Shown here in pieces: positions 1-64,000 of a DNA stretch of 64,000 bases. Origin of the DNA: Escherichia coli (GTDB taxonomy: Bacteria; Pseudomonadota; Gammaproteobacteria; Enterobacterales; Enterobacteriaceae); the NCBI RefSeq assembly GCF_024223415.1, contig NZ_CP100500.1. The stretch is one strand, 5' to 3'. The notes beneath the pieces are model-generated. The model was not told the origin of the DNA, did no database searches, and was given only the letters and a program-made list of their open reading frames with translations. Made by a program: the position numbers and the translations under genes. How positions within the stretch are numbered: the stretch's first letter is position 1; the number at the start of each line of letters is the position of its first letter.

Positions 1-712
1 GTCGTTCAACCATATGATCGAGCGTATTGAGGATGTCTTTACCCGCCAGTCCAATTTCTCAGCGGACATCGCCCACGAAATTCGCACACCAATTACGAAT
101 CTCATAACGCAAACCGAAATCGCCCTCAGCCAGTCGCGCAGCCAGAAGGAGCTGGAAGATGTGCTCTACTCTAATCTCGAAGAGCTGACGCGAATGGCGA
201 AAATGGTCAGCGATATGCTGTTTCTCGCTCAGGCCGATAACAACCAGCTAATCCCCGAAAAGAAAATGCTCAACCTGGCGGATGAAATCGGCAAAGTGTT
301 CGATTTTTTCGAGGCGTTAGCGGAAGATCGCGGCGTGGAGTTGCAGTTTGTTGGCGACGAGTGCCAGGTTGCGGGCGATCCGCTGATGCTGCGTCGGGCA
401 TTAAGCAACCTGCTTTCTAATGCCCTGCGTTATACGCCACCCGGAGAGGCTATTGTAGTGCGCTGCCAGACGGTCGAGCATCAGGTGCAAGTTATCGTCG
501 AAAACCCCGGTACTCCCATTGCGCCCGAGCACTTACCGCGATTGTTTGACCGTTTCTACCGCGTTGACCCTTCCCGCCAGCGAAAAGGCGAAGGTAGCGG
601 CATTGGGCTGGCGATAGTGAAATCGATTGTTGTCGCACATAAAGGCACGGTTGCAGTAACGTCAGATGCGCGGGGGACAAGGTTTGTGATTGTGTTGCCG
701 GAGAGGGGGTGA
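1..712 (+). CDS. cusS: sensor histidine kinase CusS, C-terminal portion (5' end upstream of window)
   Basis: Frame open from window start to stop at 712; H-box (SADIAHEIRTP) and HATPase_c motifs (NLLSNALRYT, GSGIGLAIV); synteny with nfrB/nfrA/ybcH/envY as in E. coli K-12. Confidence 0.8.
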   Translation, partial: SFNHMIERIEDVFTRQSNFSADIAHEIRTPITNLITQTEIALSQSRSQKELEDVLYSNLEELTRMAKMVSDMLFLAQADNNQLIPEKKMLNLADEIGKVFDFFEALAEDRGVELQFVGDECQVAGDPLMLRRALSNLLSNALRYTPPGEAIVVRCQTVEHQVQVIVENPGTPIAPEHLPRLFDRFYRVDPSRQRKGEGSGIGLAIVKSIVVAHKGTVAVTSDARGTRFVIVLPERG

Positions 713-1305
713 TTATTAAGTTCAAATTCAGGGCGAGGGTTTACGGCGTTTTTCGCTAAATTTCCATCATTATAAACAAGCCACCTATCATATAAAGCAA
801 TGAATAATTAAATCGCGATTAATCATCATTAATTTTTATATTATTCACCCAATCCATTTATAAAGTGAATTTGATAAATTCCTAATTTAAAATATCCACT
901 ATTGAGCCAGTATTTAACAACGTTAAGATGTGCAATGTGCAGATCATGTTATCAGGGTGGAGCGGTAGCATATATTTTTTAAGCAATCATTCATTTTAAT
1001 GATGTTAATTGGGTTATTTAGTTGTGAATAAAAACATATTATGAATATTGGTTTAACTTTGCGTTTTTGTTACTCGCTGTGATGTGCGCACCTGTCCTGA
1101 ATAACGTCAGGAAACAATAAGTTGAGCTTGTGATTATTTTTTTGACTGAACAGACACCCGTTTCTGTAAAGTAATATTTAAACAAAATTCTCACATAATC
1201 ATAGCATTTTTTGTTCCTTCCCTAATAACGTCTTAAGTCGTCCCGCTTATCTCATTATCCGCAGTTGTACGGTGCGGATTATTATTCATTTTACCGGAGG
1301 TTGCT

Positions 1306-3207
1306 ATGTCAACCGGATTACGTTTCACACTGGAAGTGGACGGCCTGCCACCGGACGCTTTTGCGGTGGTTTCCTTTCATCTCACCCAGTCACTCTCTTC
1401 GCTCTTTTCCCTCGATCTCTCCCTGGTCAGCCAGCAGTTTCTCTCCCTTGAATTCCAGCAGATCCTCGACAAAATGGCCTACCTGACGATATGGCAGGGC
1501 GATGACGTACAGCGCCGGGTGAAAGGTGTGGTGACCTGGTTTGAACTGGGGGAGAACGACAAAAACCAGATGCTGTACAGCATGAAGGTATGCCCGCCGC
1601 TGTGGCGTGCCGGTCTGCGCCAGAACTTCCGTATCTTCCAGAACGAGGACATCAAAAGCATCCTCGGCACGATATTGCAGGAAAACGGGGTGACCGAGTG
1701 GAGTCCGCTGTTCAGTGAACCGCATCCTTCCCGTGAGTTTTGTGTCCAGTACGGTGAGACTGATTACGATTTCCTGTGCCGGATGGCGGCGGAGGAAGGC
1801 ATCTTCTTTTATGAGGAGCATGCTTACAAAAGTACCGACCAGAGCCTGGTGCTGTGCGACACGGTCCGCCATCTGCCCGAATCTTTTGAAATCCCATGGA
1901 ACCCGAACACCCGTACCGAGGTGAGCACCCTCTGCATCAGCCAGTTTCGCTACAGCGCACAAATCCGCCCTTCTTCCGTGGTGACCAAAGACTACACCTT
2001 TAAACGCCCCGGCTGGGCAGGACGTTTTGATCAGGAAGGCCAGCACCAGGATTACCAGCGCACGCAGTATGAGGTGTATGACTACCCCGGACGTTTCAAG
2101 GGCGCCCACGGGCAGAACTTTGCCCGCTGGCAGATGGAGGGCTGGCGAAACAATGCAGAAACCGCGCGGGGAATGAGTCGCTCGCCGGAGATATGGCCGG
2201 GACGGCGAATTGTGCTGACGGGGCATCCGCAGGCGAACCTGAACCGGGAATGGCAGGTGGTGGCAAGTGAACTGCACGGCGAGCAGCCGCAGGCGGTGCC
2301 GGGAAGGCGGGGAGCAGGGACGGCGCTGGAGAACCATTTTGCGGTGATCCCGGCAGACCGGACATGGCGACCCCAGCCGCGGCTAAAACCGCTGGTGGAC
2401 GGTCCGCAGAGCGCCGTCGTGACGGGGCCGGAGGGTGAGGAAATCTTCTGTGATGAACATGGCCGAGTGCGGGTGAAATTCAACTGGGACCGTTATAACC
2501 CGGCAGACCAGGACAGCTCGTGCTGGATCCGTGTGGCACAGGCGTGGGCAGGCACCGGTTTTGGCAACCTGGCGATACCGCGTGTGGGTCAGGAGGTGAT
2601 AGTGGACTTCCTCAACGGCGATCCGGACCAGCCGATCATTATGGGGCGCACCTACCACCAGGAAAACCGCACCCCCGGCAGCCTGCCGGGGACGAAGACG
2701 CAGATGACCATCCGTTCCAAAACGTATATGGGCAGCGGGTTTAATGAGCTGAAGTTTGACGATGCGACAGGGAAAGAACAGGTCTACATCCACGCGCAGA
2801 AGGACATGGATACCGAGGTACTCAACGATCGTACCACCACCGTAAAACACGATCATCGCGAAACCGTAAAAAATGACCAGACGGTCACGATACAGGAAGG
2901 TAATCGCCTTCTTATGGTGGAAAAAGGCGACAAGATCACAGGAGTACGAAAAGGTTCTTTATCTGAGAATGTCTTTCAGGACAGAGGCACGATTGCCGGT
3001 TCGGTGCATGTTGACGCTGTAGACAATGGTGGCGAAGGCAACGGTATACAGGCTTATACGGCAATTAAGGAAATTATGCTGGCCGTGGAGGAAAGCAAAA
3101 TTGCGCTGACGCCGGATGGCATTCAGCTACAGGTCGGGGAATCAACGGTAATCAGGCTGTCGAAGGATGGCATCACCATCGTGGGCGGCTCTGTTTTTAT
3201 CAACTGA
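1306..3207 (+). CDS. vgrG: T6SS spike protein VgrG
   Basis: 633 aa; gp27/gp5-like architecture with conserved gp5-type segment (IPRVGQEVIVDFLNGDPDQPIIMG); good RBS (ggaggttgctATG); followed by Eag chaperone and PAAR-Rhs genes. Confidence 0.9.
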   Translation: MSTGLRFTLEVDGLPPDAFAVVSFHLTQSLSSLFSLDLSLVSQQFLSLEFQQILDKMAYLTIWQGDDVQRRVKGVVTWFELGENDKNQMLYSMKVCPPLWRAGLRQNFRIFQNEDIKSILGTILQENGVTEWSPLFSEPHPSREFCVQYGETDYDFLCRMAAEEGIFFYEEHAYKSTDQSLVLCDTVRHLPESFEIPWNPNTRTEVSTLCISQFRYSAQIRPSSVVTKDYTFKRPGWAGRFDQEGQHQDYQRTQYEVYDYPGRFKGAHGQNFARWQMEGWRNNAETARGMSRSPEIWPGRRIVLTGHPQANLNREWQVVASELHGEQPQAVPGRRGAGTALENHFAVIPADRTWRPQPRLKPLVDGPQSAVVTGPEGEEIFCDEHGRVRVKFNWDRYNPADQDSSCWIRVAQAWAGTGFGNLAIPRVGQEVIVDFLNGDPDQPIIMGRTYHQENRTPGSLPGTKTQMTIRSKTYMGSGFNELKFDDATGKEQVYIHAQKDMDTEVLNDRTTTVKHDHRETVKNDQTVTIQEGNRLLMVEKGDKITGVRKGSLSENVFQDRGTIAGSVHVDAVDNGGEGNGIQAYTAIKEIMLAVEESKIALTPDGIQLQVGESTVIRLSKDGITIVGGSVFIN

Positions 3208-3234
3208 TTCACTCAGATTATCAGGGAGTATTTT

Positions 3235-3696
3235 ATGCAGTTCACTTTTAATGAAGGCCACATTCAACTGCCGTCTCAATGGCAGGATCAGTCAATGCAG
3301 GTCCTGGTGTCCACAGATAACAGTGGCATCAACCTGGTCATTACCCGCGAAGCCGTTCCACAGGGAACCCTGACACCAGAGCTGTACCAGGAAACGCTGG
3401 CGCTGTACCAGGGCAAACTTGATGGGTACACCGCACATGCCTGCCGGGAAATCACTCTGGCAGAGGCCCCGGCCTGGCTGCTGGATTATTCCTGGAACGG
3501 TCCGGAAGATGAAGGGAATCAGGGGCGGATTAGCCAGATAGCCGTATTCCAGCGGCGTGGAGATACGCTGCTGACCTTCACTTTCAGCACCTCCTTATCC
3601 CTGAAGAACAGTCAAAAGACGATGCTGCTGGAGGTGATAAAGAGCTTCACCCCGTTGCCACCGGAGAATGATATCCAAAAGGACCAGCCGCGCTGA
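3235..3696 (+). CDS. DUF1795/Eag-family effector chaperone (EagR-like)
   Basis: 153 aa; N-terminal FNEG...LPSQWQDQS signature typical of Eag chaperones; sits between vgrG and a prePAAR Rhs effector. Confidence 0.65.
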   Translation: MQFTFNEGHIQLPSQWQDQSMQVLVSTDNSGINLVITREAVPQGTLTPELYQETLALYQGKLDGYTAHACREITLAEAPAWLLDYSWNGPEDEGNQGRISQIAVFQRRGDTLLTFTFSTSLSLKNSQKTMLLEVIKSFTPLPPENDIQKDQPR

Positions 3697-3715
3697 CATA
3701 AACGAGGGATAACAC

Positions 3716-6700
3716 ATGAGTGAAGGACCAGGCGGGCCACAGGGAGCGACCGCAGGCGGTACGCTGGCAATGCGAATGCTTTCACAGCAGGCGATGGTCG
3801 CCAGCCAGATGAAACGGGCAGCCAACAACAAAGCCATTGCACAGATGTTGGCATCAAAAAAGTCTGGCCCCCCCGCCGCCAGGCTGGGCGATGAAATTCA
3901 GCACAAGAGTTTTTTGGGGGCGCTGGCAGGGGCCGTGCTGGGGGCGATAGTGACCATCGCAGAAGGTTGCCTGATTATGGCCGCCTGTGCCACCGGCCCT
4001 TATGCGCTGGTTCTGGTGCCTGCGCTGATGTATGCCAGCTATAAGGCGAGTGATTATGTGGAGGAGAAACAGAACCAGCTTGAATCATGGATAAACAGCT
4101 TTTGTGACACGGACGGCGCCATCAATACCGGTTCTGAAAACGTAAAAATTAACGGAAAGCCCGCTGCCAGGGCCGCCGTCACCCTTCCCTCTCCTCCCCC
4201 GCCTGAAGCAATACCCGAAGCCTCACAGGGGGAGCATTCATGGGGTGACATGGCCCTTGACCTGCTTGAATCGGCAGCGGAAAAAGCAGCGCCACTGGCT
4301 AAATCCTGGGGGAACGCTGTTATCACCCTGACGGACAGCAATGCCAGTTTTATGGATCGCGTCAGTGCAGGCGCATCGCTTCTGTTTCCCGCCGGTCCGG
4401 TATTAATGGAGTTTGCCACCATGGTGGGCGGGCGTGGCGAAATCAAAAAAGATGTGGATTTCCCGGAAGCCGGTGAGGACACGGCGCTCTGCGACAAGGA
4501 GAACAAACCACCGAGGATAGCCCAGGGCAGCAGCAACGTCTTTATCAACAATCAGCCTGCCGCGCGCAAGGGCGACAAACTGGAGTGCAGCGCGGCAATC
4601 GTGGAAGGTTCGCCGGACGTCTTTATTGGGGGTGAGCAGGTCACCTATCTGGATATCCAGCCGGAGTTCCCGCCATGGCAGAGAATGATCCTGGGAGGAA
4701 TAACGATAGCCAGCTATCTTCTGCCGCCAGCAGGACTGCTGGGAAAACTGGGGAATCTGGCGAAACTGGGCAAACTGGGAAACCTGCTGGGGAAAAGCGG
4801 GAAGCTGCTGGGCGCAAAACTCGGCGCGTTGCTGGGGAAAACAGGTAAGTCGTTAAAAAGTATTGCCAATAAAGTCATCAGATGGGTAACAGATCCTGTC
4901 GATCCGGTAACCGGCGCGTACTGCGACGAACGTACCGACTTCACCCTGGGCCAGACCCTCCCCCTCTCCTTCACCCGTTTCCACAGTTCTGTACTGCCAC
5001 TGCATGGCCTGACGGGCGTGGGCTGGAGCGACTCCTGGAGCGAATACGCCTGGGTGCGTGAACAGGGAAACCGGGTGGATATCATCAGCCTGGGAGCCAC
5101 GCTGAACTTCGCCTTCGACGGTGAAAGTGATACGGCGGTTAACCCGTATCACGCCCAGTACATTCTGCGCCGCTGCGACGATTACCTGGAGCTGTTCGAC
5201 AGGAATGCACTGAGCAGCCGCTTCTTTTATGACGCCTTTCCGGGAATGCGTCTGCGCCACCCGGTGACTGACGATACCAGCGATGACCGCCTGGCACACA
5301 GCCCCGCAGACCGGATGTACATGCTGGGCGGGATGAGCGACACCGCCAGCAACCGCATCACGTTTGAGCGCGACAGCCAGTACCGGATCACGGGTGTCAG
5401 TCACACCGACGGGATCCGGCTTAAACTGACGTACCACGCCAGCGGCTACCTGAAAGCCATTCACCGCACGGATAACGGCATACAGACGCTGGCGACCTAC
5501 GAACAGGATGCGCGGGGGCGGCTGACAGAAGCGGATGCGCGGCTGGACTACCACCTGTTTTATGAGTACGACGCTGCGGACCGGATCATCCGCTGGTCCG
5601 ATAACGACCAGACGTGGAGCCGTTTCACCTACGATGAACAGGGCCGGTGCGTGACCGTCACCGGGGCGGAGGGCTATTACAACGCCACGCTGGACTATGG
5701 TGACGGCTGCACCACCGTGACGGACGGCAAGGGCATTCACCGTTATTACTATGATCCTGACGGCAATATTCTGCGGGAAGAAGCGCCGGACGGCAGCACC
5801 ACCACGTATGAATGGGATGAATTCCATCACCTGCTGGCCCGCCACTCCCCTGCCAGGCGGGTGGAGAAATTTGAATACAACGCCGCACAGGGTCAGTTAA
5901 GCCGTTACACGGCGGCAGACGGCGCGGAGTGGCAGTACTGCTATGATGAGCGCGGCCTGCTCAGCAACATCACCGACCCTGCCGGGCAGACGTGGACGCA
6001 GCAGTGTGATGAACGCGGCCTGCCGGTAAGTCTGGTGTCGCCACAGGGCGAAGAGACCCGGCTGGCGTACACGCCGCAGGGGCTGCTGTCGGGGATATTC
6101 CGCCAGGATGAACGGCGTCTGGGCATAGAGTACGACCACCACAACCGGCCGGAAACACTCACCGACGTGATGGGCCGTGAACACCACACCGAATACAGCG
6201 GTCACGACCTGCCGGTGAAGATGCGCGGCCCCGGCGGTCAGTCAGTGCGGTTGCAGTGGCAGCAGCACCATAAACTGAGCGGCCTTGAGCGGGCAGGAAC
6301 CGGCGCAGAAGGATTCCGCTATGACCGCCACGGCAACCTGCTGGCGTACACGGACGGTAACGGCGTTGTCTGGACAATGGAATACGGCCCGTTCGATTTG
6401 CCGGTGGCGCGAACGGACGGTGAAGGCCACCGCTGGCAGTACCGCTACGATAAAGACACGCTGCAGCTCACAGAAGTCATTAACCCGCAGGGTGAGTCTT
6501 ATCTTTATATTCTGGACAACTGTGGCCGGGTGACGGAAGAACGTGACTGGGGCGGCGTGGTCTGGCGTTACCGTTATGACGCTGATGGCCTGTGTACCGC
6601 CAGGGTCAACGGCCTGGAGGAAACCATCCTCTACGGCCGGGACGCCGCAGGCCGCCTGGCAGAAGTCATCACGCCGGAAGGTAAAACGCAGTATGCGTAT

Positions 6701-8536
6701 GACAAATCCGGCAGGCTGACGGGTATCTTCAGCCCGGACGGCACATCACAGCGCACCGGCTACGACGAACGCGGGCGGGTGAATGTCACCACTCAGGGCC
6801 GACGGGCCATTGAATACCACTACCCCGACGAACATACCGTCATCCGCTGTATCCTGCCACCGGAAGATGAACGCGACAGACACCCCGATGAATCCCTGCT
6901 GAAAACCACGTACCGCTACAACGCAGCCGGAGAACTGACGGAGGTTATCCTGCCGGGGAATGAGACGCTGACGTTCAGCCGTGATGAGGCAGGACGTGAA
7001 GTGTTCCGGCACAGTAACCGGGGTTTTGCCTGTGAGCAGGGCTGGAATGCAGCCGGCCAGCTTACCAGCCAGCGCGCCGGACTTTTCCCGGAGGAAGCCA
7101 CGTGGGGCGGGCTGGTTCCGTCACTGGTGCGGGAGTACCGTTACGACAGCGCGGGTAATGTGTCAGGCGTCACCAGCCGGGAAGATTACGGACGGGAAAC
7201 ACGGCGGGAATACCGGCTGGACCGGAACGGCCAAGTCACGGCGGTGACAGCCTCAGGCACCGGGCTGGGCTATGGCGAAGGCGATGAGTCCTATGGCTAT
7301 GACAGCTGTGGCTACCTGAAGGCGCAGTCTGCGGGCAGGCACCGGATAAGTGAAGAGACTGACCAGTATGCCGGAGGCCACCGGCTGAAACAGGCCGGAA
7401 ACACGCAGTATGACTATGACGCCGCAGGCCGGATGGTCAGCCGGACAAAACACCGTGACGGCTACCGCCCGGAAACAGAGCGGTTCCGGTGGGACAGCCG
7501 GGACCAGCTGACCGGGTATTGCAGCGCACAGGGTGAGCTGTGGGAATACCGCCACGACGCCAGCGGCAGACGAACAGAGAAACGCTGCGACCGGAAGAAA
7601 ATCCGCTTCACGTATCTGTGGGACGGCGACAGTATTGCGGAAATCCGGGAATACCGCGATGATGAACTGTACAGCGTACGGCACCTGGTGTTTAACGGCT
7701 TTGAGCTGATAAGCCAGCAGTTCAGCCGGGTACGGCAGCCGCACCCGTCCGTGGCTCCGCAGTGGGTGACGCGGACGAATCATGCGGTGAGCGACCTGAC
7801 GGGCCGGCCGCTGATGCTCTTTAACAGTGAAGGTAAAACCGTCTGGCAGCCGGGACAGACCAGCCTGTGGGGGCTGGCACTCAGCCTGCCCGCAGACACA
7901 GACTACCCGGACCCGCGCGGGGAACTGGACCCGGAAGCCGACCCCGGCCTGCTGTATGCGGGACAGTGGCAGGATGCGGAATCCGGGCTGTGCTATAACC
8001 GGTTCCGGTATTACGATCCGGAAACCGGAATGTACCTGGTGAGTGATCCGCTGGGGTTGCAGGGAGGGGAGCAGACTTACCGGTATGTGCCTAATCCTTG
8101 TGGGTATGTTGATCCCTCTGGGTTGGCAATGACTTCGAAAATAGTCAATAAACTACCTTCTGCAAAAGATCTTGCTACAAAAAGGGCCAGTGAGTTATTA
8201 GCAAAGGCAACATCTAATACCCAGCGAAGTAAATTACCAAGGGCAGTTTCAGCTGTTGTTGATAAGAGAACTGGCAAAATATATTATGGAGAAAGTGGCT
8301 GGCCTCACCCAACAGAAATACATCCTACATTACAAAATAATATGCCATCAGCCAGTAAGGAGCGATGGGCAATCGAGAACTGTGCGGAATTTAAAGCTGT
8401 AAATGAAGCTTTGAAGGCAAATGCGAAAATTAGTGATCTTGAAGTTCATACAGTATTGGTAAAAACAGGCGAAGCTTTTCCAATGTGTAAGAATTGTCAA
8501 ATTTCAATATTTGGCGCTGTTGTTACAAGCGGGTGA
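3716..8536 (+). CDS. prePAAR/PAAR-domain Rhs polymorphic toxin (T6SS effector) with deaminase-like C-terminal domain
   Basis: 1606 aa; prePAAR motif AARLGDEIQH, hydrophobic helices, PAAR-like segments (NGKPAARAAV, NNQPAARKGD), long YD-repeat core, DPLGL demarcation motif, then ~140 aa divergent AT-rich tail containing CAE...PMCKNC. Confidence 0.9.
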   Translation: MSEGPGGPQGATAGGTLAMRMLSQQAMVASQMKRAANNKAIAQMLASKKSGPPAARLGDEIQHKSFLGALAGAVLGAIVTIAEGCLIMAACATGPYALVLVPALMYASYKASDYVEEKQNQLESWINSFCDTDGAINTGSENVKINGKPAARAAVTLPSPPPPEAIPEASQGEHSWGDMALDLLESAAEKAAPLAKSWGNAVITLTDSNASFMDRVSAGASLLFPAGPVLMEFATMVGGRGEIKKDVDFPEAGEDTALCDKENKPPRIAQGSSNVFINNQPAARKGDKLECSAAIVEGSPDVFIGGEQVTYLDIQPEFPPWQRMILGGITIASYLLPPAGLLGKLGNLAKLGKLGNLLGKSGKLLGAKLGALLGKTGKSLKSIANKVIRWVTDPVDPVTGAYCDERTDFTLGQTLPLSFTRFHSSVLPLHGLTGVGWSDSWSEYAWVREQGNRVDIISLGATLNFAFDGESDTAVNPYHAQYILRRCDDYLELFDRNALSSRFFYDAFPGMRLRHPVTDDTSDDRLAHSPADRMYMLGGMSDTASNRITFERDSQYRITGVSHTDGIRLKLTYHASGYLKAIHRTDNGIQTLATYEQDARGRLTEADARLDYHLFYEYDAADRIIRWSDNDQTWSRFTYDEQGRCVTVTGAEGYYNATLDYGDGCTTVTDGKGIHRYYYDPDGNILREEAPDGSTTTYEWDEFHHLLARHSPARRVEKFEYNAAQGQLSRYTAADGAEWQYCYDERGLLSNITDPAGQTWTQQCDERGLPVSLVSPQGEETRLAYTPQGLLSGIFRQDERRLGIEYDHHNRPETLTDVMGREHHTEYSGHDLPVKMRGPGGQSVRLQWQQHHKLSGLERAGTGAEGFRYDRHGNLLAYTDGNGVVWTMEYGPFDLPVARTDGEGHRWQYRYDKDTLQLTEVINPQGESYLYILDNCGRVTEERDWGGVVWRYRYDADGLCTARVNGLEETILYGRDAAGRLAEVITPEGKTQYAYDKSGRLTGIFSPDGTSQRTGYDERGRVNVTTQGRRAIEYHYPDEHTVIRCILPPEDERDRHPDESLLKTTYRYNAAGELTEVILPGNETLTFSRDEAGREVFRHSNRGFACEQGWNAAGQLTSQRAGLFPEEATWGGLVPSLVREYRYDSAGNVSGVTSREDYGRETRREYRLDRNGQVTAVTASGTGLGYGEGDESYGYDSCGYLKAQSAGRHRISEETDQYAGGHRLKQAGNTQYDYDAAGRMVSRTKHRDGYRPETERFRWDSRDQLTGYCSAQGELWEYRHDASGRRTEKRCDRKKIRFTYLWDGDSIAEIREYRDDELYSVRHLVFNGFELISQQFSRVRQPHPSVAPQWVTRTNHAVSDLTGRPLMLFNSEGKTVWQPGQTSLWGLALSLPADTDYPDPRGELDPEADPGLLYAGQWQDAESGLCYNRFRYYDPETGMYLVSDPLGLQGGEQTYRYVPNPCGYVDPSGLAMTSKIVNKLPSAKDLATKRASELLAKATSNTQRSKLPRAVSAVVDKRTGKIYYGESGWPHPTEIHPTLQNNMPSASKERWAIENCAEFKAVNEALKANAKISDLEVHTVLVKTGEAFPMCKNCQISIFGAVVTSG

Positions 8537-8540
8537 TTAT

Positions 8541-8978
8541 ATGTGTGAATTAATTAATGAAGCATCAAAATATGGGAAAGTCAATGTAAGAAAGATGGAC
8601 ATTGATTTGTGTTGTAAAAAAATAGAGGAAGAAGGGTATTCTGTTTTCGTTGCGTTCTATGATTTTATAAAAAAATATGGCGGTTTATATGGCTTTCATT
8701 CAGCTTACAAAGACACCACTATAAGTGAGGCTTTTTTTATAGATCCAGAAAGGGCCTCTAATCGCATTTTTATAGAAAGAGTCAATGATTATATTGAGAG
8801 AGCTGGTTACAATATGATTCCTGTTGGCGAGTGCAGTAATGGTCATATCACATTATTATATGGGGAAAATAATGTGATATATGGCGGCTTGGATGATTAT
8901 CTTTGGAAGTATGGGGATAATTTATCTTCATCAATTGATATATTGATTAATGGTAAGGAGGCAGTTGAAATTCCGTAA
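8541..8978 (+). CDS. putative immunity protein for the Rhs C-terminal toxin
   Basis: 145 aa from internal ATG (track ORF 8511..8978), starting 5 nt after rhs stop; AT-rich like the toxin tail; assigned by position only. Confidence 0.55.
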   Translation: MCELINEASKYGKVNVRKMDIDLCCKKIEEEGYSVFVAFYDFIKKYGGLYGFHSAYKDTTISEAFFIDPERASNRIFIERVNDYIERAGYNMIPVGECSNGHITLLYGENNVIYGGLDDYLWKYGDNLSSSIDILINGKEAVEIP

Positions 8979-8986
8979 GGCCAACT

Positions 8987-10909
8987 GCCAGGGCCAACGG
9001 CCTGGAGGAAACCATCCTCAACAGCCGGGACGCCGCAGGCCGCCTGGCAGAAGTCATCTCGCCGGAAGGCAAAACGCAGTATGCGTATGACAAATCCGGC
9101 AGGCTGACGGGTATCTTCAGCCCGGACGGTACATCACAGCGCACCGGCTATGATGAACGCGGGCGGGTGAATGTCACCACTCAGGGCCGACGGGCCATTG
9201 AATACCACTACCCCGATGAACACACCGTCATCCGCTGTATCCTGCCACCGGAAGATGAACGCGACAGACACCCCGATGAATCCCTGCTGAAAACCACATA
9301 CCGCTACAACACCGCCGGAGAACTGACGGAGGTCATTCTGCCGGGGGATGAGACGCTGACGTTCAGCCGTGATGAGGCGGGACGTGAAGTGTTCCGGCAC
9401 AGTAACCGGGGTTTTGCCTGTGAGCAGGGCTGGAATGCAGCCAGCCAGCTTGTCACCCAGCGCGCCGGATTTTTCCCGGAGGAAACCACATGGGGCGGGC
9501 TGCTCCCCTCACTGGTACGGGAGTACCGTTACGACAGCGCGGGCAATGTGTCGGCTGTCACCAGCCGGGAAGATTACGGACGGGAAACACGGCGGGAATA
9601 CCGGCTGGACCGGAACGGCCATGTCACGGCGGTGACAGCCTCAGGCACCGGGCTGGGCTATGGCGAAGGCGATGAGTCCTATGGCTATGACAGCTGCGGC
9701 TACCTGAAGGCGCAGTCTGCGGGCAGGCACCGGATAAGTGAAGAGACTGACCAGTATGCCGGAGGCCACCGGCTGAAACAGGCCGGAAACACGCAGTATG
9801 ACTATGACGCCGCAGGCCGGATGGTCAGCCGGACAAAACACCGTGACGGCTACCGCCCGGAAACAGAGCGGTTCCGGTGGGACAGCCGGGACCAGCTGAC
9901 CGGGTATTGCAGCGCACAGGGTGAGCAGTGGGAATACCGCCACGACGCCAGCGGCAGACGGACGGAAAAACGCTGTGACCGGAAGAAAATCCGTTTTACG
10001 TACCTGTGGGACGGCGACAGTATTGCGGAAATCCGGGAATACCGCGATGATGAACTGTACAGCGTACGGCACCAGGTGTTTAACGGCTTTGAGCTGATAA
10101 GCCAGCAGTTCAGCCGGGTACGGCAGCCGCACCCGTCCGTGGCCCCGCAGTGGGTGACGCGGACGAATCACGCGGTGAGCGACCCGACGGGCCGCCCGCT
10201 GATGCTCTTTAACAGTGAAGGCAAGACGGTCTGGCGGCCGGGGCAGACCAGCCTGTGGGGGCTGGCACTCAGCCTGCCCGCAGACACCGACGACCCGGAC
10301 CCGCGCGGGGAACTGGACGCGGAAGCCGACCCCGGCCTGCTGTATGCAGGACAGTGGCGGGATGGGGAATCCGGGCTGTGCTATAACCGGTTCAGGTACT
10401 ACGAGCCGGAAACCGGAATGTACCTGGTGAGTGATCCACTGGGGTTGCTGGGGGGTGAGCAGACTTACCGGTATGTGCCTAATCCACTGGGTTGGATTGA
10501 CCAGTATGGACTTGCTGGTTGCCCCAGAGCTCTGGCAAGGGCAATGAAACGGGCTAACAGAAACCTAGCTAAGAGTGCCGGATACATGAATCGAGCTTGG
10601 TATAAATTCAAAGGTTCTGCCGCCCATCATATTGTTGCTTGGGATGACCCCCGTGCTTTAGGCGCAAGAAAAATTCTGGAAAAATATGGTATACACATTG
10701 ATTCCGCAGAAAATGGAATATTTTTGAAACATGTAGATCCAAACTCTCTTCAGCCAGGATCTTATCATCGTGTTATTCATACGAACAAATATTATGCTGA
10801 TGTTGAGGCACGACTCGCAGACGCAGCTAAGGCTAATGGGAAACAAGGTGTTCTTGATGAGTTAGATGCTATCAGGGATGACCTGCTTTTTAATAGACTA
10901 ATTTATTAA
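8987..10909 (+). CDS. orphan Rhs C-terminal cassette (core 3' fragment plus alternative toxin domain with AHH nuclease motif)
   Basis: DNA ~8987-10485 is a near-duplicate of main rhs ~6598-8097; after the DPLGL motif the tail differs and contains SAAHHIVAWDD; lacks N-terminus (first ATG at 9167), so may be silent. Confidence 0.7.
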   Translation, partial: ARANGLEETILNSRDAAGRLAEVISPEGKTQYAYDKSGRLTGIFSPDGTSQRTGYDERGRVNVTTQGRRAIEYHYPDEHTVIRCILPPEDERDRHPDESLLKTTYRYNTAGELTEVILPGDETLTFSRDEAGREVFRHSNRGFACEQGWNAASQLVTQRAGFFPEETTWGGLLPSLVREYRYDSAGNVSAVTSREDYGRETRREYRLDRNGHVTAVTASGTGLGYGEGDESYGYDSCGYLKAQSAGRHRISEETDQYAGGHRLKQAGNTQYDYDAAGRMVSRTKHRDGYRPETERFRWDSRDQLTGYCSAQGEQWEYRHDASGRRTEKRCDRKKIRFTYLWDGDSIAEIREYRDDELYSVRHQVFNGFELISQQFSRVRQPHPSVAPQWVTRTNHAVSDPTGRPLMLFNSEGKTVWRPGQTSLWGLALSLPADTDDPDPRGELDAEADPGLLYAGQWRDGESGLCYNRFRYYEPETGMYLVSDPLGLLGGEQTYRYVPNPLGWIDQYGLAGCPRALARAMKRANRNLAKSAGYMNRAWYKFKGSAAHHIVAWDDPRALGARKILEKYGIHIDSAENGIFLKHVDPNSLQPGSYHRVIHTNKYYADVEARLADAAKANGKQGVLDELDAIRDDLLFNRLIY

Positions 10910-10922
10910 TAAGGGCATAGTA

Positions 10923-11456
10923 ATGAATGTTTATTTAATTCGGCATGATGTGGACAACTTCAAGTTTTACTTGCAAGACGAGAGTGACTTTCTTTCAGTT
11001 GCTGCTTTTGATTTTTGTGGAGAGTCTCTATTTAATGGATGGAAACCATACAAAATAGAGCTATTTAAAGGAAAAACTAAAGCTGAGAAATCATTAAACG
11101 GGGATTTTAATTCATCATGTTTTAGTCCAGGATTATTATACGTCGAACATTCTCTCGCAGATGTATTATCTCGTCAGGCAAATGATATTGAGTTATTAAA
11201 AGTAATCACCAGTGATGATCGTGATTTTTATTATGCAAACGTGGTAGGGAAAATACCAGCCTTACATTATAACAACAGACAAGAGCTACAAATTATGAGT
11301 AGAACACAAGAATATAAATTCAATAACTCCATAAATGAAATGTTAATATTTCGTGATAAAACATTACCTTCAAACTATTTTGTTACAGATCGTTTTGTGG
11401 ATATTTTTCAGAATGATTTTCGTGGGGTAATTTTTAAAAAAGTTGGTGAGATATAA
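10923..11456 (+). CDS. putative immunity protein for the orphan Rhs-CT
   Basis: 177 aa, AT-rich, immediately downstream of orphan toxin stop; assigned by position. Confidence 0.5.
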   Translation: MNVYLIRHDVDNFKFYLQDESDFLSVAAFDFCGESLFNGWKPYKIELFKGKTKAEKSLNGDFNSSCFSPGLLYVEHSLADVLSRQANDIELLKVITSDDRDFYYANVVGKIPALHYNNRQELQIMSRTQEYKFNNSINEMLIFRDKTLPSNYFVTDRFVDIFQNDFRGVIFKKVGEI

Positions 11457-11482
11457 CTTAATGCATTGAACATCTAACCCGT

Positions 11483-12015
11483 ACCGCTATGACCGCCACG
11501 GTAACCTGCTGGCGTACACGGACGGTAACGGCGTTGTCTGGACGATGGAATACGGCCCGTTCGATTTGCCGGTCGCGCGAACGGACGGTGAAGGCCACCG
11601 CTGGTGGTACCGCTACGATAAAGACACGCTGCAACTGACAGAAGTCATCAACCCGCAGGGTGAGTCATATCTTTATGTTCTGGATAACTGTGGCCGGGTG
11701 ACGGAAGAGCGTGACTGGGGCGGCGTGGTCTGGCGTTACCGCTATGACGCCGATGGCCTCTGTACCGCCAGGGTCAACGGACTGGAGGAAACCATCCTCT
11801 ACAGCCGGGACGCTGCAGGGCGCCTGGCAGAAGTCATCACGCCGGAAGGGAAAACGCAGTATGCGTATGACAAATCCGGCAGGCTGACGGGTATCTTCAG
11901 CCCGGACGGCATATCACAGCGCACCGGCTATGACGAACGCGGGCGGGTGAATGTCACCACTCAGGGCCGACGGGCAGGGAAAGATCATCAGAAGTTCACT
12001 TTTTGTACTAAATAA
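11483..12015 (+). pseudogene. truncated rhs core fragment
   Basis: ~11483-11975 duplicates main rhs ~6316-6807, then diverges into a short tail before a stop; no toxin domain; abuts the H-repeat element. Confidence 0.7.
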
Positions 12016-13400
12016 TTCGCATTTTATGTTTAAAAATTGAGATATTCCTCATTATCCGAAGCTGTTTTTTATTGCTTATACATGATCAAATACTCCTTAC
12101 ATAATTAAGGAGAACAAAATGGAACTTAAAAAATTGATGGAACATATTTCTATTATCCCCGATTACAGACAAGCCTGGAAAGTGGAACATAAATTATCAG
12201 ATATTCTACTGTGGACTATTTGTGCCGTTATTTCTGGTGCAGAAGGTTGGGAAGATATAGAGGATTTTGGGGAAACACATCTCGATTTTTTGAAGCAATA
12301 TGGTGATTTTGAAAATGGTATTCCTGTTCACGATACCATTGCCAGAGTTGTATCCTGTATCAGTCCTGCAAAATTTCACGAGTGCTTTATTAACTGGATG
12401 CGTGACTGCCATTCTTCAGATGATAAAGACGTCATTGCAATTGATGGAATAACGCTCCGGCACTCTTATGATAAGAGTCGTCGCAGGGGAGCGATTCATG
12501 TCATTAGTGCGTTCTCAACAATGCACAGTCTGGTCCTCGGACAGATCAGGACGGATGAGAAATCTAATGAGATTACAGCTATTCCTGAACTTCTTAACAT
12601 GATGGATATTAAAGGAAAAATCATCACAACTGATGCGATGGGTTGCCAGAAAGATATTGCAGAAAAGATACAAAAACAGGGAGGGGATTATTTATTCGCT
12701 GTAAAGGGAAATCAGGGGCGACTAAATAAAGCCTTTGAGGAAAAATTCCCGCTGAAAGAATTAAATAATCCAGAGCATGACAGTTACGCAATCAGTGAAA
12801 AGAGTCACGGCAGAGAAGAAATCCGTCTTCATATTGTTTACGATGTCCCTGATGAACTTATTGATTTCACGTTTGAATGGAAAGGGCTGAAGAAATTATG
12901 CGTGGCAGTCTCCTTTCGGTCCATAATAGCAGAACAAAAGAAAGAGCCAAAAATGACGGTCAGATATTATATCAGTTCTGCTGATTTAACCGCAGAGAAG
13001 TTCGCCACAGCAATCCGAAACCACTGGCACGTGGAGAATAAGCTGCACTGGCGTCTGGACGTGGTAATGAATGAAGACGACTGCAAAATAAGAAGAGGAA
13101 ATGCAGCAGAATTATTTTCAGGGATACGGCACATTGCTATTAATATTTTGACGAATGATAAGGTATTCAAGGCAGGGTTAAGACGTAAGATGCGAAAAGC
13201 AGCCATGGACAGAAACTATCTGGCGTCAGTCCTTGCGGGGAGCGGGCTTTCGTAATCTTGCCCTGCCTGCTCACCTCCAGGCACTTCCACTACATCATGA
13301 CCTGATCGGTGCCACCACTCCTCTTCACTATGACGTTAACCTCCCCTCCTTGACACCACGCTTTTGTCTACATTCTACGCAAACGGCAACTTTTATAACC
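11976..13400 (+). mobile_element. H-repeat (ISAs1-family) insertion element; boundaries approximate
   Basis: Homology to rhs ends at ~11975; contains the transposase ORF; right end not resolved by eye. Confidence 0.45.
12119..13255 (+). CDS. ISAs1-family transposase (H-repeat-associated protein)
   Basis: 378 aa; classic H-rpt protein sequence ([31 protein letters not shown]...); known association with Rhs elements. Confidence 0.9.
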
Positions 13401-13520
13401 AGTGTAAAAATAACGTGCCGCAATAGTCATACCTATTAATGGTAAAAAGCTGTCACAATTCATAAAAAACCTTAATATACGCCACCCTAAACATAACCAG
13501 CGTTAATGTAAGGTTTTTGT

Positions 13521-15758
13521 GTGGACTGGCTTCTTGATGTTTTTGCTACCTGGCTCTACGGCTTAAAAGTAATCGCGATAACGTTAGCGGTCATCATGTT
13601 CATCAGCGGGCTGGACGATTTTTTTATTGATGTCGTCTACTGGGTACGCCGCATTAAACGCAAGTTGAGTGTTTATCGCCGCTACCCGCGAATGAGTTAC
13701 CGCGAACTGTATAAACCAGATGAAAAACCGTTAGCGATTATGGTTCCGGCGTGGAATGAAACGGGCGTCATCGGCAATATGGCCGAGCTGGCGGCGACCA
13801 CGCTCGACTACGAAAACTATCATATCTTTGTTGGCACCTACCCCAACGACCCGGACACTCAGCGTGATGTTGACGAAGTGTGCGCTCGCTTCCCGAATGT
13901 GCATAAGGTAGTCTGCGCGCGTCCTGGCCCCACCAGCAAAGCCGACTGTCTGAACAACGTGCTGGACGCCATCACCCAGTTTGAGCGTAGCGCCAATTTC
14001 GCATTTGCTGGTTTTATTCTGCATGACGCCGAAGATGTGATTTCACCGATGGAGTTGCGTCTGTTCAACTATCTGGTCGAGCGTAAAGATCTGATTCAGA
14101 TCCCGGTATACCCATTCGAACGCGAATGGACGCACTTCACCAGCATGACTTACATTGATGAGTTTTCAGAACTGCATGGCAAAGATGTTCCGGTGCGTGA
14201 AGCCCTCGCCGGACAAGTACCCAGCGCAGGCGTCGGCACCTGTTTCAGCCGCCGCGCCGTGACCGCTCTGTTAGCTGATGGTGACGGTATTGCTTTCGAC
14301 GTGCAAAGTCTTACTGAAGATTACGACATTGGCTTCCGCCTGAAAGAAAAAGGTATGACGGAAATTTTTGTCCGTTTTCCGGTGGTGGATGAAGCCAAAG
14401 AACGCGAGCAGCGTAAATTTTTACAGCACGCACGGACGTCAAACATGATCTGCGTGCGCGAATATTTCCCCGATACCTTTTCGACTGCGGTTCGACAAAA
14501 ATCCCGCTGGATCATCGGCATTGTTTTCCAGGGCTTTAAAACCCATAAATGGACCTCCAGCCTGACGCTGAACTACTTTCTCTGGCGCGACCGCAAAGGG
14601 GCAATCAGTAACTTTGTCAGCTTCCTCGCGATGCTGGTGATGATCCAGCTTTTGCTGTTGCTGGCGTATGAAAGTTTGTGGCCCGATGCCTGGCATTTCC
14701 TTTCTATTTTTAGCGGCAGCGCATGGTTAATGACCCTGCTGTGGCTAAACTTTGGCTTGATGGTTAACCGCATCGTGCAGCGGGTGATTTTCGTCACTGG
14801 CTACTACGGCCTCACGCAGGGGCTACTATCTGTCCTGCGTCTTTTCTGGGGCAACCTGATTAACTTCATGGCCAACTGGCGCGCGTTAAAACAGGTACTT
14901 CAACACGGCGATCCACGTCGCGTCGCGTGGGATAAAACAACGCATGACTTCCCCAGCGTCACTGGCGATACCCGCTCGTTGCGCCCGTTAGGTCAAATTC
15001 TGCTGGAAAATCAGGTCATCACTGAAGAACAGCTCGATACAGCACTGCGTAATCGCGTCGAAGGTCTACGCCTGGGCGGTTCAATGCTGATGCAGGGGCT
15101 GATTAGCGCCGAGCAGCTGGCACAGGCGCTGGCAGAGCAAAACGGCGTGGCGTGGGAATCCATCGATGCCTGGCAGATCCCGTCCTCGCTGATTGCCGAA
15201 ATGCCGGCCTCCGTGGCGCTGCATTATGCGGTACTGCCGCTGCGTCTGGAAAATGATGAGTTAATTGTCGGCAGTGAAGATGGTATTGACCCGGTTTCGC
15301 TGGCGGCCCTGACGCGTAAAGTCGGACGCAAAGTGCGTTACGTCATTGTTCTGCGGGGACAAATTGTCACGGGGTTACGTCACTGGTATGCACGCCGACG
15401 CGGTCACGATCCGCGGGCAATGTTGTACAATGCGGTTCAGCATCAGTGGCTCACGGAACAGCAGGCCGGTGAAATCTGGCGGCAATATGTGCCGCATCAG
15501 TTCCTGTTCGCCGAAATACTGACCACGCTCGGTCATATTAATCGTTCAGCAATTAACGTGTTGTTATTGCGCCATGAACGCAGTTCTCTGCCGCTCGGCA
15601 AGTTTTTGGTCACCGAAGGCGTTATCAGCCAGGAAACGTTGGATCGCGTCCTGACAATTCAACGCGAATTACAAGTTTCGATGCAATCACTATTACTCAA
15701 AGCAGGTTTAAACACAGAACAGGTTGCGCAACTGGAGTCCGAAAATGAAGGAGAATAA
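13521..15758 (+). CDS. nfrB: glycosyltransferase NfrB (phage N4 adsorption protein B)
   Basis: 745 aa, GTG start; family-2 glycosyltransferase with N-terminal membrane helices; synteny with nfrA. Confidence 0.9.
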   Translation: MDWLLDVFATWLYGLKVIAITLAVIMFISGLDDFFIDVVYWVRRIKRKLSVYRRYPRMSYRELYKPDEKPLAIMVPAWNETGVIGNMAELAATTLDYENYHIFVGTYPNDPDTQRDVDEVCARFPNVHKVVCARPGPTSKADCLNNVLDAITQFERSANFAFAGFILHDAEDVISPMELRLFNYLVERKDLIQIPVYPFEREWTHFTSMTYIDEFSELHGKDVPVREALAGQVPSAGVGTCFSRRAVTALLADGDGIAFDVQSLTEDYDIGFRLKEKGMTEIFVRFPVVDEAKEREQRKFLQHARTSNMICVREYFPDTFSTAVRQKSRWIIGIVFQGFKTHKWTSSLTLNYFLWRDRKGAISNFVSFLAMLVMIQLLLLLAYESLWPDAWHFLSIFSGSAWLMTLLWLNFGLMVNRIVQRVIFVTGYYGLTQGLLSVLRLFWGNLINFMANWRALKQVLQHGDPRRVAWDKTTHDFPSVTGDTRSLRPLGQILLENQVITEEQLDTALRNRVEGLRLGGSMLMQGLISAEQLAQALAEQNGVAWESIDAWQIPSSLIAEMPASVALHYAVLPLRLENDELIVGSEDGIDPVSLAALTRKVGRKVRYVIVLRGQIVTGLRHWYARRRGHDPRAMLYNAVQHQWLTEQQAGEIWRQYVPHQFLFAEILTTLGHINRSAINVLLLRHERSSLPLGKFLVTEGVISQETLDRVLTIQRELQVSMQSLLLKAGLNTEQVAQLESENEGE

Positions 15759-18717
15759 CCTTAATCGCGTCATCGGATGGTCTGGTTTACTGCTGACGTC
15801 TTTATTGAGTACCAGCGCACTCGCAGACAATATCGGCACCAGCGCAGAAGAGCTGGGGCTGAGCGATTATCGCCATTTTGTTATTTATCCCCGTCTCGAT
15901 AAGGCGCTGAAGGCACAGAAAAATAACGACGAAGCAACCGCCATCCGCGAATTTGAATATATACACCAGCAGGTGCCGGATAATATTCCGCTGACTTTAT
16001 ACCTTGCGGAAGCCTATCGCCATTTTGGTCATGATGACCGGGCGCGGCTGTTGCTTGAGGATCAACTGAAACGTCACCCAGGAGATGCCCGACTTGAGCG
16101 CAGTCTGGCGGCTATTCCAGTTGAAGTGAAAAGCGTTACGACAGTTGAAGAACTGCTTGCCCAGCAAAAAGCGTGCGATGCTGCGCCGACCCTGCGTTGT
16201 CGCAGTGAAGTCGGGCAGAATGCCCTGCGGCTGGCACAGTTACCTGTCGCCAGAGCGCAACTGAACGATGCGACGTTTGCTGCATCGCCGGAAGGAAAAA
16301 CGCTGCGAACCGATCTGCTGCAACGGGCAATCTACCTGAAACAATGGTCCCAGGCAGATACGCTATACAATGAAGCACGCCAGCAGAACACATTAAGCGC
16401 GGCAGAACGCCGTCAGTGGTTTGACGTGCTTCTTGCCGGGCAGCTGGACGATCGGATCCTGGCGCTGCAATCACAGGGGATCTTCACTGATCCTCAGTCA
16501 TATATTACTTACGCGACCGCGCTGGCTTATCGTGGCGAAAAAGCACGCCTCCAGCATTATCTCATTGAAAATAAGCCGCTGTTTACCACGGACGCACAAG
16601 AGAAAAGTTGGCTCTATCTGTTATCTAAATACAGCGCCAACCCCGTTCAGGCATTGGCGAATTATACGGTGCAGTTTGCCGATAACCGCCAGTATGTTGT
16701 TGGCGCGACGCTACCGGTGCTGTTAAAAGAAGGTCAGTACGACGCAGCGCAAAAACTGCTCGCCACCCTCCCCGCCAATGAAATGCTTGAGGAGCGTTAT
16801 GCTGTCAGCGTGGCGACCCGTAACAAGGCTGAAGCTCTGCGTCTGGCACGCTTGCTGTATCAGCAAGAACCGGCAAATCTTACCCGCCTGGATCAACTGA
16901 CCTGGCAACTGATGCAGAACGAGCAGTCACGCGAAGCTGCCGATTTATTGCTGCAACGCTATCCTTTCCAGGGCGATGCGCGTGTCAGCCAGACTTTAAT
17001 GGCGCGACTGGCGTCTCTTCTGGAAAGTCATCCTTACCTGGCAACTCCAGCGAAGGTGGCGATTTTATCGAAACCCTTACCGCTGGCGGAGCAACGTCAG
17101 TGGCAAAGTCAGTTGCCGGGTATTGCAGATAATTGCCCGGCAATAGTTCGCTTGCTGGGCGATATGTCGCCTTCCTACGATGCTGCCGCCTGGAACCGTC
17201 TGGCAAAGTGTTATCGGGATACGCTACCCGGTGTGGCGTTGTATGCATGGCTTCAGGCCGAACAACGACAACCGAACGCCTGGCAACATCGTGCGGTAGC
17301 CTATCAGGCGTATCAGGTTGAGGACTACGCCACCGCACTGGCGGCCTGGCAGAAAATCAGTCTTCACGACATGAGCAATGAGGATCTGCTTGCTGCTGCC
17401 AATACCGCCCAGGCGGCAGGAAATGGTGCGGCTCGCGATCGCTGGTTACAACAGGCAGAACAACGTGGACTGGGAAACAATGCCCTCTACTGGTGGCTGC
17501 ATGCGCAACGTTACATTCCTGGTCAGCCGGAACTCGCACTGAACGATCTCACGCGCTCAATCAATATTGCGCCTTCTGCCAACGCTTACGTTGCGCGGGC
17601 GACAATTTATCGCCAACGTCATAATGTCCCGGCCGCGGTGAGTGATTTGCGCGCCGCGCTGGAACTGGAACCGAATAATAGCAACACCCAGGCAGCGCTT
17701 GGTTACGCCTTGTGGGATAGCGGTGATATCGCACAGTCGCGGGAAATGCTCGAACAGGCGCATAAAGGGCTACCGGACGATCCGGCACTGATCCGACAAC
17801 TGGCCTATGTGAACCAGCGTCTGGATGACATGCCTGCGACGCAGCACTACGCCCGGCTGGTGATTGATGACATTGATAATCAGGCGCTGATAACCCCACT
17901 CACCCCAGAGCAAAATCAGCAACGCTTCAATTTCCGCCGTCTGCATGAGGAGGTCGGTCGCCGCTGGACGTTCAGTTTCGATTCTTCCATCGGCTTGCGT
18001 TCCGGCGCAATGAGTACCGCTAACAATAATGTCGGCGGCGCAGCGCCAGGGAAAAGCTATCGTAGCTACGGACAACTGGAAGCCGAGTACCGCATCGGAC
18101 GCAATATGCTGCTGGAAGGCGACCTGCTCTCAGTCTATAGCCGCGTCTTTGCCGATACCGGAGAAAACGGGGTGATGATGCCGGTGAAAAATCCGATGTC
18201 CGGCACCGGTCTGCGCTGGAAGCCGCTGCGCGATCAGATCTTTTTCCTCGCCGTCGAACAGCAGTTGCCGCTGAACGGGCAAAATGGCGCATCCGATACA
18301 ATGCTGCGCGCCAGCGCCTCATTCTTTAATGGCGGCAAATACAGCGACGAATGGCACCCGAACGGTTCAGGCTGGTTTGCCCAAAACCTGTACCTCGATG
18401 CGGCGCAATATATCCGCCAGGATATTCAGGCGTGGACGGCAGATTATCGCGTCAGCTGGCATCAGAAGGTAGCTAACGGACAGACTATTGAGCCTTACGC
18501 TCACGTTCAGGACAACGGCTATCGTGATAAAGGCACTCAGGGCGCGCAGCTTGGCGGTGTCGGGGTCCGCTGGAATATTTGGACCGGCGAGACGCACTAC
18601 GACGCCTGGCCGCACAAAGTCAGTCTCGGCGTCGAGTATCAACATACCTTTAAGGCGATTAATCAACGTAACGGAGAGCGCAACAACGCGTTTCTCACCA
18701 TTGGAGTGCACTGGTAA
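15745..18717 (+). CDS. nfrA: outer membrane TPR protein NfrA
   Basis: 990 aa from ATG at 15745 (MKENNLNRVIGWSGLLL, signal peptide); track ORF starts 15724; overlaps nfrB end. Confidence 0.9.
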   Translation: MKENNLNRVIGWSGLLLTSLLSTSALADNIGTSAEELGLSDYRHFVIYPRLDKALKAQKNNDEATAIREFEYIHQQVPDNIPLTLYLAEAYRHFGHDDRARLLLEDQLKRHPGDARLERSLAAIPVEVKSVTTVEELLAQQKACDAAPTLRCRSEVGQNALRLAQLPVARAQLNDATFAASPEGKTLRTDLLQRAIYLKQWSQADTLYNEARQQNTLSAAERRQWFDVLLAGQLDDRILALQSQGIFTDPQSYITYATALAYRGEKARLQHYLIENKPLFTTDAQEKSWLYLLSKYSANPVQALANYTVQFADNRQYVVGATLPVLLKEGQYDAAQKLLATLPANEMLEERYAVSVATRNKAEALRLARLLYQQEPANLTRLDQLTWQLMQNEQSREAADLLLQRYPFQGDARVSQTLMARLASLLESHPYLATPAKVAILSKPLPLAEQRQWQSQLPGIADNCPAIVRLLGDMSPSYDAAAWNRLAKCYRDTLPGVALYAWLQAEQRQPNAWQHRAVAYQAYQVEDYATALAAWQKISLHDMSNEDLLAAANTAQAAGNGAARDRWLQQAEQRGLGNNALYWWLHAQRYIPGQPELALNDLTRSINIAPSANAYVARATIYRQRHNVPAAVSDLRAALELEPNNSNTQAALGYALWDSGDIAQSREMLEQAHKGLPDDPALIRQLAYVNQRLDDMPATQHYARLVIDDIDNQALITPLTPEQNQQRFNFRRLHEEVGRRWTFSFDSSIGLRSGAMSTANNNVGGAAPGKSYRSYGQLEAEYRIGRNMLLEGDLLSVYSRVFADTGENGVMMPVKNPMSGTGLRWKPLRDQIFFLAVEQQLPLNGQNGASDTMLRASASFFNGGKYSDEWHPNGSGWFAQNLYLDAAQYIRQDIQAWTADYRVSWHQKVANGQTIEPYAHVQDNGYRDKGTQGAQLGGVGVRWNIWTGETHYDAWPHKVSLGVEYQHTFKAINQRNGERNNAFLTIGVHW

Positions 18718-19608
18718 ATGCGTAAGTTCATTTTCGTATTGCTGACACTGCTTTTGGTCAGCCCTTTTTCCTTTGCGATGAAAGGTATTATCTGGCAACC
18801 ACAAAACCGAGATAGTCAGGTTACCGATACCCAGTGGCAGGGGCTGATGAGTCAGTTACGTTTGCAAGGCTTCGATACCCTGGTTTTGCAATGGACCCGT
18901 TACGGCGATGCATTTACCCAGCCAGAACAGCGCACGTTATTGTTTAAGCGGGCCGCAGCTGCGCAACAGGCTGGTCTGAAGCTGATTGTCGGGCTGAACG
19001 CCGATCCGGAATTTTTTATGCACCAGAAACAGTCGTCCGCAGCGCTGGAAAGCTATCTTAATCGCCTGCTGGCTGCCGATCTCCAGCAAGCCAGATTATG
19101 GAGCGCCGTACCTGGCGTAACGCCGGATGGCTGGTACATCAGCGCGGAAATTGACGACCTGAACTGGCGCAGCGAAGCCGCCCGTCAGCCTTTGCTAACA
19201 TGGTTAAACAACGCGCAGCGGCTGATTAGCGATGTTTCAGCAAAACCGGTTTATATCAGTAGTTTTTTCGCCGGAAACATGTCGCCAGATGGCTATCGCC
19301 AACTGCTGGAACACGTTAAAGCAACCGGCGTTAATGTCTGGGTACAGGATGGCAGCGGCGTGGATAAACTTACCGCTGAACAGCGTGAACGTTATCTACA
19401 GGCCAGCGCCGATTGCCAAAGCTCCGCCCCAGCAAGCGGCATTGTTTATGAACTGTTTGTCGCCGGCAAAGGCAAAACCTTTACAGCGAAACCGAAACCG
19501 GACGCAGAAATTGCCTCGCTGTTAGCGAAACGTTCCTCTTGCGGTAAAGACACTCTCTATTTCTCTCTGCGCTATTTGCCCGTCGCGCACGGCATTCTCG
19601 AGTATTAA
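18718..19608 (+). CDS. ybcH: YbcH-family periplasmic protein
   Basis: 296 aa with signal peptide; start abuts nfrA stop; K-12 synteny. Confidence 0.85.
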   Translation: MRKFIFVLLTLLLVSPFSFAMKGIIWQPQNRDSQVTDTQWQGLMSQLRLQGFDTLVLQWTRYGDAFTQPEQRTLLFKRAAAAQQAGLKLIVGLNADPEFFMHQKQSSAALESYLNRLLAADLQQARLWSAVPGVTPDGWYISAEIDDLNWRSEAARQPLLTWLNNAQRLISDVSAKPVYISSFFAGNMSPDGYRQLLEHVKATGVNVWVQDGSGVDKLTAEQRERYLQASADCQSSAPASGIVYELFVAGKGKTFTAKPKPDAEIASLLAKRSSCGKDTLYFSLRYLPVAHGILEY

Positions 19609-19790
19609 ATCTCCTCCAGGTAAGTCGGGTACGACCTGGCTTACCTCTTTCGCTCTCGTCAGAATTCCATCAAGATTAATTGCTAAAAAGCGTGCTAAAG
19701 AAAGAAGATCGTTATCGGCGAACGGGCCGATCACTCATGCAGGAAGCATAGATCCTTTGAGCGGAGTTTCTGATATCTGAGGAGTGCGAA

Positions 19791-20552
19791 ATGCAATTGA
19801 GCAGCAGTGAACCTTGCGTGGTGATCCTGACCGAAAAAGAGGTAGAGGTAAGCGTCAATAACCATGCTACGTTTACCCTTCCGAAAAACTACCTGGCCGC
19901 CTTCGCGTGCAACAATAACGTCATTGAACTCTCAACGTTAAATCACGTATTAATCACCCACATCAACCGTAACATCATCAACGATTATCTGTTGTTTTTA
20001 AATAAGAACTTAACCTGTGTAAAGCCCTGGTCGCGGCTGGCTACCCCGGTTATCGCTTGTCATAGCCGTACACCGGAAGTGTTCCGGCTAGCCGCCAACC
20101 ACAGCAAGCAGCAACCCAGCAAACCCTGCGAAGCGGAGTTGACGCGCGCATTGCTTTTTACCGTATTGTCTAACTTTCTTGAGCAATCGCGGTTTATTGC
20201 CCTACTGATGTATATCTTACGCAGCAGCGTCCGCGACAGCGTCTGCCGCATTATTCAAAGCGATATTCAGCATTACTGGAATCTGCGAATTGTCGCCAGT
20301 TCGCTATGTTTAAGCCCCAGCCTGCTCAAAAAGAAATTAAAAAACGAAAATACCAGCTATAGCCAGATTGTCACAGAGTGTCGTATGCGTTACGCCGTAC
20401 AGATGTTATTGATGGATAACAAAAATATCACTCAGGTGGCGCAATTATGTGGCTATAGCAGCACGTCGTACTTTATCTCTGTTTTTAAGGCGTTTTACGG
20501 CCTGACACCGTTGAATTATCTCGCCAAACAGCGACAAAAAGTGATGTGGTGA
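19791..20552 (+). CDS. envY: AraC-family porin regulator EnvY
   Basis: 253 aa; C-terminal AraC HTH; position between ybcH and ompT. Confidence 0.85.
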   Translation: MQLSSSEPCVVILTEKEVEVSVNNHATFTLPKNYLAAFACNNNVIELSTLNHVLITHINRNIINDYLLFLNKNLTCVKPWSRLATPVIACHSRTPEVFRLAANHSKQQPSKPCEAELTRALLFTVLSNFLEQSRFIALLMYILRSSVRDSVCRIIQSDIQHYWNLRIVASSLCLSPSLLKKKLKNENTSYSQIVTECRMRYAVQMLLMDNKNITQVAQLCGYSSTSYFISVFKAFYGLTPLNYLAKQRQKVMW

Positions 20553-20597
20553 AGGGCAAAGCGGAAACGGATAAGACGGGCATAAATGAAGAAGAAA

Positions 20598-20645
20598 TGG
20601 CGCGCCCTGCAGGATTCGAACCTGCGGCCCACGACTTAGAAGTTC
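20598..20645 (-). other. partial tRNA-Arg (argU) 3' end copy, prophage attachment-site core
   Basis: Minus strand reads CTTCTAAGTCGTGGGCCGCAGGTTCGAATCCTGCAGGGCGCGCCA, i.e. anticodon loop to CCA end of argU, with no 5' half. Confidence 0.8.
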
Positions 20646-21065
20646 CTAGAACGACATTTTAAGTCAACAACTTACCGCGCCATCTCTGCGCTCACACGTC
20701 CCACTACCTCAAAACATGTAAAGCCTTGCAAGCCATTGTGAGGCCTTATGTGTCTCAGTTTTGTCCCTCTTTTTTGTACCAAAAAACATAGCAATTGAGG
20801 ATAAACCTCATGCTATTTTCGCTTATATGCCTCTAAAGGCATGGCACTTAAATAGATAAAAGCACCACAAAAGCATAAAAAAACCACACAGTAAAACCGC
20901 AATATGAAACAATAACAGATAATTAAACCAAAAACAGATAGCGCATTGTGATAATCATTCAATACTAAACAAAATATAAACAGTGGAGCAATATGTAATT
21001 GACTCATTAAGTTAGATATAAAAAATACATATTCAATCATTAAAACGATTGAATGGAGAACTTTT

Positions 21066-22019
21066 ATGCGGGCGAAACTTCTGGGAATAGTCCTGACAAC
21101 CCCTATTGCGATCAGCTCTTTTGCTTCTACCGAGACTTTATCGTTTACTCCTGACAACATAAATGCGGACATTAGTCTTGGAACTCTGAGCGGAAAAACA
21201 AAAGAGCGTGTTTATCTAGCCGAAGAAGGAGGCCGAAAAGTCAGTCAACTCGACTGGAAATTCAATAACGCTGCAATTATTAAAGGTGCAATTAATTGGG
21301 ATTTGATGCCCCAGATATCTATCGGGGCTGCTGGATGGACAACTCTCGGCAGCCGAGGTGGCAATATGGTCGATCAGGACTGGATGGATTCCAGTAACCC
21401 CGGAACCTGGACGGATGAAAGTAGACACCCTGATACACAACTCAATTATGCCAACGAATTTGATCTGAATATCAAAGGCTGGCTCCTCAACGAACCCAAT
21501 TACCGCCTGGGACTCATGGCTGGATATCAGGAAAGCCGTTATAGCTTTACAGCCAGAGGTGGTTCCTATATCTACAGTTCTGAGGAGGGATTCAGAGATG
21601 ATATCGGCTCCTTCCCGAATGGAGAAAGAGCAATCGGCTACAAACAACGTTTTAAAATGCCCTACATTGGCTTGACTGGAAGTTATCGTTATGAAGATTT
21701 TGAACTCGGTGGCACATTTAAATACAGCGGCTGGGTGGAATCATCTGATAACGATGAACACTATGACCCGGGAAAAAGAATCACTTATCGCAGTAAGGTC
21801 AAAGACCAAAATTACTATTCTGTTGCAGTCAATGCAGGTTATTACGTCACACCTAACGCAAAAGTTTATGTTGAAGGCGCATGGAATCGGGTTACGAATA
21901 AAAAAGGTAATACTTCACTTTATGATCACAATAATAACACTTCAGACTACAGCAAAAATGGAGCAGGTATAGAAAACTATAACTTCATCACTACTGCTGG
22001 TCTTAAGTACACATTTTAA
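21066..22019 (+). CDS. ompT: outer membrane protease OmpT (omptin)
   Basis: 317 aa; signal peptide and sequence recognisable as OmpT throughout. Confidence 0.95.
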   Translation: MRAKLLGIVLTTPIAISSFASTETLSFTPDNINADISLGTLSGKTKERVYLAEEGGRKVSQLDWKFNNAAIIKGAINWDLMPQISIGAAGWTTLGSRGGNMVDQDWMDSSNPGTWTDESRHPDTQLNYANEFDLNIKGWLLNEPNYRLGLMAGYQESRYSFTARGGSYIYSSEEGFRDDIGSFPNGERAIGYKQRFKMPYIGLTGSYRYEDFELGGTFKYSGWVESSDNDEHYDPGKRITYRSKVKDQNYYSVAVNAGYYVTPNAKVYVEGAWNRVTNKKGNTSLYDHNNNTSDYSKNGAGIENYNFITTAGLKYTF

Positions 22020-22268
22020 GAACGCCAACTAAAATTTCCCCGAGGTGAAAATCGCCCCGGGGAATAACTAGCCATTTCAATGTAACAATTAACCCTTAAA
22101 ATAAACCCAGAAGGTTATTAACTAAATCACATAAAAAACCATCAATTATAGTATGTATAAAATAGGCGACAGCAACCCAATTACAAATTAATGGTTCCAG
22201 AATATCACATCAAAAAAAACGCTGTATAATATTATAATTAACATGTAGACAACTTGTAATAAACATTA

Positions 22269-23018
22269 TCAGTCAATTGTTTTGTTTATTCCATCTGTGA
22301 CGCCGATTATTTTCTCAAAATAATGAGATGGCGTGACACCATAATAATCTTTAAATGCACATATGAAATATGAAGTACTGTTATAGCCACATTTCTGGGC
22401 TACGACATTGATAGAATAAGAGTTTGAAGTTATGAGTTTTTTTGCATACCTCATCCTAGTATCTCTCAATATTTCAGTAAATGACGTTCCTTCATCCCTT
22501 AATCTTTTTTTTATTAAACTTTCACTCGTATAAATCAATTCCGCAATATCTTTTAAATGCCATTGCCGCTCAATATTAAAACTGATTATTCCAGTAATTT
22601 TACAGGTAAATGTATTTATATTTGTTAGTATAAATGAATTTACACTTTCGCGTTTTTTGAACATGGCAAGTAAGGATATACATAGTCTTTCTTTTAACCA
22701 AAGGGAGTATGAGTCTGCTATTTTAATCCCTTCAAACAGAGAAAAAACAAGCGATAATGGAGGTTCCTCTTCAGCAATATAGCCATTCTTATCAAGAGTA
22801 AATTTGCCAGGCAGCTCATTATTCACGTCGATAAAAAAGGATAAACATGTTTTCTTATCTATATCAACAATTCTTAGTTTAGAGGGGCATACTGGTAACT
22901 CCCTTCTAATTTTATCGCTTACAATAAACAATGAATTTTTTTTGAACGAGATAACTCTCCTGTTTATAATTAAATCAAATGATTGACAGATGAAAACTAC
23001 GGAGCAAACATAATCCAT
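22269..23018 (-). CDS. appY: AraC-family regulator AppY
   Basis: 249 aa; AT-rich; C-terminal AraC HTH; K-12 synteny next to ompT. Confidence 0.9.
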
Positions 23019-23577
23019 CTTGCACCTATCATAAAATTAAAACAAGTTGATAGCAGTCAAATAACAACCAATTAAATACACAATCATAATCAGGATGATG
23101 TGCATTTATATTTTTATACACAAAATTATAGTTTGCAAATTTTAATAAATTTCATTTAAGATTAAATTATTATATGTATATTGTTTTTTATTCTAACGTA
23201 TTTCAAAGTTACATTTTTCAACGCTTACTATACTTTTTATTAACATAAACTCACTACAACGCACCTGAAACCTCTTGCTATATATATGTCAACCGTTTGA
23301 ATTTAAAATAAAAAGAGTATCATTTTTACTTGCATTTCTTATCAAGTCACATTCAACAACAGTAAAAAAACATTATTAGAACCATTCAATTAACAAAAAA
23401 CCAACATCCAGCTTGCTTAATTTTTCTTTATTAAACGATATTGAAAATCAATTGATAAAATACATCTAAACAACCTTTTGGGGCGCAAAAGCATAACATC
23501 AAACAAACAAATAACACACCGAAAAAACTCACAATTAATAACCTATGATATACATACTGTTTATTATGGTTGAATAA

Positions 23578-23824
23578 GCCACTCGATATCTGGTGCTACG
23601 GAAGTGTCCACACGGTTTAGCAGCACCCGATACTTTTTTCAGGCTTCCAGCAACGATCTTTCTTCCTCCGTTGCGATTTCCAGATCTACAGCATCCTGCA
23701 GTGGCGCAATATACTCACTGAATTCCTGGATGTAGAACTGTGTGGTGACGGTCTTCCAGCCATTCGGCTCCTGCTGTATTGAAGCATACCAGGCTATTTC
23801 AATATCGCTATGCTGCGGCAGCAT
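23578..23824 (-). pseudogene. tail fibre assembly gene remnant (tfaX-like)
   Basis: 61-aa ORF 23639..23824; 23578-23720 is a ~143-bp near-duplicate of the 3' part of tfa (24628-24769) with a 1-nt indel creating a stop. Confidence 0.7.
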
Positions 23825-23880
23825 TTAACCCCTTGTAATTCATTGCCATAATTGATTTAATTCACAAATAAAACTATAAC

Positions 23881-24549
23881 ATGGTGAAATTAATGAAAAA
23901 AAACACAGATGATGGGGCTAAAATTTACACACCACTTACCCTAAAGCTTTATGACTGGTGGGTTTTGGGAGTATCAAATCGGCTTGCATGGGGATCTCCT
24001 ACAAAGGAACACCTTCTTCCACACTTTCTGGAACATTTAGGTAACAACCATCTGGATATTGGTGTTGGAACTGGGTTTTACCTTACTCACGTACCTGAGA
24101 GTAGTCTGATATCTTTAATGGATTTGAACGAAGCTAGCCTGAACGCGGCATCTACAAGGGCTGGGGAATCAAAAATTAAACATAAAATTAACCATGATGT
24201 TTTTGAACCTTGTCCCGCGGCGTTACATGGTCAATTTGATTCCATTTCCATGTTTTACCTTCTTCACTGCCTGCCTGGAAATATATCTACAAAAAGCTGT
24301 GTAATACGCAATGCGGCGCAGGCCTTAACTGACGATGGAACTCTATACGGAGCCACAATTCTTGGCGATGGAGTTGTGCACAATAGCTTCGGTCAAAAAC
24401 TGATGCGCATTTACAATCAGAAAGGCATCTTTTCAAACACAAAAGATTCCGAAGAAGGCTTAACACATATACTCTCAGAGCATTTCGAGAATGTTAAAAC
24501 CAAGGTTCAAGGTACTGTAGTAATGTTTTCCGCTTCAGGGAAAAAATAG
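23881..24549 (+). CDS. SAM-dependent methyltransferase (YbcY-like)
   Basis: 222 aa; motif I DIGVGTGFY; K-12 DLP12 has ybcY at the equivalent position. Confidence 0.7.
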   Translation: MVKLMKKNTDDGAKIYTPLTLKLYDWWVLGVSNRLAWGSPTKEHLLPHFLEHLGNNHLDIGVGTGFYLTHVPESSLISLMDLNEASLNAASTRAGESKIKHKINHDVFEPCPAALHGQFDSISMFYLLHCLPGNISTKSCVIRNAAQALTDDGTLYGATILGDGVVHNSFGQKLMRIYNQKGIFSNTKDSEEGLTHILSEHFENVKTKVQGTVVMFSASGKK

Positions 24550-24603
24550 CATCCAACCGCAGCACGTTCTTGCTTAAGACGTGCTGCGGCATAATCCCAA
24601 TGA

Positions 24604-25188
24604 TTACTCCCTGACAGGGTTCGTAGGCCACTCAATATCAGGTGCAGTTGATGTATCAACACGGTTCAGCAACACCCGATACTTTTTCCAGGCTTCCAGC
24701 AATGAGGTTTCTTCCTCCGTTGCGATTTCCAGATCTACAGCATCCTGAAGTGGCGCAATATGCTCACTGGCTACCTGCATCAGGCTGTTTTTTGTTTCTT
24801 CCGCCTCCCGGATCCGGAACAGTTTTTCTGCTTCTGCATCTTTCACCCAGGCTGTGCCGTTCCACTTCTGAAACTCCCCTTCCGGCGATAACCAGGTAAC
24901 ATTTTCCGGTAACGGACCGAGTTCAGAAATAAATAACTCGTCCCCTGACGCTACGTCATAAACCGTTTTACCCCGATGGTCTTCAACGAGATGCCACGAT
25001 GCCTCATCACTGTTGAAAACAGCCACAAAGCCAGCAGGAATATCTGGTGGTGCAATATCGGTACTGTTTGCTGGCAGACCTGTATGAGGCGGAATATATG
25101 CGTCACCTTCACCAATAAATTTATTAGTTCCGGCCAGCAGATTATAAATTTTTATGGTCCGTGCTTGTTCACTCATTCTGAATGCCAT
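24604..25188 (-). CDS. tail fibre assembly protein (Tfa)
   Basis: 194 aa; immediately downstream of side tail fibre gene; conserved Tfa C-terminus ([16 protein letters not shown]). Confidence 0.85.
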
Positions 25189-27944
25189 TATGCAAGCCTC
25201 ACAATATAGTTAAATGCGATGTTTTTGACGGTGTTTTCCGCGTTACCAGCAGCGTTAACGGTGATGGTGTGTCCATGTGAGCCAATCGCAACGGAGTGCG
25301 TATGAGCACCAATACCGACAGTATGTGCGTGTGCACCTGCAGATGCTGCGGTGCCGGACAGTGAGTGGCTATGATTACCATCTGTACTGGTATTAGCTAA
25401 CGCCCCCGTAGACATACCTACTGAGCCTTGTACACCCCAAGTATTTTGACCTGAGCTTGTATAACCATATTGATAAGTATCTTTAAAAACACTGGGGTTA
25501 AATCGACGGCCATCTCTATGGCTGTGATTACCAGCTGCATTCGTGCTGCCACTTAAACTATGGGTATGCGCACCAGTGTTATTCGTAGATTTAGTGCCGT
25601 AATCAAACGACGATGTGGTTTTCGTCCCCAAATCCGTACTGGATGCGCTGGCGCTGTGGGTGTGCGATTTAATGCCGTCCTGTTCCTGAGACAATACGGC
25701 ACGACCACTGGCGGGCTTGCCCTTAATCGTCCAGCCACGCATATCAGGGATCACGCCTGACGGATAAGCCGCTGCAAGTTTCGGGTATGCAGATTTGTCA
25801 AAAGCCTGCCCCTGCATCAGGGCATAGCCAGACGGAACGGTATCTGATGGCCACGGGATTGGTGCGCCAGGCGGATAAAACTGCTCTGATGGCGTATAGA
25901 GTGAATAAACTGTACCGTCCGTTAACCCTTCCGGCTTATTAGCAGAATATGCTGGTGACGTATGAATCGTCACGCTGGCATTACTGGTATAATCCCATTG
26001 AATATTTACACCAGTCGCATAATTTCCGATTGCAACGTAAATATCGTAAGTATCACCAGATGTATTAACCCAGGCAAAATTTGTAAACCCTGTCAATGTG
26101 CGCTGCCATAAAGCACCAGTAATCCCCTTCGGATTACCATTACCTGCACGTAAAACAAGTTCAGATATACCTGCCTGTTGAGGTGACCCCACGTTAAATC
26201 CAGCGCCACCAATCAACGTAATTGAAACAACAGAACTCGCCTGTGGCATGGTTACCGTTGCTAATTTGAACCAACCAGCACCACCGCTGAATGACATTGT
26301 TGTTGAGTTAAGCGTACCAATATCTTTCGGCGTCAGTGTTATATCCGCTGAAAGCGCCTTACCATTCACCTTACGGGCAGAAGGTACCCGACCATTCGCA
26401 TTGTCATTAGCTGCTTTCACTGCTTTCGGTGTCGCAGCAAGCGTTTCAGATGTGCTGTTGGTTGCACTACTGAGCTGGACAATTCCTTTTTGTGCTGTCG
26501 TAGCGTCCTGTGCGGTGTATTTCCCGTTAGCCAGGTCATACGCGGCCTTAACGGCTTTTGGCGTTGCCGCCTGTGACTCGGAAGTGCTGTTAGTCGCACT
26601 GCTGAGCTGAACTATCCCTTTCTGTCCTGTCGTTGCATCCTGTGCGGTGTATTTCCCGTTAGCCAGGTCATACGCGGCCTTAACGGCTTTTGGCGTTGCC
26701 GCCTGTGACTCGGAAGTGCTGTTGGTCGCACTGCTGAGCTGTACTATCCCCTTTTTCGTCGTGCTCGCATCCTCAAGCGCCACGGCGGATGCAATATCCT
26801 CTGCCCGTTTTGCTGCTGTCTCGGCGCGCGTTGCCGCGGATTCCGCCGTACTTTTGCTCTGTGCTGCCGCTGCCGCACTGCCAGCAGCCTCTGTCGCCTT
26901 CGTGGATGCCGTCGTGGCGCTGCCCCTCGCTGCTGACGCCTGTCTGGTCGCCTCATCTTTTGAAGCAGACGCAGATGATGCCGATGACGCCGCCGAACTG
27001 GCGGACGATGCGGCAGCCGTTTTTGAGGATTCTGCGCTGGTTTCCGACGCTTTCGCGTTCGTTTCGGATGTCTTCGCTGCGGAAGCAGACCTCGCTGCTG
27101 CGCTGGCCTGTTCAGTGGCTTCGCCAGCCTTCGTTGTGGCTGTTGAAGCGGATGATGCGGCGCTTTCTGCCGATTTTCCGGCGGCGGTGGCACTGACTGC
27201 TGCCTCCTCTGCCTTAATGGACGCCTCACGGGCCGATGATGCAGCTGCTGTCTCAGAGTCTGCCGCAGCTGAGGCGCTCTGTTCCGCTGCCGTTTCAGAA
27301 GACTTAGCATTCGTCTCGGACGTTTTCGCCGCAGCGGCACTGGTAGCTGCCGCGCTTTTTGAGGACTCTGCAGCAGCAGCACTTTTCGATGCTTCACTGG
27401 CCTTTGTTGATGCCGTTCCTGCGCTGGAAGATGCTGACTGAGCCGACGACGCGGCCTGTCCGGCTGACGTGCTGGCTGCGCGTGCTGAGCCTGCAGCATC
27501 AGTCGTATGGGTTGCCGCCTCACGGGCTGATGTGCTGGCATCGCTGGCTGACTTCTTCGCGGCTGCCGTGTTCTGTGCCACCGCGGACGCGTTACGCGCC
27601 ACCTCTTCCACCATCAGTTCAAAACGGCGCAGTGCCTCAGGACGGGCATCATCCTCCGTCATGGCACCGAGAAAATCATTCAGCGTACCGGGTCGGGAAT
27701 CTTCATACACGGTGATGGTCCCGGCATGTGACGGCGGGAACCCCTCCACCAACAGAATAACGCTGTACTGCCCGTACTCAACGTCCATGCTGTAACGCCC
27801 GGCTTCATCCGGATTTTCTGAGGCCAGCGTGTTCACCACCACCGTGGTGCTGTTACGTTTTGCTTTCAGCTGGATTGTGCAGTTCTGTACCGGTTTTCCT
27901 GTGCCGTCTTTCAGTACACCTGAAATCTTTACTGCCATATTCAC
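25188..27944 (-). CDS. side tail fibre protein (Stf-like)
   Basis: 918 aa; lambda Stf-like N-terminus, long Ala/Ser/Thr-rich region, three 44-aa tail-fibre repeats ([41 protein letters not shown]), His-rich C-terminal tip. Confidence 0.9.
26377..26772 (-). repeat. three tandem ~132-bp coding repeats inside the tail fibre gene
   Basis: Units beginning ~26377, 26509 and 26641 are near-identical at DNA level. Confidence 0.85.
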
Positions 27945-28002
27945 CCCACAAAAAAGCCCGCCTGAACCGGCGGGCTGTCATAACACTGTGTTACCTGGCT
28001 AA

Positions 28003-28602
28003 TCAGAATTTATAACCGACACCCACGATGAAACCGTCAGTGCGCCAGTCACCACTGCCGGAGCCTTCATAAGCAATATCAATGGCCACGGATTCGGTCG
28101 GGTTAAACTGCACGCCAGCCCCCCACGCCAGAGACGTGTTGCTGTGGCGACCGTCATCACTTCCGGTCAGCACATCGTGCTTTTTCCCCTTGTTGTCAGT
28201 TACGCGAAGATAATCCCCGGAGAAAGTCGACACACGGCTGTAAGCTACACCCGCCATCGCATACGCGCTGAACCATTCATTCACGCGCACAGACGGCCCC
28301 GCCATTACGCTGAACCAGCGGTTACGAACGGAATCTTCATGCCAGCGGGTATCGCTGTAACGGGTCAGCTGGCGATTCTTGTCTCCTGCATAGCTGAATG
28401 ACGTCACCAGCCCCAGTGTGTCCGTAAACTCATAACGGTATTTCACGTTAATCCCGTTCAGATCATCACTGCCGGGGACGTTCGTCGAGGCATGAAGATA
28501 CCCCGCGCTCAGCGTGGACTGATGTTCAGACGCCCATGCAGGCGCACCGGATACGGCCAGACAAATGGCTGCGGACAAAATTGCTGCACAAACTTTACGC
28601 AT
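28003..28602 (-). CDS. lom: Lom/Ail-family outer membrane protein
   Basis: 199 aa; signal peptide, beta-barrel ending in F; directly downstream of J as in lambda. Confidence 0.9.
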   Translation of the reverse strand: MRKVCAAILSAAICLAVSGAPAWASEHQSTLSAGYLHASTNVPGSDDLNGINVKYRYEFTDTLGLVTSFSYAGDKNRQLTRYSDTRWHEDSVRNRWFSVMAGPSVRVNEWFSAYAMAGVAYSRVSTFSGDYLRVTDNKGKKHDVLTGSDDGRHSNTSLAWGAGVQFNPTESVAIDIAYEGSGSGDWRTDGFIVGVGYKF

Positions 28603-28672
28603 AATTACCTCTCGCTTTTCTGCAATAAAAAAGGCGTCATTCCTGACGCCCTTTATTGGGGTTATAAATATT

Positions 28673-31600
28673 TCAACGAATACTGATGCCGGAAGCGGCT
28701 TTTTTGGTCACAATCACCGTACAGTCGGTGATATTGCCTGCCCCCTGATTGCCTTTCTGGAAAATCTTAAACTCCAGAGTGACGCTTCCCCTGCCACTCG
28801 GCATATCAATAACTGCACTGTAACTACCGGGAATGGCCCCTTTAGTTTCTCTGGATGCGATTAATACGCCGTTTTTGCGAACTTCAAAACCATAACCCGT
28901 GTATCGCGTGCCTCCTGGGTTATTTCCGCTCCCCGGATCGTCATACGCTATACCGTTAAAAATAATGGGCGGAATAATAATCTGGCGGTCAAAGTTATGA
29001 TCATCGCTGATGGTGACTGTAACCGTACCGTTTGGTGTTTCCGTGTTACCCCACGTACCGACTTTTTTCGGGAAGGCTTTTGATACAGCTTTAACGAAAT
29101 CTCCTCTGACCTGGGTCGCCTCCAGCATGCCCTTAATCGTACAGTTCTGGTTAATCGTGACATTGTTGAGCGTTCCTGAGTTCGCATTCACACTGCCACT
29201 GATATCCGCATTTTTCGCCGTCAGTCTCCCGTCTGATGTCAGGGAAAATGCCGGAGGATTACCGCCGCTGGTAATGGTGGGGGCCGTCAGGCGTTTCAGG
29301 AACACTTCATTCATGAATATCTGATCGCCCTGACCAACAAACATCGGCTTTGTGTTGCCATTCGCAGGATTAATCATCGCAATCCTGTCTGCTGCCAGCA
29401 GCACCTGACTCTGCATGCCGTCAGGGGTGTTCTCAATACCGGCACCGATACCCGCAATATAAAGGCGTCCGTCCTGCATCTGCTGCAGCTTCACTGCCCA
29501 CATGCTGTTCAGGTTATTATTTGTATCAACCTGAACCTTCTGTATCTGCTGGATCGCTGCACTCTGGTCTTCCAGTTTCTTATTGACGGTCTGTGTTATT
29601 TCATTGCTGACATCCGTTATGGACGTCCTGATTTCAGTCAGGTCAGGCGCAAGCTGACCGTTATCAATCTGCGTCCACAGCTCCTGAGCCAGATGGGTTT
29701 TCCCTATCTCGCCTTTGAAAAAATCCAGGTAACCTTCCGCATCATCGCTCGCCCGACCGACGGCCTCCACGAATGCCGATTTGCCAACGGTGTTCACACT
29801 GCGGATATAAAAGTAATAATCATGGCCCGGTTTGATATTGATACTGGCGGCTATCCAGTACAGCCCCGTGCCAAGGTAGCGGGCTGTGGTTTCAACCTGC
29901 CTGATATCGGTAATCCGCGTTTCCGAGAACCAGAACTCAAACTGTACCGTCGGATCATAAACCGCAAGATGCGGCGTGGCAGTTATCTGAAAATAGCCCG
30001 GCGTCAGCTCAATCCGCGACGGCGCTGCCGGGGCGGCAATCCGGAACGATACCGACGCCGGATCGCCCTGCTGTCCCCGGGCATTTACCGCCCGGACCGT
30101 CAGCGTGTAACGCCCCAGCGCCAGTTGCCTGAAGCGGTAAGTGGTTTCCGTCGTCCGGGCCGTGCTGACCAGCCGCTCACGGCCGTCATCCGCTGCCACG
30201 GTCAGGCGAAGCAGGAAGCTCACGCCCTTCACCACCTTCGGCGTGTCCCAGCGGGCCAGCACCTGATACTCCCCGCTGTCTGCGGTGACTTCTGCGGTCA
30301 GGTGCTGCACCGCTGGCGGCGTGACACCATTTACCGTGCCGCTCTGGTCGCCGTCAAAGTGCGCCCCGTTATCCACGATGGCCTCTTTTTCCGGTACATG
30401 CTGCACGGCGGTGATGGCATACGTGCCGTCGTCGTTCTCACGGATACTCACACAGCGGAACAGGCGCTGGCGCAGCGTCGGCAGCTTCAGCCCCCACACG
30501 CTGTATCCGGCAACGCCGTCAGGAACACGGCTCACTTTCACCTTCACGCCGTCGGTGACGGACTGAACCTCCACGCTGACCGGATTGCCACTTCCGTCAA
30601 CCAGGCTTATCAGCGTGGTACCGGAGGATGGCAGCGTGATTTCACGGTCGAGCGTCAGCGTCCGGGTCTGGCTGTTCACCGCCAGCACACGCCCGCCGGT
30701 GCTGATCCCCGCATAGTCATCATCACAGATTTCAATGACATCGCCCGGTACATGGCGAAGCCCTTCTGCGCCCACGCTGAAGTCCACGGTCTGCGTCTCC
30801 AGCAGCTCCGTTTTAATCAGCCACAGCCCGGCGCGGTGTGCCTGCCCCCGGCTGGTACAGCCAAAGGCATCCATCTTCGTGACGTTACGACCGTAACGGA
30901 CAATGGCCTGCGTATCCTCCACAAGCTCTGTCGCCGTCTCCTGGCCGTTATTCGGGTCAATCCAGTTCACCTCAACGGCATTATGACGGTCCTTCAGGGC
31001 GCTGAAGCTGTAGCGGAACGGCGCGCCATCATCCGGCATCACCACATTACTGCGGTTATAGGTCCACACCTTATCCGATGGCCGGTCCTGCACGAACGTC
31101 AGCGTCTGCCCGTTCCATACCGGCATACAGCGCATCGCCGAGCAGAAATCACTGAGCACATCCCACGCCTTGCGCTGCGTGGTCAGGTACGCATTACAGG
31201 TGATACGCGGTTCCGTGCCACCAAAGCCATCCGGCACCGACTGGTCGCAATTCTGGCCGATGACATACAGCGCCCATTTATCCACATCCGCCGCACCAAG
31301 ACGTTTCCCCATGCCGTAGCGCGGATGGGTCAGCATATCCCACAGACACCAGGCCATGTTGTTGCTGTATGCCGGTTGTAACGTTCCGTCCCAGATACCG
31401 CTGTATTGTCGCGTCTGCGGGTTATAATTCGACGGCACCTGCAGAATACGCCCGCGAAGATGATAATTACGGCTCACCTGCTGGCTGCCGAACTGCTCCG
31501 AATCCACCTGCACACCGACCAGTGCCGTGTTCGGGTAGCACTGTTTCACATCGATGATTTCGGTGTATGACGACCAGAGCGTTTTGTTCTGCAGCTGGTC

Positions 31601-32170
31601 TGTGGTGCTGTCCGGCGTCATCCTGCGCATCCGGATACTGAACGGGCGCGGCGGCAGGTTACCCACCACCACCGGGGCCAGATACTGCGAGGTGGTTTTG
31701 CCCTTAATGGTGATGTCTTTTTCCGTTAACCAGCGACCGTTACGCTGTATCTGAACCAGCAGGCGGACTTCCGACGGATTCCGGTCCCCCTTTGAGGTGG
31801 TTTCCACCAGTGCCTGCACACCGAAGGTCAGGCGCAGACGGTCGATGTTTGCCGACGTGATGGTCCGGGTAATCGGCGTGTCGTACTTCACTTCCGTACC
31901 CAGCACCGTCTCGGAGCCGGAGGATTCAAATCCCTCCGGCGGTGTCTGCTCCTGCTCACCTGCCCGGAAAACCACCGTGACACCGGAGATATTGGTATTC
32001 CCCTCACTGTCCAGCACCGGCGTACTGTTCAGCAGCACACTTTTTAATCCGTCCACCGGACCTTCAACCGGCCCTTCACTGATGGCGTCTATCACGCTCA
32101 GCATCTGGGATGATTTCAGGTTGTCCTTCGCTTCGCGCGGGGTATGCCCCTTACTGCTGCCTTTACCCAT
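28673..32170 (-). CDS. J: tail tip host-specificity protein J
   Basis: 1165 aa; N-terminus [20 protein letters not shown] as in lambda J. Confidence 0.95.
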
Positions 32171-32230
32171 TCCTCACGCTCCAGAAACGACAAAACCGCC
32201 CTGAGGCGGTTTCACATAAAACGTTTTTCA

Positions 32231-32878
32231 TCAACGACCAATCACCACAACCTGACCACCGTCCCCCTCGTCTGCCGTGCTGATCTCCTGAGAAGCCACC
32301 CGCGACCCCACGCGCATTTCACCGTACAGAACCGGCAGAACATTGCCCTGAGCAACCATGTTATCCAGTGAGGAGAAATAGGTGTTCTGTTTGCCGTTAT
32401 CTGTACTGGCTGCCGTGGGCGTCCTGGCTTTCGGTGCCAGCATCTGCGCCACACCGCCCAGGATCATACTGGCCCCTGCCGCATACATGCCCGATACAGC
32501 CGCGGCACCCAGCCAGCCCACAGGGTTCCACCATGCCACCGCAATCAACGCCGCCCCCAGCACCACCTGAAATACACCGCCACTTTTAGCCCCCGCCAGA
32601 CGCGGCACGATATGGATCACGGCACCATTTGCCAGCGGCTCATTAAGACGGGCAGATAATTCGGTTTCACCTGCATCACGCCCGGCAATGCGCACCTGAT
32701 ACCAGCCATCATTCAGTTTCTGACGAAACGCCGGGACCTGTGTGGACAGCGCCCGGATGGCTTCAGCCCCCGTTTTCACACGAAGGTCGATGCGGCGGCC
32801 AAATCGTTGTAAATCCCCGTAAAGGCAGATGCGTGCCATGCCCGGTGACGCCAGAGGGAGTGTGTGCGTCGCTGCCAT
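32231..32878 (-). CDS. I: tail assembly protein I
   Basis: 215 aa; near-identical ends to lambda I (MAATHTLPLASPGMARICLYGDLQRFG...). Confidence 0.9.
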   Translation of the reverse strand: MAATHTLPLASPGMARICLYGDLQRFGRRIDLRVKTGAEAIRALSTQVPAFRQKLNDGWYQVRIAGRDAGETELSARLNEPLANGAVIHIVPRLAGAKSGGVFQVVLGAALIAVAWWNPVGWLGAAAVSGMYAAGASMILGGVAQMLAPKARTPTAASTDNGKQNTYFSSLDNMVAQGNVLPVLYGEMRVGSRVASQEISTADEGDGGQVVVIGR

Positions 32879-33519
32879 TTGTCGGTATACCTCTCTCGTT
32901 TACTCAGTTGTTCAGGAATATGGTGCAGCAGCTCGCCGTCACCACAGTAAATAGCGGCATGATTCGGCACCGATGAACCAAAACAGCACAGCAGCACATC
33001 GCCCGGCTGCGCCGCTGACAACGGCACCTGATATAGCCCCGTTGCCTCCAGATTATCCAGATAGAGATTCTGACCGTGACGCCACCAGTCATCCTCACGA
33101 TGAAAATCCGGCATCTCAATCCCCGCCAGATGGTAAGCATCCCGGAACAGCGTGTAACAGTCCGTCACCCCGTGCTCAAAGCGCCGCCCGGTGAGATGCG
33201 GCACACAGCGGAATTTATGAATCTCACCCCGGCAGACCAGCCACCACGGCAAATCACTCTGCACCTGCAGCCGCCGGTCGGCCTCACTCAGCCAGGGCAG
33301 ACCACCGGGGTGGCTGTGGACCAGCGCCACAATCTCACCCTGCATCTCTGCCCGCAGCCAGTCCTCCGGCGACATCCGGAAATACGCCTCCGGCTCACCG
33401 GAGATATTCACGCAGGGAAAATATCTTTCCCCCTCCGGTGTTCTCACCACGAAGCCGCACGACTCCGCTGGCGCACATCGCCGGGCGTGCGCCAGAATCG
33501 CTGATTCTGTCTGTGTCAT
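32776..33519 (-). CDS. K: tail tip assembly protein K (NlpC/P60-like)
   Basis: Start chosen at internal ATG (MTQTESAILAHARRC); track ORF extends to 33594 into L; overlaps I as in lambda. Confidence 0.85.
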   Translation of the reverse strand: MTQTESAILAHARRCAPAESCGFVVRTPEGERYFPCVNISGEPEAYFRMSPEDWLRAEMQGEIVALVHSHPGGLPWLSEADRRLQVQSDLPWWLVCRGEIHKFRCVPHLTGRRFEHGVTDCYTLFRDAYHLAGIEMPDFHREDDWWRHGQNLYLDNLEATGLYQVPLSAAQPGDVLLCCFGSSVPNHAAIYCGDGELLHHIPEQLSKRERYTDKWQRRTHSLWRHRAWHASAFTGIYNDLAAASTFV

Positions 33520-33523
33520 GGGA

Positions 33524-34222
33524 TTACTGCGAAAGTTTGTTAATGGAAAGGAAGCCGCCAAAGTTGCCGACGTTATTGCGAAACTTACAACCACTCAGGC
33601 ATTTGCTGCATTTATCCTTCGTGATATCGGACGTCGGCTGGTCATATTCATCAGCGACAGCCGGACCGCTATAACCGCACTCATCACCGCGATAGGTCCA
33701 GGTGCAGGTGTTGGCCAGCATGATGCGCCCCGGAAAAACAGCACCATCCGTTTCCGTCGGTGTGGAGAGCACAAAGGAGGCACTGACCGCACTCAGTTCG
33801 CTGCACTGCTCGATGCGCCAGCGGCTGATCACCTCCTGCTCCGGATCGGCGTCACTGTTTCCGTTGACGAAGTTCACCGCATCCAGAAAACGGGCGTAAA
33901 CCTTACGCCGGACCACCGTTCCTCCGACCAGACTCTGCAGGTCTTCCGCCATCCCGGTGACCATGCCGTGCAGGTTAGAAACCGTCAGTGTCGGACGGGC
34001 AGCACTGCCTTTGCCGTTCAGTTCAAATCCCGTCCCCTGAATGGGATACGCCTGATACTGTCGCCTCTGCCAGGTGACCGGCTCACCTTTATCGTTCTGC
34101 TCATTACAGAAAAAATAACGTTCTCCACCGACCACTGTCAGATCGATTTCCCAGAGCACCACCTGGGCTGACTGAGTGAGGCGTGTCGTCTCATGATGTG
34201 TTTCCTGTGGAATATCCTGCAT
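33524..34222 (-). CDS. L: minor tail protein L
   Basis: 232 aa; lambda L-like, C-terminal Cys cluster (CSKCLSGCKFRNN). Confidence 0.9.
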   Translation of the reverse strand: MQDIPQETHHETTRLTQSAQVVLWEIDLTVVGGERYFFCNEQNDKGEPVTWQRRQYQAYPIQGTGFELNGKGSAARPTLTVSNLHGMVTGMAEDLQSLVGGTVVRRKVYARFLDAVNFVNGNSDADPEQEVISRWRIEQCSELSAVSASFVLSTPTETDGAVFPGRIMLANTCTWTYRGDECGYSGPAVADEYDQPTSDITKDKCSKCLSGCKFRNNVGNFGGFLSINKLSQ

Positions 34223-34231
34223 CAGAGACTC

Positions 34232-34561
34232 CTATGCCACGACCTGTTCAAAATCTGCCGTTATGGTTACCCACAACGCCCCCACGCTTGCCGACCATTT
34301 ACGACAAACCACCCTGATCGGCTTCCAGTCATAAGGTGGCGTCCACTGAAATGCGCGGACGCCACCGTGCCGTTCCAGAAAGGCTTTTAAAGATGGGTGT
34401 TCACATTTACGAACACGTATCGTCACGCTGTAAATCGACAACTGGTTATTCAGTCCCGCCGCACGACGCTGTTCATAACCATCGCCCAGCTTCACTGTCA
34501 CCACTTTCGGCTCTGATACCACATTCATATCCGGGCGCACTTTCCAGTGAAACGTCTCCAT
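34232..34561 (-). CDS. M: minor tail protein M
   Basis: 109 aa; lambda M-like (GDGYEQRRAAGLN...FEQVV). Confidence 0.9.
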   Translation of the reverse strand: METFHWKVRPDMNVVSEPKVVTVKLGDGYEQRRAAGLNNQLSIYSVTIRVRKCEHPSLKAFLERHGGVRAFQWTPPYDWKPIRVVCRKWSASVGALWVTITADFEQVVA

Positions 34562-37500
34562 TACCGATATGCTCCACTTAACCGACCACCATCACGGGCC
34601 TGCTGTTGCATAAAGTCCGCTGCCGCTTTTTTCCCAAGGTCATAAACCACCTTCAGGGCAGCCGGACCTATCTGCCCGTTCGTGCCATCGTTATTGATCT
34701 CGATGTTGTACTGCGGGGCAAACATCGCCATACCTGAACCACCAATATCCGCCACAACCCCCAGCTTACCGTCAGCACCACGACGCAGTGGCAGAATGGC
34801 TTCAGGTCCAGCTTCCCCCATCACACCCGCGCCTTTTGCAAAAGCAAAAAACGTCGGACGGTTAACCACCGTGCCACTGTAACGACTCAAATCAGCAGAC
34901 TGATAAATCCCCCCATTGGCATTCAGGGAAAGGCTGCTGAGATCAAATCCCAGTACACTGCCAATCCCTTTTATCGATTTCATCATGGTTGCCTGCGCCA
35001 GGATTTTCGCCATATCTGACAGCACCGAAGAGGTGAAGGATTTGAAGTTGAGTTTGCCGGTAGTGACAAAAGTTGCCAGGCCATTTCCCATGTTGCTGAA
35101 GGCTGATGAGAACACCTGTTCTGCTGTTCCTGCCGTATTGTCTGCATCCACGGTAAAATCCTGAAATGCACGCAGGACTCCGTTTTTCCAGTTACCCTGC
35201 ACAACTTCAAGCTGTTGCCAGTAACGGCGATTCTCATTCAGTTGTCGGTTCAGGCTCTCCGTCAGCGCCTGCTCGGCCTTTCTGTAGTCATCCGTGTTAT
35301 ATGTCCCTTTCTGCTCACTATCCCGCCTCAACTGCTCCAGCTGTTGCTGGTATTTCTGGCGAAGACTCAGTTGTACCTGATATCGCTGCCGCTGCTGATC
35401 ACCCATACCCACCGTGGCGATATCCAGGTCATGTTGCTGACGCTGAGCGCGCTCTTCTTCAGCCAGTTGACTGGTCAGCTGAATTGTTTTTTTCTTCAGA
35501 TCGTTGAGTGCCGTTTGTTTCTGAAGCTCCTGCTGTTTTACATCCAGCAGCGTCAGTGCCTGAATCAGTTCATCTTTACGGGCCAGCACACTCTTTTCAT
35601 CTGCCGTCAGTTTTTTCCCGTCCAGGTCGCTGATGCGCTGCTGCAGAGCCAGAAGCTGTTTATGCGCTTCTGTCATCCTGTCAGTGGCAATGCCTGCTGA
35701 CTGTCTGGCAGCAGCAATCTGCCCTTCCACCTGTGCCTGTTGCTGGCTGTACTGCAGCAATAACCGGGTGGCCTCATCATTACGGGTTTCGCGTGTTTTT
35801 TTCTTACCGGATGCCAGGGCTTTCTCGTAACGTTCATTTTCACGTTGTATCGCCGCATCCCTGACAGCCTGATCGGCGTACTGCATGGCATTAATACGCG
35901 CAATTTCACGCTGATGTCGTGCTGCTTCCGTTTCATTCATCCGGTTCAGTGCAGCATTTTCAGCATTACGGCGTTTCTGTTGCTCCTGATAATTCCGCTC
36001 TGCCTGCTCTTTTGCATCCTGCAAATCCTTCTGGCGTTTTTTCTCCTGAAGCTCGTTAAGACGCTGCTGATCGTATTCAACCTGAGAAGATGATGCCGTC
36101 CAGGGGAGTCTTTTCGCCCGCGATACTTTCTCCTGCAAAGTGGCAATCTGCGCATCCAGCGAATCTTCACGACCAATATTCATGGCCGCATCCCAGAACT
36201 GCTTCCACCAGTCAGACAAGGTTTGCAGCGTACTACCCAGCGCATTGAGGTTATTATCAATATCCGCAGTACGCCGACCGGTTTCCTCTGCCAGTGCAGA
36301 CATGGCTATCCGTGCCGCATCACTGGAGCGCCCCTGCTCTCCAAGGACGCGTATCTGCTCAAGCTGAGTGGCAGTAAGAAAATGCAGCTCATTGTCCAGA
36401 GCCTTCGCGGCATTTACAGGATCATCCTTCAGCCGCTTAAACTGATTTATGGTATCGCTGATCGACTGGCCAACCGATCGCTCCATCTGTGCGGCAGCTC
36501 TCGCCACCATACCGATATCGTTTCCACGAAATGCACCACTCCCCACCACCTGAGCCAGCGCACCGGCTGCAGCATGTTGCGTGATACCATTCCCGGAAAT
36601 AGCACGACTGAGCGTCCACAGCTGCCCGGCAGTGACTCCGGCATAATGCCCCGTCAGCGACAGCTGGCGGTTAAATTCTTCCCCCTCCTTCTGACCGTCA
36701 TACCAGGCTTTACCCAGACCATAGACGGCCGCGGTAATACCGCCAATAACCCCGCCCAGCATCATGCCTTTCGGTGACATCAGTGTGTCTATCCATCCGG
36801 CACGGTTAGCCAGCGTTATCCCGGATCCCCTCAGCGCCCCTAAATTGCCGCGGGCCAGTTCACCTATCAGAACGCCTATCTCCTGGCGGGCCGCTGCACT
36901 TTTCAGACCCAGCGAATGCGTGGCTTTTCCTGCCCGCTCCATTTTGCGGATATACACTTCTGCAGCACTGCTTACCCCCAGCTGGGCAGCCCTGGCACGA
37001 AGCAACTCAGAAGAAGAAAGATTCTGGCGGGTTGCCTGCTCTTTAAGCTGACGGATAAACGCCACTTTCTGTCGGGTAGCCTCTGCCTCAGCCTGCGTAA
37101 GAACACGGGTTTTCGCCGTAACCTCAGAAATCAGCGCCAGATAATCCTGCTGACCAATCCCGCCACTGTTTCTGGCCTGTCGGATCTGCTGCTGAATACG
37201 CTGTAACTCCTGCAACCCCGCACTGGCCTGTTTCACACTGTCAATCTGACGATAAAACGCGGCAGCCGCTTTATCCTGAGCCTCCGCCAGAGCCATGGCC
37301 TGCGCCTGTTCCTCGCGCATTTTCTGGCTCAGCGCCTCCATGCGCTGGCGGGTTTTCTCCACCTCGCGGGCCATGCGTTCATGAGCCTGTGCGTTCTTCT
37401 CCACCGTCTGCGCATGGACGGATGCGGCTGTTGCAGCCGAAGAAGCCGCCTGCGTTGTCTGCCGGGCGGCCTGAGTCTGACGCTCCATAAAACGCTGCAT

Positions 37501-37656
37501 ACGGGCAGAAGACCGTTCTGCATCGCTGGCTGCACCATTCAGAAGGTTTTTGATACGGGGAATTTCATTTTTAAATTCTGCCGCATCAATCCCCAAATCA
37601 ATGACCAGGTTGGCTATCTGGTCCATAACGCACACCTCCGGAAATACCTTCCCCAA
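34561..37656 (-). CDS. tail tape measure protein (H-like)
   Basis: 1031 aa; long coiled-coil Q/A/E/R-rich protein between G/T and M. Confidence 0.9.
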   Translation of the reverse strand: MGKVFPEVCVMDQIANLVIDLGIDAAEFKNEIPRIKNLLNGAASDAERSSARMQRFMERQTQAARQTTQAASSAATAASVHAQTVEKNAQAHERMAREVEKTRQRMEALSQKMREEQAQAMALAEAQDKAAAAFYRQIDSVKQASAGLQELQRIQQQIRQARNSGGIGQQDYLALISEVTAKTRVLTQAEAEATRQKVAFIRQLKEQATRQNLSSSELLRARAAQLGVSSAAEVYIRKMERAGKATHSLGLKSAAARQEIGVLIGELARGNLGALRGSGITLANRAGWIDTLMSPKGMMLGGVIGGITAAVYGLGKAWYDGQKEGEEFNRQLSLTGHYAGVTAGQLWTLSRAISGNGITQHAAAGALAQVVGSGAFRGNDIGMVARAAAQMERSVGQSISDTINQFKRLKDDPVNAAKALDNELHFLTATQLEQIRVLGEQGRSSDAARIAMSALAEETGRRTADIDNNLNALGSTLQTLSDWWKQFWDAAMNIGREDSLDAQIATLQEKVSRAKRLPWTASSSQVEYDQQRLNELQEKKRQKDLQDAKEQAERNYQEQQKRRNAENAALNRMNETEAARHQREIARINAMQYADQAVRDAAIQRENERYEKALASGKKKTRETRNDEATRLLLQYSQQQAQVEGQIAAARQSAGIATDRMTEAHKQLLALQQRISDLDGKKLTADEKSVLARKDELIQALTLLDVKQQELQKQTALNDLKKKTIQLTSQLAEEERAQRQQHDLDIATVGMGDQQRQRYQVQLSLRQKYQQQLEQLRRDSEQKGTYNTDDYRKAEQALTESLNRQLNENRRYWQQLEVVQGNWKNGVLRAFQDFTVDADNTAGTAEQVFSSAFSNMGNGLATFVTTGKLNFKSFTSSVLSDMAKILAQATMMKSIKGIGSVLGFDLSSLSLNANGGIYQSADLSRYSGTVVNRPTFFAFAKGAGVMGEAGPEAILPLRRGADGKLGVVADIGGSGMAMFAPQYNIEINNDGTNGQIGPAALKVVYDLGKKAAADFMQQQARDGGRLSGAYR

Positions 37657-37927
37657 GATGCATCAGTTCTTCGTCCGTTCGCTCCGGTATCCCGTTCTCT
37701 TCCGGTAAAAGGCTGAAATCAGCCACCGCAGCATCACTGCTGCCGGACACCATTCTCACGATCAATGCCTTCAGCGAGGCAAACTGCGCATCCATCCACA
37801 CATCACTGAAGCTCTGCATCCGGAAATAATCGCCCCACTCACCAAGCTCAGTGGCCGACATTTCCGACAGCATCCGCCGCCAGTCTGCCCGCCTGAACTC
37901 CCGGGCAAGCCGCATGACAAACTGCAT
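37598..37927 (-). CDS. T segment of tail assembly chaperone GT (reached by -1 frameshift from G)
   Basis: ORF lies in the -1 frame relative to G and overlaps its 3' end; lambda G/GT arrangement. Confidence 0.6.
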   Translation of the reverse strand: MQFVMRLAREFRRADWRRMLSEMSATELGEWGDYFRMQSFSDVWMDAQFASLKALIVRMVSGSSDAAVADFSLLPEENGIPERTDEELMHLGEGISGGVRYGPDSQPGH

Positions 37928-37935
37928 TTCCCGCG

Positions 37936-38364
37936 TCAGGACTTTTCCGGCGTCAGCACCTCATGCTCCAAATCCCCGACATTCTCAATGGCTCCCATAC
38001 CGCTCAGCGACAGAACCATCTCCGCCCCCGCTCCCAGGGCATCATACGACCATGTTGTAATAACGGATGCGCAAAGCGTCTCAACATCCTGAGACTGTTC
38101 CGCATTCCACAGTGAGCGGGAAACCAGCCAGGCATTGATATCCATCCCCATCCGTAGAAAAGCAATCTGTCGTTCAGCCTCCGGCAGTTCTCCCTCTTCG
38201 GCATCAAACTTTGCCGTTCGCTGCTGAACAAACGCCAGATATTCAATTCTCTGCAGCCCGGACAGCTCACTGAGCACCACGGACTGCTTTTCATAATTAA
38301 ACGTGCCCTGTTTCAGAAACATCATGTTCTCCACCTGCAAAAAAGCCCCGGATAATCGGGGCAA
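37936..38364 (-). CDS. tail assembly chaperone G
   Basis: 142 aa; between major tail V and tape measure. Confidence 0.8.
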   Translation of the reverse strand: MPRLSGAFLQVENMMFLKQGTFNYEKQSVVLSELSGLQRIEYLAFVQQRTAKFDAEEGELPEAERQIAFLRMGMDINAWLVSRSLWNAEQSQDVETLCASVITTWSYDALGAGAEMVLSLSGMGAIENVGDLEHEVLTPEKS

Positions 38365-38382
38365 ATGATGAGTATCGTCCTG

Positions 38383-39201
38383 TTAACCTGCGGCGCTGAC
38401 GGCCACCGTAGCCACTGCCACAAAATCGCCGTCAGAAGTCATGCCCACAATGCTGACACTGCCCTGCTTCACGCCTTTCACCGTGACCACAAGCCCGTTC
38501 AGGGTCACCGTGGCAGTCTGTGGATCTGTCGAATGCACACTGATCGCTTTGTCACTGGCTCCGTCAGGTTTTACTGTAAAGGTCAGCGTGGTGGTTGCTC
38601 CCACTTTTACACTGGCAGATGCCGGTGCCACCGTCAGCCCGGTAACGCCCACGATTTCAGTGCCTTCTTCTGCCAGATACGGACGCCCCACACCGCTGAT
38701 TTTCACTGTGCGGGTCATCACGTCTTTTGAGGCAATGGTTTTACCCAGTGAACTCAGCCAGCCACGGAAAACATCAACAGTACCGTTGGGATATTTGATA
38801 CGAAACGCGCAGACTTCACCGGAGTCGAACAACTGAACCAGTTTTTTCTGCCCGCTGTCACCCGGACGCCAGGCCAGCGTCGCCGAAGTATCACCGACGG
38901 ATTTCTGCCCCTGGGTTGTCGTTTTCCAGTCTGCATCTTCATCATCGAGATAAGTGTCATCTTCTGCATCAGCGGTCATTTCGCCAGGCTGCAGATCCTT
39001 CACCATCGCAAGACGCAGCCAGTCAGTGTCCGATAAAGGGTTCGCAAACGCATCGCCCTTGCCGGTGTACATCCAGAACGTCGTTCCCGCACCTTTCGTT
39101 TTTGCCAGTGGATTTGGTGTGGTCATTGCCACCTCCTTAATTCGTGTACGTGATCTGGTACGTGATTTCCGCCATCGCCCAGGTGGCCATCTCATTATCA
39201 C
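38383..39201 (-). CDS. major tail protein V with C-terminal Ig-like domain
   Basis: 272 aa; C-terminal Big_2-like region (VTVKPDGASDKAISVHSTD...). Confidence 0.85.
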   Translation of the reverse strand: MIMRWPPGRWRKSRTRSRTRIKEVAMTTPNPLAKTKGAGTTFWMYTGKGDAFANPLSDTDWLRLAMVKDLQPGEMTADAEDDTYLDDEDADWKTTTQGQKSVGDTSATLAWRPGDSGQKKLVQLFDSGEVCAFRIKYPNGTVDVFRGWLSSLGKTIASKDVMTRTVKISGVGRPYLAEEGTEIVGVTGLTVAPASASVKVGATTTLTFTVKPDGASDKAISVHSTDPQTATVTLNGLVVTVKGVKQGSVSIVGMTSDGDFVAVATVAVSAAG

Positions 39202-39550
39202 GTTGATAGTTAAAACCGAGTGGGATCAGGGTGTCGATGAGTCCGGAAAGTGCCGGTACATCATTCAGGGCCGGGAAAATGGTGCTCTCCATCCACATAT
39301 CCAGCTCTGAATCCGGTGCCTGTGCCCGGATGAAGACGGCAATATGCAGAACAGCCTGCCAGTCATCTTCATCCGTCATTTTTCCGGTGTACTGAGCATC
39401 ACTCAGCCACACCGCCACGGCAGGCAGTTCCTGCGCATCAATAAATGCCGGAAGCCCGTCAAAAAATGTGGCGCTGTCTCCACACTGTTCCCGAAGGCGT
39501 GCCAGTACGGCCTGGCGGATTTGTGTATGTCGGTTCATCGGGTCAGCCAT
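39137..39550 (-). CDS. tail terminator protein (U-like)
   Basis: 137 aa; position between Z-like and V. Confidence 0.7.
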   Translation of the reverse strand: MADPMNRHTQIRQAVLARLREQCGDSATFFDGLPAFIDAQELPAVAVWLSDAQYTGKMTDEDDWQAVLHIAVFIRAQAPDSELDMWMESTIFPALNDVPALSGLIDTLIPLGFNYQRDNEMATWAMAEITYQITYTN

Positions 39551-40113
39551 AACCTCAGTTGTTGTTTCAGTGCATACCCCAGCTGTTTCGGCATTTCCGC
39601 AGCAATGATGCGCTCGCGGGCATCTTCAAATGCCTGTGTCAGCGGTCCGGACAGCGGGATTTTCACCACATCAATGGGGTAACGATTTTTGCCATCAATA
39701 CGCCGCATCACATGCCAGCGACCATTCGCCAGTTGCTGAATAAACGCATCCCGGAAAAGATATTTACCCACCTTCAGCACGCTGCCACGGTACTGCAGTT
39801 TTCCACCACGCCGGGCCAGTCTGACCCGGGCTGTCCCCAGCTTAATGGCGGGCAGATTGCCCCGGTTAACGCGGATCCTGGCCGTCATTTTTCCTGACGG
39901 ACTGGCTTTAAACACCCGGACACGCTGACGTACCAGTTTCAGGGGGATCCCTTTCACCTGGTTATCTCCCGCAACGGTATTCCCGGCAACCTGCCGGGTG
40001 GCAACCGAGACCGCTTTCTGTGCCACACGGTTTATCGCCCATGCGCTGGCCTGTGGCACCATACGGGTATCAAGGCTGTTCAGATTGCGGATGGCATTCT
40101 CAAGCCCCTTCAT
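39535..40113 (-). CDS. tail completion protein (Z-like)
   Basis: 192 aa; lambda gene order. Confidence 0.7.
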   Translation of the reverse strand: MKGLENAIRNLNSLDTRMVPQASAWAINRVAQKAVSVATRQVAGNTVAGDNQVKGIPLKLVRQRVRVFKASPSGKMTARIRVNRGNLPAIKLGTARVRLARRGGKLQYRGSVLKVGKYLFRDAFIQQLANGRWHVMRRIDGKNRYPIDVVKIPLSGPLTQAFEDARERIIAAEMPKQLGYALKQQLRLWLTR

Positions 40114-40124
40114 CCCACACCTCT

Positions 40125-40400
40125 TTACTCAATAAAGATCATTGGCTTACCGTTAAAGCGTTCATGCCGTGTGACCGTCCATTGTTGTCCGTCATAAACA
40201 ACGCGATCCCCGCGCCGTGGGCGGTATCCCGAAGAAAACACCACCAGAGAGACCGCAGGTCCGGACAGAGCATTCAGCTCTGCCAGTGTTTCTCCCGGGA
40301 TCACGGTCATATCGACATCATTAATCGAGGCTGTCTTTCCCATCTTTCTGACCGTGATAGCATCCATACGCGCTGCCAGCCGGGAAAAGGGATCAGACAT
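40125..40400 (-). CDS. head-tail joining protein (FII-like)
   Basis: 91 aa; position between head and tail modules. Confidence 0.55.
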   Translation of the reverse strand: MSDPFSRLAARMDAITVRKMGKTASINDVDMTVIPGETLAELNALSGPAVSLVVFSSGYRPRRGDRVVYDGQQWTVTRHERFNGKPMIFIE

Positions 40401-40716
40401 TGAGTTTTACCGGCACTTCTTCTGCACTGGTTCCGGCATCTGCCCAGACAACCCCGACCAGCGGATCAGAGCCGCTGTTAGTCAGCTGAACTTTTCCGGA
40501 CTTCAGATAAACCTTCTTACCCGTTTTCATGTCATCCGTTTTCAGCTTAGGCAGCATAAACACACCTTCGGTCATACCGTCGCCTGTTTCACCCTGTGGA
40601 ATATCGGTCAGCGCCACCGCAAAAACATCACCCACCTGCACCAGATCTCCGCTGCTGATGGCTGCACTGGCAACAATCGCCACCGTTTTTCCTTCTTCTA
40701 CAAAATTCTTTGCCAT
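40393..40716 (-). CDS. putative head decoration/cement protein
   Basis: ~107 aa from internal ATG (MAKNFVEEGKT); track ORF 40393..40761; directly downstream of capsid gene. Confidence 0.5.
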   Translation of the reverse strand: MAKNFVEEGKTVAIVASAAISSGDLVQVGDVFAVALTDIPQGETGDGMTEGVFMLPKLKTDDMKTGKKVYLKSGKVQLTNSGSDPLVGVVWADAGTSAEEVPVKLNV

Positions 40717-40802
40717 AACTGTCTCCACACAGCCCCGTTCAGGGGCTGATTTCAGGTACAAAAAAAGCCCTTACGGGCCATCAGAGTTGTTGTCTGCGAT
40801 GT

Positions 40803-42761
40803 TTACGCCGTACATTTCACCAGACCGCGGTGATCAACTGGCGCGACACCGGCGTCAATACGCACTTTCGTTGTCACGCCATCCACACTGAAGCCCTCCA
40901 TCTGATCAATATATGGCGTATCCACACCGTTGAGATAAGCCACTTCAATCGTATCGGAGCCTTTTGACGCAGCCAGGTAGAAGGTGGTCTGGCTGTTATC
41001 ATCAAGACGAGGCTCTGCAATAACGGTCGCAAAATCTTTCACCGGGTTAATAATACCGGCGTTAATGTCAGCCCCCTTGACACTTGAGGAGCGAATGACC
41101 TGGTTAGCAACAGACTCCATCGCCGTCGGTACCAGTACGAACGCAGGACGAATATTCAGATGACGCTCCCCCTCTTTCTGAACACGCATCAACTGGCGGG
41201 CTTTATCCAGCGATGCCACGTCCATTGCAGCGTCCTCCAGTACGTTTGCATGTTTCGCTTTATCGAACAGACTTACATTATCTGTGGAGATTTTCGGGTT
41301 AGACGTCAGAATGGCATAAACCAGATCGGCAATAGTGGATTTCGCCGCACGGCCCAGCTTCATCGGGACATCGGTCAGCATATTCAGATCATCATTGATA
41401 ATGGCCTGACGGGTGATACTGAACAGCTCGCCATAGGTCGCCAGTGCAATAGTGGCCTGTTTATCTCCGGTGGTGACGTATTTATATTCCGCCCCTTCAC
41501 GCACCTGACGCAGAGCACTGAAGCCCCCTATACCCACGCGATGGGCAATTTTAAAATCAGACAACTGACCTTTCCGCGTCCACTGTTCATAGGTTTCAGG
41601 GGCATCTTCCCAGCCCTGCAGAATGGCTTTGTTCGCAACATCCAGCAGAATATTACCGAAGTCAGACGTACTGTGTGTGAACGCCGCACCGACCATCTGC
41701 ATCGGGTTATAACCGGAAACCCCAATACCCCGTTCAGTCAGTGACATACGGGCATATTCACGCAGGGTCATCCCGTTGTAGACATTATCACGTTCGGTTT
41801 TTTCAAATCCGGCACGCGCCATCAGCGCCTGGCGGATCCCGTCCCCCACAAAATTACCGTTACCGGCATAAATATGAGCCGGGGTATTTTTATTGGATGG
41901 CGTGGACTCGCGCCCCATCTCGTTCAACAGCTTTTCGCGGGCCTGCTCCAGCGAACATTCAGGATCGGCAAGACACTGAGCCTGCAGCGTCTGATAACGC
42001 CCGCCAAACATGGCAAACAGATCATTAATACCGTTTACACGCGCTTTTTGCTCTGCCAGTACCTGCGCACGGATACTGTTTTCATCCACCACGGGTGCTG
42101 CTGCCTGCACTGGCGTCCGGGAGGCTGCAGGTTCATTATCCTGTACGCGTGGAGCACTGTTGCGTGGCGGAGTAATCATGTTTCGAATGGATTCCGGCAT
42201 CTTTTTAAATTCCTCTGTACGTTTTGACTGAATACATGCCATTGCCTTAACGGCTGGCGTCACCTGATCAGCAAATCCATGTGCCAGACATTCGGCACCG
42301 GACATCCAGGTCTCATCCGCCAGCATGGCAGCAATTTCATCGGTGGTTTTCCCGGTTTTCTGTGCATAAGCGGGTAACAGAACCGCCTCAACCTTATCGA
42401 GCAGGTCGGCATAGGTGCGCATGTCCTCCGCATCACCGCCCGTAAAGCCAAATGGTTTATGAATCATCATGAAGGTGTTTTCCGGCATAATGACCGGTTT
42501 TCCCACCATCGCAATGACCGACGCCATTGACGCCGCCACACCGTCGACATAAACGGTAATGGACGCACCATGTGTTTTCAGCGCATTAAAAATGGCGATG
42601 CCTTCAAAGACATCGCCACCCGGTGAATTGATATGGAGATTAATGTGGGTGATATCGCCCAGTGCATTCAGATCACTGATAAACTGCTTCGCTGTAACAC
42701 CCCAGAAACCAATCTCGTCATAAATATAAATATCCGCGTCACTCTGGTGACCAGCCTGCAT
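40803..42761 (-). CDS. prohead protease (ClpP-like) fused to major capsid protein
   Basis: ~653 aa from internal ATG (MQAGHQSDADIYIYDEIGFWG); track ORF extends to 43022 into portal; ClpP-like N-terminal half, capsid-like C-terminal half. Confidence 0.8.
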   Translation of the reverse strand: MQAGHQSDADIYIYDEIGFWGVTAKQFISDLNALGDITHINLHINSPGGDVFEGIAIFNALKTHGASITVYVDGVAASMASVIAMVGKPVIMPENTFMMIHKPFGFTGGDAEDMRTYADLLDKVEAVLLPAYAQKTGKTTDEIAAMLADETWMSGAECLAHGFADQVTPAVKAMACIQSKRTEEFKKMPESIRNMITPPRNSAPRVQDNEPAASRTPVQAAAPVVDENSIRAQVLAEQKARVNGINDLFAMFGGRYQTLQAQCLADPECSLEQAREKLLNEMGRESTPSNKNTPAHIYAGNGNFVGDGIRQALMARAGFEKTERDNVYNGMTLREYARMSLTERGIGVSGYNPMQMVGAAFTHSTSDFGNILLDVANKAILQGWEDAPETYEQWTRKGQLSDFKIAHRVGIGGFSALRQVREGAEYKYVTTGDKQATIALATYGELFSITRQAIINDDLNMLTDVPMKLGRAAKSTIADLVYAILTSNPKISTDNVSLFDKAKHANVLEDAAMDVASLDKARQLMRVQKEGERHLNIRPAFVLVPTAMESVANQVIRSSSVKGADINAGIINPVKDFATVIAEPRLDDNSQTTFYLAASKGSDTIEVAYLNGVDTPYIDQMEGFSVDGVTTKVRIDAGVAPVDHRGLVKCTA

Positions 42762-42774
42762 CCTGAACCAGGAA

Positions 42775-44283
42775 TTATTCTTCGGACTGGTCGTCGGTGT
42801 GCTGCGGCTCCTGTCGTTTCGTTGCGGCACTGCTGCCTCCTTTATCACTGGCCGGATCGGTATCAAATACCAGATCCAGCTTGCGGTTTTCATCAATTTC
42901 GGCCTTGCGCCGACGTTTGACATCATCCGGATTACGACCACCTGCACGTACCCAGTCTGATTCTGTCGCCGCTCCACCACGAATCTGGATTTTCCAGGCC
43001 TCAGCCTCCTTAACAGGGTCAATCCACGGCATCACCGGTCCGGAATACACCGCGGTATACAGTGAAGAACGGTCAAGATCGCGGGGTAGCCTGATAACAC
43101 CGGATGCCACAGCCTGTTTCAGCCAGGCACGGTACATCGGGCGGGTGACGGCACCAATAAACCAGTCCTGCAGGATCAGGTAGCCATCAGTGGATTCAAC
43201 CAGCTCCTGACGCTGGGCGCTGTAAGTGCCGTTATAGTTGCGCGCTGTACTGGAAAAACTCAGACGACTGCCAGCCGCCACTGCACGCAACTGACCATTA
43301 CGAAAAGTTTCAAGATTAGGATTGGGGCGATCCGACTTCACCATTCCGATTTCTTCGCCGGGTTTCAGATCGTCGTAAATAATGCCTGGCTGAATGGTAA
43401 GCTCGCGTTCCTTATCCTTGCTGCCATTACCATCCGGTTCATAGCTCTGCCCGTCGCCTTTGCGGATGTACATCCCCAGAGCAGCGGCGATCCTTGCTGC
43501 AGTCAGCTCATAATCTTCATAATCTTTCAGGGCACTGAGGCGGATCAGCACACCGGACAACAAAGACGTCCCGCGCATCTGGTGCAGACGGCGAACAAAT
43601 TTAAGATGCAGCATTCGCTCTGCATCCACTTCTTTGGTTTCCATCTGCCGTCCGGATACGGGACGGCTTTTATACACCAGATATTTTTCGGGACGCCCCC
43701 AGTCATCAACAAACACGCCCTGATTCAGCCTGTTGCTCTCATCACTGGTCATGGGAATAAAGTCCGGCTCGAGCGCCTCCAGCCAGAAATGAACACCGGC
43801 AGAAGGCGTCAGGCTGTTTATGCGCCCGGAAACCATCTGGGCAAACACCTCACCATCGCGCAGCCAGGTACGCAGCATCAGACGTTCCAGTATCGGACGG
43901 GTAAACTGCCCGGTGACTTCCGGGCTGACAGACCATTCACTCCATCGGGTGCGAATCTCCGCTGCCAGATCACGGGCAATGGCCCCATTGCGTAATACCG
44001 GATGTGGCTCGACAATAATCCCGTTTTTCCCCACCACCCGTTCTTCCCGCTTGTCAAATACACCAATAACCAGATCGTGGTTGTTATCAAGGTAACGGGC
44101 CTGCTCACGTAACGACACGGCCCCGTACTGGCTTAGCTGGTCGGCAGTTCGGTTCTCCCGTCGGGCTTTGTGTGTCCGCGTCGTTTTTACGGCTTCATAA
44201 GCCTGGATCACCGCACGGGAACGCAGCCTTGCCGCTTTCCATCCAGGTGAAAAAACGCCAATCACATCATCAAGAATTGCCAT
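42775..44283 (-). CDS. portal protein
   Basis: Start at internal ATG overlapping W stop (ATGA); track ORF 42775..44355; lambda B-like position. Confidence 0.85.
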   Translation of the reverse strand: MAILDDVIGVFSPGWKAARLRSRAVIQAYEAVKTTRTHKARRENRTADQLSQYGAVSLREQARYLDNNHDLVIGVFDKREERVVGKNGIIVEPHPVLRNGAIARDLAAEIRTRWSEWSVSPEVTGQFTRPILERLMLRTWLRDGEVFAQMVSGRINSLTPSAGVHFWLEALEPDFIPMTSDESNRLNQGVFVDDWGRPEKYLVYKSRPVSGRQMETKEVDAERMLHLKFVRRLHQMRGTSLLSGVLIRLSALKDYEDYELTAARIAAALGMYIRKGDGQSYEPDGNGSKDKERELTIQPGIIYDDLKPGEEIGMVKSDRPNPNLETFRNGQLRAVAAGSRLSFSSTARNYNGTYSAQRQELVESTDGYLILQDWFIGAVTRPMYRAWLKQAVASGVIRLPRDLDRSSLYTAVYSGPVMPWIDPVKEAEAWKIQIRGGAATESDWVRAGGRNPDDVKRRRKAEIDENRKLDLVFDTDPASDKGGSSAATKRQEPQHTDDQSEE

Positions 44284-44501
44284 CAGAACCTCGCCAGCCG
44301 GTACCCGGGATGCCCCCGTCGTCGTGTAATCAGAGCCGCAAGGCGGCGCTCCCACTCCTGCCGTCCCTGCCGGATCTCAGATAAGTTTTCCATGGTCATC
44401 TGCTGACCATTAAAGGTGACGGATTTTCCGTCCAGCACCGCCATTTCAGCTTCCATATAACGCTGAATCATGGCTTCGATATCATTCTGGTTCATAACCA
44501 T
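44283..44501 (-). CDS. head-tail joining protein W (gpW-like)
   Basis: 72 aa; between large terminase and portal. Confidence 0.8.
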   Translation of the reverse strand: MVMNQNDIEAMIQRYMEAEMAVLDGKSVTFNGQQMTMENLSEIRQGRQEWERRLAALITRRRGHPGYRLARF

Positions 44502-46594
44502 CCTCCGGAAGTCAGCCAGGGGTTAACATCGTCAGTTACTGTTTTCTTCCGTTTTTGTTTTTTAACAGGCGTGGATACCGGTTCCGGTGAGGATGACGGT
44601 TCGGTACTGTCCTGGACACACTCCAGCCAGGTTTCCCGGCTCGCCCACTCCGGTGCATCCGGCCAGCGGATCTTTTCGTATCCATGCAGAATGACCAGAG
44701 CCTCGGCATACACCATCAGGTCAAAAGCTTCGTTGGCACCGCGACCCGGCTTACTCCATTTCCCGTCACTGCTCCGCTCTTCATACGTCAGTTCGTCGTA
44801 AAACCAGCTCCCCAGCCAGTCAGGGAAATGCACATAGCCGGGACCTGGCGAGTCACGCCATAACGCGTTATTCACCCGGTCTTTCAGTGCATCCGTCTGA
44901 AGAAGCCAGAGCGGCACATCACCTGCGGCCTGCGCCCGTCGGCCCGTTCGTCCGGTGTTATCAGGGAATGTACGGGTGATCAGTTTTGCGCGCCGGATGC
45001 TGTCGCCCTTAAACAGGTAAATACGTTTACCAAGGCCATCACGACGGCAACGACGCCAGAATTTATAGGCATTATCAGTGACCCCGTCTTCACCGCCGGA
45101 GTCCACCGCCATTGCCATCAGTCGCATTTGTTGAGAAGGATCGGAGGCCAGCGGCCAGCTTTTATGAAAAACATCCGTCAGCAGGACATCCCAGTCTTCC
45201 GGATAGCTGGCCGGATCAATTCGCTGGCTCTCCCCGTCGCTGTCACCGCGCAATGACTGCGTGATGTTGTAACGATCAATAATCCAGCGTTCGCCACGGC
45301 TGCCATAGCCCGTTACCTGAACCACAAAACGGCGATGACGTCCCGCCTGCACATCCACTGTCGCCACAAGGAAATTAACGCCATCCGGCACACTGCGGGA
45401 AGGAACTGGCTCTGCCCGCTGCTCAAGCAGTTCACTTTTTCGTTGCTCCATGCTGGCGCGGGGAAGATAAGGTAATCCCCAGTCGGTATTGATAACCGTC
45501 TTGAGTGTTTCTTCACTTCCGGTTGTCTCGTATTCCTGTTCTGCAGTAAGCAGTTTGTAAACGAGTTGCGAGAGTGTCTGGTAAGCAGCTGCCGGACCCT
45601 CCATCCAGAATGACGCAATACGTGAGCGTCGGGGATCACCATAACGACTGCCATCCGCATTGATGGATTCACCATCCCGCAACCAGACCCCACGTCCGTT
45701 CAGCTCACGTTTGTGTTCAGGCATAATCCGTCCTGAACAGGAAGGACACTGAATATAAGCCGCCTCACTTGCCAGCACGGGATCGGCAATATCACGGAAA
45801 CCAGCAACCACATCGCCGCAGGGCTGAAAATACTCACCACAGTGTGGACAGGGCCAGTACCAGCGACGGCGATCACCACGGTTATAGAGCGACAGGATCC
45901 CCGTGGTTGGTGGAGCCTCATGCGGTGAAGTCCGTCGCCATTTCACATCCTTCACATCCCTGCCGGGGGAACTCTCCACCAACGTCATACCGCTGGACAT
46001 AAATGTGGTGGTACGTTTTGAGGCAAGAGAGAAGGCATCCCCCTCGCCATCAATATCTTCCGGAAAACGGTCATAATCCGTCAGCGCGACGCATTTATAA
46101 TCTGATGAGGACATGATATTGACTGACGGCCAGCCGATTTTCAGGTAGTTGCCAGCAAGGAATGTTCTGTCATAAACGTTGTTGTCATTTTTGTTCGGAC
46201 TCAGGCGACTGACCACTTCCGGGCTGACGCGAAACGTTCTGGCGAGTCGTTTTTTGGAGTGTTCGCGGGCTTTTTCCTCCGTCATCTGAATGATCAGCAT
46301 ATCAGCAGGATCGCAAATCACGTTGTAAATCACCCAGCCGTCAATCAGGCCGATAGTCTTGCCGGTTCGTGCCGGGCCAACAAATATCACTGCGTCGTAT
46401 TCACGCGAGGCCAGGCAGTTCATCGGCTCAATAACATACGGTGCCACCAGCGGATCCCACGGGACTGAGTTCCCGGCCCCCATGGGCACCCGCATATACT
46501 GAGCAACGGCATCAGCAACCCGCATTCGTCTCGGTGCGCGAAGGATATAACCTGAATCGGTTCGTGCTGCCTTTGCGGTTTCCTGATTCAGCAT
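44492..46594 (-). CDS. terminase large subunit
   Basis: 700 aa; Walker A-like VIFVGPARTGKT; lambda A-like. Confidence 0.9.
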   Translation of the reverse strand: MLNQETAKAARTDSGYILRAPRRMRVADAVAQYMRVPMGAGNSVPWDPLVAPYVIEPMNCLASREYDAVIFVGPARTGKTIGLIDGWVIYNVICDPADMLIIQMTEEKAREHSKKRLARTFRVSPEVVSRLSPNKNDNNVYDRTFLAGNYLKIGWPSVNIMSSSDYKCVALTDYDRFPEDIDGEGDAFSLASKRTTTFMSSGMTLVESSPGRDVKDVKWRRTSPHEAPPTTGILSLYNRGDRRRWYWPCPHCGEYFQPCGDVVAGFRDIADPVLASEAAYIQCPSCSGRIMPEHKRELNGRGVWLRDGESINADGSRYGDPRRSRIASFWMEGPAAAYQTLSQLVYKLLTAEQEYETTGSEETLKTVINTDWGLPYLPRASMEQRKSELLEQRAEPVPSRSVPDGVNFLVATVDVQAGRHRRFVVQVTGYGSRGERWIIDRYNITQSLRGDSDGESQRIDPASYPEDWDVLLTDVFHKSWPLASDPSQQMRLMAMAVDSGGEDGVTDNAYKFWRRCRRDGLGKRIYLFKGDSIRRAKLITRTFPDNTGRTGRRAQAAGDVPLWLLQTDALKDRVNNALWRDSPGPGYVHFPDWLGSWFYDELTYEERSSDGKWSKPGRGANEAFDLMVYAEALVILHGYEKIRWPDAPEWASRETWLECVQDSTEPSSSPEPVSTPVKKQKRKKTVTDDVNPWLTSGGWL

Positions 46595-47088
46595 TACTCC
46601 TCCTGCTGTAATTCCTCCTCATCATCCGCACCTGCTTCAGTCACCCGCAGGGCTATCTGATCGCGCAGATCATCAATAATGGACTGAACACGGCTCACAG
46701 CGGCAGGCTGCAGACCGCAGTCACGTTCAAGAATATCCGGTAATGTCTCCAGCACCTGCACGACCGCTTTTGCCCAGATGGCAAACTCCCGTCTGACATC
46801 ACTGGCCGGAATGAGTTGTGCCGTTTCCTGTTCGAACTTAAGACGCTCACGTTCAGACTGATACCAGGCTTTGCGCTCATGCGCGTCCATTTCGCCTTCT
46901 GCAACCGGCGGTGGTAATGCCAGAAATGCCGACACAATATCAACCACCCGATAAAGCTTGAGGTTGCTTTCATGCCCCCCTGCAACGGGTAGATTTTGCA
47001 GCCTTGCCGCAGCAGTCTGGCGATGTACACCTGACAGTGCCGCCAGTTGACTGATATTAAGCGTCAGATTTTTTAACTCTCGATCCAT
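46594..47088 (-). CDS. terminase small subunit (Nu1-like)
   Basis: 164 aa; N-terminal HTH (LNISQLAALSGVHRQTAAARL); stop overlaps terminase large start. Confidence 0.85.
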   Translation of the reverse strand: MDRELKNLTLNISQLAALSGVHRQTAAARLQNLPVAGGHESNLKLYRVVDIVSAFLALPPPVAEGEMDAHERKAWYQSERERLKFEQETAQLIPASDVRREFAIWAKAVVQVLETLPDILERDCGLQPAAVSRVQSIIDDLRDQIALRVTEAGADDEEELQQEE

Positions 47089-47409
47089 ACCCGCTCCAGA
47101 ATGTTTTAAACATGCATCTTGCGAACAACTTTAGGCAAACGGTGTTAGTGATGAACAAAAAACAATCAAAATCGACACTACAAAAATAAAACCACTGTAA
47201 TATCAATCTATTACAGTAGTGGTGATGACGAATGAAATTTCAAAAACTAGCCTTTTTCCGCGATGCTCCCGCCCCGTGCCAGCCTCCCCCATTAGGAGGA
47301 CCCACATTTCTTATCAGGTATTCAAAACGCCCACCTCAATGAGGTCGGATCAGATTGATGTGAGAGAACAAATCATGCAAACTATCTAAGCTCATGGTAA
47401 GAAGTAGCA

Positions 47410-47835
47410 GTGACAAGAGGATATTTCCTGATGGAGCAGGCAAATATTTTTCAAGAGATATTCGAACACGTTAGAAGTAATTTATACTTCCCATGGTTTT
47501 ACTCCGAATTAAAACGCCATAATATTGCGCATTATATTTATTATCTGGCTACTGATAATATAAGACTAATTACTCATGATGATAATGTTTTATTAGTTCG
47601 AGGCAGTAGAGGACTTGTGAAAGTTAGCACATCAAAAAAACCAGAGTTAATTAAAGAAGCAGCCAGGAATCTTATATCAGGTAAATCTACATTTCACCAA
47701 TATCGTCTCACTTTAGCAAAAGCAGGTGTTTATCGCTGGATTACAGATATAGATAAAAACATACGGTTTTACTATTCGTTTGATCACGATCTTTTGTACA
47801 TGGAAGATGTTGAAAATAACAGACCATTAATATAG
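47410..47835 (+). CDS. hypothetical protein (moron; possibly YbcV/DUF1398-like, unverified)
   Basis: 141 aa on the strand opposite to late genes, in an AT-rich island between terminase and lysis genes. Confidence 0.5.
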   Translation: MTRGYFLMEQANIFQEIFEHVRSNLYFPWFYSELKRHNIAHYIYYLATDNIRLITHDDNVLLVRGSRGLVKVSTSKKPELIKEAARNLISGKSTFHQYRLTLAKAGVYRWITDIDKNIRFYYSFDHDLLYMEDVENNRPLI

Positions 47836-48152
47836 GAATTAATTAAATCAGCAGTCCGGTTTCATACACCTCTGTACCGGACTAGCTGCATGAAGAGCAA
47901 ACCCGCGAAGCATAAAAGCGGTAAACCCAGGTGTGTATCGTTTTTTATTATTCCCACACACTCGTGCTCCCCGTCGGACTACACTCATGGTTAACGAAGG
48001 AATACAGCGACGATACGGCGCACAGAAATAAATCAGGCATCTATTGACCTCATAAAAACGATGCATTGCCTTGCTATGAGTAATGGTGTCAATTAAAGCT
48101 TTGGCTCTCTCTAGCCCCGGCGAATCTTCAGCGGATTATCCTTGGCCGGTTT

Positions 48153-48617
48153 TTATCTGAGGCATTGCTCTCGAATGTATAGCTGTGCCCCTTCAAGTTG
48201 TTTTTGCATTATTATCAGTCGCTCTCTGAGGGTGAAATAATCCCGTTCAGCGGTGTCTGCCAGTCGGGGGGCGGCTGCATTACCCACGCCGGAGGCGGCG
48301 GTGGCTTCACGCACGGTCTGACAGACTGCTCTGATGCGCAACCGACGACGACCAGCGGCAATATCATCACGAAGAGCATCATTTTCAGCTTTCGCATCAG
48401 CTAATTCCTTCAGGTATTTTGCATCGAGTGCAGTAATATCACGCTGGCGCTGCTGCATGTCAGTAATGGCTGCATTCGCCTGGCTGAGTTTTGTCTTCGC
48501 ATCATCTCTCTGCTCTTTGTAGATGATGGCATTATCGCGGTAATGGGCTATTGCCAGCAACAGCGCACCACTGACCACCAGTAGAATAACAATCACCGCA
48601 TACAGAACCCGTTTCAT
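48153..48617 (-). CDS. i-spanin Rz
   Basis: Start at internal ATG (MKRVLYAVIVILLVV, N-terminal TM); coiled-coil periplasmic domain; track ORF to 48668. Confidence 0.85.
   Translation of the reverse strand: MKRVLYAVIVILLVVSGALLLAIAHYRDNAIIYKEQRDDAKTKLSQANAAITDMQQRQRDITALDAKYLKELADAKAENDALRDDIAAGRRRLRIRAVCQTVREATAASGVGNAAAPRLADTAERDYFTLRERLIIMQKQLEGAQLYIREQCLR
48215..48397 (-). CDS. o-spanin Rz1 (lipoprotein embedded in Rz, +1 frame)
   Basis: 60 aa; lipobox LVVVGC; proline-rich; wholly inside Rz. Confidence 0.85.
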   Translation of the reverse strand: MRKLKMMLFVMILPLVVVGCASEQSVRPCVKPPPPPAWVMQPPPDWQTPLNGIISPSESD

Positions 48618-48618
48618 T

Positions 48619-48837
48619 TCACCACCAGCGTATCTGAGCAATGAAATAACCGGAGGCCATAATCGCAAACACCAGCCAGAAAAGAATGAATTTCCAGGTG
48701 GATAATTTTTCAGCCATAGTTCGAATCTCCCGAATCAGTTTGCTAAAATCAAACACACTTTCTCCTTTGGCTTTTCCGGAGTCAGGAAACACAAAAAACC
48801 CGACTGTTCGCGCAATCGGGGGTCTGCTCTTATTCAC
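48619..48837 (-). CDS. small hypothetical membrane protein between endolysin and Rz
   Basis: ORF up to 72 aa, possibly 32 aa from internal Met; hydrophobic C-terminal helix; stop overlaps Rz start region. Confidence 0.3.
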   Translation of the reverse strand: MNKSRPPIARTVGFFVFPDSGKAKGESVFDFSKLIREIRTMAEKLSTWKFILFWLVFAIMASGYFIAQIRWW

Positions 48838-48914
48838 TACTTCAATTCATTTATGACTAATATCGTGTTATCCACCCGCGTTGGCCAACGTCATTTTTCA
48901 GAGAAATATTCTGC

Positions 48915-49448
48915 TTATCTGTCGATCCCCCAGCACACTAACGCGCTCTCCTGATCACGACGAATAACCTGACCGTAACAGTTATTTGAACGAATGCGGC
49001 AATCACGCCCCCTGTCCTTAATCCACCAGCGAATCGCCTCGCATGCACCTTTACGATCACCAGCATTCAGCCGTTTATAAAACGTCGACGGAAAACACTT
49101 ACCGGGGCCAATGTTATAGGGACAAAATGACGCGATACCCGCTTTTTGTGGTTCGGTCAGTGGTACTTTAATATTGCGCTCCACCCATGCCAGAGCCTTA
49201 TCACGCTCAATAGCGTTAACCTGGTCGCATTTTTCCTTCGACAGTTTCATATTGGGAAAAACGGGTTTTCCATCCACCACTGTGGCACCCCGACAGATGG
49301 TCCATATGCCGGAACCATCACGGTATGCCATTGTGTGGTTACCTTCTTTTTCGTCCAGAAACTGGTCAAGTATCTGAGGAGCAGATGCACCAGCACCAAT
49401 CAGCGCCAGAACGGCAGCCGACAGGCCGTATTTGACTTTTACGTTCAT
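48915..49448 (-). CDS. SAR endolysin (T4-lysozyme-type, R21-like)
   Basis: 177 aa; N-terminal signal-anchor-release segment; catalytic E-x8-D-x5-T (EGNHTMAYRDGSGIWT). Confidence 0.9.
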   Translation of the reverse strand: MNVKVKYGLSAAVLALIGAGASAPQILDQFLDEKEGNHTMAYRDGSGIWTICRGATVVDGKPVFPNMKLSKEKCDQVNAIERDKALAWVERNIKVPLTEPQKAGIASFCPYNIGPGKCFPSTFYKRLNAGDRKGACEAIRWWIKDRGRDCRIRSNNCYGQVIRRDQESALVCWGIDR

Positions 49449-49553
49449 GGATATTTATCAGGATTTATCGATTTCTGAACCCAGGATATGTTTATCTGTC
49501 CCAACCTGTTGAATCAGGCGGAGAACAGGTAAATACAATCAAGAGGATTATTT

Positions 49554-49826
49554 ATGGACAATAACACCATTTCTCTTCAGGAGTTGCTCGACTGCATTTC
49601 CAGGCTTCGGGATGATGTTAATGCCCTTACTGTCGCATTTTCATATCTGGCATTGTCAATTCCCAGGGAACAAATGCAACCAACACTGGCATCGCTCCAG
49701 CTTGAATCACACAGCCCAAAATGGTCCCAGGAACAACAAAATTCCTTCAAGTGGCTGGTGGCATTACTGGAAGATAAATATGCTGTTAAAATTAAAATTC
49801 CGGCGGAGTCTTCAGAGAACCAGTAA
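49554..49826 (+). CDS. hypothetical protein, opposite strand within lysis cassette
   Basis: 90 aa; RBS aagagga upstream; protein-like composition while the antisense frame is low-complexity. Confidence 0.45.
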   Translation: MDNNTISLQELLDCISRLRDDVNALTVAFSYLALSIPREQMQPTLASLQLESHSPKWSQEQQNSFKWLVALLEDKYAVKIKIPAESSENQ

Positions 49827-50136
49827 TTTTTCCCGGTAGCTTTACTTTGTAAGTTATCCACACATTCTGCGCCTCTAAAATTATGGGGTGCTTTTCTGGC
49901 GACAGCTCATTCCCTTCACATAACCCGGCAGCAACATCCAGGAAGACCTGTCTGATTCTCCTTCTGGCTGCTGCCTCATAAAACTCCAGTGCAGCACCTT
50001 CAACACGATCCATAGTGATATCAAGGTCAAAAATCTCACCGTCAAAGCGTTCTTTGTCTTGTAAGGCTAAAGTTACCGCAACTTTATTCTCAAAATTACG
50101 GACTCCTTTCACAACCAGTTCGTAGACTTGAGTCAT
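49792..50136 (-). CDS. hypothetical protein between holin and endolysin (possibly DUF1327/YdfR-like, unverified)
   Basis: 114 aa; starts 5 nt after holin stop on the late-gene strand. Confidence 0.55.
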   Translation of the reverse strand: MTQVYELVVKGVRNFENKVAVTLALQDKERFDGEIFDLDITMDRVEGAALEFYEAAARRRIRQVFLDVAAGLCEGNELSPEKHPIILEAQNVWITYKVKLPGKITGSLKTPPEF

Positions 50137-50140
50137 TGGA

Positions 50141-50356
50141 TTACTCTCCTCTCTCAGCCTTACGCCTGTCTTCTTTAATCTTGAAATAAAGGTTAGTCAG
50201 ATACGTCAGCATGCCAAATACCAGACTACCCAATACACCTATTGCCGCCCACTGTGAGGGCGTGACTTTATCGAGCAACTGTAAAAACCAGTAGCCAGCA
50301 CTGCCTGCAGAGGTGCCGTAGGCGATGCCCGTTGTTAACTTATCCATGGATTTCAT
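50141..50356 (-). CDS. pinholin (phage 21 S-like), dual-start motif
   Basis: Internal start [26 protein letters not shown]... closely matches S21; two Met codons 3 codons apart; track ORF to 50440. Confidence 0.85.
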
Positions 50357-50539
50357 AGCCTCACCTCCGCAGATAACGGATGGTGTACACGGTTTGGTTC
50401 GAAGAAGGAAAAAAGTTACATTAACGTAAGGCCCGAACATCTATTCAAAAAGAAAAACGCCAGCAATTATTCTGGCGTAGCTGAAAGCATCATACAATTA
50501 TCAAATACGAAAATTACAAAATCATTAAAACGCATCACG

Positions 50540-51280
50540 TTACATCATGTCTTTTTCTAAAAAAAATCTTGATGAATATTGATGGGGAGGAACACCAAAA
50601 TATCTTCTGAAAACACTTACAAAATATGACGTGTTTTCATAACCGCATATCTCAGCAACTTTTCCAACAGAATATAAATTGTAGCTTAATAACCTTTCCG
50701 CCATCACCATTCGCTCTTCAAGAATTAACTTACTAAATGATAAGCCTTCGTGCTTTAATTTTCTTTTTAACAGGCTTTCACTCAGATACAGTCTTGAAGA
50801 TATATCACAAAGTCTCCATGCTGCAGATATATCCGTGTGAATAATAGCCTTAACTTTACTTCCTAAACTATTAAGACATCCAAATAAAAAACTTTGCACT
50901 GTTTTCTCTGAAGATAAGATAGCAAGACATGCAAGTGATATTTGATTTCTAACAAAATCCACAGTTCTGCCATCAAAATTCAAGCATGCAATCAAATTCT
51001 TTAACAATGAAAAATCTTCACATTCCACCATCAAGTATGCCGGATAAAACCTTCTTACAGAAAAAGGTGAGAGTGTGTTGTTTTTAAAGAAATCATTAAC
51101 TGTTTTCTCTTCAACATCTACGATCATTACATGATCTATATTTGATGAAAAAAAATCTTTTAAATTGTAATCAATGAGAACAGCACTTCCTTTTTTAAAC
51201 AAAATATCTTCTTTACCAATTCGGACATCAAACGAGTTCAACACCAAAATGATAGAACATATGTATGGCATATTATCCAC
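50540..51280 (-). CDS. AraC-family transcriptional regulator (prophage cargo)
   Basis: 246 aa; AT-rich; C-terminal AraC HTH (GYENTSYFVSVFRRYFGVPPHQY). Confidence 0.8.
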   Translation of the reverse strand: MDNMPYICSIILVLNSFDVRIGKEDILFKKGSAVLIDYNLKDFFSSNIDHVMIVDVEEKTVNDFFKNNTLSPFSVRRFYPAYLMVECEDFSLLKNLIACLNFDGRTVDFVRNQISLACLAILSSEKTVQSFLFGCLNSLGSKVKAIIHTDISAAWRLCDISSRLYLSESLLKRKLKHEGLSFSKLILEERMVMAERLLSYNLYSVGKVAEICGYENTSYFVSVFRRYFGVPPHQYSSRFFLEKDMM

Positions 51281-51622
51281 CTGATATCATTGGGGTTACA
51301 CCAGGTAAGTATAGGTGGAAAATCAATATTCGCCAGTTCAACAATAAGGAAAATCTCATTGCATCACAAGTATAAAATTATGTATTTAACTCACAAAGAC
51401 AAATTATTAAACCAATCTGTTATATTATATATAGCTGCGTGGAATCATAATATTATATATTTTGACTGGCATGTTTACCAACTTTAAGTTGCATCTCAAT
51501 GGTTTCTTCAGCGTAAACAGAGTTTTTATACAAACTGACACTCTGGGTATCATAGTGTAGTTTTTACGATTGTAAATATCCTGCATGCAGGAACTCATCC
51601 TTTTGGATGATATCGCATACAA

Positions 51623-52582
51623 TTAATTTACCATCAGTCTTAGAGCCAGTTCGTCCGGATAGGGATCGAAGTAATTCTGTGTAAGCAAGTAGTCATTAGG
51701 ATACTCACCCAGATAATGCTTCAGCAGAGTCAACGGCGCAAGAAGAGGTAATGTGCCAGAACGATAGTTAAGTATAACCTCGCTCAACTCTTTACGCTGG
51801 CGTGTACTTAAGTAGTTACTAAAATACCCCTGTATATGCATCAGCACATTCGTGTGATTTTTACGTGATGCAGGTTTTCTGAGAATCGCCATCAGCTTAT
51901 CACGATACACCTCAAAGTATGATTCAAGGTCCGCCCACTCGTGTATTGCAGCCACAAATGGTCCCATATCTTTATAGCCTGCCTGACTATGCGCCAACAA
52001 CTGAAGCTTATAACGACTATGAAAAGCTAATAACTCTCTTCTTGATAATTTCTCCTTGTAAAGGTGATTGAGCTCATGCAAAGCAAAAACTCTTTCAACA
52101 AAATTCTCACGAAGCACTGGATCATGTAATCGCCCATCCTCTTCAACCGGTAGCCAGGAAAACTTTTCCATCAAAGTGCTCGTAAATAGTCCCACTCCAT
52201 CTTTACGACCTCGATTACCATTTTCATCATAGACACGCACGCGCTCCATGCCACAGCTGGGAGATTTAGCACAAACCACAAACCCCGATACATCCTTTAA
52301 TTTGTCCATATAAGAACGACTAAACTCTGTCATTCTCTCTGTCACATCCTCATTCTGGTCGTGGCTGAAACACATCCGTATATTTCCTTGCGTCGAGCGC
52401 ACAAGACGTAGAGCAGGACGCGGAACTGGCAGCCCTATAGCCATTTCCGGACATACTGGTCTGAATGTTACCCATTCCACTAATTTGTCCATTAAAAAGT
52501 CAGCTCTTTTGTGACCACCATCAAAACGAACAGCAGAACCGGCCAAACAACCGCTGATTCCAATCACAGGTTTTTTTATCAT
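51623..52582 (-). CDS. DUF523 (TudS-like) / DUF1722 fusion protein
   Basis: 319 aa; N-terminal Cys-containing DUF523-like region (GISGCLAG...CPEM...SPSCG), C-terminal YbgA-like region. Confidence 0.6.
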   Translation of the reverse strand: MIKKPVIGISGCLAGSAVRFDGGHKRADFLMDKLVEWVTFRPVCPEMAIGLPVPRPALRLVRSTQGNIRMCFSHDQNEDVTERMTEFSRSYMDKLKDVSGFVVCAKSPSCGMERVRVYDENGNRGRKDGVGLFTSTLMEKFSWLPVEEDGRLHDPVLRENFVERVFALHELNHLYKEKLSRRELLAFHSRYKLQLLAHSQAGYKDMGPFVAAIHEWADLESYFEVYRDKLMAILRKPASRKNHTNVLMHIQGYFSNYLSTRQRKELSEVILNYRSGTLPLLAPLTLLKHYLGEYPNDYLLTQNYFDPYPDELALRLMVN

Positions 52583-52774
52583 ATCCTCCCCCTTGACTAA
52601 TTCATTAACACATAAACTGTGTAGTGCACGGAATAAATTGCCTTTCTGGCGTCATCACTGACAATTTTTCTGTTATGGACTATTCCTAATATAGTATGAA
52701 AGTTCTTTAAGTGATCGGTCGTAATCATCTATCTTTCATACTTACTCTCAACTATCAAAAGTACAGGATTTATT

Positions 52775-53299
52775 ATGAAGTTATGGCCTGTGTTGACTGG
52801 CATTGCACTCTCTTTCACTCTTATAGCATGTAAGGCCCCGACACCACCTAAAGGTGTGCAGCCGATTACAAATTTTGACGCCAACCGCTACCTCGGAAAA
52901 TGGTATGAAATAGCTCGCCTCGAGAACCGGTTCGAACGTGGTCTGGAACAGGTCAGCGCTACTTATGGAAAACGGAACGACGGAGGGATTCGTGTACTTA
53001 ACCGTGGATACGATCCAACGAAAAATAAATGGAGCGAGAGCGAAGGTAAAGCATACTTTACTGGAGATACTAAAACTGCAGCGTTGAAGGTTTCGTTTTT
53101 TGGCCCCTTCTATGGTGGCTATAATGTAATCAAACTGGATGATGAGTATAAGTATGCTCTTGTCAGTGGTCCGAACAGAGAATACCTATGGATTCTGGCA
53201 AGGACCCCAACTATTCCAGATAAAGTAAAAGCAGACTATGTGCGAACCGCTCAAAAGTTGGGATTCAATGTCAATGAATTATTATGGGTTAAACAATAA
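52775..53299 (+). CDS. bacterial lipocalin (Blc-like outer membrane lipoprotein)
   Basis: 174 aa; lipobox LIAC; strong resemblance to E. coli Blc (NFDANRYLGKWYEIARLENRFERGLE, GKAYFTG, KVSFFGPFYGGYNVI, YLWILARTP); opposite strand to late genes. Confidence 0.85.
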   Translation: MKLWPVLTGIALSFTLIACKAPTPPKGVQPITNFDANRYLGKWYEIARLENRFERGLEQVSATYGKRNDGGIRVLNRGYDPTKNKWSESEGKAYFTGDTKTAALKVSFFGPFYGGYNVIKLDDEYKYALVSGPNREYLWILARTPTIPDKVKADYVRTAQKLGFNVNELLWVKQ

Positions 53300-53327
53300 A
53301 ATCCCTACCCGAAATGATACTTATTAG

Positions 53328-53354
53328 AAAAAAACCAGCCTTTGGGGAGGCTGG
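53328..53354 (-). terminator. putative intrinsic terminator downstream of Q (tR'-like candidate)
   Basis: 6-bp GC stem (ccagcc/ggctgg) with 8-nt loop, followed on the minus strand by a 7-nt U run. Confidence 0.4.
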
Positions 53355-53454
53355 CTAAATCAGAAAACAAGCTGTTATATGATAATAACTACGTTGCGAT
53401 TCCAACATTTAAAATGTTAGACTAATGACAATCAGACAGCAACTTTTCCTTTAA

Positions 53455-53847
53455 TTATTTCGGACAATCAGCATCCATCTCCAATCGGAGATCCAACACC
53501 ATCAGCATGCCCTCCACTACGCCCTCAGCTTTCTGGAGCATCCTGCCAACCCAACAATCAGATCGCCCATGCTTACGTGCAAGCGCCATAAAAGTCATGC
53601 CGCCGACATAATAGTCCACCAATAAATCATGCAAATCGCTGTTGTTTTTTTTCAGGCGAGCCATACATCCACAAATGATCATCGCGTCATCGTCACAACA
53701 TTGCGGGCGAGATTTTACTTTTGAAGGAATTAATCCCTTAAAACCGGCGGCAATGGACGACCAGGTCACATCTTCATGATTATTAGCCGCCCACGCTCCC
53801 CAACGCTCAAGAACCATCTGAATATCACGCATCAACTTTCTCCACAA
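53455..53847 (-). CDS. late-gene antiterminator Q
   Basis: 130 aa; Cys-rich zinc-binding region; position upstream of lysis genes. Confidence 0.75.
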
Positions 53848-53849
53848 AA

Positions 53850-54845
53850 TCAGGCCAGCACACCAATCGCCAGCGCACGATCGATAAAACGAAATATCAG
53901 CTCCAGCTGGGAGCCATACTTCTCTTCGAATGCCACATTATCCGCATGCAGCTCGTCGTGATGCTTTCTGCACAAAGGCAACACAAAGAGGTCATGCGCT
54001 TTTGTCCCCATTCCACCCTGACCGTGGCCTATCAGGTGGTGGGGATCATCAGCAGGTTTTCCACAACATGCGCACGGCTGCGTCTTAACCCATCGCGTGT
54101 ACTTTTCATTAACCCAGCGGCGACGTTTTGGGCGTAACATAAAAGAGTCCGGCGACTCCGGATCCACTTTCAGCGCCAACACCTTTTTCGCTTTATCCTG
54201 GATGATGCTGGTGGCAGGAACCGAAGGCACCAGGTCACTTTCCCGGGTGACAGACGGCACAACAGGCTTCGGTAATCTCAGTGCCTTACGGGCTGCACTT
54301 TCCGGTAAGGCATCCGCCAGATCATTACGAATCAGCCACCAGCACAGTTCCGGCATTGTCACAACGTGACTGTCATCAAAACCGAGATCCCGACGCACAA
54401 CAGACAACACCCAGCGGGCACAGTTATCCGTTGCCATTGATTCCAGCCGTTCCGTGAACTGATCGCGCAGTTGGTTATCGCAGTGCCAGCACAGACGGAT
54501 TGCGCCCGGCGCGTGTCGCATTGTGGTCATGTTCTCGCTGTGCCAGTCGGAATGAGGCCACTGGCAGCCTTTTTCACGAAGTAACCAGCTTTCAAGACAT
54601 TCCACGCCACCAGCACGACGGATCACTGCCTCATTGCGGAACACGGCCCGAACGGCAGGATCATCCGCCAGCGGTTGTGATGCAGCCGGAACGGCACCAC
54701 TGGCAAAAGATGAATAACGTTCCGGCTCAGGCTCCAGCAGGACACGCCCCTGCATAAACAGGGGCATCAGCTCTGAACCTGGCCTGAACAATACGATCCC
54801 CATACGCGGGGCAATTTCAGGGGTCAGTAGTGCTCTCACGGTCAC
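53850..54845 (-). CDS. DUF968-like nin-region protein with C-terminal zinc/HNH-like motifs
   Basis: 331 aa; C-terminal [14 protein letters not shown]...CRKHHDELH. Confidence 0.6.
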
Positions 54846-54846
54846 C

Positions 54847-55656
54847 TCAATGAACGGTATCGAGCAGCTTTAACAGCTCAGGGAATCGGGATTCGAAGAA
54901 ATGCGGCTGCGTCTCGCGCGGATTTGCGGGACTGGTGATGTTCTTGCCGAACATGCAGCCTTTCGCTGTCAGCGACCAGAATTTTTTGATGTTGTTAATC
55001 GCGGTACGGCTGTATCGTTCGCGTTGTTCAACGATCCCCAGCTTCGCCATCTGGTGATATGCCTGATTAGCCGTCAGGCGGATACCATACTGCTTCAGCA
55101 GTGCACTCAGCGACAGCGTCGGGCGGCTTGAGCCATCAGGCGCGTCAGCAGGTGCATCAATGGCATAGCGCGGTGCCAGATTCGGTAAGCCAACAGCCTC
55201 CTGGAGTTTCTGACAGGCCCCAAGCACAGATGAGTTAGACAGATTTAACTCCCGGCGCATAAAGTCCAGCAGAATCACGCCAGCCTGCATCTTGTCAGCA
55301 GCCTGTCCGGATAACTTTTCCGGCGCGCTGGTTACCATATCGAAAGTACGGATCACCTTCAGATGGAATGACGGGCTGATCCACATTGCATAGGCATACA
55401 CCAGTTCCTTACAGACATACGTTCCCCGTTCATTTCCCCCATGAATCACGCTCACCGGGTCAACACCCAAATTCTGGGTGTTGGTTAATTCATGAACAAG
55501 CTCAACAGTTTGTTGGCTGGAAAGAAACTTTCCTGGCTCCTTGGTTCTGGCATTTGCACCAGATGCTACTGCTGCGCGATGCAGATCGTTCAGGCTGTAA
55601 CGCCCATAAGCATCACGACGAACTTCAATACCATCAATGACCATCAGATTATTCAT
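54847..55656 (-). CDS. KilA-N domain protein
   Basis: 269 aa; N-terminal KilA-N-like region (IDGIEVRRDAYGRYSLNDLHRA). Confidence 0.6.
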   Translation of the reverse strand: MNNLMVIDGIEVRRDAYGRYSLNDLHRAAVASGANARTKEPGKFLSSQQTVELVHELTNTQNLGVDPVSVIHGGNERGTYVCKELVYAYAMWISPSFHLKVIRTFDMVTSAPEKLSGQAADKMQAGVILLDFMRRELNLSNSSVLGACQKLQEAVGLPNLAPRYAIDAPADAPDGSSRPTLSLSALLKQYGIRLTANQAYHQMAKLGIVEQRERYSRTAINNIKKFWSLTAKGCMFGKNITSPANPRETQPHFFESRFPELLKLLDTVH

Positions 55657-55675
55657 ACTTCGTTTCTCCTCTTAA

Positions 55676-56065
55676 TCAGGCAGCTGCACCCGCCGTTTTC
55701 TCGTACTTACTGATAGTGATCTCGACCTTCCCTTCCGGGATAACCGGTCCCCACTCCACCAGCATTCTTTTCACCTGACTGTCGTCTTCCCACACCCCCG
55801 CGTGGGTCAGGGCGTCAAACAGCGCCTTGTTATAGTTGTCCAGATCGCGGATCCTGTTATCCGGAGGAAACAACACGATCTCCACTGAAGCAGGTGCCGA
55901 CGTTGGTTTCGGCAGACGACGTAACTGCTCAACTATTGCTGCGCACGCCGCGCTCTGGAATTTTCGCCCCGCCGCGCTTATCAGGCTCTTACCTGCAAAC
56001 GCCCCTTTGTTAGGGTGTCGCCAGTAAGTGTTCACGCTGGGCGGGAAAGGCAGGATAAGCTTCAT
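55676..56065 (-). CDS. rusA: Holliday junction resolvase RusA
   Basis: 129 aa; RusA signature (PPSVNTYWRH...RDLDNYNKALFDALTHAGVWEDDSQV). Confidence 0.9.
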   Translation of the reverse strand: MKLILPFPPSVNTYWRHPNKGAFAGKSLISAAGRKFQSAACAAIVEQLRRLPKPTSAPASVEIVLFPPDNRIRDLDNYNKALFDALTHAGVWEDDSQVKRMLVEWGPVIPEGKVEITISKYEKTAGAAA

Positions 56066-56388
56066 ACTTTCAGGCCCCTCTCATGTAACCAGTGAGTTGC
56101 ACGCAGCCTGGCGTTTTCCTCACCGGCAAGCAGTGCGCGGATAATCCCGGCTGCCTCGCTGTCGTCGTCCTTCACTGTGGTATGAAGCGTGATACCCCGG
56201 GCCACGCCACGCTTTATCGTGATGACGCCTTTTTTCTCCAGTGCGCGAAGATGCTCCACCGCTGCATTCACCGAACGGTATCCCAGCATGGCTGCCACCT
56301 CCTGATTGGTTGGCGGGAAACCACGTTCTTTCTGATAAGAAATCAGCATATCCAGCACCTGCTGCTGGCATTGAGTTAACGTCGTCAT
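56062..56388 (-). CDS. LexA-type winged-helix DNA-binding protein
   Basis: 108 aa; LexA N-terminal-like HTH (LTQCQQQVLDMLISYQKERGFPPTNQEVAAMLGYRSVNAA); ATGA overlaps with neighbours. Confidence 0.6.
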   Translation of the reverse strand: MTTLTQCQQQVLDMLISYQKERGFPPTNQEVAAMLGYRSVNAAVEHLRALEKKGVITIKRGVARGITLHTTVKDDDSEAAGIIRALLAGEENARLRATHWLHERGLKV

Positions 56389-57038
56389 GCCGCCATCTCC
56401 CTGACCAGTTTTTCTGCCTGCTGGCGAACCTGCGCCAGAAAGGCCTCACCACATGCCTCAAGTTCATCGCGCCCGATGTAGCTGATTGCCGGTCCCTTCC
56501 AGGTCTTGTCGAAAACAGCAATAGCACCAGCGAAGAAAGCGCCTGTCGGCACCTGCTTCTCATCCTTCGGGATAAACCAGGCAGGCAGTTCAAAACCAAT
56601 ACGCCCGCGAATAAAAGCAATATGATCTACATCTTCCGGCCACCACACTTCGCTGGTGGCAGCTTTGATCAGGAAAACATAGCGCCCGCCTTTATCACGC
56701 ATGGCACTGGCATGCTTCATGATGTAACGCATGCCGGTGATGTATTGCCCCTCATGCTGACTGGCGCGGCTGTATGGGGGATTACCAAAGGCAGCACCTT
56801 TAAGCTCCGCAAGGCGTTCTGACCAGTCATGCGCCAGCGCGTTGTCTTCCGCCGTGTAATACGCAGCACATTTGGCGTTATCACCGTCAGTGAACAGATC
56901 CAGAACAAACGGGCCAAACAGGGTGTTAATTCCCCAGAAAATGTTGTCCGGCGTGCGCCACTGATCGCCCACTTCCTTCAGTTCATGGGCTGGTTTGTTC
57001 CGCAGTTCCACCAGCGCCTGGCAATATTTATTACTCAT
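56385..57038 (-). CDS. phage DNA N6-adenine methyltransferase (Dam-like, orphan)
   Basis: Start at internal ATG overlapping upstream stop; NPPY catalytic motif (AAFGNPPYS); no adjacent endonuclease. Confidence 0.75.
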   Translation of the reverse strand: MSNKYCQALVELRNKPAHELKEVGDQWRTPDNIFWGINTLFGPFVLDLFTDGDNAKCAAYYTAEDNALAHDWSERLAELKGAAFGNPPYSRASQHEGQYITGMRYIMKHASAMRDKGGRYVFLIKAATSEVWWPEDVDHIAFIRGRIGFELPAWFIPKDEKQVPTGAFFAGAIAVFDKTWKGPAISYIGRDELEACGEAFLAQVRQQAEKLVREMAA

Positions 57039-57532
57039 TAAGCCCCCACGTAATTCCCTGAGAGATACCACTCTTCACCTGATGCAGCCCGCTTACTGCT
57101 TTTCCGTAAACACCGTTCACGACGCGCCAGAAAATTGTTTCGTTCTGGCAGGGAGTGGCTTTCACGGAATGCCGCCATCCACACCGTTGCAGCACGACGG
57201 TATAAGCCCCTGGACTCCAGTTCTTCCGCCTGGCGGGTCAGGCACAAAATCACCCGCGGGTCGTTAGTGCCGACATAGAAATTGCGCACAGGTCTGGTTT
57301 CACGAACTGGTTGTGGTTCCGGATCCTGCGCTCTCTCAGTCAGGCGCGGGAAATGTCTGTGTGTATCTCCTTCACAACGGTGAGCCACACGCCCACTCTG
57401 ACGTAACTTGCTTGCTGACTGCAGAACGCGCTGCCGTGAGTAACCTGCAAAAGCATCCGCAATGTCTCCGGAAGTACAGCCCGGATGGGCTTCAATGAAT
57501 TTCTGAACGTCATTCAAAAGACTCATGCTCAC
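57038..57532 (-). CDS. hypothetical protein
   Basis: 164 aa; translationally coupled between replication gene and methyltransferase. Confidence 0.5.
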   Translation of the reverse strand: MSMSLLNDVQKFIEAHPGCTSGDIADAFAGYSRQRVLQSASKLRQSGRVAHRCEGDTHRHFPRLTERAQDPEPQPVRETRPVRNFYVGTNDPRVILCLTRQAEELESRGLYRRAATVWMAAFRESHSLPERNNFLARRERCLRKSSKRAASGEEWYLSGNYVGA

Positions 57533-58470
57533 CCCCTGAATCCTGCCGGGATCTGGCTGTAGTCCACATTGTCGTAACTGGCTTTGAAGTACGGGTCTTC
57601 GCGTTTTTCTGTGTACGTGCTGACGGACGGCGATAAGCGCAGGGAAAGCTCATCCCATTTTTCCCGCAGCTTCGACGGGCTGAGCACGTTACGGCACCAG
57701 AACGGATCGCGGCTGACGCGGCTGTAAATCTCGCAGATTTGTTTGTGAGTACGACCATCCTGCACACACATCAGGCGAATTTCGTTTGCCCAGGCTGTCC
57801 AGTTCGGTTCTTTGGGACGAACCACCTCGCCGTCACATTCGGCAGCCTGCTCGTACAGGGCGATGATTTTTTTCCAGAGCCACTGTGCGCAGGTCAAATC
57901 ATCCTGCGTCCCCCACTGGCGTTTTTTAGGGCTGAATACAACCGCATCAGGATGGCGAGTTAAAAAATCCTGTTCAGCCGTCTGCGTGTCCGGTTGCGAA
58001 GAGTCCGGACGAGAAGGTTTTTTATCTGACGGATCATGTTTTGATTTTACTGACGGATCCCCGCCAGATTCTGACGGGTGAAAACCCGCTTTTTTGCCAG
58101 ATTTCGACGCATCAAATTTTGACGGGTCAGATTTTGATGCGTCAGATTTTGACGGGTCAGAATCTGACAGTTGAGAAAATGCCGCTGCCTGAAGCTTCGC
58201 AACGTTAAGCTGATAAACATTCGACGCATTGCGGTTACCCTGGCGACGCGCCTTACGCGTTAACCAGCCTTCTGCTTCCAGCCGTGCGATAGCCGTTCTG
58301 ACGGTACTCATCCCCGCGCCAATCTGGCGGGCAATGGTTTCAATCGATGGCCAGCACACACCTTCGTCATTACTGAAATCAGCCAGGCGGGCCATAATTG
58401 CCACGCTGGATAATTTCATGCCTGACGCTGCGCAACCATCCCATACATAGCCGGTTAATTTAGTGCTCAT
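57529..58470 (-). CDS. phage replication initiator (HTH N-terminal domain, O-like)
   Basis: 313 aa; N-terminal replication-protein HTH; central low-complexity SKSD repeat coinciding with DNA iterons. Confidence 0.75.
   Translation of the reverse strand: MSTKLTGYVWDGCAASGMKLSSVAIMARLADFSNDEGVCWPSIETIARQIGAGMSTVRTAIARLEAEGWLTRKARRQGNRNASNVYQLNVAKLQAAAFSQLSDSDPSKSDASKSDPSKFDASKSGKKAGFHPSESGGDPSVKSKHDPSDKKPSRPDSSQPDTQTAEQDFLTRHPDAVVFSPKKRQWGTQDDLTCAQWLWKKIIALYEQAAECDGEVVRPKEPNWTAWANEIRLMCVQDGRTHKQICEIYSRVSRDPFWCRNVLSPSKLREKWDELSLRLSPSVSTYTEKREDPYFKASYDNVDYSQIPAGFRG
58020..58170 (-). repeat. iteron-like direct repeats (candidate replication origin) inside the replication gene
   Basis: Recurring (C/T)TGACGG(A/G)TC with ~15-bp period, e.g. 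tcagattttgacgggtcagattttgatgcgtcagattttgacgggtcag. Confidence 0.5.
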
Positions 58471-58479
58471 GACCGACCT

Positions 58480-58818
58480 CTATTTCCCTGAATTTACGAC
58501 GAAACTGTTCGAGCGGACTGAAGCACTCATGCTCATAGCCTTCGCGGAGGTAGATAACCCGTTGTGTTTCCGGTTCCCAACGAATGACTCTGACGGGCAC
58601 TCCGTAGTGATCTTTGAACCAGCGGTTAACTTGTCGCAAAGGACTGTCTCCTTCTGCCGGTTGAAATCCCCCACAGCCCACTCTGCAAAGCTGTGGGTTA
58701 CAATTTCCCTGTCACCTGGTACATTCACTGCATAGCAATATTCCACCTTCGCTTTTCCACCCGGTACAGGAAGCGCAATCAGTTGCGAGCGACGGTAGTG
58801 TGTTGTTAAACTGTTCAT
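58480..58818 (-). CDS. hypothetical protein (frame uncertain)
   Basis: 112-aa ORF with ATGA start/stop overlap to upstream gene, ending 10 nt before replication gene start; an alternative 73-aa ORF (58460..58681) overlaps in another frame. Confidence 0.35.
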
Positions 58819-59486
58819 GCGTTAGTTTCTCCACAACCAGAAGCAATCGACGCCACGACGCCCGGAGCTGCACACTCGCGGGCGTCATTACTTTCTGAAA
58901 TGCAAAAGATTTTGTAGACCAGTGCTGCATGCTCCTGCAGCTTCGAAATTGAGAGATACAGCTCGTCGTTAATTGCTGTCTTCTCATGCGGTTCCACTAC
59001 ACCGTCTTCGATTGCTGAACGAATCTGTTTTGAATAACTGCCGATCTGTTCAATGACTTCCAGCAGACGCTGGTTAATATCGGCGTTGTCCACATCCTCG
59101 ACGTCAGGAAGAGACACAAAGACGCCATTTGCAGACTGCGCCACAGCGTCAGCAATGAAGTGAGTTCCACCAGCACGTTGCAAAATCATTGCCCATCCCA
59201 GCGGGAAAATCTGATCGCCATCGGCACGAAGGCGGTTAAATAATGCGTTCTCTGTTACATCCAGCCAGTCAGCTGCTTCAGCGTAACCACCCGGCAACTT
59301 TGCGATAGTTTTTCTGACAGCTTTCACGTACCACTCAGGCTGTTTTTCTACTTTCCAGTGATGCTTACCCACGGTTAGCCTCATCGTTCTGTGGTTTCTG
59401 TTAATCGATTTATCCATTAGATTTTTCATAAAGCTCAGGTTTAAATGGCAACCGTCCGCAAGTTCTATATGCAGCTTCTGCTGCAC
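58815..59486 (-). CDS. putative CII-like early regulatory protein
   Basis: ORF directly downstream of cro-like gene; true start probably an internal Met at ~59384-59429 because the longest ORF overlaps cro. Confidence 0.45.
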
Positions 59487-59610
59487 GTCCTTTTGGAATT
59501 AACTGGCCCGGACGGTTTCGCCACTGATAAACGGCTTCAGTTGTTATGCCGAAAAAAGCAGCAACTTTCTCAATACTGCCGAAGTAGCTTTCGATATCGT
59601 CAGTTGTCAT
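59410..59610 (-). CDS. Cro-like HTH regulator
   Basis: 66 aa; divergent from repressor gene; HTH-like segment (VAAFFGITTEAVYQWRNR). Confidence 0.75.
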   Translation of the reverse strand: MTTDDIESYFGSIEKVAAFFGITTEAVYQWRNRPGQLIPKGRAAEAAYRTCGRLPFKPELYEKSNG

Positions 59611-59707
59611 ACGCCCTCCAAACTAAGTTTTGTTAGATGCTAATTACAAATCTATCTTTGGTCAATAAAAACTAAGATTACTTAGCAATTAAAGAAATGG
59701 TGCTCCT
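59611..59707. promoter_or_regulatory. divergent cro/cI control region with two operator-like 14-bp palindromes
   Basis: CTAAGttttGTTAG at 59623-59636 and perfect CTAAGattaCTTAG at 59672-59685 between divergent starts. Confidence 0.55.
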
Positions 59708-60334
59708 ATGGAAACGGTTGGTCAGCGTATAAAAGCTCTGAGAAGAGTTACCAGAACGTCCCAGAAAGAATTGGGTAAATTTTGTGGAGTAAGCGACGTT
59801 GCTGTGGGGTACTGGGAGAAAGACATCAATACCCCTGGTGGGGAGGCACTTTCGAAATTAGCGAAGTTCTTCAATACGTCAATAGATTACATTCTTTATG
59901 GTGCTGAGTTTGAAGGCAAACTCGTCACAAACATGCGCAGAGTTCCTGTAATATCGTGGGTTCAGGCTGGGCAGTTTACTGAGTGCAGGGCAGCAGAAGT
60001 GTTTAGTGAAGTGGACAAGTGGGTAGATACATCATTAAAGGTTGGTGATAACTCATTTGCATTAGAGGTTAAAGGTGACTCCATGACTAACCCTAATGGC
60101 CTCCCAACAATACCAGAAGGCGCAACAGTGATTGTAGATCCAGATGCAGAACCTCGTCATGGAAAAATAGTCATCGCTCGACTTGATGGAACAAACGAAG
60201 CTACAGTAAAAAAATTAGTCATCGATGGCCCTCAAAAGTTTTTAGTGCCATTAAATCCTCGGTATCCCAACATCCCTATCAATGGTAATTGCCTTATCAT
60301 TGGTGTAGTCAAAGGAGTTCAATACGAACTCTAA
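59708..60334 (+). CDS. CI-type repressor (HTH + S24 LexA-like peptidase domain)
   Basis: 208 aa; N-terminal HTH (SQKELGKFCGVSDVAVGYWE); C-terminal catalytic Ser/Lys context (VKGDSMTNP ... KKLV). Confidence 0.9.
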   Translation: METVGQRIKALRRVTRTSQKELGKFCGVSDVAVGYWEKDINTPGGEALSKLAKFFNTSIDYILYGAEFEGKLVTNMRRVPVISWVQAGQFTECRAAEVFSEVDKWVDTSLKVGDNSFALEVKGDSMTNPNGLPTIPEGATVIVDPDAEPRHGKIVIARLDGTNEATVKKLVIDGPQKFLVPLNPRYPNIPINGNCLIIGVVKGVQYEL

Positions 60335-60413
60335 GGCCTCTCTTCTCTAACTAAGGCACCGAACTAAGAAAAGTTTGGTGTTTTCTCTTGCCATAATAAC
60401 TAAGTTAAGTTAG
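60331..60413. promoter_or_regulatory. cluster of CTAAG operator-like motifs just downstream of cI
   Basis: CTAAG at 60331, 60351, 60364 and palindrome CTAAGttaaGTTAG at 60400-60413, same half-site as the cro/cI region. Confidence 0.4.
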
Positions 60414-60564
60414 ATTTTATATCAAAGATAACGAACAGGCAGGACGCCCACGAAGTAGCCGCCTGGGGCATATAAAGTCCAGGATGATTCGTTAGCAACA
60501 AAAAAGCGCCCTACAGGACGCTTAGCTCTTTAACAATCTGGGTATCATCCAACCAATGCAAGAT

Positions 60565-61086
60565 TTAAGGAATCCAAGGCGAATTCAGATCTCGCCCCAA
60601 CTCACGTAATGATCTTGGTCGTTCGTACATCGGATTTTTTTCCATAAGAAATTTATTTTCACAGTGAAGGCAACGGCTTGTAAGAAAATGAGAAGTTTTA
60701 CCTACTGGAAGCGGATGAAGTATCGATTTTATATTTTTGGAATAACAAAGTGGGCACAGATGCACAGTTATTTCTTTTCCACTCACAATTTCATTTTTAG
60801 AGTAAACAAAAGCACCAGAGTCAAGCTGATCAAGGACATATCCTTCTACCTTGGCACAAAAATCTTCAAACTCTGCAATTTTTGCTTTGAGATGCATCAC
60901 CTCTTCATCACGAAGGCGGATCGCATCGCCAAGAGAGAAGCATTCTGCCTGAAGCGTGATTAGTTTGTTCTGGAGTTCAATGGTTGCAGCTTTAACTTCT
61001 GCATCCGTTTTCGCGTCATTAATAACCTTAGCAAGACCGGCAGTCTCCTTTATAGCGGCCATAGCCGCAGACAGTTCAGCTATCAC
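60565..61086 (-). CDS. hypothetical coiled-coil / zinc-ribbon protein beside the immunity region
   Basis: 173 aa; N-terminal coiled-coil-like region; C-terminal CPLC-x24-CLHC; convergent with cI; antisense frame is low-complexity. Confidence 0.6.
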   Translation of the reverse strand: MIAELSAAMAAIKETAGLAKVINDAKTDAEVKAATIELQNKLITLQAECFSLGDAIRLRDEEVMHLKAKIAEFEDFCAKVEGYVLDQLDSGAFVYSKNEIVSGKEITVHLCPLCYSKNIKSILHPLPVGKTSHFLTSRCLHCENKFLMEKNPMYERPRSLRELGRDLNSPWIP

Positions 61087-61373
61087 GTTGAATACTCAGC
61101 TAGTTGTTGGGGATATCCAGATTAACCAAATCCTTGTTGTTGGGGAATAACTAGGTCCACCTCGCCTGATGTGGCTAAAAGCAGGCACATAACAGCTAAG
61201 TATTTTCAACCAGAGAGAATCCTTAGCGTTGTGGTGAATGCGGCTCAGCGCACGCGGGTTAAGGTTGAGGCTGACAGTCGACCTTCTGTGGATACCCACC
61301 CGCCTGGTGTGCAACCTTCGCCAGGCACCGGGAGGCACCCGGCACCACAACTTTATGCTGTGTGTAGTCCTGG

Positions 61374-61418
61374 CGGTACCAGCTTGTACCCTTGCTTCCG
61401 GCTGGTACCGTCCTTTTT
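61374..61418 (+). terminator. strong stem-loop plus U run in the leftward-operon leader
   Basis: Perfect 10-bp stem cggtaccagc / gctggtaccg with 17-nt loop, then tccTTTTT. Confidence 0.5.
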
Positions 61419-61555
61419 ACAAAACAGAGAAGAGCATCACCGGACGACGGGCTCATAACCCAATCCATCCGGGCGGCAGTCACCGCAGGTGTTCTTCTCT
61501 GTTTTGTGGAGAAACTAACCGACCTTGCAGGGTCGATATGATGAGGAGCAGCAAA

Positions 61556-61918
61556 ATGGCTAGCGAACGCAGTACTGATGTGCAGGCATTTATCGGGGAG
61601 CTGGACGGCGGCGTATTTGAAACCAAAATCGGCGCAGTTCTCAGTGAAGTCGCTTCCGGTGTGATGAACACGAAAACCAAAGGTAAGGTCTCGCTCAACC
61701 TAGAAATCGAACCGTTTGATGAGAACCGAGTGAAAATCAAACACAAACTCTCATATGTTCGCCCGACTAACCGCGGGAAAATTTCCGAAGAAGACACCAC
61801 CGAAACGCCGATGTATGTCAATCGCGGTGGTCGCCTGACTATTCTGCAGGAAGACCAGGGACAATTACTGACTCTTGCCGGTGAGCCTGACGGAAAACTC
61901 CGCGCAGCAGGTCGTTAA
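61556..61918 (+). CDS. hypothetical early protein (YfdP-like, unverified)
   Basis: 121 aa from ATG with RBS gaggag; the upstream in-frame extension to 61238 is Arg-rich and judged non-coding. Confidence 0.55.
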   Translation: MASERSTDVQAFIGELDGGVFETKIGAVLSEVASGVMNTKTKGKVSLNLEIEPFDENRVKIKHKLSYVRPTNRGKISEEDTTETPMYVNRGGRLTILQEDQGQLLTLAGEPDGKLRAAGR

Positions 61919-61983
61919 TATCGTTCTTAATAAACTGATTATTTATCTCATCACTGAATATCTTTATATAGTGAGGACTTATT

Positions 61984-62808
61984 ATGTCTCAGAACTTAGA
62001 CGCAACCGCAATTAATCAAATCCATGCCCTTATTTCTGCTCAGGGTGTTAATGAAATTATCAGTAAGATTGGTGCCGATGCTGTGGCATTGCCTGAGAAT
62101 TTCCGCATTCATGATCTGGAAAAACTTAATTTAAATCGCTTCCGTTTCCGTGGTGCGCTTTCCACTGCCAGCATCGATGACTTTACCCGTTATTCTAAAG
62201 ATCTTGCAGATGAAGGCACCCGCTGCTTTATCGATGCCGATAATATGCGAGCCGTCAGTGTGCTTAACCTGGGTACTATTGATGAACCAGGTCACGCAGA
62301 TAACACCGCCACTCTCAAACTGAAAAAGACAGCACCGTTCTCTGCCCTGTTGTCTGTTAACGGCGAGCGTAACTCCCAGAAGTCACTGGCAGAATGGATT
62401 GAAGACTGGGCCGACTACCTTGTGGGCTTTGATGCTAATGGTGACGCCATTCAGGCAACCAAAGCGGCTGCGGCGATCCGTAAAATCACAATTGAAGCGA
62501 ACCAGACCGCTGATTTTGAAGATAATGACTTCAGCGGCAAACGCTCCCTGATGGAGTCTGTCGAAGCGAAGACCAAAGACATTATGCCAGTGGCATTTGA
62601 ATTTAAATGCGTTCCGTTTGAAGGTCTGAAAGAACGTCCGTTTAAATTACGCCTCAGCATTATCACTGGCGATCGTCCTGTACTGGTACTACGCATTATT
62701 CAGCTGGAAGCAGTGCAGGAGGAAATGGCTAACGAATTTCGTGATCTGCTTGTTGAGAAGTTCAAAGACAGCAAAGTAGAAACCTTTATTGGTACTTTCA
62801 CCGCCTGA
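61984..62808 (+). CDS. DUF2303-family protein (YfdQ-like)
   Basis: 274 aa; resembles CPS-53 prophage YfdQ by length and composition; followed by yfdR-like gene. Confidence 0.6.
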
Positions 62809-62936
62809 TTTCATTACTGCAAATGCCCCTGCGGGGGCATTTATGGAAACGTAATTGACTCAATATTCGCCTGATGGCGAGGTTTTTCTTTAACCAAATT
62901 TCAGCGCGGTGCAGCGCATATAACGTGGAGAACAAA

Positions 62937-63473
62937 ATGTCATTTATTAAAACTTTTTCCGGGAAGCATTTTTATTATGACAGGATAAATAAAGACAACA
63001 TCGATATTAACGATATCGCGGTTTCCCTTTCAAATATCTGTCGCTTTGCAGGACATCTTTCACACTTCTACAGCGTCGCCCAACATGCGGTGCTTTGCAG
63101 CCAGCTGGTACCGCAGGAATTTGCTTTTGAAGCGTTAATGCATGATGCAACAGAAGCTTATTGTCAGGACATCCCCGCGCCACTGAAACGCCTTCTTCCT
63201 GACTATAAACGGATGGAAGAAAAAATAGACGCCGTAATCCGTGAGAAATACGGGTTACCCCCGGTTATGAGCACGCCTGTGAAATATGCCGATCTCATCA
63301 TGCTGGCAACCGAACGCCGCGATCTCGGGCTTGATGATGGCTCTTTCTGGCCTGTACTGGAAGGCATCCCGGCAACAGAGATGTTCAACGTGATTCCACT
63401 GGCACCGGGCCATGCCTACGGGATGTTTATGGAACGTTTTAACGAGTTATCGGAGTTACGCAAATGCGCATGA
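62937..63473 (+). CDS. HD-domain phosphohydrolase (YfdR-like 5'-deoxynucleotidase)
   Basis: Start at internal ATG (MSFIKTFSGKHFYYDR); HD-motif residues (HD at MHDATEAY, downstream His/Asp); track ORF 62874..63473. Confidence 0.65.
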   Translation: MSFIKTFSGKHFYYDRINKDNIDINDIAVSLSNICRFAGHLSHFYSVAQHAVLCSQLVPQEFAFEALMHDATEAYCQDIPAPLKRLLPDYKRMEEKIDAVIREKYGLPPVMSTPVKYADLIMLATERRDLGLDDGSFWPVLEGIPATEMFNVIPLAPGHAYGMFMERFNELSELRKCA

Positions 63474-63742
63474 ATGTTTTCGAAATGGAAGGGTTTCTTC
63501 GTGGGAGATGTGTACCGCGAGATCTGAAAGTGAATGAAACAGATGCTGAATACCTAGTGCGCAAATTCGATGCGCTTGAAGCTAAATGTGCAGCACAGGA
63601 AAACAAAGCAATACCAGTGTCAACTGAACTGCCACCAGCAAATGAAAGTGTTTTGTTATTCGATGCTAACGGAGAAGGCTGGCTAATTGGCTGGTGTTCT
63701 CTCTGGTACACCTGGGGACAAAAAGAAACCGGAGAATGGTAG
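63464..63742 (+). CDS. hypothetical early protein
   Basis: 92 aa; start overlaps yfdR-like stop. Confidence 0.45.
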   Translation: MRMNVFEMEGFLRGRCVPRDLKVNETDAEYLVRKFDALEAKCAAQENKAIPVSTELPPANESVLLFDANGEGWLIGWCSLWYTWGQKETGEW

Positions 63743-63825
63743 TGGACATTTCAGGTCGGGGACCTTGAAAACGTCAATATCACTCACTGGGCAGTAATGC
63801 CAAAAGCACCGGAGGCTGGAGCATA

Positions 63826-64000
63826 ATGACCACATTTACCAATAAAGGACTGATTAAAGAAATCAAAGAACGAATCAGCAGCCTAGATGTTCGAGACGAT
63901 ATTGAGCGCCGTGCTTATGAAATCGCACTCGTATCTCTGGAAGTAGAGCCAGATGAACGCGAAGCCTATGAATTATTCATGGAAAAGCGTTTCGGTGACT
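63826..64000 (+). CDS. hypothetical early protein, 5' part (continues beyond window)
   Basis: ATG at 63826 after RBS ggaggctggagcATAATG; frame open to window end (MTTFTNKGLIKEIKERISS...). Confidence 0.4.
   Translation, partial: MTTFTNKGLIKEIKERISSLDVRDDIERRAYEIALVSLEVEPDEREAYELFMEKRFGD

Follow-up and report, generated by a model that had tools for sequence, protein, structure and literature searches.

The DNA analysed here is a 64,000-nucleotide stretch of an Escherichia coli genome (the window), which carries a lambdoid prophage with a lipocalin gene, labelled blc2 by us, just past its antiterminator gene Q. The prophage occupies the DLP12 site, with appY (99% identical to K-12 AppY) and nfrB/nfrA to its left; the open reading frames between appY and nfrB/nfrA fit ompT and envY, which we assume from the K-12 gene order. 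The features used in the following are:

50141..50356, minus strand: holin essD, with which the lysis genes begin after the cargo block (annotation and PHROG)
50540..51271, minus strand: AraC-family regulator of the YdeO/AppY type, third cargo gene, 31.6% GC
51623..52582, minus strand: rudS, a 319-residue TudS-DUF1722 fusion annotated as 'YbgA family', with Cys12, Cys44 and Cys110 present
52650..52774, plus strand: presumed blc2 promoter and 5' UTR, 125 bp conserved between phage alleles
52677-52700, plus strand: motif GACTATTCCTAATATAGTATGAA, at -98 to -75, in register with chromosomal relatives
52737-52742, plus strand: candidate -10 element CATACT
52775..53299, plus strand: blc2, lipocalin gene, intact open reading frame of 525 bp and 174 residues
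52829-52831, plus strand: codon of Cys19, at which the signal peptide and lipobox L-I-A-C end (read from the sequence)
53333..53356, minus strand: tR'-like intrinsic terminator, a 9-bp stem followed by T7, ~50 bp past the candidate pR' (scan and sequence)
53413..53441, minus strand: candidate pR', with -35 TTGCTG, a 17-bp spacer and -10 TAACAT (read from the sequence)
53455-53832, minus strand: antiterminator Q, 125 residues, PHROG 79 (E = 3e-51), 88% identical to QuuD of DLP12

Q and the late genes lie on the minus strand and blc2 on the plus strand, which bears out the claim of an earlier note on this DNA that the lipocalin gene is antisense to late transcription and directly follows Q; the holin, lysozyme/endolysin and tail or structural genes come after Q on the minus strand. 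The stop codons of blc2 and Q are 155 bp apart. An arrangement of pR' and tR' between Q and the late genes is usual in lambdoid phages, and the candidate pR' begins just past the Q stop codon; its -35 hexamer, like the stem-loop of tR', is invariant in the 6 diverged phage and prophage copies aligned, while the promoter itself is absent from the output of a stricter consensus scan of 52400-53900. A terminator scan of the same interval gave only weak sites apart from tR' and no plus-strand terminator between blc2 and Q, and the tR' hairpin has no U tract when read on the plus strand. Since tR' ends 34 bp from the blc2 stop codon, a Q-modified polymerase would cross blc2 in the antisense direction before reaching rudS, araC and the holin gene. 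Scans for Rfam families in 47000-56000 (E ≤ 0.1) and for tRNAs in 47000-64000 returned nothing.

Between the preceding stop and the blc2 ATG there is no other start codon, and a Shine-Dalgarno sequence, AGGA, lies 6 nt 5' of the ATG. In the 125 bp preceding the ATG the two main phage alleles diverge by ~4%, compared to ~17% in the 77 bp further left and a dS of 0.19 in the coding sequence; the low divergence relative to the flanking 77 bp indicates constraint on a promoter or leader. We infer that the promoter of blc2 lies in this stretch. No strong plus-strand sigma-70 promoter was found 5' of blc2 in a consensus scan of 52400-53900. The candidate -10 element aligns with a conserved, sigmaS-like CTACACTT(T/A)A of chromosomal relatives, which resembles the sigmaS-type -10 consensus, and the 23-nt motif at 52677-52700 shares 18 of its 23 positions with the chromosomal GAATATTCTCAATATACTACGAA, which lies at the same distance to the ATG. 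Taken over the whole upstream region, the similarity between phage and chromosomal loci is marginal, the observed score being reached in 18 of 500 shuffles, and homology of the promoter regions is suggestive only.

The encoded lipoprotein

The blc2 reading frame is identical to the RefSeq CDS WP_000780581.1, annotated as a 'lipocalin family protein'; a literature search returned no paper that mentions WP_000780581. Its product aligns over residues 1-174 with positions 1-174 of the 176 in the NCBIfam profile NF007786, 'outer membrane lipoprotein Blc', scoring 316.1 bits against a curated cut-off of 267 bits; it also matches Pfam Lipocalin_2 (PF08212, E = 8e-44) and the solved Blc structures 3MBT, 1QWD and 2ACO (E = 1e-68 to 1e-69). 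Compared to K-12 Blc, 104 of the 174 residues are identical (60%) in a gap-free alignment. These matches confirm that the gene encodes a lipocalin of the Blc family, and because of the 60% identity to three solved Blc structures the fold of Blc2 is certain.

The predicted N-terminus reads MKLWPVLTGIALSFTLIA-C19-KAPTPP. Lipoproteins are sorted to the outer membrane if they have no Asp at position +2; Blc2 has Lys there, and Cys19 is invariant among all 26 Enterobacterales lipocalin sequences compared. Blc2 thus has the features of a lipoprotein signal and of outer-membrane sorting, as far as these can be read from a sequence. The lipocalin core (the G-x-W motif and the conserved Arg) is present, together with the pocket residues V74 and L141; positions 74 and 141 are ligand contacts in Blc-derived proteins (PMC8601599). 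E. coli Blc (b4149) resembles Blc2 in length, lipoprotein signal, lipocalin motifs and pocket positions; the two differ in their loci, which are frdD-ampC-blc-gdx for the E. coli gene and Q-rudS for the phage gene, and in GC content (53% vs 44%). Physiologically, even Blc is poorly characterised. For its ligands, the title of Campanacci et al. 2006, as cited in PMC8601599, names a binding preference for lysophospholipids.

Two Blc lineages in Enterobacterales and the link to rudS

To place blc2 among its relatives, 80 loci from species-representative genomes were classified by tblastn with reference neighbours. Among those of Enterobacterales two types appear, the labels of which are ours. In type 1, which includes E. 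coli Blc, the frdD-(ampC)-blc-gdx synteny is kept. In type 2 the lipocalin gene is often divergent from a gene for a MerR-family regulator with full-length resemblance to MlrA, an arrangement seen in Enterobacter, Leclercia, Buttiauxella, Kosakonia, Cedecea and Scandinavium. Behind this regulator lies either a transthyretin-like gene with a 319-residue TudS-DUF1722 fusion, or an operon of SnoaL-like, SDR, amine-oxidase, DUF1365, CFA-synthase-like and DUF2878 genes. In about half of the type-2 loci neither MerR nor rudS lies near the lipocalin gene, and the neighbours found there instead (acetyltransferase, copD, arnT, porin, radD) vary from locus to locus without a shared theme.

In 99 of 100 bootstraps of an alignment of mature proteins, a single clade unites the phage protein with all type-2 proteins, and Blc2 does not group with the frdD-linked Blc proteins; it shares 75-85% of its residues with the 16 closest type-2 proteins, compared to 60-67% with type 1. 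The closest non-phage proteins, those of Cedecea, Scandinavium, Enterobacter, Leclercia, Buttiauxella and Kosakonia, among them the lipocalins of the MerR- and RudS-linked loci, are 78-82% identical to Blc2 over the full length. Neither is blc2 embedded in the frdD-(ampC)-blc-gdx synteny, its neighbours being Q and rudS. Both types occur together in Buttiauxella agrestis and Kosakonia pseudosacchari, where they are ~64% identical to each other. At the level of sequence, these comparisons show that blc2 belongs to a second Enterobacterales Blc lineage, one that E. coli chromosomes lack. The earlier description of the protein as related to Blc but diverged thus holds as far as the family is concerned; the gene is not a diverged copy of E. 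coli blc, however, but a member of a separate paralogous lineage.

The two lineages are consistently separated at only eight positions (H51N and C131S are examples), while 56 positions are invariant across both, including G41, W43, R143 and the pocket positions 74 and 141. The phage protein itself has only 7 specific substitutions at otherwise conserved positions. Since the core motifs and pocket positions are invariant and so few positions separate the lineages, the biochemistry of Blc2 is probably that of Blc.

The gene next to blc2, rudS, lies 192 bp from it, divergent and on the late strand, and the rudS product shares 93% of its residues with gp66 of phage 1H12. That protein is the 'RudS_vir' synthesised and tested by Jamontas et al. 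2024 (PMC11417400), and we take the 'YbgA family' gene of the window to be, on the strength of its sequence, RudS, a tRNA 4-thiouridine desulfidase. RudS enzymes strip 4-thiouridine from tRNA, and their overexpression lessens the growth delay induced by UVA; E. coli is described as being without RudS, and rudS genes as frequent in light-responsive operons (PMC11417400). In E. cloacae, rudS adjoins a MerR regulator, and the pair is treated as probably light-inducible (PMC11417400); the same locus is a type-2 lipocalin locus in our survey (L021). In this survey rudS lies within 8 kb of the lipocalin gene in 11 of 23 type-2 loci compared to 0 of 10 type-1 loci (Fisher p = 0.007), and the phage RudS is 74% identical to that of one of the loci (L006). 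By sequence comparison blc2 shares two features of the MerR-linked type-2 loci: its closest relatives are the lipocalins of those loci, and rudS lies on its divergent side. A literature search returned no link of a lipocalin with YbgA, DUF1722 or DUF1365.

The MerR-lipocalin-RudS loci resemble the phage block in that the lipocalin gene is divergent from the rudS side and the upstream motif is in register. In the phage, on the other hand, the MerR and the transthyretin-like gene are absent, an AraC regulator has been gained and the GC content is ~14 points lower; none of the phage or prophage copies of the block yielded a MerR in a tblastn search. blc2 and rudS have 44.0% and 43.5% GC (GC3 ~40%), while the chromosomal relatives sampled have mostly 57-59% (GC3 68-75%), with 51% in Buttiauxella. 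One chromosomal locus, in Kluyvera genomosp. 1 (L022), has the layout of the phage, with rudS and the lipocalin gene directly divergent and no regulator between them; the pair is flanked by a polygalacturonase-like gene (with yejK further out) and radD. A complete lipocalin-MerR-transthyretin-RudS unit was also found between IS26 copies on an E. coli plasmid. When the cargo block was compared by sensitive blastn with 19 chromosomal type-2 loci, homology was confined to the two coding regions, at 66-74%. With similarity at this level and in coding regions only, no donor or deletion junction can be named, and either the capture is old or its donor is unsampled. blc2 and rudS both appear to originate from MerR-controlled stress loci, and a link of blc2 to light or photo-oxidative stress is by association only.

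The association is made up of the biology of RudS and of three observations on other bacterial lipocalin genes. A photolyase gene adjoins the lipocalin gene in one Bacteroidota locus (L081) and lies within ~3.5 kb of it in another locus (L060). In Chryseobacterium lacus a light-induced lipocalin lies beside crt genes, and in actinobacterial crt clusters a lipocalin gene lies beside phr.

Distribution, selection and comparable phage genes

Of 5426 complete E. coli genomes, 1142 carry an 861-bp segment comprising the gene and its intergenic regions, at 90-100% identity, nearly always on the chromosome and in up to four copies per genome; 1044 genomes have a place covering at least 80% of blc2, and the reading frame is intact in nearly all copies. 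Blc2 is encoded by 12 cultured lambdoid coliphages, 11 of which (the Lambda_* and 1H12 records) are annotated with 'Lipocalin Blc', and by ~45 IMG/VR contigs (91-100% identity); it forms a PHROG family of its own, 2809. Mathieu et al. 2020 describe blc as a moron in >50% of the lambda phages of infant-gut E. coli (PMC6969025). As a lambda moron blc2 is thus already known, being present in about a fifth of complete E. coli genomes, annotated and published, and the suggestion that a phage-borne lipocalin is unusual cargo does not stand. The best-described counterpart is gp65 of phage 1H12, annotated 'Lipocalin Blc', which is the same gene in the same orientation; at 97% amino-acid identity, with 5 amino-acid differences, it is an allelic variant. 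Its neighbours also match the window: the Q-like gp64, RudS (gp66), the AraC-like gp67 and the holin gp68. The lineage of the lipocalin and its link to rudS are not discussed by Mathieu et al. (PMC6969025), and the searchable literature returned nothing on a phage blc in a lineage absent from the E. coli chromosome, on its coupling to rudS or on an origin in MerR loci.

With K-12 blc as query, chromosomal blc was found adjoining ampC and gdx/sugE in 5424 of the 5426 genomes; counting it by a distant DNA search was dropped, the sequence being too diverged to be found reliably in this way. blc2 and chromosomal blc are ~66% identical in DNA. With a chromosomal blc in all but two genomes, lysogens own two lipocalins and misassembly is excluded; every blc2 copy examined has phage neighbours, so that the earlier view of the gene as prophage cargo is upheld.

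The gene travels as part of a block. The order AraC(-), RudS(-), Blc(+), Q(-) was found in 28 of 28 loci long enough to display it, in a survey of phages, prophages and viral contigs, and the shorter loci are consistent with it. Amino-acid identity to the window is 83-100% for AraC, 93-100% for RudS, 95-100% for Q and 97-100% for intact, full-length Blc copies (91% for one truncated copy, L129). The prophage backbones around the block vary, being either a Qin-like ydfU-rem-hokD region or a lambda-like rusA-ninE region; the occurrence of the same block on differing backbones indicates that it moves with its Q allele. The GC content of the cargo block is 31-46%, compared to 51-57% in the neighbouring early region, and in DLP12 the slot between Q and the holin carries nmpC instead. 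blc2 is in this sense a dispensable insert of deviant base composition between phage modules, as is characteristic of a moron.

The two main phage alleles of blc2 differ at 20 synonymous and 5 non-synonymous sites, corresponding to a dN/dS of 0.065 at the dS given above; estimates between phage alleles are 0.065-0.07 for blc2 and 0.10 for rudS. blc2 is under strong purifying selection.

Two genes of DLP12 offer a parallel in layout. nmpC (the lc porin gene) is an antisense outer-membrane gene between quuD and essD, at the same site and next to a Q of the same family, and borD is an antisense outer-membrane gene after the lysis genes; bor and lc are expressed in lysogens. The proteins of nmpC and borD are unrelated to Blc2, and the DNA after quuD in DLP12 is not homologous to that after the Q of the window. 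Another mobile Blc gene in E. coli is the plasmid blc beside blaCMY-2 (in the Citrobacter-derived ampC-blc-sugE), which differs from blc2 (~62% protein and 67.5% DNA identity) and moves with insertion sequences on plasmids, not with phages. This blaCMY-2-linked gene, annotated blc1 on a Salmonella resistance plasmid, is presumably of the ampC-linked type 1.

A proposed role in the lysogen and its alternatives

Taking these observations together, we think it reasonably probable that blc2 is a moron captured with rudS, expressed in the lysogen as a lipid-binding lipoprotein of the outer membrane and switched off after induction. We propose that a phage captured blc2 and rudS jointly from a MerR-controlled stress locus, with loss of the regulator, and that the block of Q, pR'/tR', blc2, rudS and araC would then have spread as a unit through the lambdoid phages of E. 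coli. As a lysogenic-conversion gene, blc2 would be transcribed rightward in the lysogen from its own conserved upstream region, probably by a sigmaS-type promoter with a weak -35. The product would be exported by the Sec and Lol pathways as an outer-membrane lipoprotein with a lipocalin barrel, and, like E. coli Blc in vitro, may bind fatty acids or lysophospholipids, here at the inner face of the outer membrane; in this way it could add to the maintenance of envelope lipids in stationary-phase or photo-oxidative stress. Upon induction, Q-modified polymerase would proceed past tR', antisense over blc2 and in sense through rudS, araC and the lysis genes. As this read-through would be antisense to blc2 and sense to rudS, blc2 would be turned off while rudS is turned on.

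The selected function might lie elsewhere, for instance in superinfection exclusion or surface remodelling, with Blc2 masking a receptor or altering the envelope towards phages or serum factors and lipid binding being incidental. The phage outer-membrane lipoproteins Cor, Llp and Bor can be offered as parallels; blc2 would be an outer-membrane lipoprotein gene antisense in the late region, comparable to borD and nmpC in DLP12; lambda morons are mostly membrane proteins (Mathieu et al., PMC6969025); and the purifying selection shows the protein to be of consequence for the phage or the lysogen. However, the only hits of Blc2 in Pfam, PHROGs and NCBIfam are lipocalins, with no likeness to known exclusion proteins, and its closeness to its chromosomal relatives (75-85% identity, with few phage-specific substitutions) argues against neofunctionalisation. 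We consider this explanation unlikely.

It is also quite unlikely, in our view, that selection has acted on rudS or the AraC regulator as cargo and that blc2 has hitch-hiked with no benefit of its own. The constant linkage of blc2 to rudS would fit such a passenger, as would the fact that the activity of RudS and its effect under UVA upon overexpression have been demonstrated (PMC11417400). A neutral passenger would nonetheless have decayed at the synonymous divergence of the two alleles, and what is found instead is a low dN/dS, a reading frame intact in almost all copies and a conserved upstream region.

Could the transcription of blc2, and not its protein, be what counts? It would then act as an insulator, colliding in the lysogen with leaky read-through from pR' and so guarding against untimely expression of the holin; in a variant, it might also continue in the antisense direction into pR' and Q. 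The short distance between the end of blc2 and tR', the lack of a plus-strand terminator before Q in the scanned interval and the presence of an antisense gene, nmpC, in the equivalent slot of DLP12 all agree with such a role, which leaves the strong purifying selection on the protein sequence unexplained; we regard it as very improbable. That blc2 is an assembly artefact or a duplicated chromosomal blc is practically inconceivable, given the separate and much diverged chromosomal gene and the flanking of blc2 by Q and rudS in finished genomes as well as in the genomes of cultured phages. None of these four alternatives is directly supported, and the passenger and artefact explanations are contradicted by selection and distribution.

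Within the proposed moron function, blc2 and rudS might, as a tentative reading that we hold to be possible but doubtful, be a two-gene remnant of a light or photo-oxidative-stress regulon that has been freed of its MerR-type regulator. If this is true, the prophage would give E. coli a trait that is missing from its chromosome: the role of Blc2 would be to protect outer-membrane lipids in the lysogen or to repair them, while upon UV induction RudS would be made from the late transcript, and with tRNA lacking the UVA-crosslinkable 4-thiouridine, phage proteins would still be translated. The opposite orientations of blc2 and rudS would then constitute a built-in switch between the lysogenic and the lytic state.

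What is called blc in coliphages is, in summary, not a copy of the host gene but a second lipocalin lineage that is otherwise missing from E. coli, and it is always coupled to rudS, the phage form of which is the sole phage RudS tested so far. For two widespread prophage genes this offers a hypothesis of function, by which they would shield envelope lipids and tRNA from light or oxidative stress, and the blc2 region may serve as a natural system in which to study convergent transcription just behind a Q-dependent terminator.

Genes of the cargo block around blc2

The lipocalin gene blc2 lies in a prophage cargo block with the order Q, blc2, rudS and araC, whose other members are considered here together with appY:

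51623-52582, minus strand: rudS, annotated as 'YbgA family', adjoining the lipocalin gene; TudS-DUF1722 architecture
50540-51271, minus strand: AraC-family regulator gene of YdeO/AppY type (PHROG 1450), between rudS and the holin gene
22269-23018: appY itself, in the same prophage
52597-52728, minus strand: ORF of 43 aa in the blc2-rudS intergenic region

Judged by its sequence, the product of 51623-52582 is RudS, a tRNA 4-thiouridine desulfidase, with 93% identity to RudS_vir of phage 1H12. RudS_vir is an experimentally tested protein, and RudS is absent from the E. coli chromosome (PMC11417400). With rudS encoded on the late strand, its expression in the lytic cycle is to be expected from Q read-through.

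The araC gene is very AT-rich (31.6% GC) and is the most variable part of the cargo block (83-100% identity); its product is 31% identical to AppY. With appY itself present, the prophage thus carries two regulators of the YdeO/AppY-type family. The annotation of phage IdasGreatGrand treats the 43-aa ORF as a CDS; we consider that it is probably not a gene, because it overlaps the conserved region upstream of blc2 and has no family match.

Type-2 lipocalins and other Blc-like lipocalins elsewhere

The type-2 lipocalins, the second Enterobacterales Blc lineage to which blc2 belongs, are also found in other settings. On the E. coli plasmid pMB07152_contig_2 (comparison locus L090, 1585-8573), a complete chromosomal-type unit comprising the lipocalin, a MerR regulator, the transthyretin-like UraH, RudS and an AAA ATPase is flanked by IS26 copies; this is a second, phage-independent route of type-2 lipocalin and RudS into E. 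coli. A metagenome locus (L006) belongs here as well.

In Cedecea (L005), Scandinavium (L007), a MAG (L019) and Klebsiella sp. (L024), the type-2 lipocalin stands beside an operon encoding SnoaL-like, SDR, amine-oxidase, DUF1365, CFA-synthase-like and DUF2878 proteins; this operon may resemble furan or modified-fatty-acid gene clusters belonging to singlet-oxygen regulons. A Blc-like lipocalin gene in each of two Bacteroidota genomes has a photolyase homologue close by (36-37% identity to E. coli Phr), either directly upstream of it (L081, 6584-7849) or at a distance of ~3.5 kb (L060, 1410-2660).

The Q-holin slot and its chromosomal setting

The chromosomal flank in the window contains the following genes:

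1306-8536 and 13521-18717, plus strand: VgrG-Rhs pair and nfrB/nfrA

The former is a type VI secretion cargo pair (Rhs YD-repeat, 1606 aa) and the latter are the phage N4 receptor genes; from these genes, the insertion site of the prophage is that of DLP12. Among E. coli genomes, strain GDSC2BY4G (L001) matches the cargo block best. Its lysis region carries an IS2 insertion (L001, 6696-7924) that is absent from the window, so the window stems from another strain, one whose lysis cassette is intact.

K-12 DLP12 (L140, 1457-5114) has a Q of the same family, 88% identical to that in the window; the DNA after Q shows no homology between the two. In DLP12 the Q-holin slot is occupied by the porin gene nmpC, which is disrupted by IS5 and antisense, as blc2 is in the window. 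The slot seems to have repeatedly accepted antisense outer-membrane cargo.

Follow-up and report, generated by a model that had tools for sequence, protein, structure and literature searches.

In a 64,000-nt stretch of Escherichia coli DNA (contig NZ_CP100500.1; the window in what follows), a Q antiterminator gene on the minus strand is followed by a hairpin and a run of U, which raises the question of whether this hairpin is the tR' terminator through which Q would control the late genes. A first-pass annotation of the window had taken it as such. The answer turns on where the hairpin comes from, where the promoter belonging to this Q lies, and which polymerases would reach the hairpin.

The hairpin downstream of Q and its descent

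The gene upstream of the hairpin (53455..53832, minus strand; 125 aa, start MRDIQ) is Q, as the first-pass annotation had proposed, with a full-length match to PF06530 (E=2e-51). Its product was 81% identical (97/120) to Q of the Stx phage 933W, the last ~24 residues of Q933 being missing from it, and matched the structurally solved Q21 only distantly (E=2e-8). The same 378-nt gene is annotated by RefSeq in E. coli HS, and the 933W record describes its own Q as similar to Q of H-19B and DLP12. The 3' end of Q forms a mosaic joint (53473-53492, minus strand; loci L054, L060, L085 and L087), at which other mosaic types part from the window type (type A). From the same Q body, five different cassettes follow in different phages, each with an opposite-strand gene first: blc, a gene for a 148-aa lipoprotein, one for a 423-aa ATPase, or the nmpC porin gene.

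From the Q stop codon TAA (53457-53455, minus strand), 98 nt lead to a stem-loop at 53356-53333, composed of AGCCAGCC (53356-53349), the loop TCCCCAAA and GGCTGG (53340-53335) plus TT. The T run that follows (53334-53328) counts exactly seven before a C and overlaps the stem by two bases, which confirmed the earlier description of a minus-strand hairpin with seven U about 100 nt past Q. In a terminator scan of 6.5 kb this hairpin ranked first (9 pairs, 5 of them G-C, loop of 6 (6-8)), while the scan overall showed no enrichment, with 8 sites versus 5.9 ± 2.7 in shuffles. Folded alone, the hairpin reached -14.9 kcal/mol (z = -4.07), a value equalled by none of 200 shuffles. On the plus strand the same stem forms at -13.3 kcal/mol and is followed by CTAAATCA, without a U run; the terminator at 53356-53328 therefore appears to be one-directional, oriented with Q only. 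With its G+C-rich stem, its short loop and a tract of seven U on one strand and none on the other, the element has the features of an intrinsic (Rho-independent) terminator on the Q-coding strand, and termination there is predicted from these features. Across ~50 related IMG/VR loci the stem was invariant and the T run varied from 6 to 9. The Q-leader-blc junction was found in 1142 of 5426 complete E. coli genomes (21%), including HS, 042 and a B strain. Q stands directly upstream of the terminator on the same strand, as in a late control unit.

The hairpin and the sequence before it proved to be related to the pR' leader of 933W. By BLAST with the low-complexity filter off, 53377-53328 aligned with positions 940-993 of the 933W locus (L088) at 77.8% identity over 54 nt (E = 4e-4), and this span includes the annotated (second) terminator at 965-993. 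The Smith-Waterman score of the window leader against the 933W leader was 44, with a maximum of 32 in 2000 dinucleotide shuffles (P<0.0005), and soft scoring carried the similarity weakly upstream to ~53426, across all of StxS_S; the leaders of types B, C and D showed no such similarity. The stem GCCAGCCTCCCC recurs unchanged in the tR' of Sakai Sp5 and 933W, and the Sp5 tR', which reads GCCAGCCTCCCCcagtGGCTGGCtttt, is almost the same as the window hairpin. For the phage unit, dRNA-seq placed the start of the PR' transcript and Term-seq its 3' end, 258 nt further on (Sy et al. 2020, PMC7547250). The last 74 nt of this leader RNA constitute the Hfq-binding small RNA StxS_S, at whose 5' end a start site was also called in Sakai, and StxS goes with a short Q (PMC7547250), the 144-aa class to which the identity with Q933 assigns the window Q.

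Judged by these alignments, the hairpin descends from the tR' terminator of 933W-type phages, and the preceding ~50 nt at least match the 3' portion of their pR' leader RNA (StxS); the homologous body as a whole extends over 53357..53426 on the minus strand. The segment between this body and the Q stop codon (53427..53454, minus strand) has no 933W counterpart, the homology starting beyond it in the soft alignment. Missing between Q and the hairpin are pR', the annotated qut, the first terminator and ~150 nt of leader, that is, the 5' two-thirds of the 933W unit, so that 98 nt are present where the phage transcript has 258. The earlier call of a tR' with a short leader thus holds for the terminator and the 3' part of the leader and is not supported for the rest of the unit.

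The late promoter homologue and the cassette downstream of Q

The minus strand carries a homologue of the 933W-type pR' at 51576-51539, in the gap that separates the ybgA-like from the AraC-family gene, 1.9 kb beyond Q. It consists of a -35 element TTTACA (51576-51571), a 16-nt spacer with CGTAAAAA, a -10 element TATGAT (51554-51549) and AGAGTG. The pattern TTTACRWWCGTAAAWA-N6-TATNNT-N4-AGAGTG, built from 933W and types B, C and D only, matched the 64-kb window at this single place with 0 mismatches, and 0 of 100 shuffles contained a match, even when two mismatches were allowed. The site was also the top match of a generic promoter scan (10/12).

In the other mosaic types examined (PhiR40_1 for type B; mEp332, Kati and DLP12 for type D), the block runs TTTACA-16-TATGCT and, after ~55 nt, CCCGCCG..GCGGG with a T run. 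It follows the first gene downstream of Q, invariably an opposite-strand gene in these other types. When all fetched loci were scanned, the block was recovered downstream of Q in five types (A, A', B, C and D), and across these Q-linked types it is placed only beyond the opposite-strand cassette. Against the phage collection, the block was 79-80% identical over 89 nt to the Q-end sequence of 933W and ~200 other Stx phages; in the 933W annotation pR' overlaps the Q stop codon and is followed by a putative qut and then a terminator. Compared with 933W directly, the window block gave a weak BLAST match (E 0.06-0.2), so the link runs via types B, C and D. A comparison of the window with Lambda_2E9 showed 87% conservation of the block versus 61% on both flanks, a clear footprint.

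Because the match is unique, the block is common to all types and its footprint is conserved, the cognate late promoter of this Q most probably lies at 51576-51549, outside the interval between Q and the hairpin. With the cognate promoter block elsewhere, the hairpin fails as a candidate for a Q-controlled late switch. The -35 element and spacer of pR' form a 14-bp palindrome without mismatch in 933W (TTTACGATCGTAAA) and the DLP12 type (TTTACGTACGTAAA) and with one deviating base in the window (TTTACAATCGTAAA); since Q21 binds a direct repeat, such a palindrome would imply another binding geometry or another factor. Just past the Q stop codon, the DLP12 type (L002, L085) carries AATTGTTTAC-TAAAAAT, which resembles the -35 region of the 933W pR' (AATAGTTTACGATCGTAAAAAT) with a 5-nt deletion and may be what is left of an original pR' next to Q; the alignment of the type D leader with the 933W pR' block was not significant in the one test made (P = 0.41).

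The cassette begins with a blc-type lipocalin gene convergent with Q (52775..53299, plus strand; PF08212, E=7e-44; annotated as lipocalin in phages and genomes) and continues on the minus strand with a YbgA-family gene (51623..52582; DUF1722 and a 2-thiouracil desulfurase domain). Both precede the late promoter homologue and thus fall outside the late operon, and the cargo genes are not behind the late promoter as the first-pass annotation had it. Beyond the promoter homologue come an AraC-family regulator gene (50540..51280; PF12833 and PF00165) and the first lysis gene, an S21-type holin (50141..50355; start MKSMDK; PF04971) with 76% nucleotide identity to the phage 21 S region. No other phage context with the same blc gene was found, and more distant blc homologues were present in Salmonella and Morganella records. 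The whole module of Q, leader, blc, ybgA, AraC and holin is carried by plaque-forming phages, namely lambda recombinants such as Lambda_2E9 and 1H12, and IdasGreatGrand, and is therefore functional in phages.

The terminator scan gave no terminator-like site on the minus strand from 51539 to 50478, where a terminator-like hairpin followed by TTTTTCTTTTT is found (50457..50478; -11.3 kcal/mol, z -3.17), ~100 nt before the holin start. Since it is the first terminator downstream of the pR' homologue in type A, this second hairpin is likely to be the working tR', the gate before the holin, lysis and late genes. When the region upstream of the holin was compared with phage 21 or types B and D, homology appeared only from ~20-30 nt before the holin start. 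The AraC-family gene lies between the probable late promoter and this terminator and may thus be expressed in lysogens. In lambda and Stx phages pR' is constitutive, and if this is also true here, the regulator would be expressed in lysogens.

What the hairpin may do

We consider it fairly probable that the hairpin downstream of Q is an orphaned tR' that ends the Q transcript, with the late promoter and its gate (50478-50457) lying downstream; it probably does not gate the late genes. Insertion of the cassette of blc and the ybgA-like gene would have left the pR' copy 1.9 kb downstream of Q, on whose side the hairpin stayed. Polymerases reaching the hairpin would come either from the early-right operon by way of Q or from a weak local promoter. 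Not being Q-loaded, these polymerases would stop in U7, unless early (N-type) antitermination had modified them; a polymerase loaded with Q at 51576-51549 would never meet the hairpin at 53356-53328. The hairpin would thus end the Q message and shield the convergent blc gene from transcription in the direction of Q, with an RNA 3' end made of the StxS-like body, the hairpin and the U tail as a by-product. Q-dependent late transcription would start at 51576-51549 and be gated by the terminator at 50478-50457. In type B, a comparable hairpin with a U-rich tail (-13.0 kcal/mol) stands after Q and before the reverse-oriented lipoprotein gene; a hairpin at the equivalent junction fits an insulating role at Q-cassette junctions.

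The StxS homology also permits a more tentative reading, to which we give a clearly lower probability, in which 53408-53328 is a self-standing gene for a diverged StxS-family sRNA freed from the late promoter. An RNA of ~80 nt would come from P1, which would then be a constitutive promoter created at the junction, or be cut from the Q mRNA at its 3' end; protected by the hairpin and U7 and bound by Hfq, it would act in trans with a new seed on targets other than rpoS, and termination would be the way of making the RNA, not a means of insulation. A U tail together with a U-rich stretch immediately 5' of the hairpin is the usual Hfq-binding 3' module, and the window has both, the tail being U7. 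The 81-nt RNA predicted for this interval folds into a 5' stem-loop and the terminator (-24.1 kcal/mol, z -3.76). The candidate sigma-70 promoter P1 (53414..53442, minus strand) consists of TTGCTG (53442-53437), 17 nt and TAACAT (53419-53414), and its predicted start (~53408-53406) aligns with the 5' end of StxS_S, so that, given the start-site call at this place in Sakai, the body could bear its own promoter. The homologue StxS_S is itself a proven Hfq-dependent sRNA (PMC7547250). The presence of the element in 21% of complete E. coli genomes speaks for this reading as well; if it is true, roughly one E. coli genome in five would encode such an sRNA, commensal and laboratory B strains among them.

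Against a self-standing sRNA, however, P1 stands at chance level: it was the best local match to the sigma-70 PWM, with a score of 9.2, while the median best score of shuffled leaders was 9.9, and a consensus promoter scan listed no promoter within the Q-adjacent leader. The body was 88.6% conserved between the window and Lambda_2E9, no better than other intergenic DNA, and the flanking genes 95%. At one leader position (53429, minus strand; G in the window), type A leaders that are nearly identical elsewhere show each of the four bases. The rpoS-pairing seed has been lost, the local duplex reaching -7.0 kcal/mol versus -23.2 kcal/mol for StxS, and regulation of rpoS by the leader RNA was discarded on this ground. 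Rfam, which has no StxS family, yielded no family match above noise in the window region; the StxS region of 933W (L088 881-997) gave only a sub-threshold match (28 bits, E = 1) to RprA, an sRNA that uses the same rpoS seed as StxS. The prophage sRNA HnrS was rejected as an identity for the element, being distributed differently (98% in EHEC/EPEC strains) from an element found in commensal and B strains.

Several further features of the leader were recorded. A perfect 15-bp palindrome, AACATTTTAAATGTT (53404-53418, minus strand), spans the candidate -10 element and the predicted start, and in its place Lambda_2E9 has a direct repeat of AATGTT. A 17-codon ORF, MLESQRSYYHITACFLI (53355-53408, minus strand), runs from the predicted 5' end of the RNA to just before the hairpin; as a coding, possibly leaderless frame it found no real support, four of seven variable sites among relatives falling on third codon positions (P ~0.17). 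The word ATATAACAG occurs twice on the minus strand (53372-53380 and 51417-51425; 0.36 expected, two reached in 3/100 shuffles), once within the StxS homology (GUAACAGC) and once after TATAAT upstream of the AraC-family gene, and also in a DLP12-type leader.

Improbable, in our estimate, is the model of the first-pass annotation, with a Q-responsive late promoter and qut between the Q stop codon and the hairpin, the hairpin as working tR', and Q-modified polymerase passing it and crossing blc antisense on the way to the lysis genes. A location directly behind Q agrees with lambda, phage 21 and 933W, and the terminator is a tR' by descent. TTGCTG-tc-...-TAACAT of P1 parallels TTGACA-tc-QBE-AACACT of phage 21 at about the same offset from the Q stop codon as the phage 21 pR', with a -10-like element (TGGAAT, 53404-53399; TAGAAT in Lambda_2E9) 9 nt downstream, so that P1 may be a working promoter; only in that case would TGGAAT count as a pause element. 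A second candidate, (G)TTGGA-ATCG...-TATCAT-ATAACAG, is faintly like the 933W pR'. However, the block TTTACR..CGTAAA..TAT..T....AGAGTG, conserved in 933W and in every pR' of the relatives of this Q, is absent from 53455-53328, its single match being the one at 51576-51539; the late promoter and qut postulated for the interval were not supported, and for qut this statement follows from the lack of the conserved promoter block rather than from any known motif. The literature examined contained no experimentally defined Q-binding element for the 933W group of Q proteins.

The leader was not significantly similar to the pR' blocks (P = 0.06 to 0.7), the best score coming from the terminator, and the second candidate, taken as (G)TTGGA-16-TATCAT-ATAACAG, was accordingly dropped as a diverged pR' (P=0.06, driven by the terminator). 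In IMG/VR loci whose Q is 91-100% identical over residues 1-120, at least four further Q-adjacent leaders occur that are unrelated to one another, and pairwise alignment of those of types A to D detected no similarity (all P > 0.18). A Q-binding site would be expected to be common to phages that share the DNA-binding region of Q; the leaders beside near-identical Q genes share nothing. Moreover, the type B hairpin begins 3 nt beyond the only -10 candidate, and in the window a late transcript would run antisense through the convergent blc gene. A phage 21-style leader (-35 element, a pair of Q-binding subsites, -10 element, pause element; TGTC or ATTnGTC repeats taken as the Q-binding element) was rejected on three grounds, namely a promoter score at chance (9.2 vs 9.9), the occurrence of all four bases at 53429, inside a putative subsite, and the lack of a motif common to leaders beside near-identical Q genes.

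Least probable of all is that the hairpin is the terminator or 3' stabiliser of the convergent blc mRNA and stands after Q incidentally: it does lie 34 nt past the blc stop codon, with a plus-strand stem of -13.3 kcal/mol, and the leader and blc were always together in the genomes sampled, but the plus strand has an A7 run before the stem and CTAAATCA in place of a U run after it, and the stem is homologous to the tR' of phages without blc.

The orphaned tR' thus remains the reading that we prefer, and it bears on how such loci are annotated, a hairpin with a U run right after a Q gene being insufficient to call pR'/tR'. The locus would represent a widespread prophage module in which cargo genes separated the late promoter from Q and the old tR' was left behind. 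Expression of the leftover StxS-like piece, if it occurs, would mean that StxS-type RNAs are not confined to Shiga-toxin phages.

Comparison with known late control units

The 6S RNA of lambda, which runs from pR' to tR', shares with the window unit the general layout of a short terminated RNA beside Q, whereas lambda Q belongs to an unrelated family and the two units have no sequence relation. Phage 21 is closer in design. In its annotation (OL657228), the Q stop codon is followed by 6 nt, TTGACA, tc, two 8-bp Q-binding subsites and the -10 element, transcription starts 7 nt past the -10 with a pause element at +2, and the terminator ends near +50. With this pR'-QBE-SDPE-tR' unit (Yin et al. 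2019; Shi et al. 2019, PMC6606751) the window has in common a Q of the same Pfam family, a short interval after Q that ends in a strong hairpin and U run, and a candidate -35/-10 pair, spaced by 17 nt, at about the same distance from the stop codon. However, the window Q and Q21 are distant relatives (E=2e-8), the promoter match in the window is at chance level, and the direct repeat ATTGAGCA/AATGAGCA of phage 21 has no counterpart in the window leader.

DLP12, known for QuuD/YbcQ and the essD lysis cassette (Rueggeberg et al. 2013, 2015, as cited in PMC7918800), resembles the window in its Q body (~86% DNA identity) and in its split layout, in which Q is followed by the reverse-oriented nmpC and then by a TTTACG..CGTAAAAA..TATGCT block. 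Its terminator lies ~180 nt before the holin. Unlike type A, the DLP12 promoter block keeps an immediate terminator, and the Q-adjacent leader of DLP12 is unrelated to that of the window and lacks the StxS-like piece.

The closest relatives are the tR'/StxS units of 933W, Sp5 and Sp15, which share with the window the Q family (81%), the position downstream of Q on the same strand, the stem GCCAGCCTCCCC...GGCTGG with its U run, and a homologous TAACAGC...U-rich stretch. In 933W the RNA starts 258 nt upstream, at a pR' overlapping the stop codon of Q, and runs past a first terminator, a part that the window lacks; beyond the 933W terminator lie tRNAs and stx, in the window the convergent blc gene. 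The seed with which the 933W StxS pairs to rpoS is not conserved in the window. The tR'/StxS of 933W-type phages is thus a known element that is here separated from its promoter by cargo genes, an unusual and widespread arrangement.

Follow-up and report, generated by a model that had tools for sequence, protein, structure and literature searches.

The Dam proteins of phages T1 and HP1 are known as GATC enzymes from the older literature, and in established Dam biology the host responds to hemimethylated DNA with MutH nicking and SeqA binding. A third phage enzyme, Phi93DAM of a Lactococcus phage, methylates GATC; SMRT sequencing of the phage showed this, and so did DpnI/DpnII digests once the gene had been cloned (PMC4190342). 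All three match the Pfam family PF05869, with mutual identities of 31 to 37%. The MT-A70-type 'Dam' of an Stx phage methylates 16S rRNA and depends on a partner protein to do so (PMC10810198). The S. aureus prophage enzyme PamA renders GATC sites DpnI-sensitive in expressing strains and changes virulence traits of the host (PMC11042277). PamA is, like the protein described below, a small prophage enzyme with an NPPY motif; its host has no Dam, so that an effect on the host methylome is visible there, unlike in E. coli.

We analysed a 64,000-nucleotide stretch of the E. coli contig NZ_CP100500.1 (assembly GCF_024223415.1), which is called the window here. Positions 1 to about 24,600 are E. coli chromosome (the nfrA, nfrB, rhs and vgrG region), and the remainder is a lambdoid prophage. 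The gene under study is an intact, ATG-initiated open reading frame of 654 nt encoding 217 residues (Table 1). The list of open reading frames also offered an alternative GTG start at 57071. This longer version is unlikely, because the RefSeq protein of E. coli EC96 (WP_000066917.1, 'phage N-6-adenine-methyltransferase') corresponds exactly to the 654-nt version at equivalent coordinates, and the N-terminus MSNKYCQ is kept in the homologues of ST64B and phiNP. Antisense and alternative-frame open reading frames across the gene gave no Pfam match, and an Rfam scan of 53000 to 60500 gave no match.

Table 1. Features of the methyltransferase gene and its surroundings, in window coordinates.
Feature	Position	Strand	Basis or identifiers
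Methyltransferase CDS, stop included	56385..57038	-	ORF list, PF05869, TIGR01712, same RefSeq gene model, dN/dS
Codons of N-terminal D25-x-W27-x-T29-P30, followed by L-D at residues 46-47	56949..56966	-	(Near-)invariant columns
Catalytic motif IV codons N86-P87-P88-Y89 (AAT CCC CCA TAC)	56772..56783	-	Sequence read and alignments
TAATG, stop TAA of the yfdN-like gene sharing its last A with the methyltransferase ATG	57036..57040	-	Sequence read
ATGA, methyltransferase TGA overlapping the ATG of the LexA-domain gene	56385..56388	-	Sequence read
YfdN (PerC-family), upstream neighbour, left cassette boundary	57038..57532	-	PF06069, RefSeq yfdN
108-aa protein with a LexA DNA-binding domain only, downstream neighbour, right cassette boundary	56062..56388	-	PF01726, E 3.4e-19
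O-like replication gene	57529..58470	-	
Q antiterminator	53455..53847	-	
pR-like promoter TTGACC-17-TAGCAT, upstream of cro	59637..59665	-	Consensus scan
First strong terminator-like hairpin downstream of Q	53333..53356	-	Consensus scan
Fusion relatives (C5 methylase or PAPS-reductase), 57-74% identity			P0126, P0128, P0133, P0129, P0143

The protein was compared with Pfam at E values up to 0.01, and PF05869, 'DNA N-6-adenine-methyltransferase (Dam)', was the sole family reported (E 1.1e-45, 155.8 bits against a cut-off of 28.1). It also scored 256.5 bits, against a cut-off of 97.05, with the NCBIfam equivalog model TIGR01712, 'phage N-6-adenine-methyltransferase', and the type II methyltransferase model of PADLOC (MTase_II) matched it end to end. 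The four residues of the NPPY motif were invariant across 11 sequences that included T1 Dam and HP1 Dam; in an alignment of 30 sequences P88 was invariant, and N86, P87 and Y89 were at least 90% conserved. With T1 Dam and HP1 Dam the protein also shared D-x-W-x-TP, L-D, the serine of NPPYS and several later positions, and the motif columns were at least 90% conserved in the 30 sequences. These scores, the three motifs within the first 90 residues, the small single domain and the orphan location in a prophage place the protein in PF05869/TIGR01712. From their sequence, D-x-W-x-TP and L-D may correspond to motifs X and I in the amino-methyltransferases of the gamma class; the 'ETPPEVV...LEPA' of M.TaqI served for comparison.

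The best match among the PHROG families bears a different name. It is phrog_33262, 'phosphoadenosine phosphosulfate reductase', of which the protein covers positions 283 to 492 of 495 only. This profile is a fusion family, and the matched portion is its methyltransferase half. It thus accounts for the misleading name of the gene in several RefSeq phage records (NC_009514, NC_003444, NC_021857, NC_019716 and NC_004313), where the reductase label is a carried-over annotation error. Natural fusions were found among the relatives: some, 67 to 74% identical, carry a C5 cytosine DNA methylase domain in addition, and others, 57 to 71% identical, a PAPS-reductase-type domain, which occurs on either side of the methyltransferase. 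Many relatives of 285 to 327 residues occur in Cronobacter, Atlantibacter, Enterobacter, Salmonella and Citrobacter (P0049, P0052, P0059, P0077, P0084 and P0118; L008, 4001 to 4894; L009, 4004 to 4885). At least two unrelated types of C-terminal extension occur among them, without any Pfam match; the window protein has neither.

The sequence-only reading had called the enzyme 'Dam-like'. The description fits the name and the probable target, but the family is that of HP1 and T1 (PF05869) and not that of E. coli Dam and T4 Dam. We take PF02086 to be the D12-class Pfam family of the classical enzymes (E. coli Dam, T4 Dam and DpnM), and assignment to them was rejected, as no Pfam family besides PF05869 was matched at E values up to 0.01. 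Classical alpha-class Dam enzymes carry first the SAM motifs, then an inserted recognition domain, and DPPY in the C-terminal half, whereas the window protein has a different order and no such domain; in structural alignments it was about 7 to 12% identical to E. coli Dam, T4 Dam and DpnM. The prophage 'Dam homolog' of EC958, M.EcoMIV, carries a PF02086 domain and was set aside, as was M.EcoGIX ('SAY'), which is plasmid-borne and specific for single-stranded DNA. The non-specific Hia5/Hin1523 family has been grouped with Dam, DpnM and T4 Dam (PMC3299994), whereas the window protein matches PF05869 only, and assignment to that family was rejected. M.EcoPA8orf6770P and M.EcoGV are likewise annotated as phage 'Dam' in Stx phages, but they are DPPW enzymes of the MT-A70 type. 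Equivalence with M.EcoGV was rejected, since M.EcoGV closely resembles the DPPW enzyme, of the MT-A70 type, that phage PA8 encodes (PMC10810198); the window protein has NPPY, matches PF05869 only and is encoded between O and Q.

A sequence search for a solved structure in PF05869 found no member, and an AlphaFold model was built on 30 homologues (pLDDT 94.8, pTM 0.90). The model showed one alpha/beta domain followed by a 27-residue helix, without a separate target-recognition domain. The best Foldseek match in the PDB was the cap adenosine methyltransferase PCIF1 (TM 0.45 to 0.49), and the top structural neighbours also included Erm, KsgA and METTL5. The linear order of the motifs and these structural neighbours, together with the M.TaqI motifs, suggest a pared-down gamma-class enzyme.

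The window protein was then compared with the characterized members of PF05869. Identity was 32% with Phi93DAM (E 5e-17) and 24% with T1 Dam; with HP1 Dam it was 33% in an alignment of 72 residues. All four proteins are small, single-domain, orphan and phage-borne, and share PF05869, D-x-W-x-TP, L-D and NPPYS. Compared with the other three, the window protein is extended by about 10 residues behind NPPYSR, its hairpin region is longer and it has the 27-residue C-terminal helix in addition; overall identity is 23 to 33%. DNA is likely to be the substrate by analogy, because the validated PF05869 members act on DNA and relatives are fused to C5 DNA methylases. Our best guess for the target is GATC, which we regard as probable because GATC specificity survived comparable divergence elsewhere in PF05869. 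Our literature search found no member of the enterobacterial subfamily with a directly measured target. GATC occurs at 137 sites in the prophage, with an observed/expected ratio of 0.69 against 0.79 in the host flank, a difference that shows no avoidance or enrichment bearing on specificity.

The low identity to the validated GATC enzymes, the insertions beside the catalytic loop and the C-terminal helix peculiar to the subfamily and the lack of a separate target-recognition domain are also what would be expected of a DNA N6-adenine methyltransferase with a non-GATC or relaxed specificity. Such an enzyme would give broader protection and a new methylation pattern on induction, and non-specific enzymes of the M.EcoGI/M.EcoGII types do occur in E. 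coli prophages (PMC6602927, PMC4659465). We consider this unlikely. The three validated members, for all their divergence from one another, recognize GATC, and the window protein is at a comparable distance from them (PMC4190342); its score is also well above the cut-off of TIGR01712, an equivalog model. If the enterobacterial subfamily should not be a plain GATC enzyme, it would offer a minimal model, of about 200 residues and with no recognition domain, for the reading of a target, and its carrier phages would gain a distinct protective methylation mark on induction.

A substrate other than DNA was considered in the same light. PCIF1, Erm, KsgA and METTL5 are among the structural neighbours, the codon overlaps tie the gene to small DNA- or RNA-binding neighbours, and there is a precedent in the MT-A70-type methyltransferase of an Stx phage, which acts with the partner PNB-2 (PMC10810198). 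The enzyme might then act mainly on RNA, perhaps with YfdN or the LexA-domain protein as its adjacent partner. This is very unlikely, as the precedent belongs to another family (MT-A70, DPPW) and another place in the phage genome (PMC10810198), while the validated PF05869 members act on DNA and close relatives are fused to C5 DNA methylases. The structural likeness is confined to the shared methyltransferase core, with TM below 0.5, and both neighbours persist unchanged in prophages without the methyltransferase. A wider version, in which the insertions and the C-terminal helix would give the subfamily either a substrate other than DNA or a DNA target that is changed or relaxed, and the gene would be a cassette conferring a protective mark, appears to us improbable. 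A GATC enzyme acting on DNA is the reading we prefer.

We next considered the gene's surroundings. On the minus strand, the order is the pR-like promoter, cro, a CII-like gene, a DUF4222 gene, the O-like gene with origin-type repeats, yfdN and the methyltransferase gene, followed by the LexA-domain gene, rusA, a KilA-N gene, the DUF968 gene, Q and a hairpin. The position between the O-like replication gene and Q agrees, by analogy, with the earlier placement of the gene in a 'nin region'. The C-terminal part of YfdN matches PerC (PF06069, E 4.3e-8), the family of the virulence-gene activator of EPEC, and there is a weak match to the ANR family. The 108-residue protein downstream of the methyltransferase has no S24 cleavage/dimerisation domain. 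Its recognition helix SVNAAVEHL resembles the SPNAAEEHL of E. coli LexA, and no perfect SOS box (CTGT-N8-ACAG), as a possible target of this protein, was present in the window.

Among the six neighbours scanned with Pfam and PADLOC, no restriction enzyme was matched, and the early-left genes that were scanned showed neither a nuclease nor a methyltransferase domain. The stretch from Q to the lysis genes matches that of a related prophage in E. coli GDSC2BY4G (L002), where lipocalin, YbgA and HTH genes are annotated and no methyltransferase. The prophage parts examined thus hold no restriction endonuclease or second methyltransferase. In another related prophage (L006), a 350-residue 'DNA-methyltransferase' is encoded at 10647 to 11699, in the slot between Q and the lysis genes; it is absent from the window. 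The nucleases near the gene are RusA, two genes downstream, and the DUF968 protein, four genes downstream (53850 to 54845, minus strand; PF06147, E 1.3e-80), which also gave a borderline HNHc_6 match of 26.6 bits, exactly the cut-off. The sequence-only reading had described an orphan N6-adenine methyltransferase with an NPPY motif and no neighbouring endonuclease; the open reading frame, the family scores and the missing restriction enzyme match support this, with 'endonuclease' taken in the sense of a restriction enzyme.

RusA and the DUF968/HNH-like protein would be the candidates for a restriction half if the methyltransferase were the modification half of a restriction-modification pair. 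RusA belongs to a Holliday-junction resolvase family, and PADLOC found no restriction component. The comparison with GDSC2BY4G, the best whole-region match found (85% coverage of a 25-kb query), is more telling. Its operon is 96 to 99% identical to that of the window and keeps RusA, KilA-N and DUF968, but the methyltransferase is absent, and the same TAATG joins yfdN directly to the LexA-domain gene (L002, 21622 to 21822). As RusA and DUF968 stay where the methyltransferase is missing, there is no restriction partner among them. A 201-nt probe over this empty junction was intact in 761 genomes (GDSC2BY4G and 760 others), which a toxic restriction partner would forbid in these at least 761 genomes. 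The homologues of ST64B and phiNP have other neighbours as well: in ST64B the gene lies between a YfdN-like gene and rusA, and in phiNP between a replication gene and a second, 575-residue methylase. A restriction-modification pair is therefore extremely improbable, and membership in a type II system was rejected, with no cognate endonuclease adjoining and the methyltransferase absent from otherwise similar prophages.

The same comparison shows the gene to be an optional cassette of precisely 654 nt with ATGA at either end, preceded each time by a TCAGGGA-type sequence. Among the phages, SfII has the gene and SfIV is without it.

The gene is widely distributed. Of 5426 complete E. coli genomes, 2119 carry it with at least 95% nucleotide identity, and a match covering at least 80% of the gene is present in 1724 genomes. 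The protein of phage phiSTEC1575-Stx2k is 100% identical to the window protein, and those of SfV, SfII, cdtI, mEp460 and many Stx2a/Stx2c phages are 98 to 99% identical. The lambdoid and Shigella phage copies as a group (SfV orf41 'dam', SfII dam, cdtI dam, mEp460 and the Stx2c/Stx2k phages; WP_000066917.1), at 98 to 100% amino acid identity, have the same flanks as the window gene, with yfdN upstream and the LexA-domain gene downstream. Position 137 is V in the window protein and A in most copies, and there is otherwise no difference of substance. As to M.EcoVT2Dam as a possible PF05869 member, VT2-Sa and 933W are not named in the best 60 matches listed, which take in all 42 records at 95% identity or more. 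The 'PhiR' phages of ECOR13 are among the carriers, and a literature search on them in connection with the gene found nothing relevant. The gene is thus real, intact and selected, and it is also catalogued, extremely common and already known; the result matters little beyond correct annotation.

K-12 carries a shortened copy. Its YfdM (L010, 6113 to 6388) is identical to residues 1 to 89 of the window protein and ends just past NPPY, with more than half of the fold missing; by this identity, the window gene is the intact form of yfdM. A preprint describes YfdM as a 'Dam methylase' responsible for the propagation of phage SW1 (10.1101/413146). Such a role is hard to reconcile with the truncated K-12 protein. 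As K-12 yfdM is a fragment, phenotypes put down to its 'methylase activity' need another explanation.

The truncated K-12 copy, together with the many database entries for relatives that are fragments or frameshift fusions, could suggest that the window gene too is a relic without activity, a mere passenger of the prophage. The window copy has its full length and every conserved motif, and its product is identical to that of the inducible phage phiSTEC1575-Stx2k. Its dN/dS was 0.10 against a 98%-identical E. coli copy and 0.08 to 0.11 against ST64B and phiNP, with dS saturated for both of the latter. The gene is under purifying selection, with dN/dS of about 0.1, and a relic is hardly credible.

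Considering the operon layout, we asked how the gene would be expressed. The pR-like promoter lies upstream of the confirmed cro gene, and the confirmed repressor gene, encoding an S24 peptidase, diverges from it at 59708 to 60334. Promoters and terminators were called by consensus scans only, and these revealed no promoter-like site and no terminator-like hairpin on the minus strand between pR and the methyltransferase gene; weaker minus-strand hairpins lie inside the DUF968 gene (about 53854 to 54421), ahead of the strong one downstream of Q. The pR-like promoter is thus the probable source of transcription through the gene. Because the repressor controls this operon and no promoter-like site lies within it, a lysogen probably keeps the gene silent; judging from the layout, expression probably follows induction. 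Transcriptional silence in lysogens is common among prophage methyltransferases (PMC4659465).

We consider it likely that the gene encodes a GATC-specific orphan phage N6-adenine DNA methyltransferase, made during lytic growth, which keeps the phage DNA methylated. The rightward early promoter, under control of the repressor, would drive its transcription together with that of the replication and nin-type genes. The coupling to its neighbours that had been proposed from the sequence finds its basis in the start and stop codon overlaps, which are real, and translation of the gene would be linked to that of both neighbours through them. The enzyme would be made after induction or infection and not in the stable lysogen, and it would maintain full methylation of the fast-replicating phage DNA once replication outruns host Dam. 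Full methylation would shield the DNA of the progeny where a restriction enzyme attacks GATC that lacks the methyl group, and would avoid the host responses to hemimethylated DNA, namely MutH nicking and SeqA binding. An anti-restriction role is a reasonable inference from Dam biology. Considering the redundancy with host Dam, any selective benefit is putative.

The expected expression and target also bear on the comparison of methylomes between a lysogen and a cured strain, which had been put forward as a check with the absence of a new motif as its refutation. In a dam+ host this comparison cannot test the function of the gene. Finding no new motif in the lysogen would refute nothing, because the gene is probably silent there and GATC is already fully methylated by host Dam.

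Several minor observations were made in the same region. Origin-type repeats lie in the O-like gene at 58021 to 58172, with about 5 copies of the 15-nt CAGATTTTGACGGGT and copies of CTGACGGATC upstream; the repeats correspond to a repeated DPSKSD peptide. Each copy of CTGACGGATC contains GATC (58032 and 58056), and methylation at these repeats could affect origin use. Just downstream of Q, a lipocalin gene (Blc-like) lies on the plus strand at 52775 to 53299, and in the GDSC2BY4G relative genes of the YbgA family and of an HTH protein stand beside it. The stretch between Q and the lysis genes is the slot of the toxin genes in Stx phages. In the GDSC2BY4G prophage an IS2 element is inserted next to the lysis genes (L002, 12537 to 13870), and the corresponding point of the window, at about 48536 to 48539, is free of it.

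Follow-up and report, generated by a model that had tools for sequence, protein, structure and literature searches.

The window, that is, the whole 64-kb stretch of E. coli DNA analysed here, carries an O-like replication initiator gene on its minus strand at 57529-58470. This open reading frame of 942 nt encodes 313 aa, and its codons 102-150 hold an array of dyad-symmetric units at 58023-58176 on the same strand, with seven clear copies and a weak one. The features are listed below from the 5′ end of the gene to its 3′ end.

57529..58470, minus strand, replication initiator gene, 313 aa, O-like (open reading frame, phrog_391, megablast and E. coli annotations)
58177..58470, minus strand, N-terminal winged-helix domain, codons 1-98 (Pfam HTH_36)
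58101..58176, minus strand, tandem block of five units at exact 15-bp spacing (Tandem Repeats Finder and weight matrix)
58161-58176, minus strand, tandem unit, 15.8 bits
58146-58161, minus strand, tandem unit, 25.0 bits
58131-58146, minus strand, tandem unit, 22.3 bits
58116-58131, minus strand, tandem unit, 25.0 bits
58101-58116, minus strand, tandem unit, 18.2 bits
58068..58083, minus strand, isolated iteron TTTCACCCGTCAGAAT, 21.8 bits
58047..58062, minus strand, weak eighth copy GGGGATCCGTCAGTAA, core GATCCGTCAG present, below 5 bits, contains GATC
58023..58038, minus strand, distal iteron CATGATCCGTCAGATA, 14.3 bits, contains GATC
58012..58051, no strand assigned, least stable 40-mer of the gene, at the promoter-distal array end, 70% AT, -47.0 kcal/mol
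57640..57975, minus strand, lambda-O-like C-terminal domain, codons 166-277 (tblastn and blastp)
57532..57630, minus strand, C-terminal tail ending in EDPYFKASYDNVDYSQIPAGFRG, codons 281-313 (sequence comparison)

The protein matches phrog_391, 'replication initiation O-like', over its full length (residues 1-313, E 7.8e-135). Its N-terminal domain has Pfam HTH_36 at aa 23-70 (E 4.2e-11, 42.9 bits vs the cutoff of 25), and a PDB sequence search with this domain gave only generic MarR-type winged-helix matches at E of about 0.008. It is the presumed reader of the iterons. By Pfam, Phage_rep_O (PF04492) is absent from the window protein, with lambda O (6e-36) and P22 gp18 (7e-38) as positives. 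No Rep_3-type domain is found in it by Pfam either, and the RP-C N-terminal domain scores 17.2 bits, under its cutoff of 24.4.

The C-domain at aa 166-277 shares homology with the part of lambda O that binds P, its C-terminal domain, at 39% identity (tblastn, E 9e-18), and blastp against lambda O gives 31% identity over 216 aa (E 3e-26). The C-terminal tail is common to initiators with unrelated C-domains and overlaps a mosaic joint with the next gene. By these matches the protein is one of the HTH_36-type O-like initiators and is placed outside the strict lambda O/P family, because its N-domain family differs and there is no P.

The operon runs in the order of cro, ymfL (CII-like), DUF4222, the initiator, PerC-like yfdN, Dam, LexA-DNA-binding-like, RusA, KilA-N, DUF968 and Q, and SfII, a viable phage, has the same layout as the window. 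The operon contains no P-, DnaC- or DnaB-like gene, also not directly downstream of the initiator, which leaves the lambda-type scheme with a gap between binding of the initiator and loading of the helicase. In the diverged homologue of the E. coli AR_0077 prophage, the same C-domain type is followed by an 'ATP-binding protein' gene, while lambda has P, so the C-domain evidently works with different partners.

By megablast, the initiator gene has 98-99% identity to its counterparts in several phages, with 99% for Kati, SfII and SfIV. When 401 bp across the array were used as a query, most of this length was found in 1943 of the 5426 complete E. coli genomes, which label the gene only as 'helix-turn-helix domain-containing protein'. 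K-12-type strains have an N-terminally truncated pseudogene between yfdN and yfdP (CPS-53), and therefore the window gene is the intact form of this CPS-53 remnant. The truncated counterpart is, we presume, the one named yfdO.

None of the phage records examined annotates an origin feature at the array. In the searchable literature we found neither a description of iterons nor a report of initiator binding or origin activity for the SfII/SfIV/CPS-53-type initiator family, and iterons in the initiator gene go unmentioned in the genome papers of SfIV and SfI and in the paper on the Stx-phage 'Eru' replication region. A study of the Stx 'P27' O protein was discarded as a source on phiP27 L17, as it deals with a lambda-type O.

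On the coding (minus) strand the unit reads TCTGAC-NN-GTCARA, with TGA-N5-TCA as the best-conserved core. Tandem Repeats Finder reports a 15-bp unit in 4.3 copies at 58098-58161 with 81% matches, or alternatively a 30-bp unit in 2.1 copies with 88% for the same tract. The repeat search gives families spaced 15, 15 and 15 bp with copies further off, and, since every unit is a palindrome, many inverted-repeat pairs too. Exact sites of the degenerate motif TGAYGSRTCA number four over the 64 kb, and all of them are within 58027-58159, vs 1.48 strand matches expected window-wide by chance, and with one mismatch allowed seven sites lie inside the same interval, i.e. within 135 bp.

A position weight matrix was made from 53 units of eight relatives. 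Its scan yields seven sites of 14-25 bits, all at 58023-58176, centred at 58030.5, 58075.5, 58108.5, 58123.5, 58138.5, 58153.5 and 58168.5. Elsewhere in the window it finds only four matches of at least 12 bits, each isolated (the mean in shuffled windows is 1.7), and no second cluster of units. The two GATC sites were considered as an enrichment and rejected, since finding two where 0.66 per 200 bp is expected lacks significance by itself.

Each unit is translated as S-D-(P/A)-S-K, and the encoded peptide, SDPSK SDASK SDPSK FDASK ... FHPSES GGDPSVKS KHDPSD, is rich in Ser, Asp, Lys and Pro. Natural alleles have -1, +1, +2 or +3 whole 15-bp units in the tandem block, so the unit number is flexible. 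This allele variation was seen in a viral-contig scan with N-domain alignment, which returned only N-domains 99-100% identical to the query and hence bears on close alleles, giving no distant co-variation data.

The original prediction of six to eight copies agrees with the seven clear and one weak copies from the weight matrix and the motif scan. Its placing of them inside a replication gene, where they encode a repetitive Ser/Lys/Asp linker, is borne out by the phrog_391 match of the 57529-58470 minus-strand frame and by the Ser/Asp/Lys/Pro-rich stretch at codons 102-150. The spacing of ~15 bp is exact for five consecutive units (58101-58176) and fails for the other three, which are spaced 33, about 21 and about 24 bp. 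The motif (C/T)TGACGG(A/G)TC matches four copies exactly, and the remaining copies are variants of it.

The array may have arisen by replication slippage to make a low-complexity Ser/Asp/Lys/Pro peptide linker, from DNA that has no cis function. All the window units are in frame with a 15-bp unit equal to five codons, the alleles differ by whole units as slippage would give, and the stretch sits between two domains. The codons argue otherwise. When codons 96-153 were synonymously recoded 20,000 times with the local codon usage, the motif matches averaged 0.23 exact and 1.34 one-mismatch vs the observed 4 and 7 (P = 5e-5, 0/20,000). Within this stretch, Ser is encoded by TCA or TCT at 15 of 16 positions, and Lys by AAA at all 10.

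Seven relatives were compared with the window gene, namely Klebsiella phage 1 LV-2017, Citrobacter phiNP, Yersinia YeP3, Escherichia Flotzy, phiP27, Stx2_KH16-043 and the E. coli AR_0077 prophage. In the repeat region (codons 99-152) the amino-acid identity is 0.43-0.81 and the conserved residues keep the same codon at 0.77-0.96, a codon figure that may be inflated somewhat by the ambiguous register of repeat alignment between relatives. In the N-domain (codons 2-98) the amino-acid identity is 0.62-0.89 and the same-codon fraction only 0.34-0.56. The codon identity of the array is thus far above that of the N-domain while its amino-acid identity is lower (Fisher p 4e-8 to 0.048 in the seven relatives), which tells against a peptide-only linker. 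Recent horizontal exchange would not yield low amino-acid and high synonymous identity together.

Within the unit, the wobble bases of two Ser codons rank with the best-conserved positions (T in 49 and A in 50 of the 53 units) and surpass the first and second positions of the central codon. That codon is free to change, being Pro, Ala, Thr, Gly or Gln in different relatives and also in near-identical alleles. In phiP27 and Stx2_KH16-043, a copy TTTGACCCTTCAGAATCT lies 32 bp from its neighbour in another frame and encodes LTLQNL instead of FDPSDS. Other-frame copies encode different peptides also in RothC and mEp460_4F5. In AR_0077 the units read GTTGAC..GTCAAC vs TCTGAC..GTCAGA here, and both half-sites have changed together and symmetrically, as expected for a dimer reading a dyad.

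By these comparisons the array is conserved as DNA rather than as protein. The pentapeptide repeat is a by-product of the DNA repeat: S-D-x-S-K recurs because the units are 15 bp and in frame, and the linker tolerates insertions and deletions. The peptide-only linker is largely refuted by the wobble conservation, the codon identity and the mEp460_4F5 repeats, and we regard it as extremely unlikely.

Selection on mRNA or translation would likewise act on the nucleotides, either through hairpins or through a codon run that slows ribosomes between the two domains for folding or downstream regulation. The strong codon choice toward TCA, TCT and AAA is in its favor, and the coding strand of 58010-58180, folded as single-stranded DNA, is more stable than shuffles with z = -5.15. 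However, tandem palindromes give such a fold trivially. In Rfam no family scores up to its threshold, and the best match, a microRNA model at 30.7 bits vs 97, comes from the palindromes. Conservation is seen in the dyad TGA-N5-TCA within each unit and not in long-range pairing, and the out-of-frame copies break any codon-based explanation. Selection at the RNA level is very unlikely to account for the array.

The relatives are mosaic around the array. In phiNP, YeP3 and Flotzy, the N-domain and the array are kept and the C-domain is unrelated (Phg_2220_C). Conversely, mEp460_4F5 keeps the lambda-O-like C-domain, whose DNA is 96% identical as far as the array's distal edge, and its N-domain is unrelated. 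At the array position it has the 10-mer GGTCAAARTG four times in all three frames, which by eye is part of about six units of 23-24 bp, CCATC-RGGTCAAARTG.

Other initiators of the same N-domain family, the 'O' of the Stx phage 24B, SfV orf39, Klebsiella RothC, Vibrio D75 and Pectobacterium ZF40, also have repeats right after the domain, in 3-4 copies of their own motif. Their N-domains are only 38-46% identical to that of the window protein, and their repeats are unrelated (e.g. GGTGGGGCAGG, TRGTGCAGG and TATGCCATC) and spaced 21-24 bp, with one RothC copy out of frame. SfV shares with the window the operon layout of initiator, PerC-like gene and Dam, and its C-terminal tail is identical. Several of the other HTH_36 initiators, unlike that of the window, are followed by a helicase or primase-helicase gene.

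Accordingly in these sequences, the DNA-binding domain and the repeats following it are inherited jointly and differ together. Such joint inheritance is the signature of an initiator with its cognate iterons.

The lambda ori consists of four dyad-symmetric iterons of 18-19 bp and an AT-rich region, and works with the O and P proteins. According to the phage L genome paper (PMC8022706), the initiators of lambda, P22 and phage L bind iterons of their own, located inside the respective coding region. The window resembles lambda in having its iterons midway in the initiator gene, where the linker is encoded (codons 102-150 here vs the annotated codons 117-145 of lambda O), in the dyad symmetry of the units, in the homologous C-terminal domain, and in the place of the gene within the early rightward operon, behind cro and a cII-like gene. 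It differs in the N-domain, HTH_36 here vs Phage_rep_O in lambda O, in having seven to eight shorter units, five of them at in-frame 15-bp spacing vs about 20-24 bp, in a much weaker AT-rich element and in having no P gene.

Similarly, the origin repeats of P22 are within its initiator gene, the annotated rep_origin being codons 118-166 of gene 18, and gene 18 of phage L has six copies of an 11-bp repeat. However, P22 gp18 has the Phage_rep_O N-domain and no significant similarity to the window protein (blastp E 0.46), and both P22 and L encode a DnaB-type helicase (gene 12) next door, whereas the window phage does not. Among plasmids, the iteron types with RepA, pi, RepE or TrfA share with the window a winged-helix initiator, multiple direct repeats and origin opening, the last being predicted here. 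Unlike the array, their iterons do not lie within the rep gene, and they usually measure about 17-22 bp and recur at intervals of about 22 bp.

The 40-mer at 58012-58051 is a weak candidate for the unwinding element, being in the right place and only moderately AT-rich. It stands at the 94th percentile of the window, and the lambda element is 78% AT with -43.0 kcal/mol. No strongly AT-rich unwinding element was found. No DnaA boxes are inside the gene either, the nearest one-mismatch matches being at 58827 and 59086.

The array, we propose with a probability of roughly 80%, is the replication origin of an SfII/SfIV/CPS-53-type lambdoid prophage and would be read by the winged-helix N-domain of the very protein whose linker it encodes. 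By analogy, it most probably works like the lambda ori. The prediction of a prophage origin is thus supported by the position, the DNA-level selection and the co-inheritance with the N-domain. Its likeness to lambda extends to the inter-domain position, the dyad units and the C-domain homology, and stops at the HTH_36 N-domain, the lack of a P-type gene and the weaker AT-rich stretch.

DNA-level conservation tells of a cis-acting element, not of its function, and the units may instead be binding sites, for the initiator or some other protein, with a regulatory role in copy-number control, titration or handcuffing, autoregulation or a transcription roadblock, with strand opening elsewhere in the phage genome. 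The weakness of the adjoining AT-rich stretch and the lack of a loader gene nearby would suit such a role. On the other hand, the position equals those of the annotated lambda and P22 origins, and the 64-kb window has no other unit cluster. Autoregulation by promoter occlusion is improbable, as the sites are not in a promoter, the cro-proximal early promoter region being about 1.4 kb upstream of them. Moreover, the control sites in characterised iteron systems normally add to an origin set and do not replace it. A purely regulatory array is, in our judgement, unlikely.

For the array as origin, we propose the following course. Rightward early transcription through cro, ymfL (CII-like), DUF4222 and the initiator, in the gene order observed, would lead to the 313-aa protein. 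Its winged-helix N-domain, probably as a dimer, would bind the TCTGAC-NN-GTCARA units, as their dyad symmetry and co-variation suggest. With seven or eight sites filled, an O-some-like nucleoprotein complex may form and strain the moderately AT-rich segment at 58012-58051. The C-domain, by its homology to that of lambda O, would then recruit the host helicase, and the host DnaB-DnaC complex is the default guess for its partner.

From centre to centre the tandem units are 15 bp apart, closer than in lambda and the other relatives with their 20-24 bp. Such spacing puts neighbouring dimers on nearly opposite faces of DNA, so the architecture of the complex is uncertain.

A bolder proposal is a one-gene replication module. 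The chimeric initiator, composed of an HTH_36 reader, an iteron-encoded linker, a lambda-O-like domain and a portable ...IPxGFRG tail, would alone load the host helicase without a phage P, DnaC or DnaB. The tail, found with three unrelated C-domain types, would be the dock for a host factor, and the dyads, arranged head to tail at an unusually tight 15 bp, would lead to a continuous initiator filament on alternating faces and not to a lambda-style wrapped O-some. We put this forward as a speculation that is rather doubtful as a whole. An 'initiator-solo' class reportedly appears in a 2006 review of phage replication modules. Of the loose ends, the most interesting are the lack of a helicase loader and the conservation of the C-terminal tail.

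In summary, these results provide a sequence-level origin annotation for a very common type of enterobacterial prophage, including the Shigella serotype-converting SfII and SfIV. The rule of iterons inside the initiator gene would be extended from the Phage_rep_O family to the HTH_36-type initiators. The array is also a case of overlapping codes in that the DNA motif dictates the pentapeptide repeat, and analyses that treat synonymous sites as neutral would be misled here. The annotation marks a compact candidate replicon and predicts which prophages share origin specificity and may show replication interference.

The tandem block of five iterons at exact 15-bp spacing (58101-58176) is polymorphic in nature. 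Across E. coli EC2 and the further loci L018-L097, its alleles differ by -1, +1, +2 or +3 fifteen-bp units, and the point changes cluster at each unit's central codon, turning Pro into Thr, Gln or Ala.

The K-12-type cryptic prophage CPS-53 of E. coli 5A retains the entire iteron array and the C-domain of the initiator and has lost the N-terminal part, about the first 77 codons as judged by the match boundary at 58237. On sequence grounds, this CPS-53 is a putative origin without its reader, the presumed iteron-binding N-domain. The mEp460_4F5 initiator has the same C-domain as the window's but an unrelated N-domain. Its gene carries, at nt 307-445, four copies of the 10-mer GGTCAAARTG spread over all three reading frames, belonging to about six 23-24-bp units of CCATC-RGGTCAAARTG when grouped by eye. 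From their sequence, these unannotated repeats look like a further candidate origin.

The early rightward operon (53455-59610) has the following features in and around the initiator.

58480-58818, 112-aa ORF, phrog_1170 (E 6e-70)
58460-58681, 73-aa ORF, Pfam DUF4222 (E 3e-19)
57532-57630, C-terminal tail of the initiator, ...VDYSQIPAGFRG, codons 281-313
57038-57532, yfdN-type gene, next after the initiator, with a PerC-like C-terminal part and an N-terminal part weakly matching a MarR-type regulator
56385-57071, phage Dam methylase gene, two genes downstream of the initiator

Among the products encoded in this operon, no P-, DnaC- or DnaB-like protein was found, in contrast to the lambda-O-like C-domain of its initiator. 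The layout is identical in SfII, a viable phage. Dam follows the initiator in Klebsiella phage 1 LV-2017 and phiNP, while SfV has the initiator, an unknown orf40 and then Dam; no loader gene follows the initiator in any of the three.

Upstream, at 58460-58818, the two ORFs overlap in different frames of the same strand and both have family support, but the annotations differ, the phage records giving the 112-aa ORF and the RefSeq E. coli records the DUF4222 one. Downstream, the yfdN-type gene overlaps the initiator stop codon by 4 nt; its residues 100-151 match Pfam PerC and residues 7-71 weakly match a MarR-type regulator PHROG.

The initiator tail is common, exactly or as a variant (..PENSGFRS/T, ..IPEGFRG or ..IPPGFRG), to initiators with three unrelated C-domain types, and over its final 76 nt the gene is 96-97% identical across numerous phages that otherwise differ. 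The tail could be a mosaic joint, a docking motif for a host factor, or both.

Both iteron copies at the promoter-distal end carry a GATC site within GAT CCG TCA (58032 and 58056). Closer relatives of the window retain it as GAT CCG/CCA TCA, and phiP27 has GAT CCG CAA instead. With a Dam gene in the same operon, it is possible, if hypothetical, that methylation is linked to origin use.

Follow-up and report, generated by a model that had tools for sequence, protein, structure and literature searches.

Predicted operators with CTAAG half-sites on both sides of the repressor gene in a P22-like prophage switch of Escherichia coli

Introduction

The repressor of phage P22 acts at six symmetric 18-bp operators, whose outer bases it contacts and whose four uncontacted central base pairs it reads through their A/T-dependent shape; a change from T to C at position 3 costs it specific binding (PMC4267663). 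The P22 sites have the form TTAAG-N4-CTTAA. Beyond the stop codon of the P22 repressor gene c2 lie OL3, OL2, the PL -35 element (TTGACC) and, 6 nt further on, OL1, which overlaps the -10 element; boxA, boxB and gene 24 (N) then follow PL. Phage 21 has a c2-like repressor and is grouped with P22 immC. Lambda also has operators on either side of cI and a cassette (imm) that is exchanged as a unit, and its CI protein loops OL to OR (PMC5880393).

A second group of phages, SfV, SfIV and SfII together with mEp460, LLS and CPS-53-type elements, has a backbone of a YmfL-type cII, O and YfdN, with yfdP-yfdQ-yfdR to the left. In the SfV and SfIV annotations, the cro/cI gap is labelled by the authors simply as a 'putative operator region' and no operator is marked after cI, and the SfIV authors state that this phage group has no N (PMC3851460).

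Here, we describe the immunity cassette of a prophage within a 64-kb stretch of E. coli DNA, analysed as a whole (hereafter, the window). The prophage shares the backbone described above and is classed from its sequence as an SfV/mEp460/CPS-53-type lambdoid prophage of E. coli. For its immunity type, the literature that we searched yielded no binding, footprint or transcript mapping. An earlier reading of the DNA, made from the sequence alone (the sequence-only reading), had drawn attention to CTAAG-based palindromes on both sides of the repressor gene. We conclude that these palindromes are very probably the standard OR and OL repressor-binding sets, as predicted for a P22-like prophage switch.

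Results

Palindromes with CTAAG half-sites cluster beside cI

The palindrome CTAAG-N4-(C/G)TTAG (CTAAGNNNNSTTAG) has exactly three matches in the 64-kb window, at 59623-59636, 59672-59685 and 60400-60413, and all three flank cI. The first two fall inside the gap between cro and cI, where the sequence-only reading had correctly placed them, and the third ends 79 bp past the cI stop codon (60332-60334). That reading had also proposed a genome-wide count of the motif as a check on its enrichment. Carried out on the 64-kb window, the count favours a non-random origin, with three palindromes found against 0.07 expected, every one of them beside cI, and none of 100 dinucleotide-preserving shuffles of the window reaching the observed number. 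When a first-order Markov model was trained on the local AT-rich DNA, the chance of the sites on each side was P ~0.004-0.005. An unbiased repeat search recovered an 18-bp repeat, AACTAAG-N4-GTTAGAT, at 59621-59638 and 60398-60415 (89% identity).

The CTAAG pentamer itself is approximately 4-fold depleted in the window (21 copies found, 79 expected from dinucleotide shuffles), which makes the operator clusters even more conspicuous; 12 of the 21 copies lie in 59623-61999. If two mismatches in the palindrome are allowed, one more site keeps CTAAG intact and has a centre made up of A/T alone, at 60364-60377 (CTAAGAAAAGTTTG). All-A/T centres are found in each of these four strong sites, and both of the regions that contain them have a G+C content of 32-33%.

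The OR side: three predicted operators, PR and a candidate PRM

The cro-proximal palindrome, an OR1-like operator (CTAAGTTTTGTTAG, 59623-59636) recovered by both the palindrome and the repeat searches, occupies a position homologous to that of P22 OR1. It abuts the -10 element of PR and so covers the predicted PR start. PR was identified on the minus strand by a consensus promoter scan (59637-59665) and consists of TTGACC (59665-59660), a 17-nt spacer and TAGCAT (59642-59637). It is conserved in LLS, mEp460, Kp4866-6 and P22, and is the predicted promoter for cro and the early-right genes.

Between the two palindromes of the cro/cI gap lies a weak OR2-like operator (CAAATCTATCTTTG, 59647-59660), 24 and 25 bp from its neighbours, which the sequence-only reading had missed. 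It matches the core at 7 of 10 positions (three mismatches). Taken alone such a match is not significant, with 91 sites of up to three mismatches in the 64 kb. At the homologous position in Klebsiella phage Kp4866-6, at the same 24/25 spacing, stands a site that matches that phage's own consensus at 9 of 10 positions, and this supports the weak middle site as a genuine OR2.

The cI-proximal site (OR3-like, CTAAGATTACTTAG, 59672-59685) has perfect palindrome arms and contains the hexamer TAAGAT (59673-59678), a candidate -10 element for PRM. This hexamer is invariant in the window, LLS, Kp4866-6 and P22, and in Kp4866-6 it departs from the CTAAA half-site of that phage's own operators. The consensus promoter scan returned no match for PRM, whose placement comes solely from the invariant TAAGAT. 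The hexamer is the probable PRM -10, and if so, occupancy of OR3 would be expected to stop cI synthesis.

The OL side: two predicted operators around PL

The arrangement beyond cI follows the OL2/-35/OL1/-10 order of P22. A PL promoter detected by the consensus scan (plus strand, 60388-60416) comprises TTGCCA (60388-60393), a 17-nt spacer and TAGATT (60411-60416), and is kept as TTGACC...TAGATT/TAAATT in LLS, Kp4866-6 and P22. The third palindrome, an OL1-like operator (CTAAGTTAAGTTAG, 60400-60413), occupies the PL spacer and the first 3 nt of the -10 element, and the gap between the -35 element and this site is 6 nt in the window, P22 and Kp4866-6 alike. Ten nucleotides upstream of the -35 element stands the degenerate site at 60364-60377, an OL2-like operator whose position equals that of P22 OL2 and of a site in Kp4866-6. 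The proposal of a second operator cluster just after cI, controlling the region downstream, is supported by its overlap with PL, by the P22 geometry and by co-variation with the repressor (see below). On its sequence this cluster is the classical lambdoid OL/PL, with nothing unusual about it.

Besides the third palindrome, the sequence-only reading had counted three further CTAAG pentamers within 80 bp after cI; these lie at 60331-60335 (overlapping the cI stop codon), 60351-60355 and 60364-60368. The pentamer at 60364 turns out to be the left half of the OL2-like site. The other two are lost in mEp460, LLS and many of 83 related loci, and are probably non-functional chance occurrences. A third OL site, equivalent to P22 OL3, was sought and rejected: there is no match at ~19 bp to the left of 60364, and relatives do not conserve the CTAAG at 60351.

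A probable P22-type repressor of altered specificity

The cI gene (plus strand, 59708-60334) encodes a 208-aa repressor with Pfam HTH_3 and Peptidase_S24 domains, and cro (minus strand, 59410-59610) encodes a 66-aa protein of the P22_Cro family (Pfam, 4.4e-11) whose closest solved relative is N15 Cro (2hin). In RefSeq these two genes are named "LexA family protein" and "Cro/CI family transcriptional regulator". The cI protein is 48% identical to P22 c2. By comparison with the PDB, its N-terminal domain matches P22 C2 (5e-10) and its C-terminal domain matches lambda cI (5e-28). Ala87-Gly88, Ser125 and Lys168 are invariant in an alignment with P22 c2 and SfV cI, so that induction by self-cleavage is predicted. 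In the ORF translations, the recognition helix reads VSDVAVGYWE in the window cI, VTDVTIGYWE in Kp4866-6 and VSNVAISQWE in P22 c2. Together these comparisons lead us to regard the window cI, on its sequence, as a P22-type repressor with shifted specificity.

The locus has the hallmarks of a lambdoid switch. Repressor (HTH plus S24) and cro genes are divergent; several related palindromic operators lie between them and overlap PR, and the candidate PRM; a second operator set covers the outward promoter PL beyond cI; operator sequence co-varies and is co-inherited with the repressor; and the Ala-Gly site and Ser/Lys dyad of RecA-stimulated self-cleavage are present in the protein sequence. The closest likeness is to P22 immC, with which the window shares the divergent repressor and cro, a 14-bp core palindrome in which the central 4 bp are uncontacted, a PR -10 element abutting OR1, TAAGAT within OR3 and a similar PL leader with boxA. 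OR start-to-start spacings are 24/25 bp in the window and Kp4866-6 and 23/25 bp in P22, and the OL2-like and OL1-like starts are 36 bp apart in the window and Kp4866-6 compared with 35 bp in P22. The window differs from P22 in having no OL3 equivalent, in the distance from OR3 to the cI start (22 nt with a GGTG Shine-Dalgarno sequence, compared with 2 nt) and in the half-site, which is CTAAG rather than TTAAG. The CTAA-N6-TTAG core is absent from the P22 locus, and vice versa. All of the window sites carry C at the distinguishing position, and the immunity specificity of P22 and 21 (TTAAG half-sites) is therefore not found here. This difference is exactly the position 3 T to C change, and since C at that position abolishes binding of the P22 repressor, the window phage should be heteroimmune to P22 and 21.

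Relatives for the study of co-variation were taken from a tblastn search of phage records with the cI N-terminal domain. Kp4866-6, whose repressor is 47% identical to that of the window in this domain, has CTAAA-N4-TTTAG at all five homologous positions: in its cassette (L086), three OR positions lie in 1415-1477 and two OL positions in 2179-2228, around TTGACC...TAGATT. SfV has a backbone in common with the window but an unrelated repressor N-terminal domain. Its operators are of TGTAC type, with three at OR and two after cI beside a TTGACA promoter. SfIV shares with SfV both the TGTAC-type operators and a cI/cro pair that differs from the window's, while the OR/OL architecture and PL leader of the SfV group are as in the window. 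The immunity type of mEp460, LLS, 689R6 and 569R4 is identical to that of the window. As read from these sequences, each type of repressor has its own palindrome (CTAAG, CTAAA, TTAAG, TGTAC), found at OR and OL alike, while the layout stays the same.

Conservation and limits of the exchanged cassette

The cassette is ~99.5% identical in vB_EcoM-689R6 and vB_EcoS-569R4, 95% identical in mEp460_4F5 and 77% identical in LLS. Of 5426 complete E. coli genomes, 516 (~10%) contain it at 80% query coverage or more. Conservation was surveyed in 83 related loci and in alignments with mEp460 and LLS. Across the 83 loci, the CTAA/TTAG cores of 59623-59636, 59672-59685 and 60400-60413 show no substitutions while the flanking bases vary; for 60400-60413 this result covers those related loci whose alignment is free of indels. 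Six of the 83 loci have a changed OL2-like site, which is conserved in LLS, where the cassette is 77% identical overall. No base is fixed at the innermost position of the right half-site, which has G in the OR1-like site of the window, A in OR1 of most relatives and C in OR3. An IMG/VR search with cI gave 80 loci among the matches listed, all of them 99-100% identical, which are informative for conservation and not for co-variation.

Sequence to the left of ~59397 is common to many phages of other immunity, and sequence to the right of ~60430 is found in ~1525 of the 5426 E. coli genomes compared with 516 for the whole cassette. From these shared flanks and the rarer cassette between them, the exchanged unit is placed at ~59397 to 60429. 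It would comprise exactly cro, OR, cI and OL/PL, the classical 'imm' region, with its right edge at about the predicted PL start.

The PL leader and the genes downstream

The leader of the PL transcript (plus strand, 60430-60541) is common across immunity types, including SfV and Kp4866-6, and resembles the P22 nutL leader. It contains a hairpin (60504-60523) followed by an exact rrn-type boxA (GCTCTTTAACAA, 60525-60536), the only exact copy in the 64-kb window. Unlike in P22, the leader lacks boxB and gene 24 (N). N/nut antitermination of the PL operon does not fit the locus, which has no boxB after boxA and no N-like ORF on the plus strand, and a search for a nutR boxA found none. The leader (60423-60545) folds no better than shuffled sequences (z = -0.76), and consequently we claim no structured RNA here. 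An Rfam search of 58500-62500 gave nothing in the PL leader, its only match being a sub-threshold one to STnc100 further downstream.

Common sequence stops 5 nt past boxA and is continued by at least six variants among relatives, which points to a cargo-insertion junction. The window has at this place a gene for a 173-aa protein (minus strand, 60565-61086), convergent with PL, and other genes occupy its place in relatives, which suggests a moron or cargo gene. On the minus strand, the leader hairpin makes a good intrinsic terminator for this gene. PL transcription thus encounters a convergent gene and a hairpin before it reaches yfdP. It is conceivable, though we think it unlikely, that N-independent, rrn-like read-through by the host Nus complex alone at boxA carries the cI-controlled PL transcript past the hairpin and antisense over the cargo gene to yfdP-yfdQ-yfdR. 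Were this so, the OL operators would in addition control whether the cargo gene is silenced by antisense transcription when the prophage is induced.

The 173-aa protein matches phrog_1244 (unknown function); its N-terminus is coiled-coil-like, and it carries two CxxC motifs (CPLC...CLHC). Searches with it gave no PADLOC defence-system match and no informative Pfam family. Just upstream of its start on the minus strand is a direct repeat, GTTGTTGGGGATA at 61103-61115 and GTTGTTGGGGAATA at 61136-61149, with a spacing of 33 bp; this could be a regulator-binding site for the promoter of the gene. Further on in the PL direction, in the interval that separates the cargo gene from yfdP, 61198-61421 (plus strand) has a match to the Rfam sRNA family STnc100 (42.4 bits, below the gathering score of 47; E = 5e-7). 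A 2026 preprint ties STnc100 to prophage PasD sRNAs. The RefSeq annotation of strain SCU-105 has a frameshifted hypothetical CDS within this interval.

Discussion

The observations above are, in all likelihood, explained by a P22-immC-type lysis/lysogeny switch in an SfV/mEp460/CPS-53-like lambdoid prophage. We can propose how such a switch would operate. Dimers of cI, combining a P22-C2-like helix-turn-helix domain with a lambda-CI-like self-cleaving C-terminal domain, would recognise ~18-bp sites of the form AACTAAG-(A/T)4-CTTAGnn. Repressor on the cro-proximal and weak middle OR sites would block PR, and with it cro and the early-right genes, while the cI-proximal OR site, lying over the probable PRM -10, would provide negative autoregulation. 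Repressor at both OL sites would block PL, a promoter directed outward from cI to yfdP-yfdQ-yfdR. Cro presumably acts on identical sites in the lytic direction, and SOS-triggered self-cleavage at Ala87-Gly88 would release both PR and PL. Actual binding by cI, cooperativity, the order in which the sites are filled and the location of PRM are inferred.

The sites downstream of cI might instead bind repressor without controlling PL, either as auxiliary looping sites that tune PRM and PR or as the decaying remnant of an interrupted early-left operon. Such a role has some appeal at a locus that lacks an N gene and sets a convergent gene and a hairpin in the path of PL, and where the repressor has a C-terminal domain like that of lambda CI, the protein described above as looping OL to OR. 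This same domain makes OL-OR looping over ~780 bp plausible by analogy; promoter control and looping are not mutually exclusive. Against sites without a function at PL, the PL -35 and -10 elements are conserved from P22 to the window phage and keep their register relative to the operators, the 60400-60413 site is free of substitutions wherever a related locus could be aligned without indels, and the PL leader is retained in ~28% of E. coli genomes. We therefore judge an OL set that leaves PL uncontrolled to be improbable.

Less probable again, and in our view very much so, is that a helix-turn-helix protein other than cI is the main occupant of the palindromes, whether Cro alone or a restriction-modification controller (C) protein of the C.Csp231I type. 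Cro proteins generally use operators in common with their repressor, and the C-box of C.Csp231I, CTAAG-n5-CTTAG (PMC9638921), has pentamer half-sites identical to those of the window and is bound by an XRE-type helix-turn-helix dimer. Its spacer is 5 bp rather than 4, its context is that of restriction-modification and the role of the protein is unrelated, and we therefore treat this likeness as a resemblance of motifs. On either side of the switch, the ORFs and annotated genes include none for restriction-modification; beside the sites stand cI, cro and phage genes. Both the layout and a DNA-binding domain like that of P22 C2 indicate cI, and the co-variation of the operators tracks the cI/cro cassette. 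Chance matches in AT-rich intergenic DNA, for which the low G+C content of the site regions and the two stray pentamers at 60331 and 60351 might speak, are effectively refuted by the number of palindromes (three against 0.07 expected; local Markov P ~0.004), by cores that are invariant in relatives and by homologous positions in P22 and Kp4866-6 whose sequence co-varies.

Set beside lambda, the P22-like switch proposed for the window has operators on either side of cI, a homologous CI C-terminal domain, with the Ala-Gly cleavage site and the catalytic Ser and Lys residues, and an imm cassette exchanged as a unit. It differs in its DNA-binding domain, in the operators (17 bp in lambda) and in having only two OL sites. 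The distance from OL to cI is ~70 bp, compared with 2.3 kb in lambda, a closeness that reflects the lack of rex genes.

The arrangement is the textbook lambdoid OR/OL in its P22 form, and the known workings of such switches are unchanged by this case. The one part for which we found no description is the recognition sequence: our searches of the literature on mEp460, SfV/SfIV and CTAAG operators returned no account of a CTAAG operator for this immunity type. For an immunity type found in around one in ten complete E. coli genomes, the present analysis contributes a predicted operator sequence together with a complete map of OR and OL, of use in prophage annotation, the prediction of heteroimmunity and the design of orthogonal repressor/operator pairs. 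Furthermore, P22 (TTAAG), the window (CTAAG) and Kp4866-6 (CTAAA), with their layout fixed, form a natural series in which the specificity of a helix-turn-helix domain drifts one base at a time.

Some minor observations were made elsewhere in the window, in which no tRNA genes were found. The only Rfam family above its gathering score is IS009, at 24647-24845 on the minus strand (229 bits). In a nin-like region, 56062-56388 (minus strand) encodes a 108-aa protein, around half the length of cI, that RefSeq names 'LexA repressor' and whose translation contains no S24 peptidase-type sequence. This phage protein may resemble LexA closely enough to disturb SOS control.

Follow-up and report, generated by a model that had tools for sequence, protein, structure and literature searches.

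Genes and signals around the cI repressor

The window analysed here is a 64,000-nucleotide stretch of Escherichia coli DNA. It contains a prophage in which the gene for a cI-type repressor is followed, on the opposite strand, by a reading frame that we call ORF173 (Table 1). An earlier note on this DNA had described a 173-aa ORF on the strand opposite to cI and convergent with it, and the ORF list agrees. The RefSeq entry for an identical ORF is WP_000559913.1, where it is named 'hypothetical protein'. We refer to the gene as rip1-like, after the HK446 phage protein discussed below.

Table 1. Features of the rip1-like locus. Positions are those of the window.
Feature	Position	Strand	Description	Source
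cro / Cro-like ORF	59410..59610	-		ORF list
cI-type repressor (LexA/S24 family)	59708..60334	+	convergent with ORF173	
pL-like promoter, TTGCCA-17-TAGATT	60388..60416	+	overlaps operator copy 60400-60413; antisense through ORF173	promoter scan
Intrinsic-terminator-like hairpin and T-run	60504..60523	-	AAGCGTCCTGTAGGGCGCTT then TTTTTTGTTGCT; 42 nt past the stop codon	scan
boxA-like GCTCTTTAACAA	60525..60536	+	pL leader, just ahead of the cassette	read from sequence
561-bp cassette	60542..61102	.	ORF173 flanked by 23 nt (3') and 16 nt (5')	blastn
ORF173 (rip1-like CDS)	60565..61086	-	173 aa, GTG start, stop codon 60565-60567	ORF list
Four-Cys zinc-ribbon-like motif	60661..60756	-	C111-x2-C114...C139-x2-C142, within the beta-rich C-terminal domain	
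ORF173 N-terminal helical part	60850..61083	-	residues 2-79	secondary structure from AlphaFold2
5' leader, about 105 nt	61087..61190	-	runs up to the GTG; carries GCCTGCTTTTAGCCACATCAGGCGAGGTGG and a pair of CCCCAACAAC boxes	
STnc100/PasD-like prophage sRNA element	61198..61421	+	42.4 bits (gathering 47), E=1.7e-7, full model length	Rfam RF02076

A 17-nt operator-like repeat occurs twice in the gap between cro and cI (59620-59636 and 59669-59685), with a third copy just past cI (60397-60413). Homology to Escherichia phage PhiR49_1, which has a different cI, starts at 60430, and we placed the end of the immunity module at that position for this reason. PhiR49_1 offers a parallel to the arrangement in the window: its cI and rip1 homologue are separated by operator repeats of its own and by a near-consensus promoter (TTGACA-16-CATAAT), which is directed antisense through the homologue. 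Since oL and pL stand between cI and ORF173, the gene is outside the immunity module and antisense within the pL leader. This changes the position given in the earlier note, which had put the gene in the immunity region, where lambda has rexAB. ORF173 lies beyond both the operator copy and promoter at 60388-60416 and the boundary at 60430. It is a single, opposite-strand gene downstream of pL and does not belong to the cI transcription unit. The description 'between cI and the leftward operon' holds in the physical sense that ORF173 comes before the first leftward genes, but an operator and promoter intervene and the gene is downstream of pL.

The terminator-like hairpin would, as read from the sequence, end rip1 transcripts before pL. 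About 110 nt downstream of the pL-like promoter is the boxA-like element, which we take to match the consensus for boxA in the antitermination sites of nut and rrn. Together with the hairpin, it suggests a nut-type antitermination site at the border of the cassette. No N-like gene was evident near the boxA-like site.

On the other side of ORF173, the STnc100-like element stands back to back with the rip1 leader, downstream of pL, and ends in a hairpin and U-run. STnc100 is related to PasD sRNAs (bioRxiv 10.64898/2026.05.13.724894). In a near-identical genome, RefSeq annotates a 'frameshifted hypothetical protein' over this RNA (61231-61541, plus strand). An ORF of the window (61238..61918) joins the same stretch to yfdP, and the coding status of its first 300 nt is doubtful. 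Elsewhere in the window, a 108-aa ORF of the pR operon (56062-56388, minus strand) adjoins RusA; its annotation in close relatives is that of a LexA-family regulator, and a LexA-like N-terminal DNA-binding domain makes up almost all of it. The small terminase gene of the resident prophage is at 46594..47088 and is annotated as DUF1441 in a close relative.

The protein and its relationship to Rip1

An AlphaFold2 model of ORF173, built from an alignment of the family, had a mean pLDDT of 92.3. It consists of two helices (residues 2-24 and 28-79) followed by six beta strands that bear all four cysteines. In the translation these cysteines form the motifs CPLC (C111, C114) and CLHC (C139, C142), separated by 24 residues. 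The predicted helices and the Cys-bearing strands after them fit the coiled-coil N-terminus and C-terminal zinc ribbon that the earlier note had proposed.

We compared ORF173 to several collections of protein families. Its match to phrog_1244, a PHROGs family with no function assigned there, extends from end to end (E=2.7e-52). The same family takes in HK446 gp37, JBD30 gp30 (E=2.7e-61), and the homologue in vB_EcoM-689R2, all of them also end to end. A scan of NCBIfam returned nothing near the cut-offs, and one of Pfam gave only weak coiled-coil noise (E of at least 0.005). The sole match in a PADLOC v2 scan was a spurious coiled-coil hit to typeIV_DinG (E=0.023); that library dates from 2023 and predates Rip1.

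Rip1 ('ring interacting pore 1') is gp37 of Escherichia phage HK446 and forms chain L of PDB entry 9oox, a cryo-EM structure of Rip1 with the small terminase of Enterobacteria phage T6 that was released on 2026-02-04. When ORF173 alone was searched against all PDB sequences with phmmer, this protein was the only match (E=1.8e-9), in an alignment of ORF173 residues 5-151 with Rip1 residues 15-160. A search with the family profile gave E=7.8e-50 in the PDB, a value that is inflated because the profile included HK446 gp37, which is Rip1 itself. Aligned directly to HK446 gp37 by BLASTP, ORF173 was 25% identical over 147 residues with one gap (E=2e-13). Only two PDB chains were significant matches to the AlphaFold2 model in Foldseek, and these were chains L and M of 9oox (E=4e-7 and 1.4e-6, target-normalised TM 0.52 and 0.72, respectively, both with probability 1.00). 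A search of BFVD with the same model found no alternative fold. Remote homology and structure prediction, two of the checks that the earlier note had proposed, both point to Rip1 of 9oox, and a protein that its author did not recognise can now be placed in a family with a name and a solved structure.

Homologues identified by tblastn in phage genomes came from PhiR49_1 (at the same site, adjoining a different cI), Klebsiella phages, D3112 (orf25), JBD30 (gp30), DMS3, the lambdoid phage HK446 (gp37), and vB_EcoM-689R2. The four cysteines at positions 111, 114, 139, and 142 are invariant in all thirty aligned sequences, including HK446 gp37 and the homologues from Pseudomonas phages. The D3112, JBD30, and DMS3 proteins, from Pseudomonas Casadabanvirus, are about 29-30% identical to ORF173 and, like it, are encoded on the reverse strand within a lytic operon. 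We found no published phenotype for any of these three homologues. The Pseudomonas moron proteins Tab, Zip, PlzR, and Tip/Aqs1 were considered as possible relatives and rejected, as none belongs to the family of ORF173; Tab shares only its genomic slot with members of the family.

The resemblance to HK446 Rip1 extends over the full length of the proteins, which are collinear, measure roughly 165-173 aa, fall in phrog_1244, and share the cysteine quartet. The predicted fold of ORF173 also agrees with that of Rip1, with N-terminal helices preceding a beta-rich domain that holds the four cysteines. Each is encoded by a single prophage-borne gene opposite to the pL operon with the same 5' leader. 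The two differ in that HK446 Rip1 starts with ATG, is extended by 11 residues at the N-terminus, and has a first helix of greater hydrophobicity, while the C-terminal tail of ORF173 (residues 152-173) has no counterpart in Rip1. Their positions also differ: HK446 rip1 sits after N, whereas ORF173 comes before any pL gene, right after the boxA-like site.

The first helix of ORF173 is rich in Ala and Gly, and the second is long. A comparison of hydrophobicity identified no classical transmembrane segment in ORF173, HK446 Rip1, or JBD30 gp30. The most hydrophobic 18-mer is at the extreme N-terminus of ORF173 and of JBD30 gp30 and at residues 11-28 of HK446 Rip1, and in all three proteins it occupies the aligned N-terminal helix. 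This helix is less hydrophobic in ORF173 than in HK446 Rip1. With its many small residues, the helix may be the pore-forming segment.

These comparisons make it probable that ORF173 belongs, as a divergent member, to the Rip1 family of anti-phage proteins encoded by prophages, and the gene would most likely be a defence gene of a known kind and not a new system. The full-length homology to HK446 Rip1 thus lends support to the suggestion in the earlier note of a function in superinfection exclusion or abortive infection. Two observations weigh against a simple transfer of Rip1 function: the identity is only 25%, and the C-terminal region, which is likely to determine specificity, is the least conserved part of the protein.

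Genomic context, conservation, and spread

A blastn comparison to vB_EcoM-689R6, a phage with the same cI, aligned 59301-60541 at 99.6% identity and 61103-62100 at 99.1% identity, with nothing between them. The intervening 60542-61102 is the only stretch in which the two differ. In vB_EcoM-689R6 the slot (L001 2643-3310) holds a minus-strand gene for a 144-aa phrog_5286 protein and one for a 68-aa phrog_1744 protein, neither of which had a match in a PADLOC scan. In SfV (L094 2591-2887) the same flanks enclose orf33, a plus-strand gene for a 98-aa protein. The phrog_5286 and phrog_1744 proteins and SfV orf33 are candidates for alternative defence or regulatory genes. The terminator hairpin, which also follows the PhiR49_1 homologue, sits in the conserved flank outside the cassette; the upstream leader is likewise in conserved flanking sequence, with the cassette between the two. 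Given that different cargo is exchanged between conserved flanks, the site behaves as an expression slot. The earlier note had called the location a hotspot for exclusion and abortive-infection genes, and the presence of other genes in this slot of a same-cI phage is in keeping with that.

In every context examined, the rip1-like gene is on the strand opposite to its neighbours in the lytic operon. Placement in the pL leader is found in the window, in PhiR49_1, and in prophages of Franconibacter and Edwardsiella. In HK446, rip1 is antisense within the pL operon, between N and the next pL gene. A Serratia prophage has a rip1-like gene that adjoins tail genes. D3112 orf25 (L004 3968-4504) and JBD30 gp30 (L007 4001-4495) are on the reverse strand between the terminase genes. 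The corresponding slot of JBD26 is occupied by tab, a defence gene on the minus strand (PMC10884400).

The 5' leader is conserved upstream of twenty-eight distinct relatives from different phages and genera, and the sequence further upstream is unrelated among them. The same leader precedes HK446 rip1 and the 689R2 homologue. Since the proteins that these two genes encode share only about 25% identity with ORF173, conservation is higher in the leader than in the protein. The start codon is GTG in 27 of the 28 aligned leader-bearing sequences. The Pseudomonas homologues (D3112 orf25, JBD30 gp30, and DMS3) are without this enterobacterial leader. Several GGA motifs are present in it.

We regard the leader as the probable 5' UTR of the rip1-like gene. 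It has two potential short helices, GCCUG/CAGGC and CCAC/GUGG, in an arrangement compatible with a pseudoknot, with pairing in 99.6% of cells. A covariation test of these helices found compensatory changes in one sequence only, which is too weak for a claim of structure, and single-sequence folding of either strand of the leader was no better than for shuffled sequences (z of about -1). Rfam has no family for the leader. Two other interpretations of the leader were rejected: a two-copy site of the put or nut kind, as the window has one copy of the conserved block, and a mini-ORF, which is not conserved. The promoter scan found no sigma-70 consensus promoter upstream of ORF173. Immediately ahead of the conserved block, weak -10-like hexamers are seen repeatedly in otherwise unrelated flanks, and no -35 element could be paired with them.

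Compared to sixteen relatives with 58-90% identity, ORF173 has dN/dS values of 0.10-0.41, which indicate at the sequence level that purifying selection is acting on it. There are 167 homologous clusters at 90% identity, and the family profile found 3,679 representatives at 50% identity. The exact ORF173 protein is on at least 1,000 contigs, always named 'hypothetical', and a 901-nt region around ORF173 is at least 80% covered in 372 of 5,426 complete E. coli genomes. The dN/dS values, the number of homologues, and the spread of the exact protein lead us to treat ORF173 as a real gene.

Conservation is uneven along the protein. Among 104 enterobacterial relatives, median identity to ORF173 falls from 88% for residues 1-56 to 63% for residues 57-110 and 32% for residues 111-173. 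Several relatives have the first 30 residues identical to those of ORF173 and a widely different C-terminal part. In relatives with these identical 30 residues, alternative insertions were seen between the two CxxC pairs. The C-terminal divergence looks like the product of domain-level recombination or rapid diversification. We infer a conserved N-terminal module that oligomerises and acts on the membrane, coupled to a zinc-ribbon sensor that diversifies.

A possible mechanism and its alternatives

Rip1 is reported to give resistance against incoming phage (PMC12908700). The HK446 protein binds the ring of the T6 small terminase as a ring of about 12 subunits (PMC12908700; PDB 9oox), and it is suggested to act as a pore. 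A second report lists Rip1 among the defences that sense the small terminase (bioRxiv 10.64898/2026.04.30.721860).

By homology, the mechanism of Rip1 may carry over to its homologue ORF173. In a lysogen, cI would shut pL, and ORF173 would be transcribed from its own conserved leader to its own terminator. The resting protein would be soluble, with its helical part and zinc ribbon. Late in infection by another phage, a Rip1-like ring would bind the ring of the invader's small terminase, for which HK446 Rip1 and T6 provide the precedent. The conserved Ala/Gly-rich N-terminal helices would then make a pore in the membrane and the infection would stop. Which terminases are recognised would depend on the C-terminal domain, the zinc ribbon, which is variable. 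On induction of the resident prophage itself, transcription from pL running against ORF173 could switch the gene off. The small terminase of the resident prophage may also simply not be recognised by the ORF173 protein. A fuller version of this scheme, which we offer tentatively and consider rather doubtful, treats the locus as a control module. It would combine a leader RNA that gates translation, an obligatory antisense position that silences the gene on induction, and a swappable zinc-ribbon sensor that retargets the pore-forming N-terminus to various ring proteins of phages. In such a module, induction would silence the antisense-embedded gene and self-killing would thereby be avoided.

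Other known systems share parts of this scheme. Tab of JBD26 is likewise a minus-strand defence gene that is expressed from the prophage by its own promoter and acts late, on virion assembly (PMC10884400). It differs from ORF173 in being an unrelated protein of 83 residues that targets the tape-measure protein and tail assembly (PMC10884400). Tab also needs a partner, anti-Tab, for self-protection (PMC10884400), whereas no partner gene is evident beside ORF173. Further sensors of the terminase are Avs1-3, which respond to the large terminase, and TerI, which responds to the small one (bioRxiv 10.64898/2026.04.30.721860). These resemble the proposed mechanism in that a conserved phage DNA-packaging protein is the signal of infection. 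The Avs proteins are large NTPases of the STAND type whose effector domains are separate, while ORF173 has 173 aa and is on the scale of a single domain; the PADLOC scan and the Foldseek search of the PDB gave no sequence or fold match between ORF173 and Avs or TerI.

The position beside cI also invites comparison to lambda RexAB, a prophage-expressed abortive-infection function that adjoins cI and whose output is the loss of membrane potential. The two rex genes are co-transcribed with cI and lie inside the immunity region, between cI and oL. ORF173, by contrast, stands alone, beyond oL/pL and on the opposite strand, has a leader and a terminator of its own, and shows no sequence relationship to RexAB.

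We weighed four explanations against the defence function described above. One accepts the Rip1 fold and changes the trigger or the output: the C-terminal domain could have been retargeted to some other ring-forming phage protein, for example a portal or a different oligomer of virion assembly, or ORF173 could block packaging by sequestration, without a pore. The low identity of residues 111-173 even among close enterobacterial relatives, with their alternative insertions, would leave room for this, as would the great size and diversity of the family (the 3,679 representatives) and the name itself, which says 'ring interacting' and is not specific to terminases. We nonetheless think it unlikely, as the sole structural and literature data tie the family to the small terminase, and the conservation of the N-terminal module favours a shared output. 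A role in the prophage's own life cycle, for instance in modulating its packaging or terminase or in timing lysis, appears quite improbable. The gene is opposite to the lytic genes everywhere examined and has its own terminator in the window and in PhiR49_1, which is typical of accessory genes expressed from a prophage. It is also dispensable, since the same-cI phage vB_EcoM-689R6 is without it. In addition, HK446 Rip1 was solved with the terminase of T6, an unrelated virulent phage, and the small terminase of the resident prophage carries a different annotation, DUF1441.

The remaining two explanations would set the gene apart from defence altogether. The lack of a detectable consensus promoter upstream and the label 'hypothetical' in all databases are what one might expect of a passenger gene that is silent or decaying and at present serves no function in this prophage. 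We judge this highly improbable because ORF173 is intact and has low dN/dS values, because the identical protein and the surrounding region are so widespread among contigs and complete E. coli genomes, and because its leader is conserved more than the protein. The last explanation is a regulator of early transcription, be it an antirepressor, of the kind that the earlier note had said would overturn its proposal, or a zinc-finger factor like DksA/TraR. The combination of a coiled coil with a C4 zinc motif after it does superficially resemble DksA/TraR, and the gene adjoins cI. The chance of such a role is close to negligible: Pfam showed no zf-dskA_traR or antirepressor domain, NCBIfam gave nothing above cut-off, and the only structural relative is Rip1. 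Identity with DksA/TraR in particular was rejected, given the lack of a domain match and the different cysteine spacing (x2-x24-x2 in ORF173).

With the Rip1-like defence function as the preferred reading, a common 'hypothetical' protein of prophages in E. coli and other Enterobacteriaceae would gain a function that can be tested, namely sensing of the small terminase with an abortive, pore-type outcome. The newly described Rip1 family would be extended to a subfamily that is 25% identical to its characterised member. The conservation gradient, the exact boundaries of the cassette, and the common leader provide handles on two questions: the evolution of target range in such proteins and the means by which a prophage escapes setting off its own defence. 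This bears on host range in phage therapy against E. coli.
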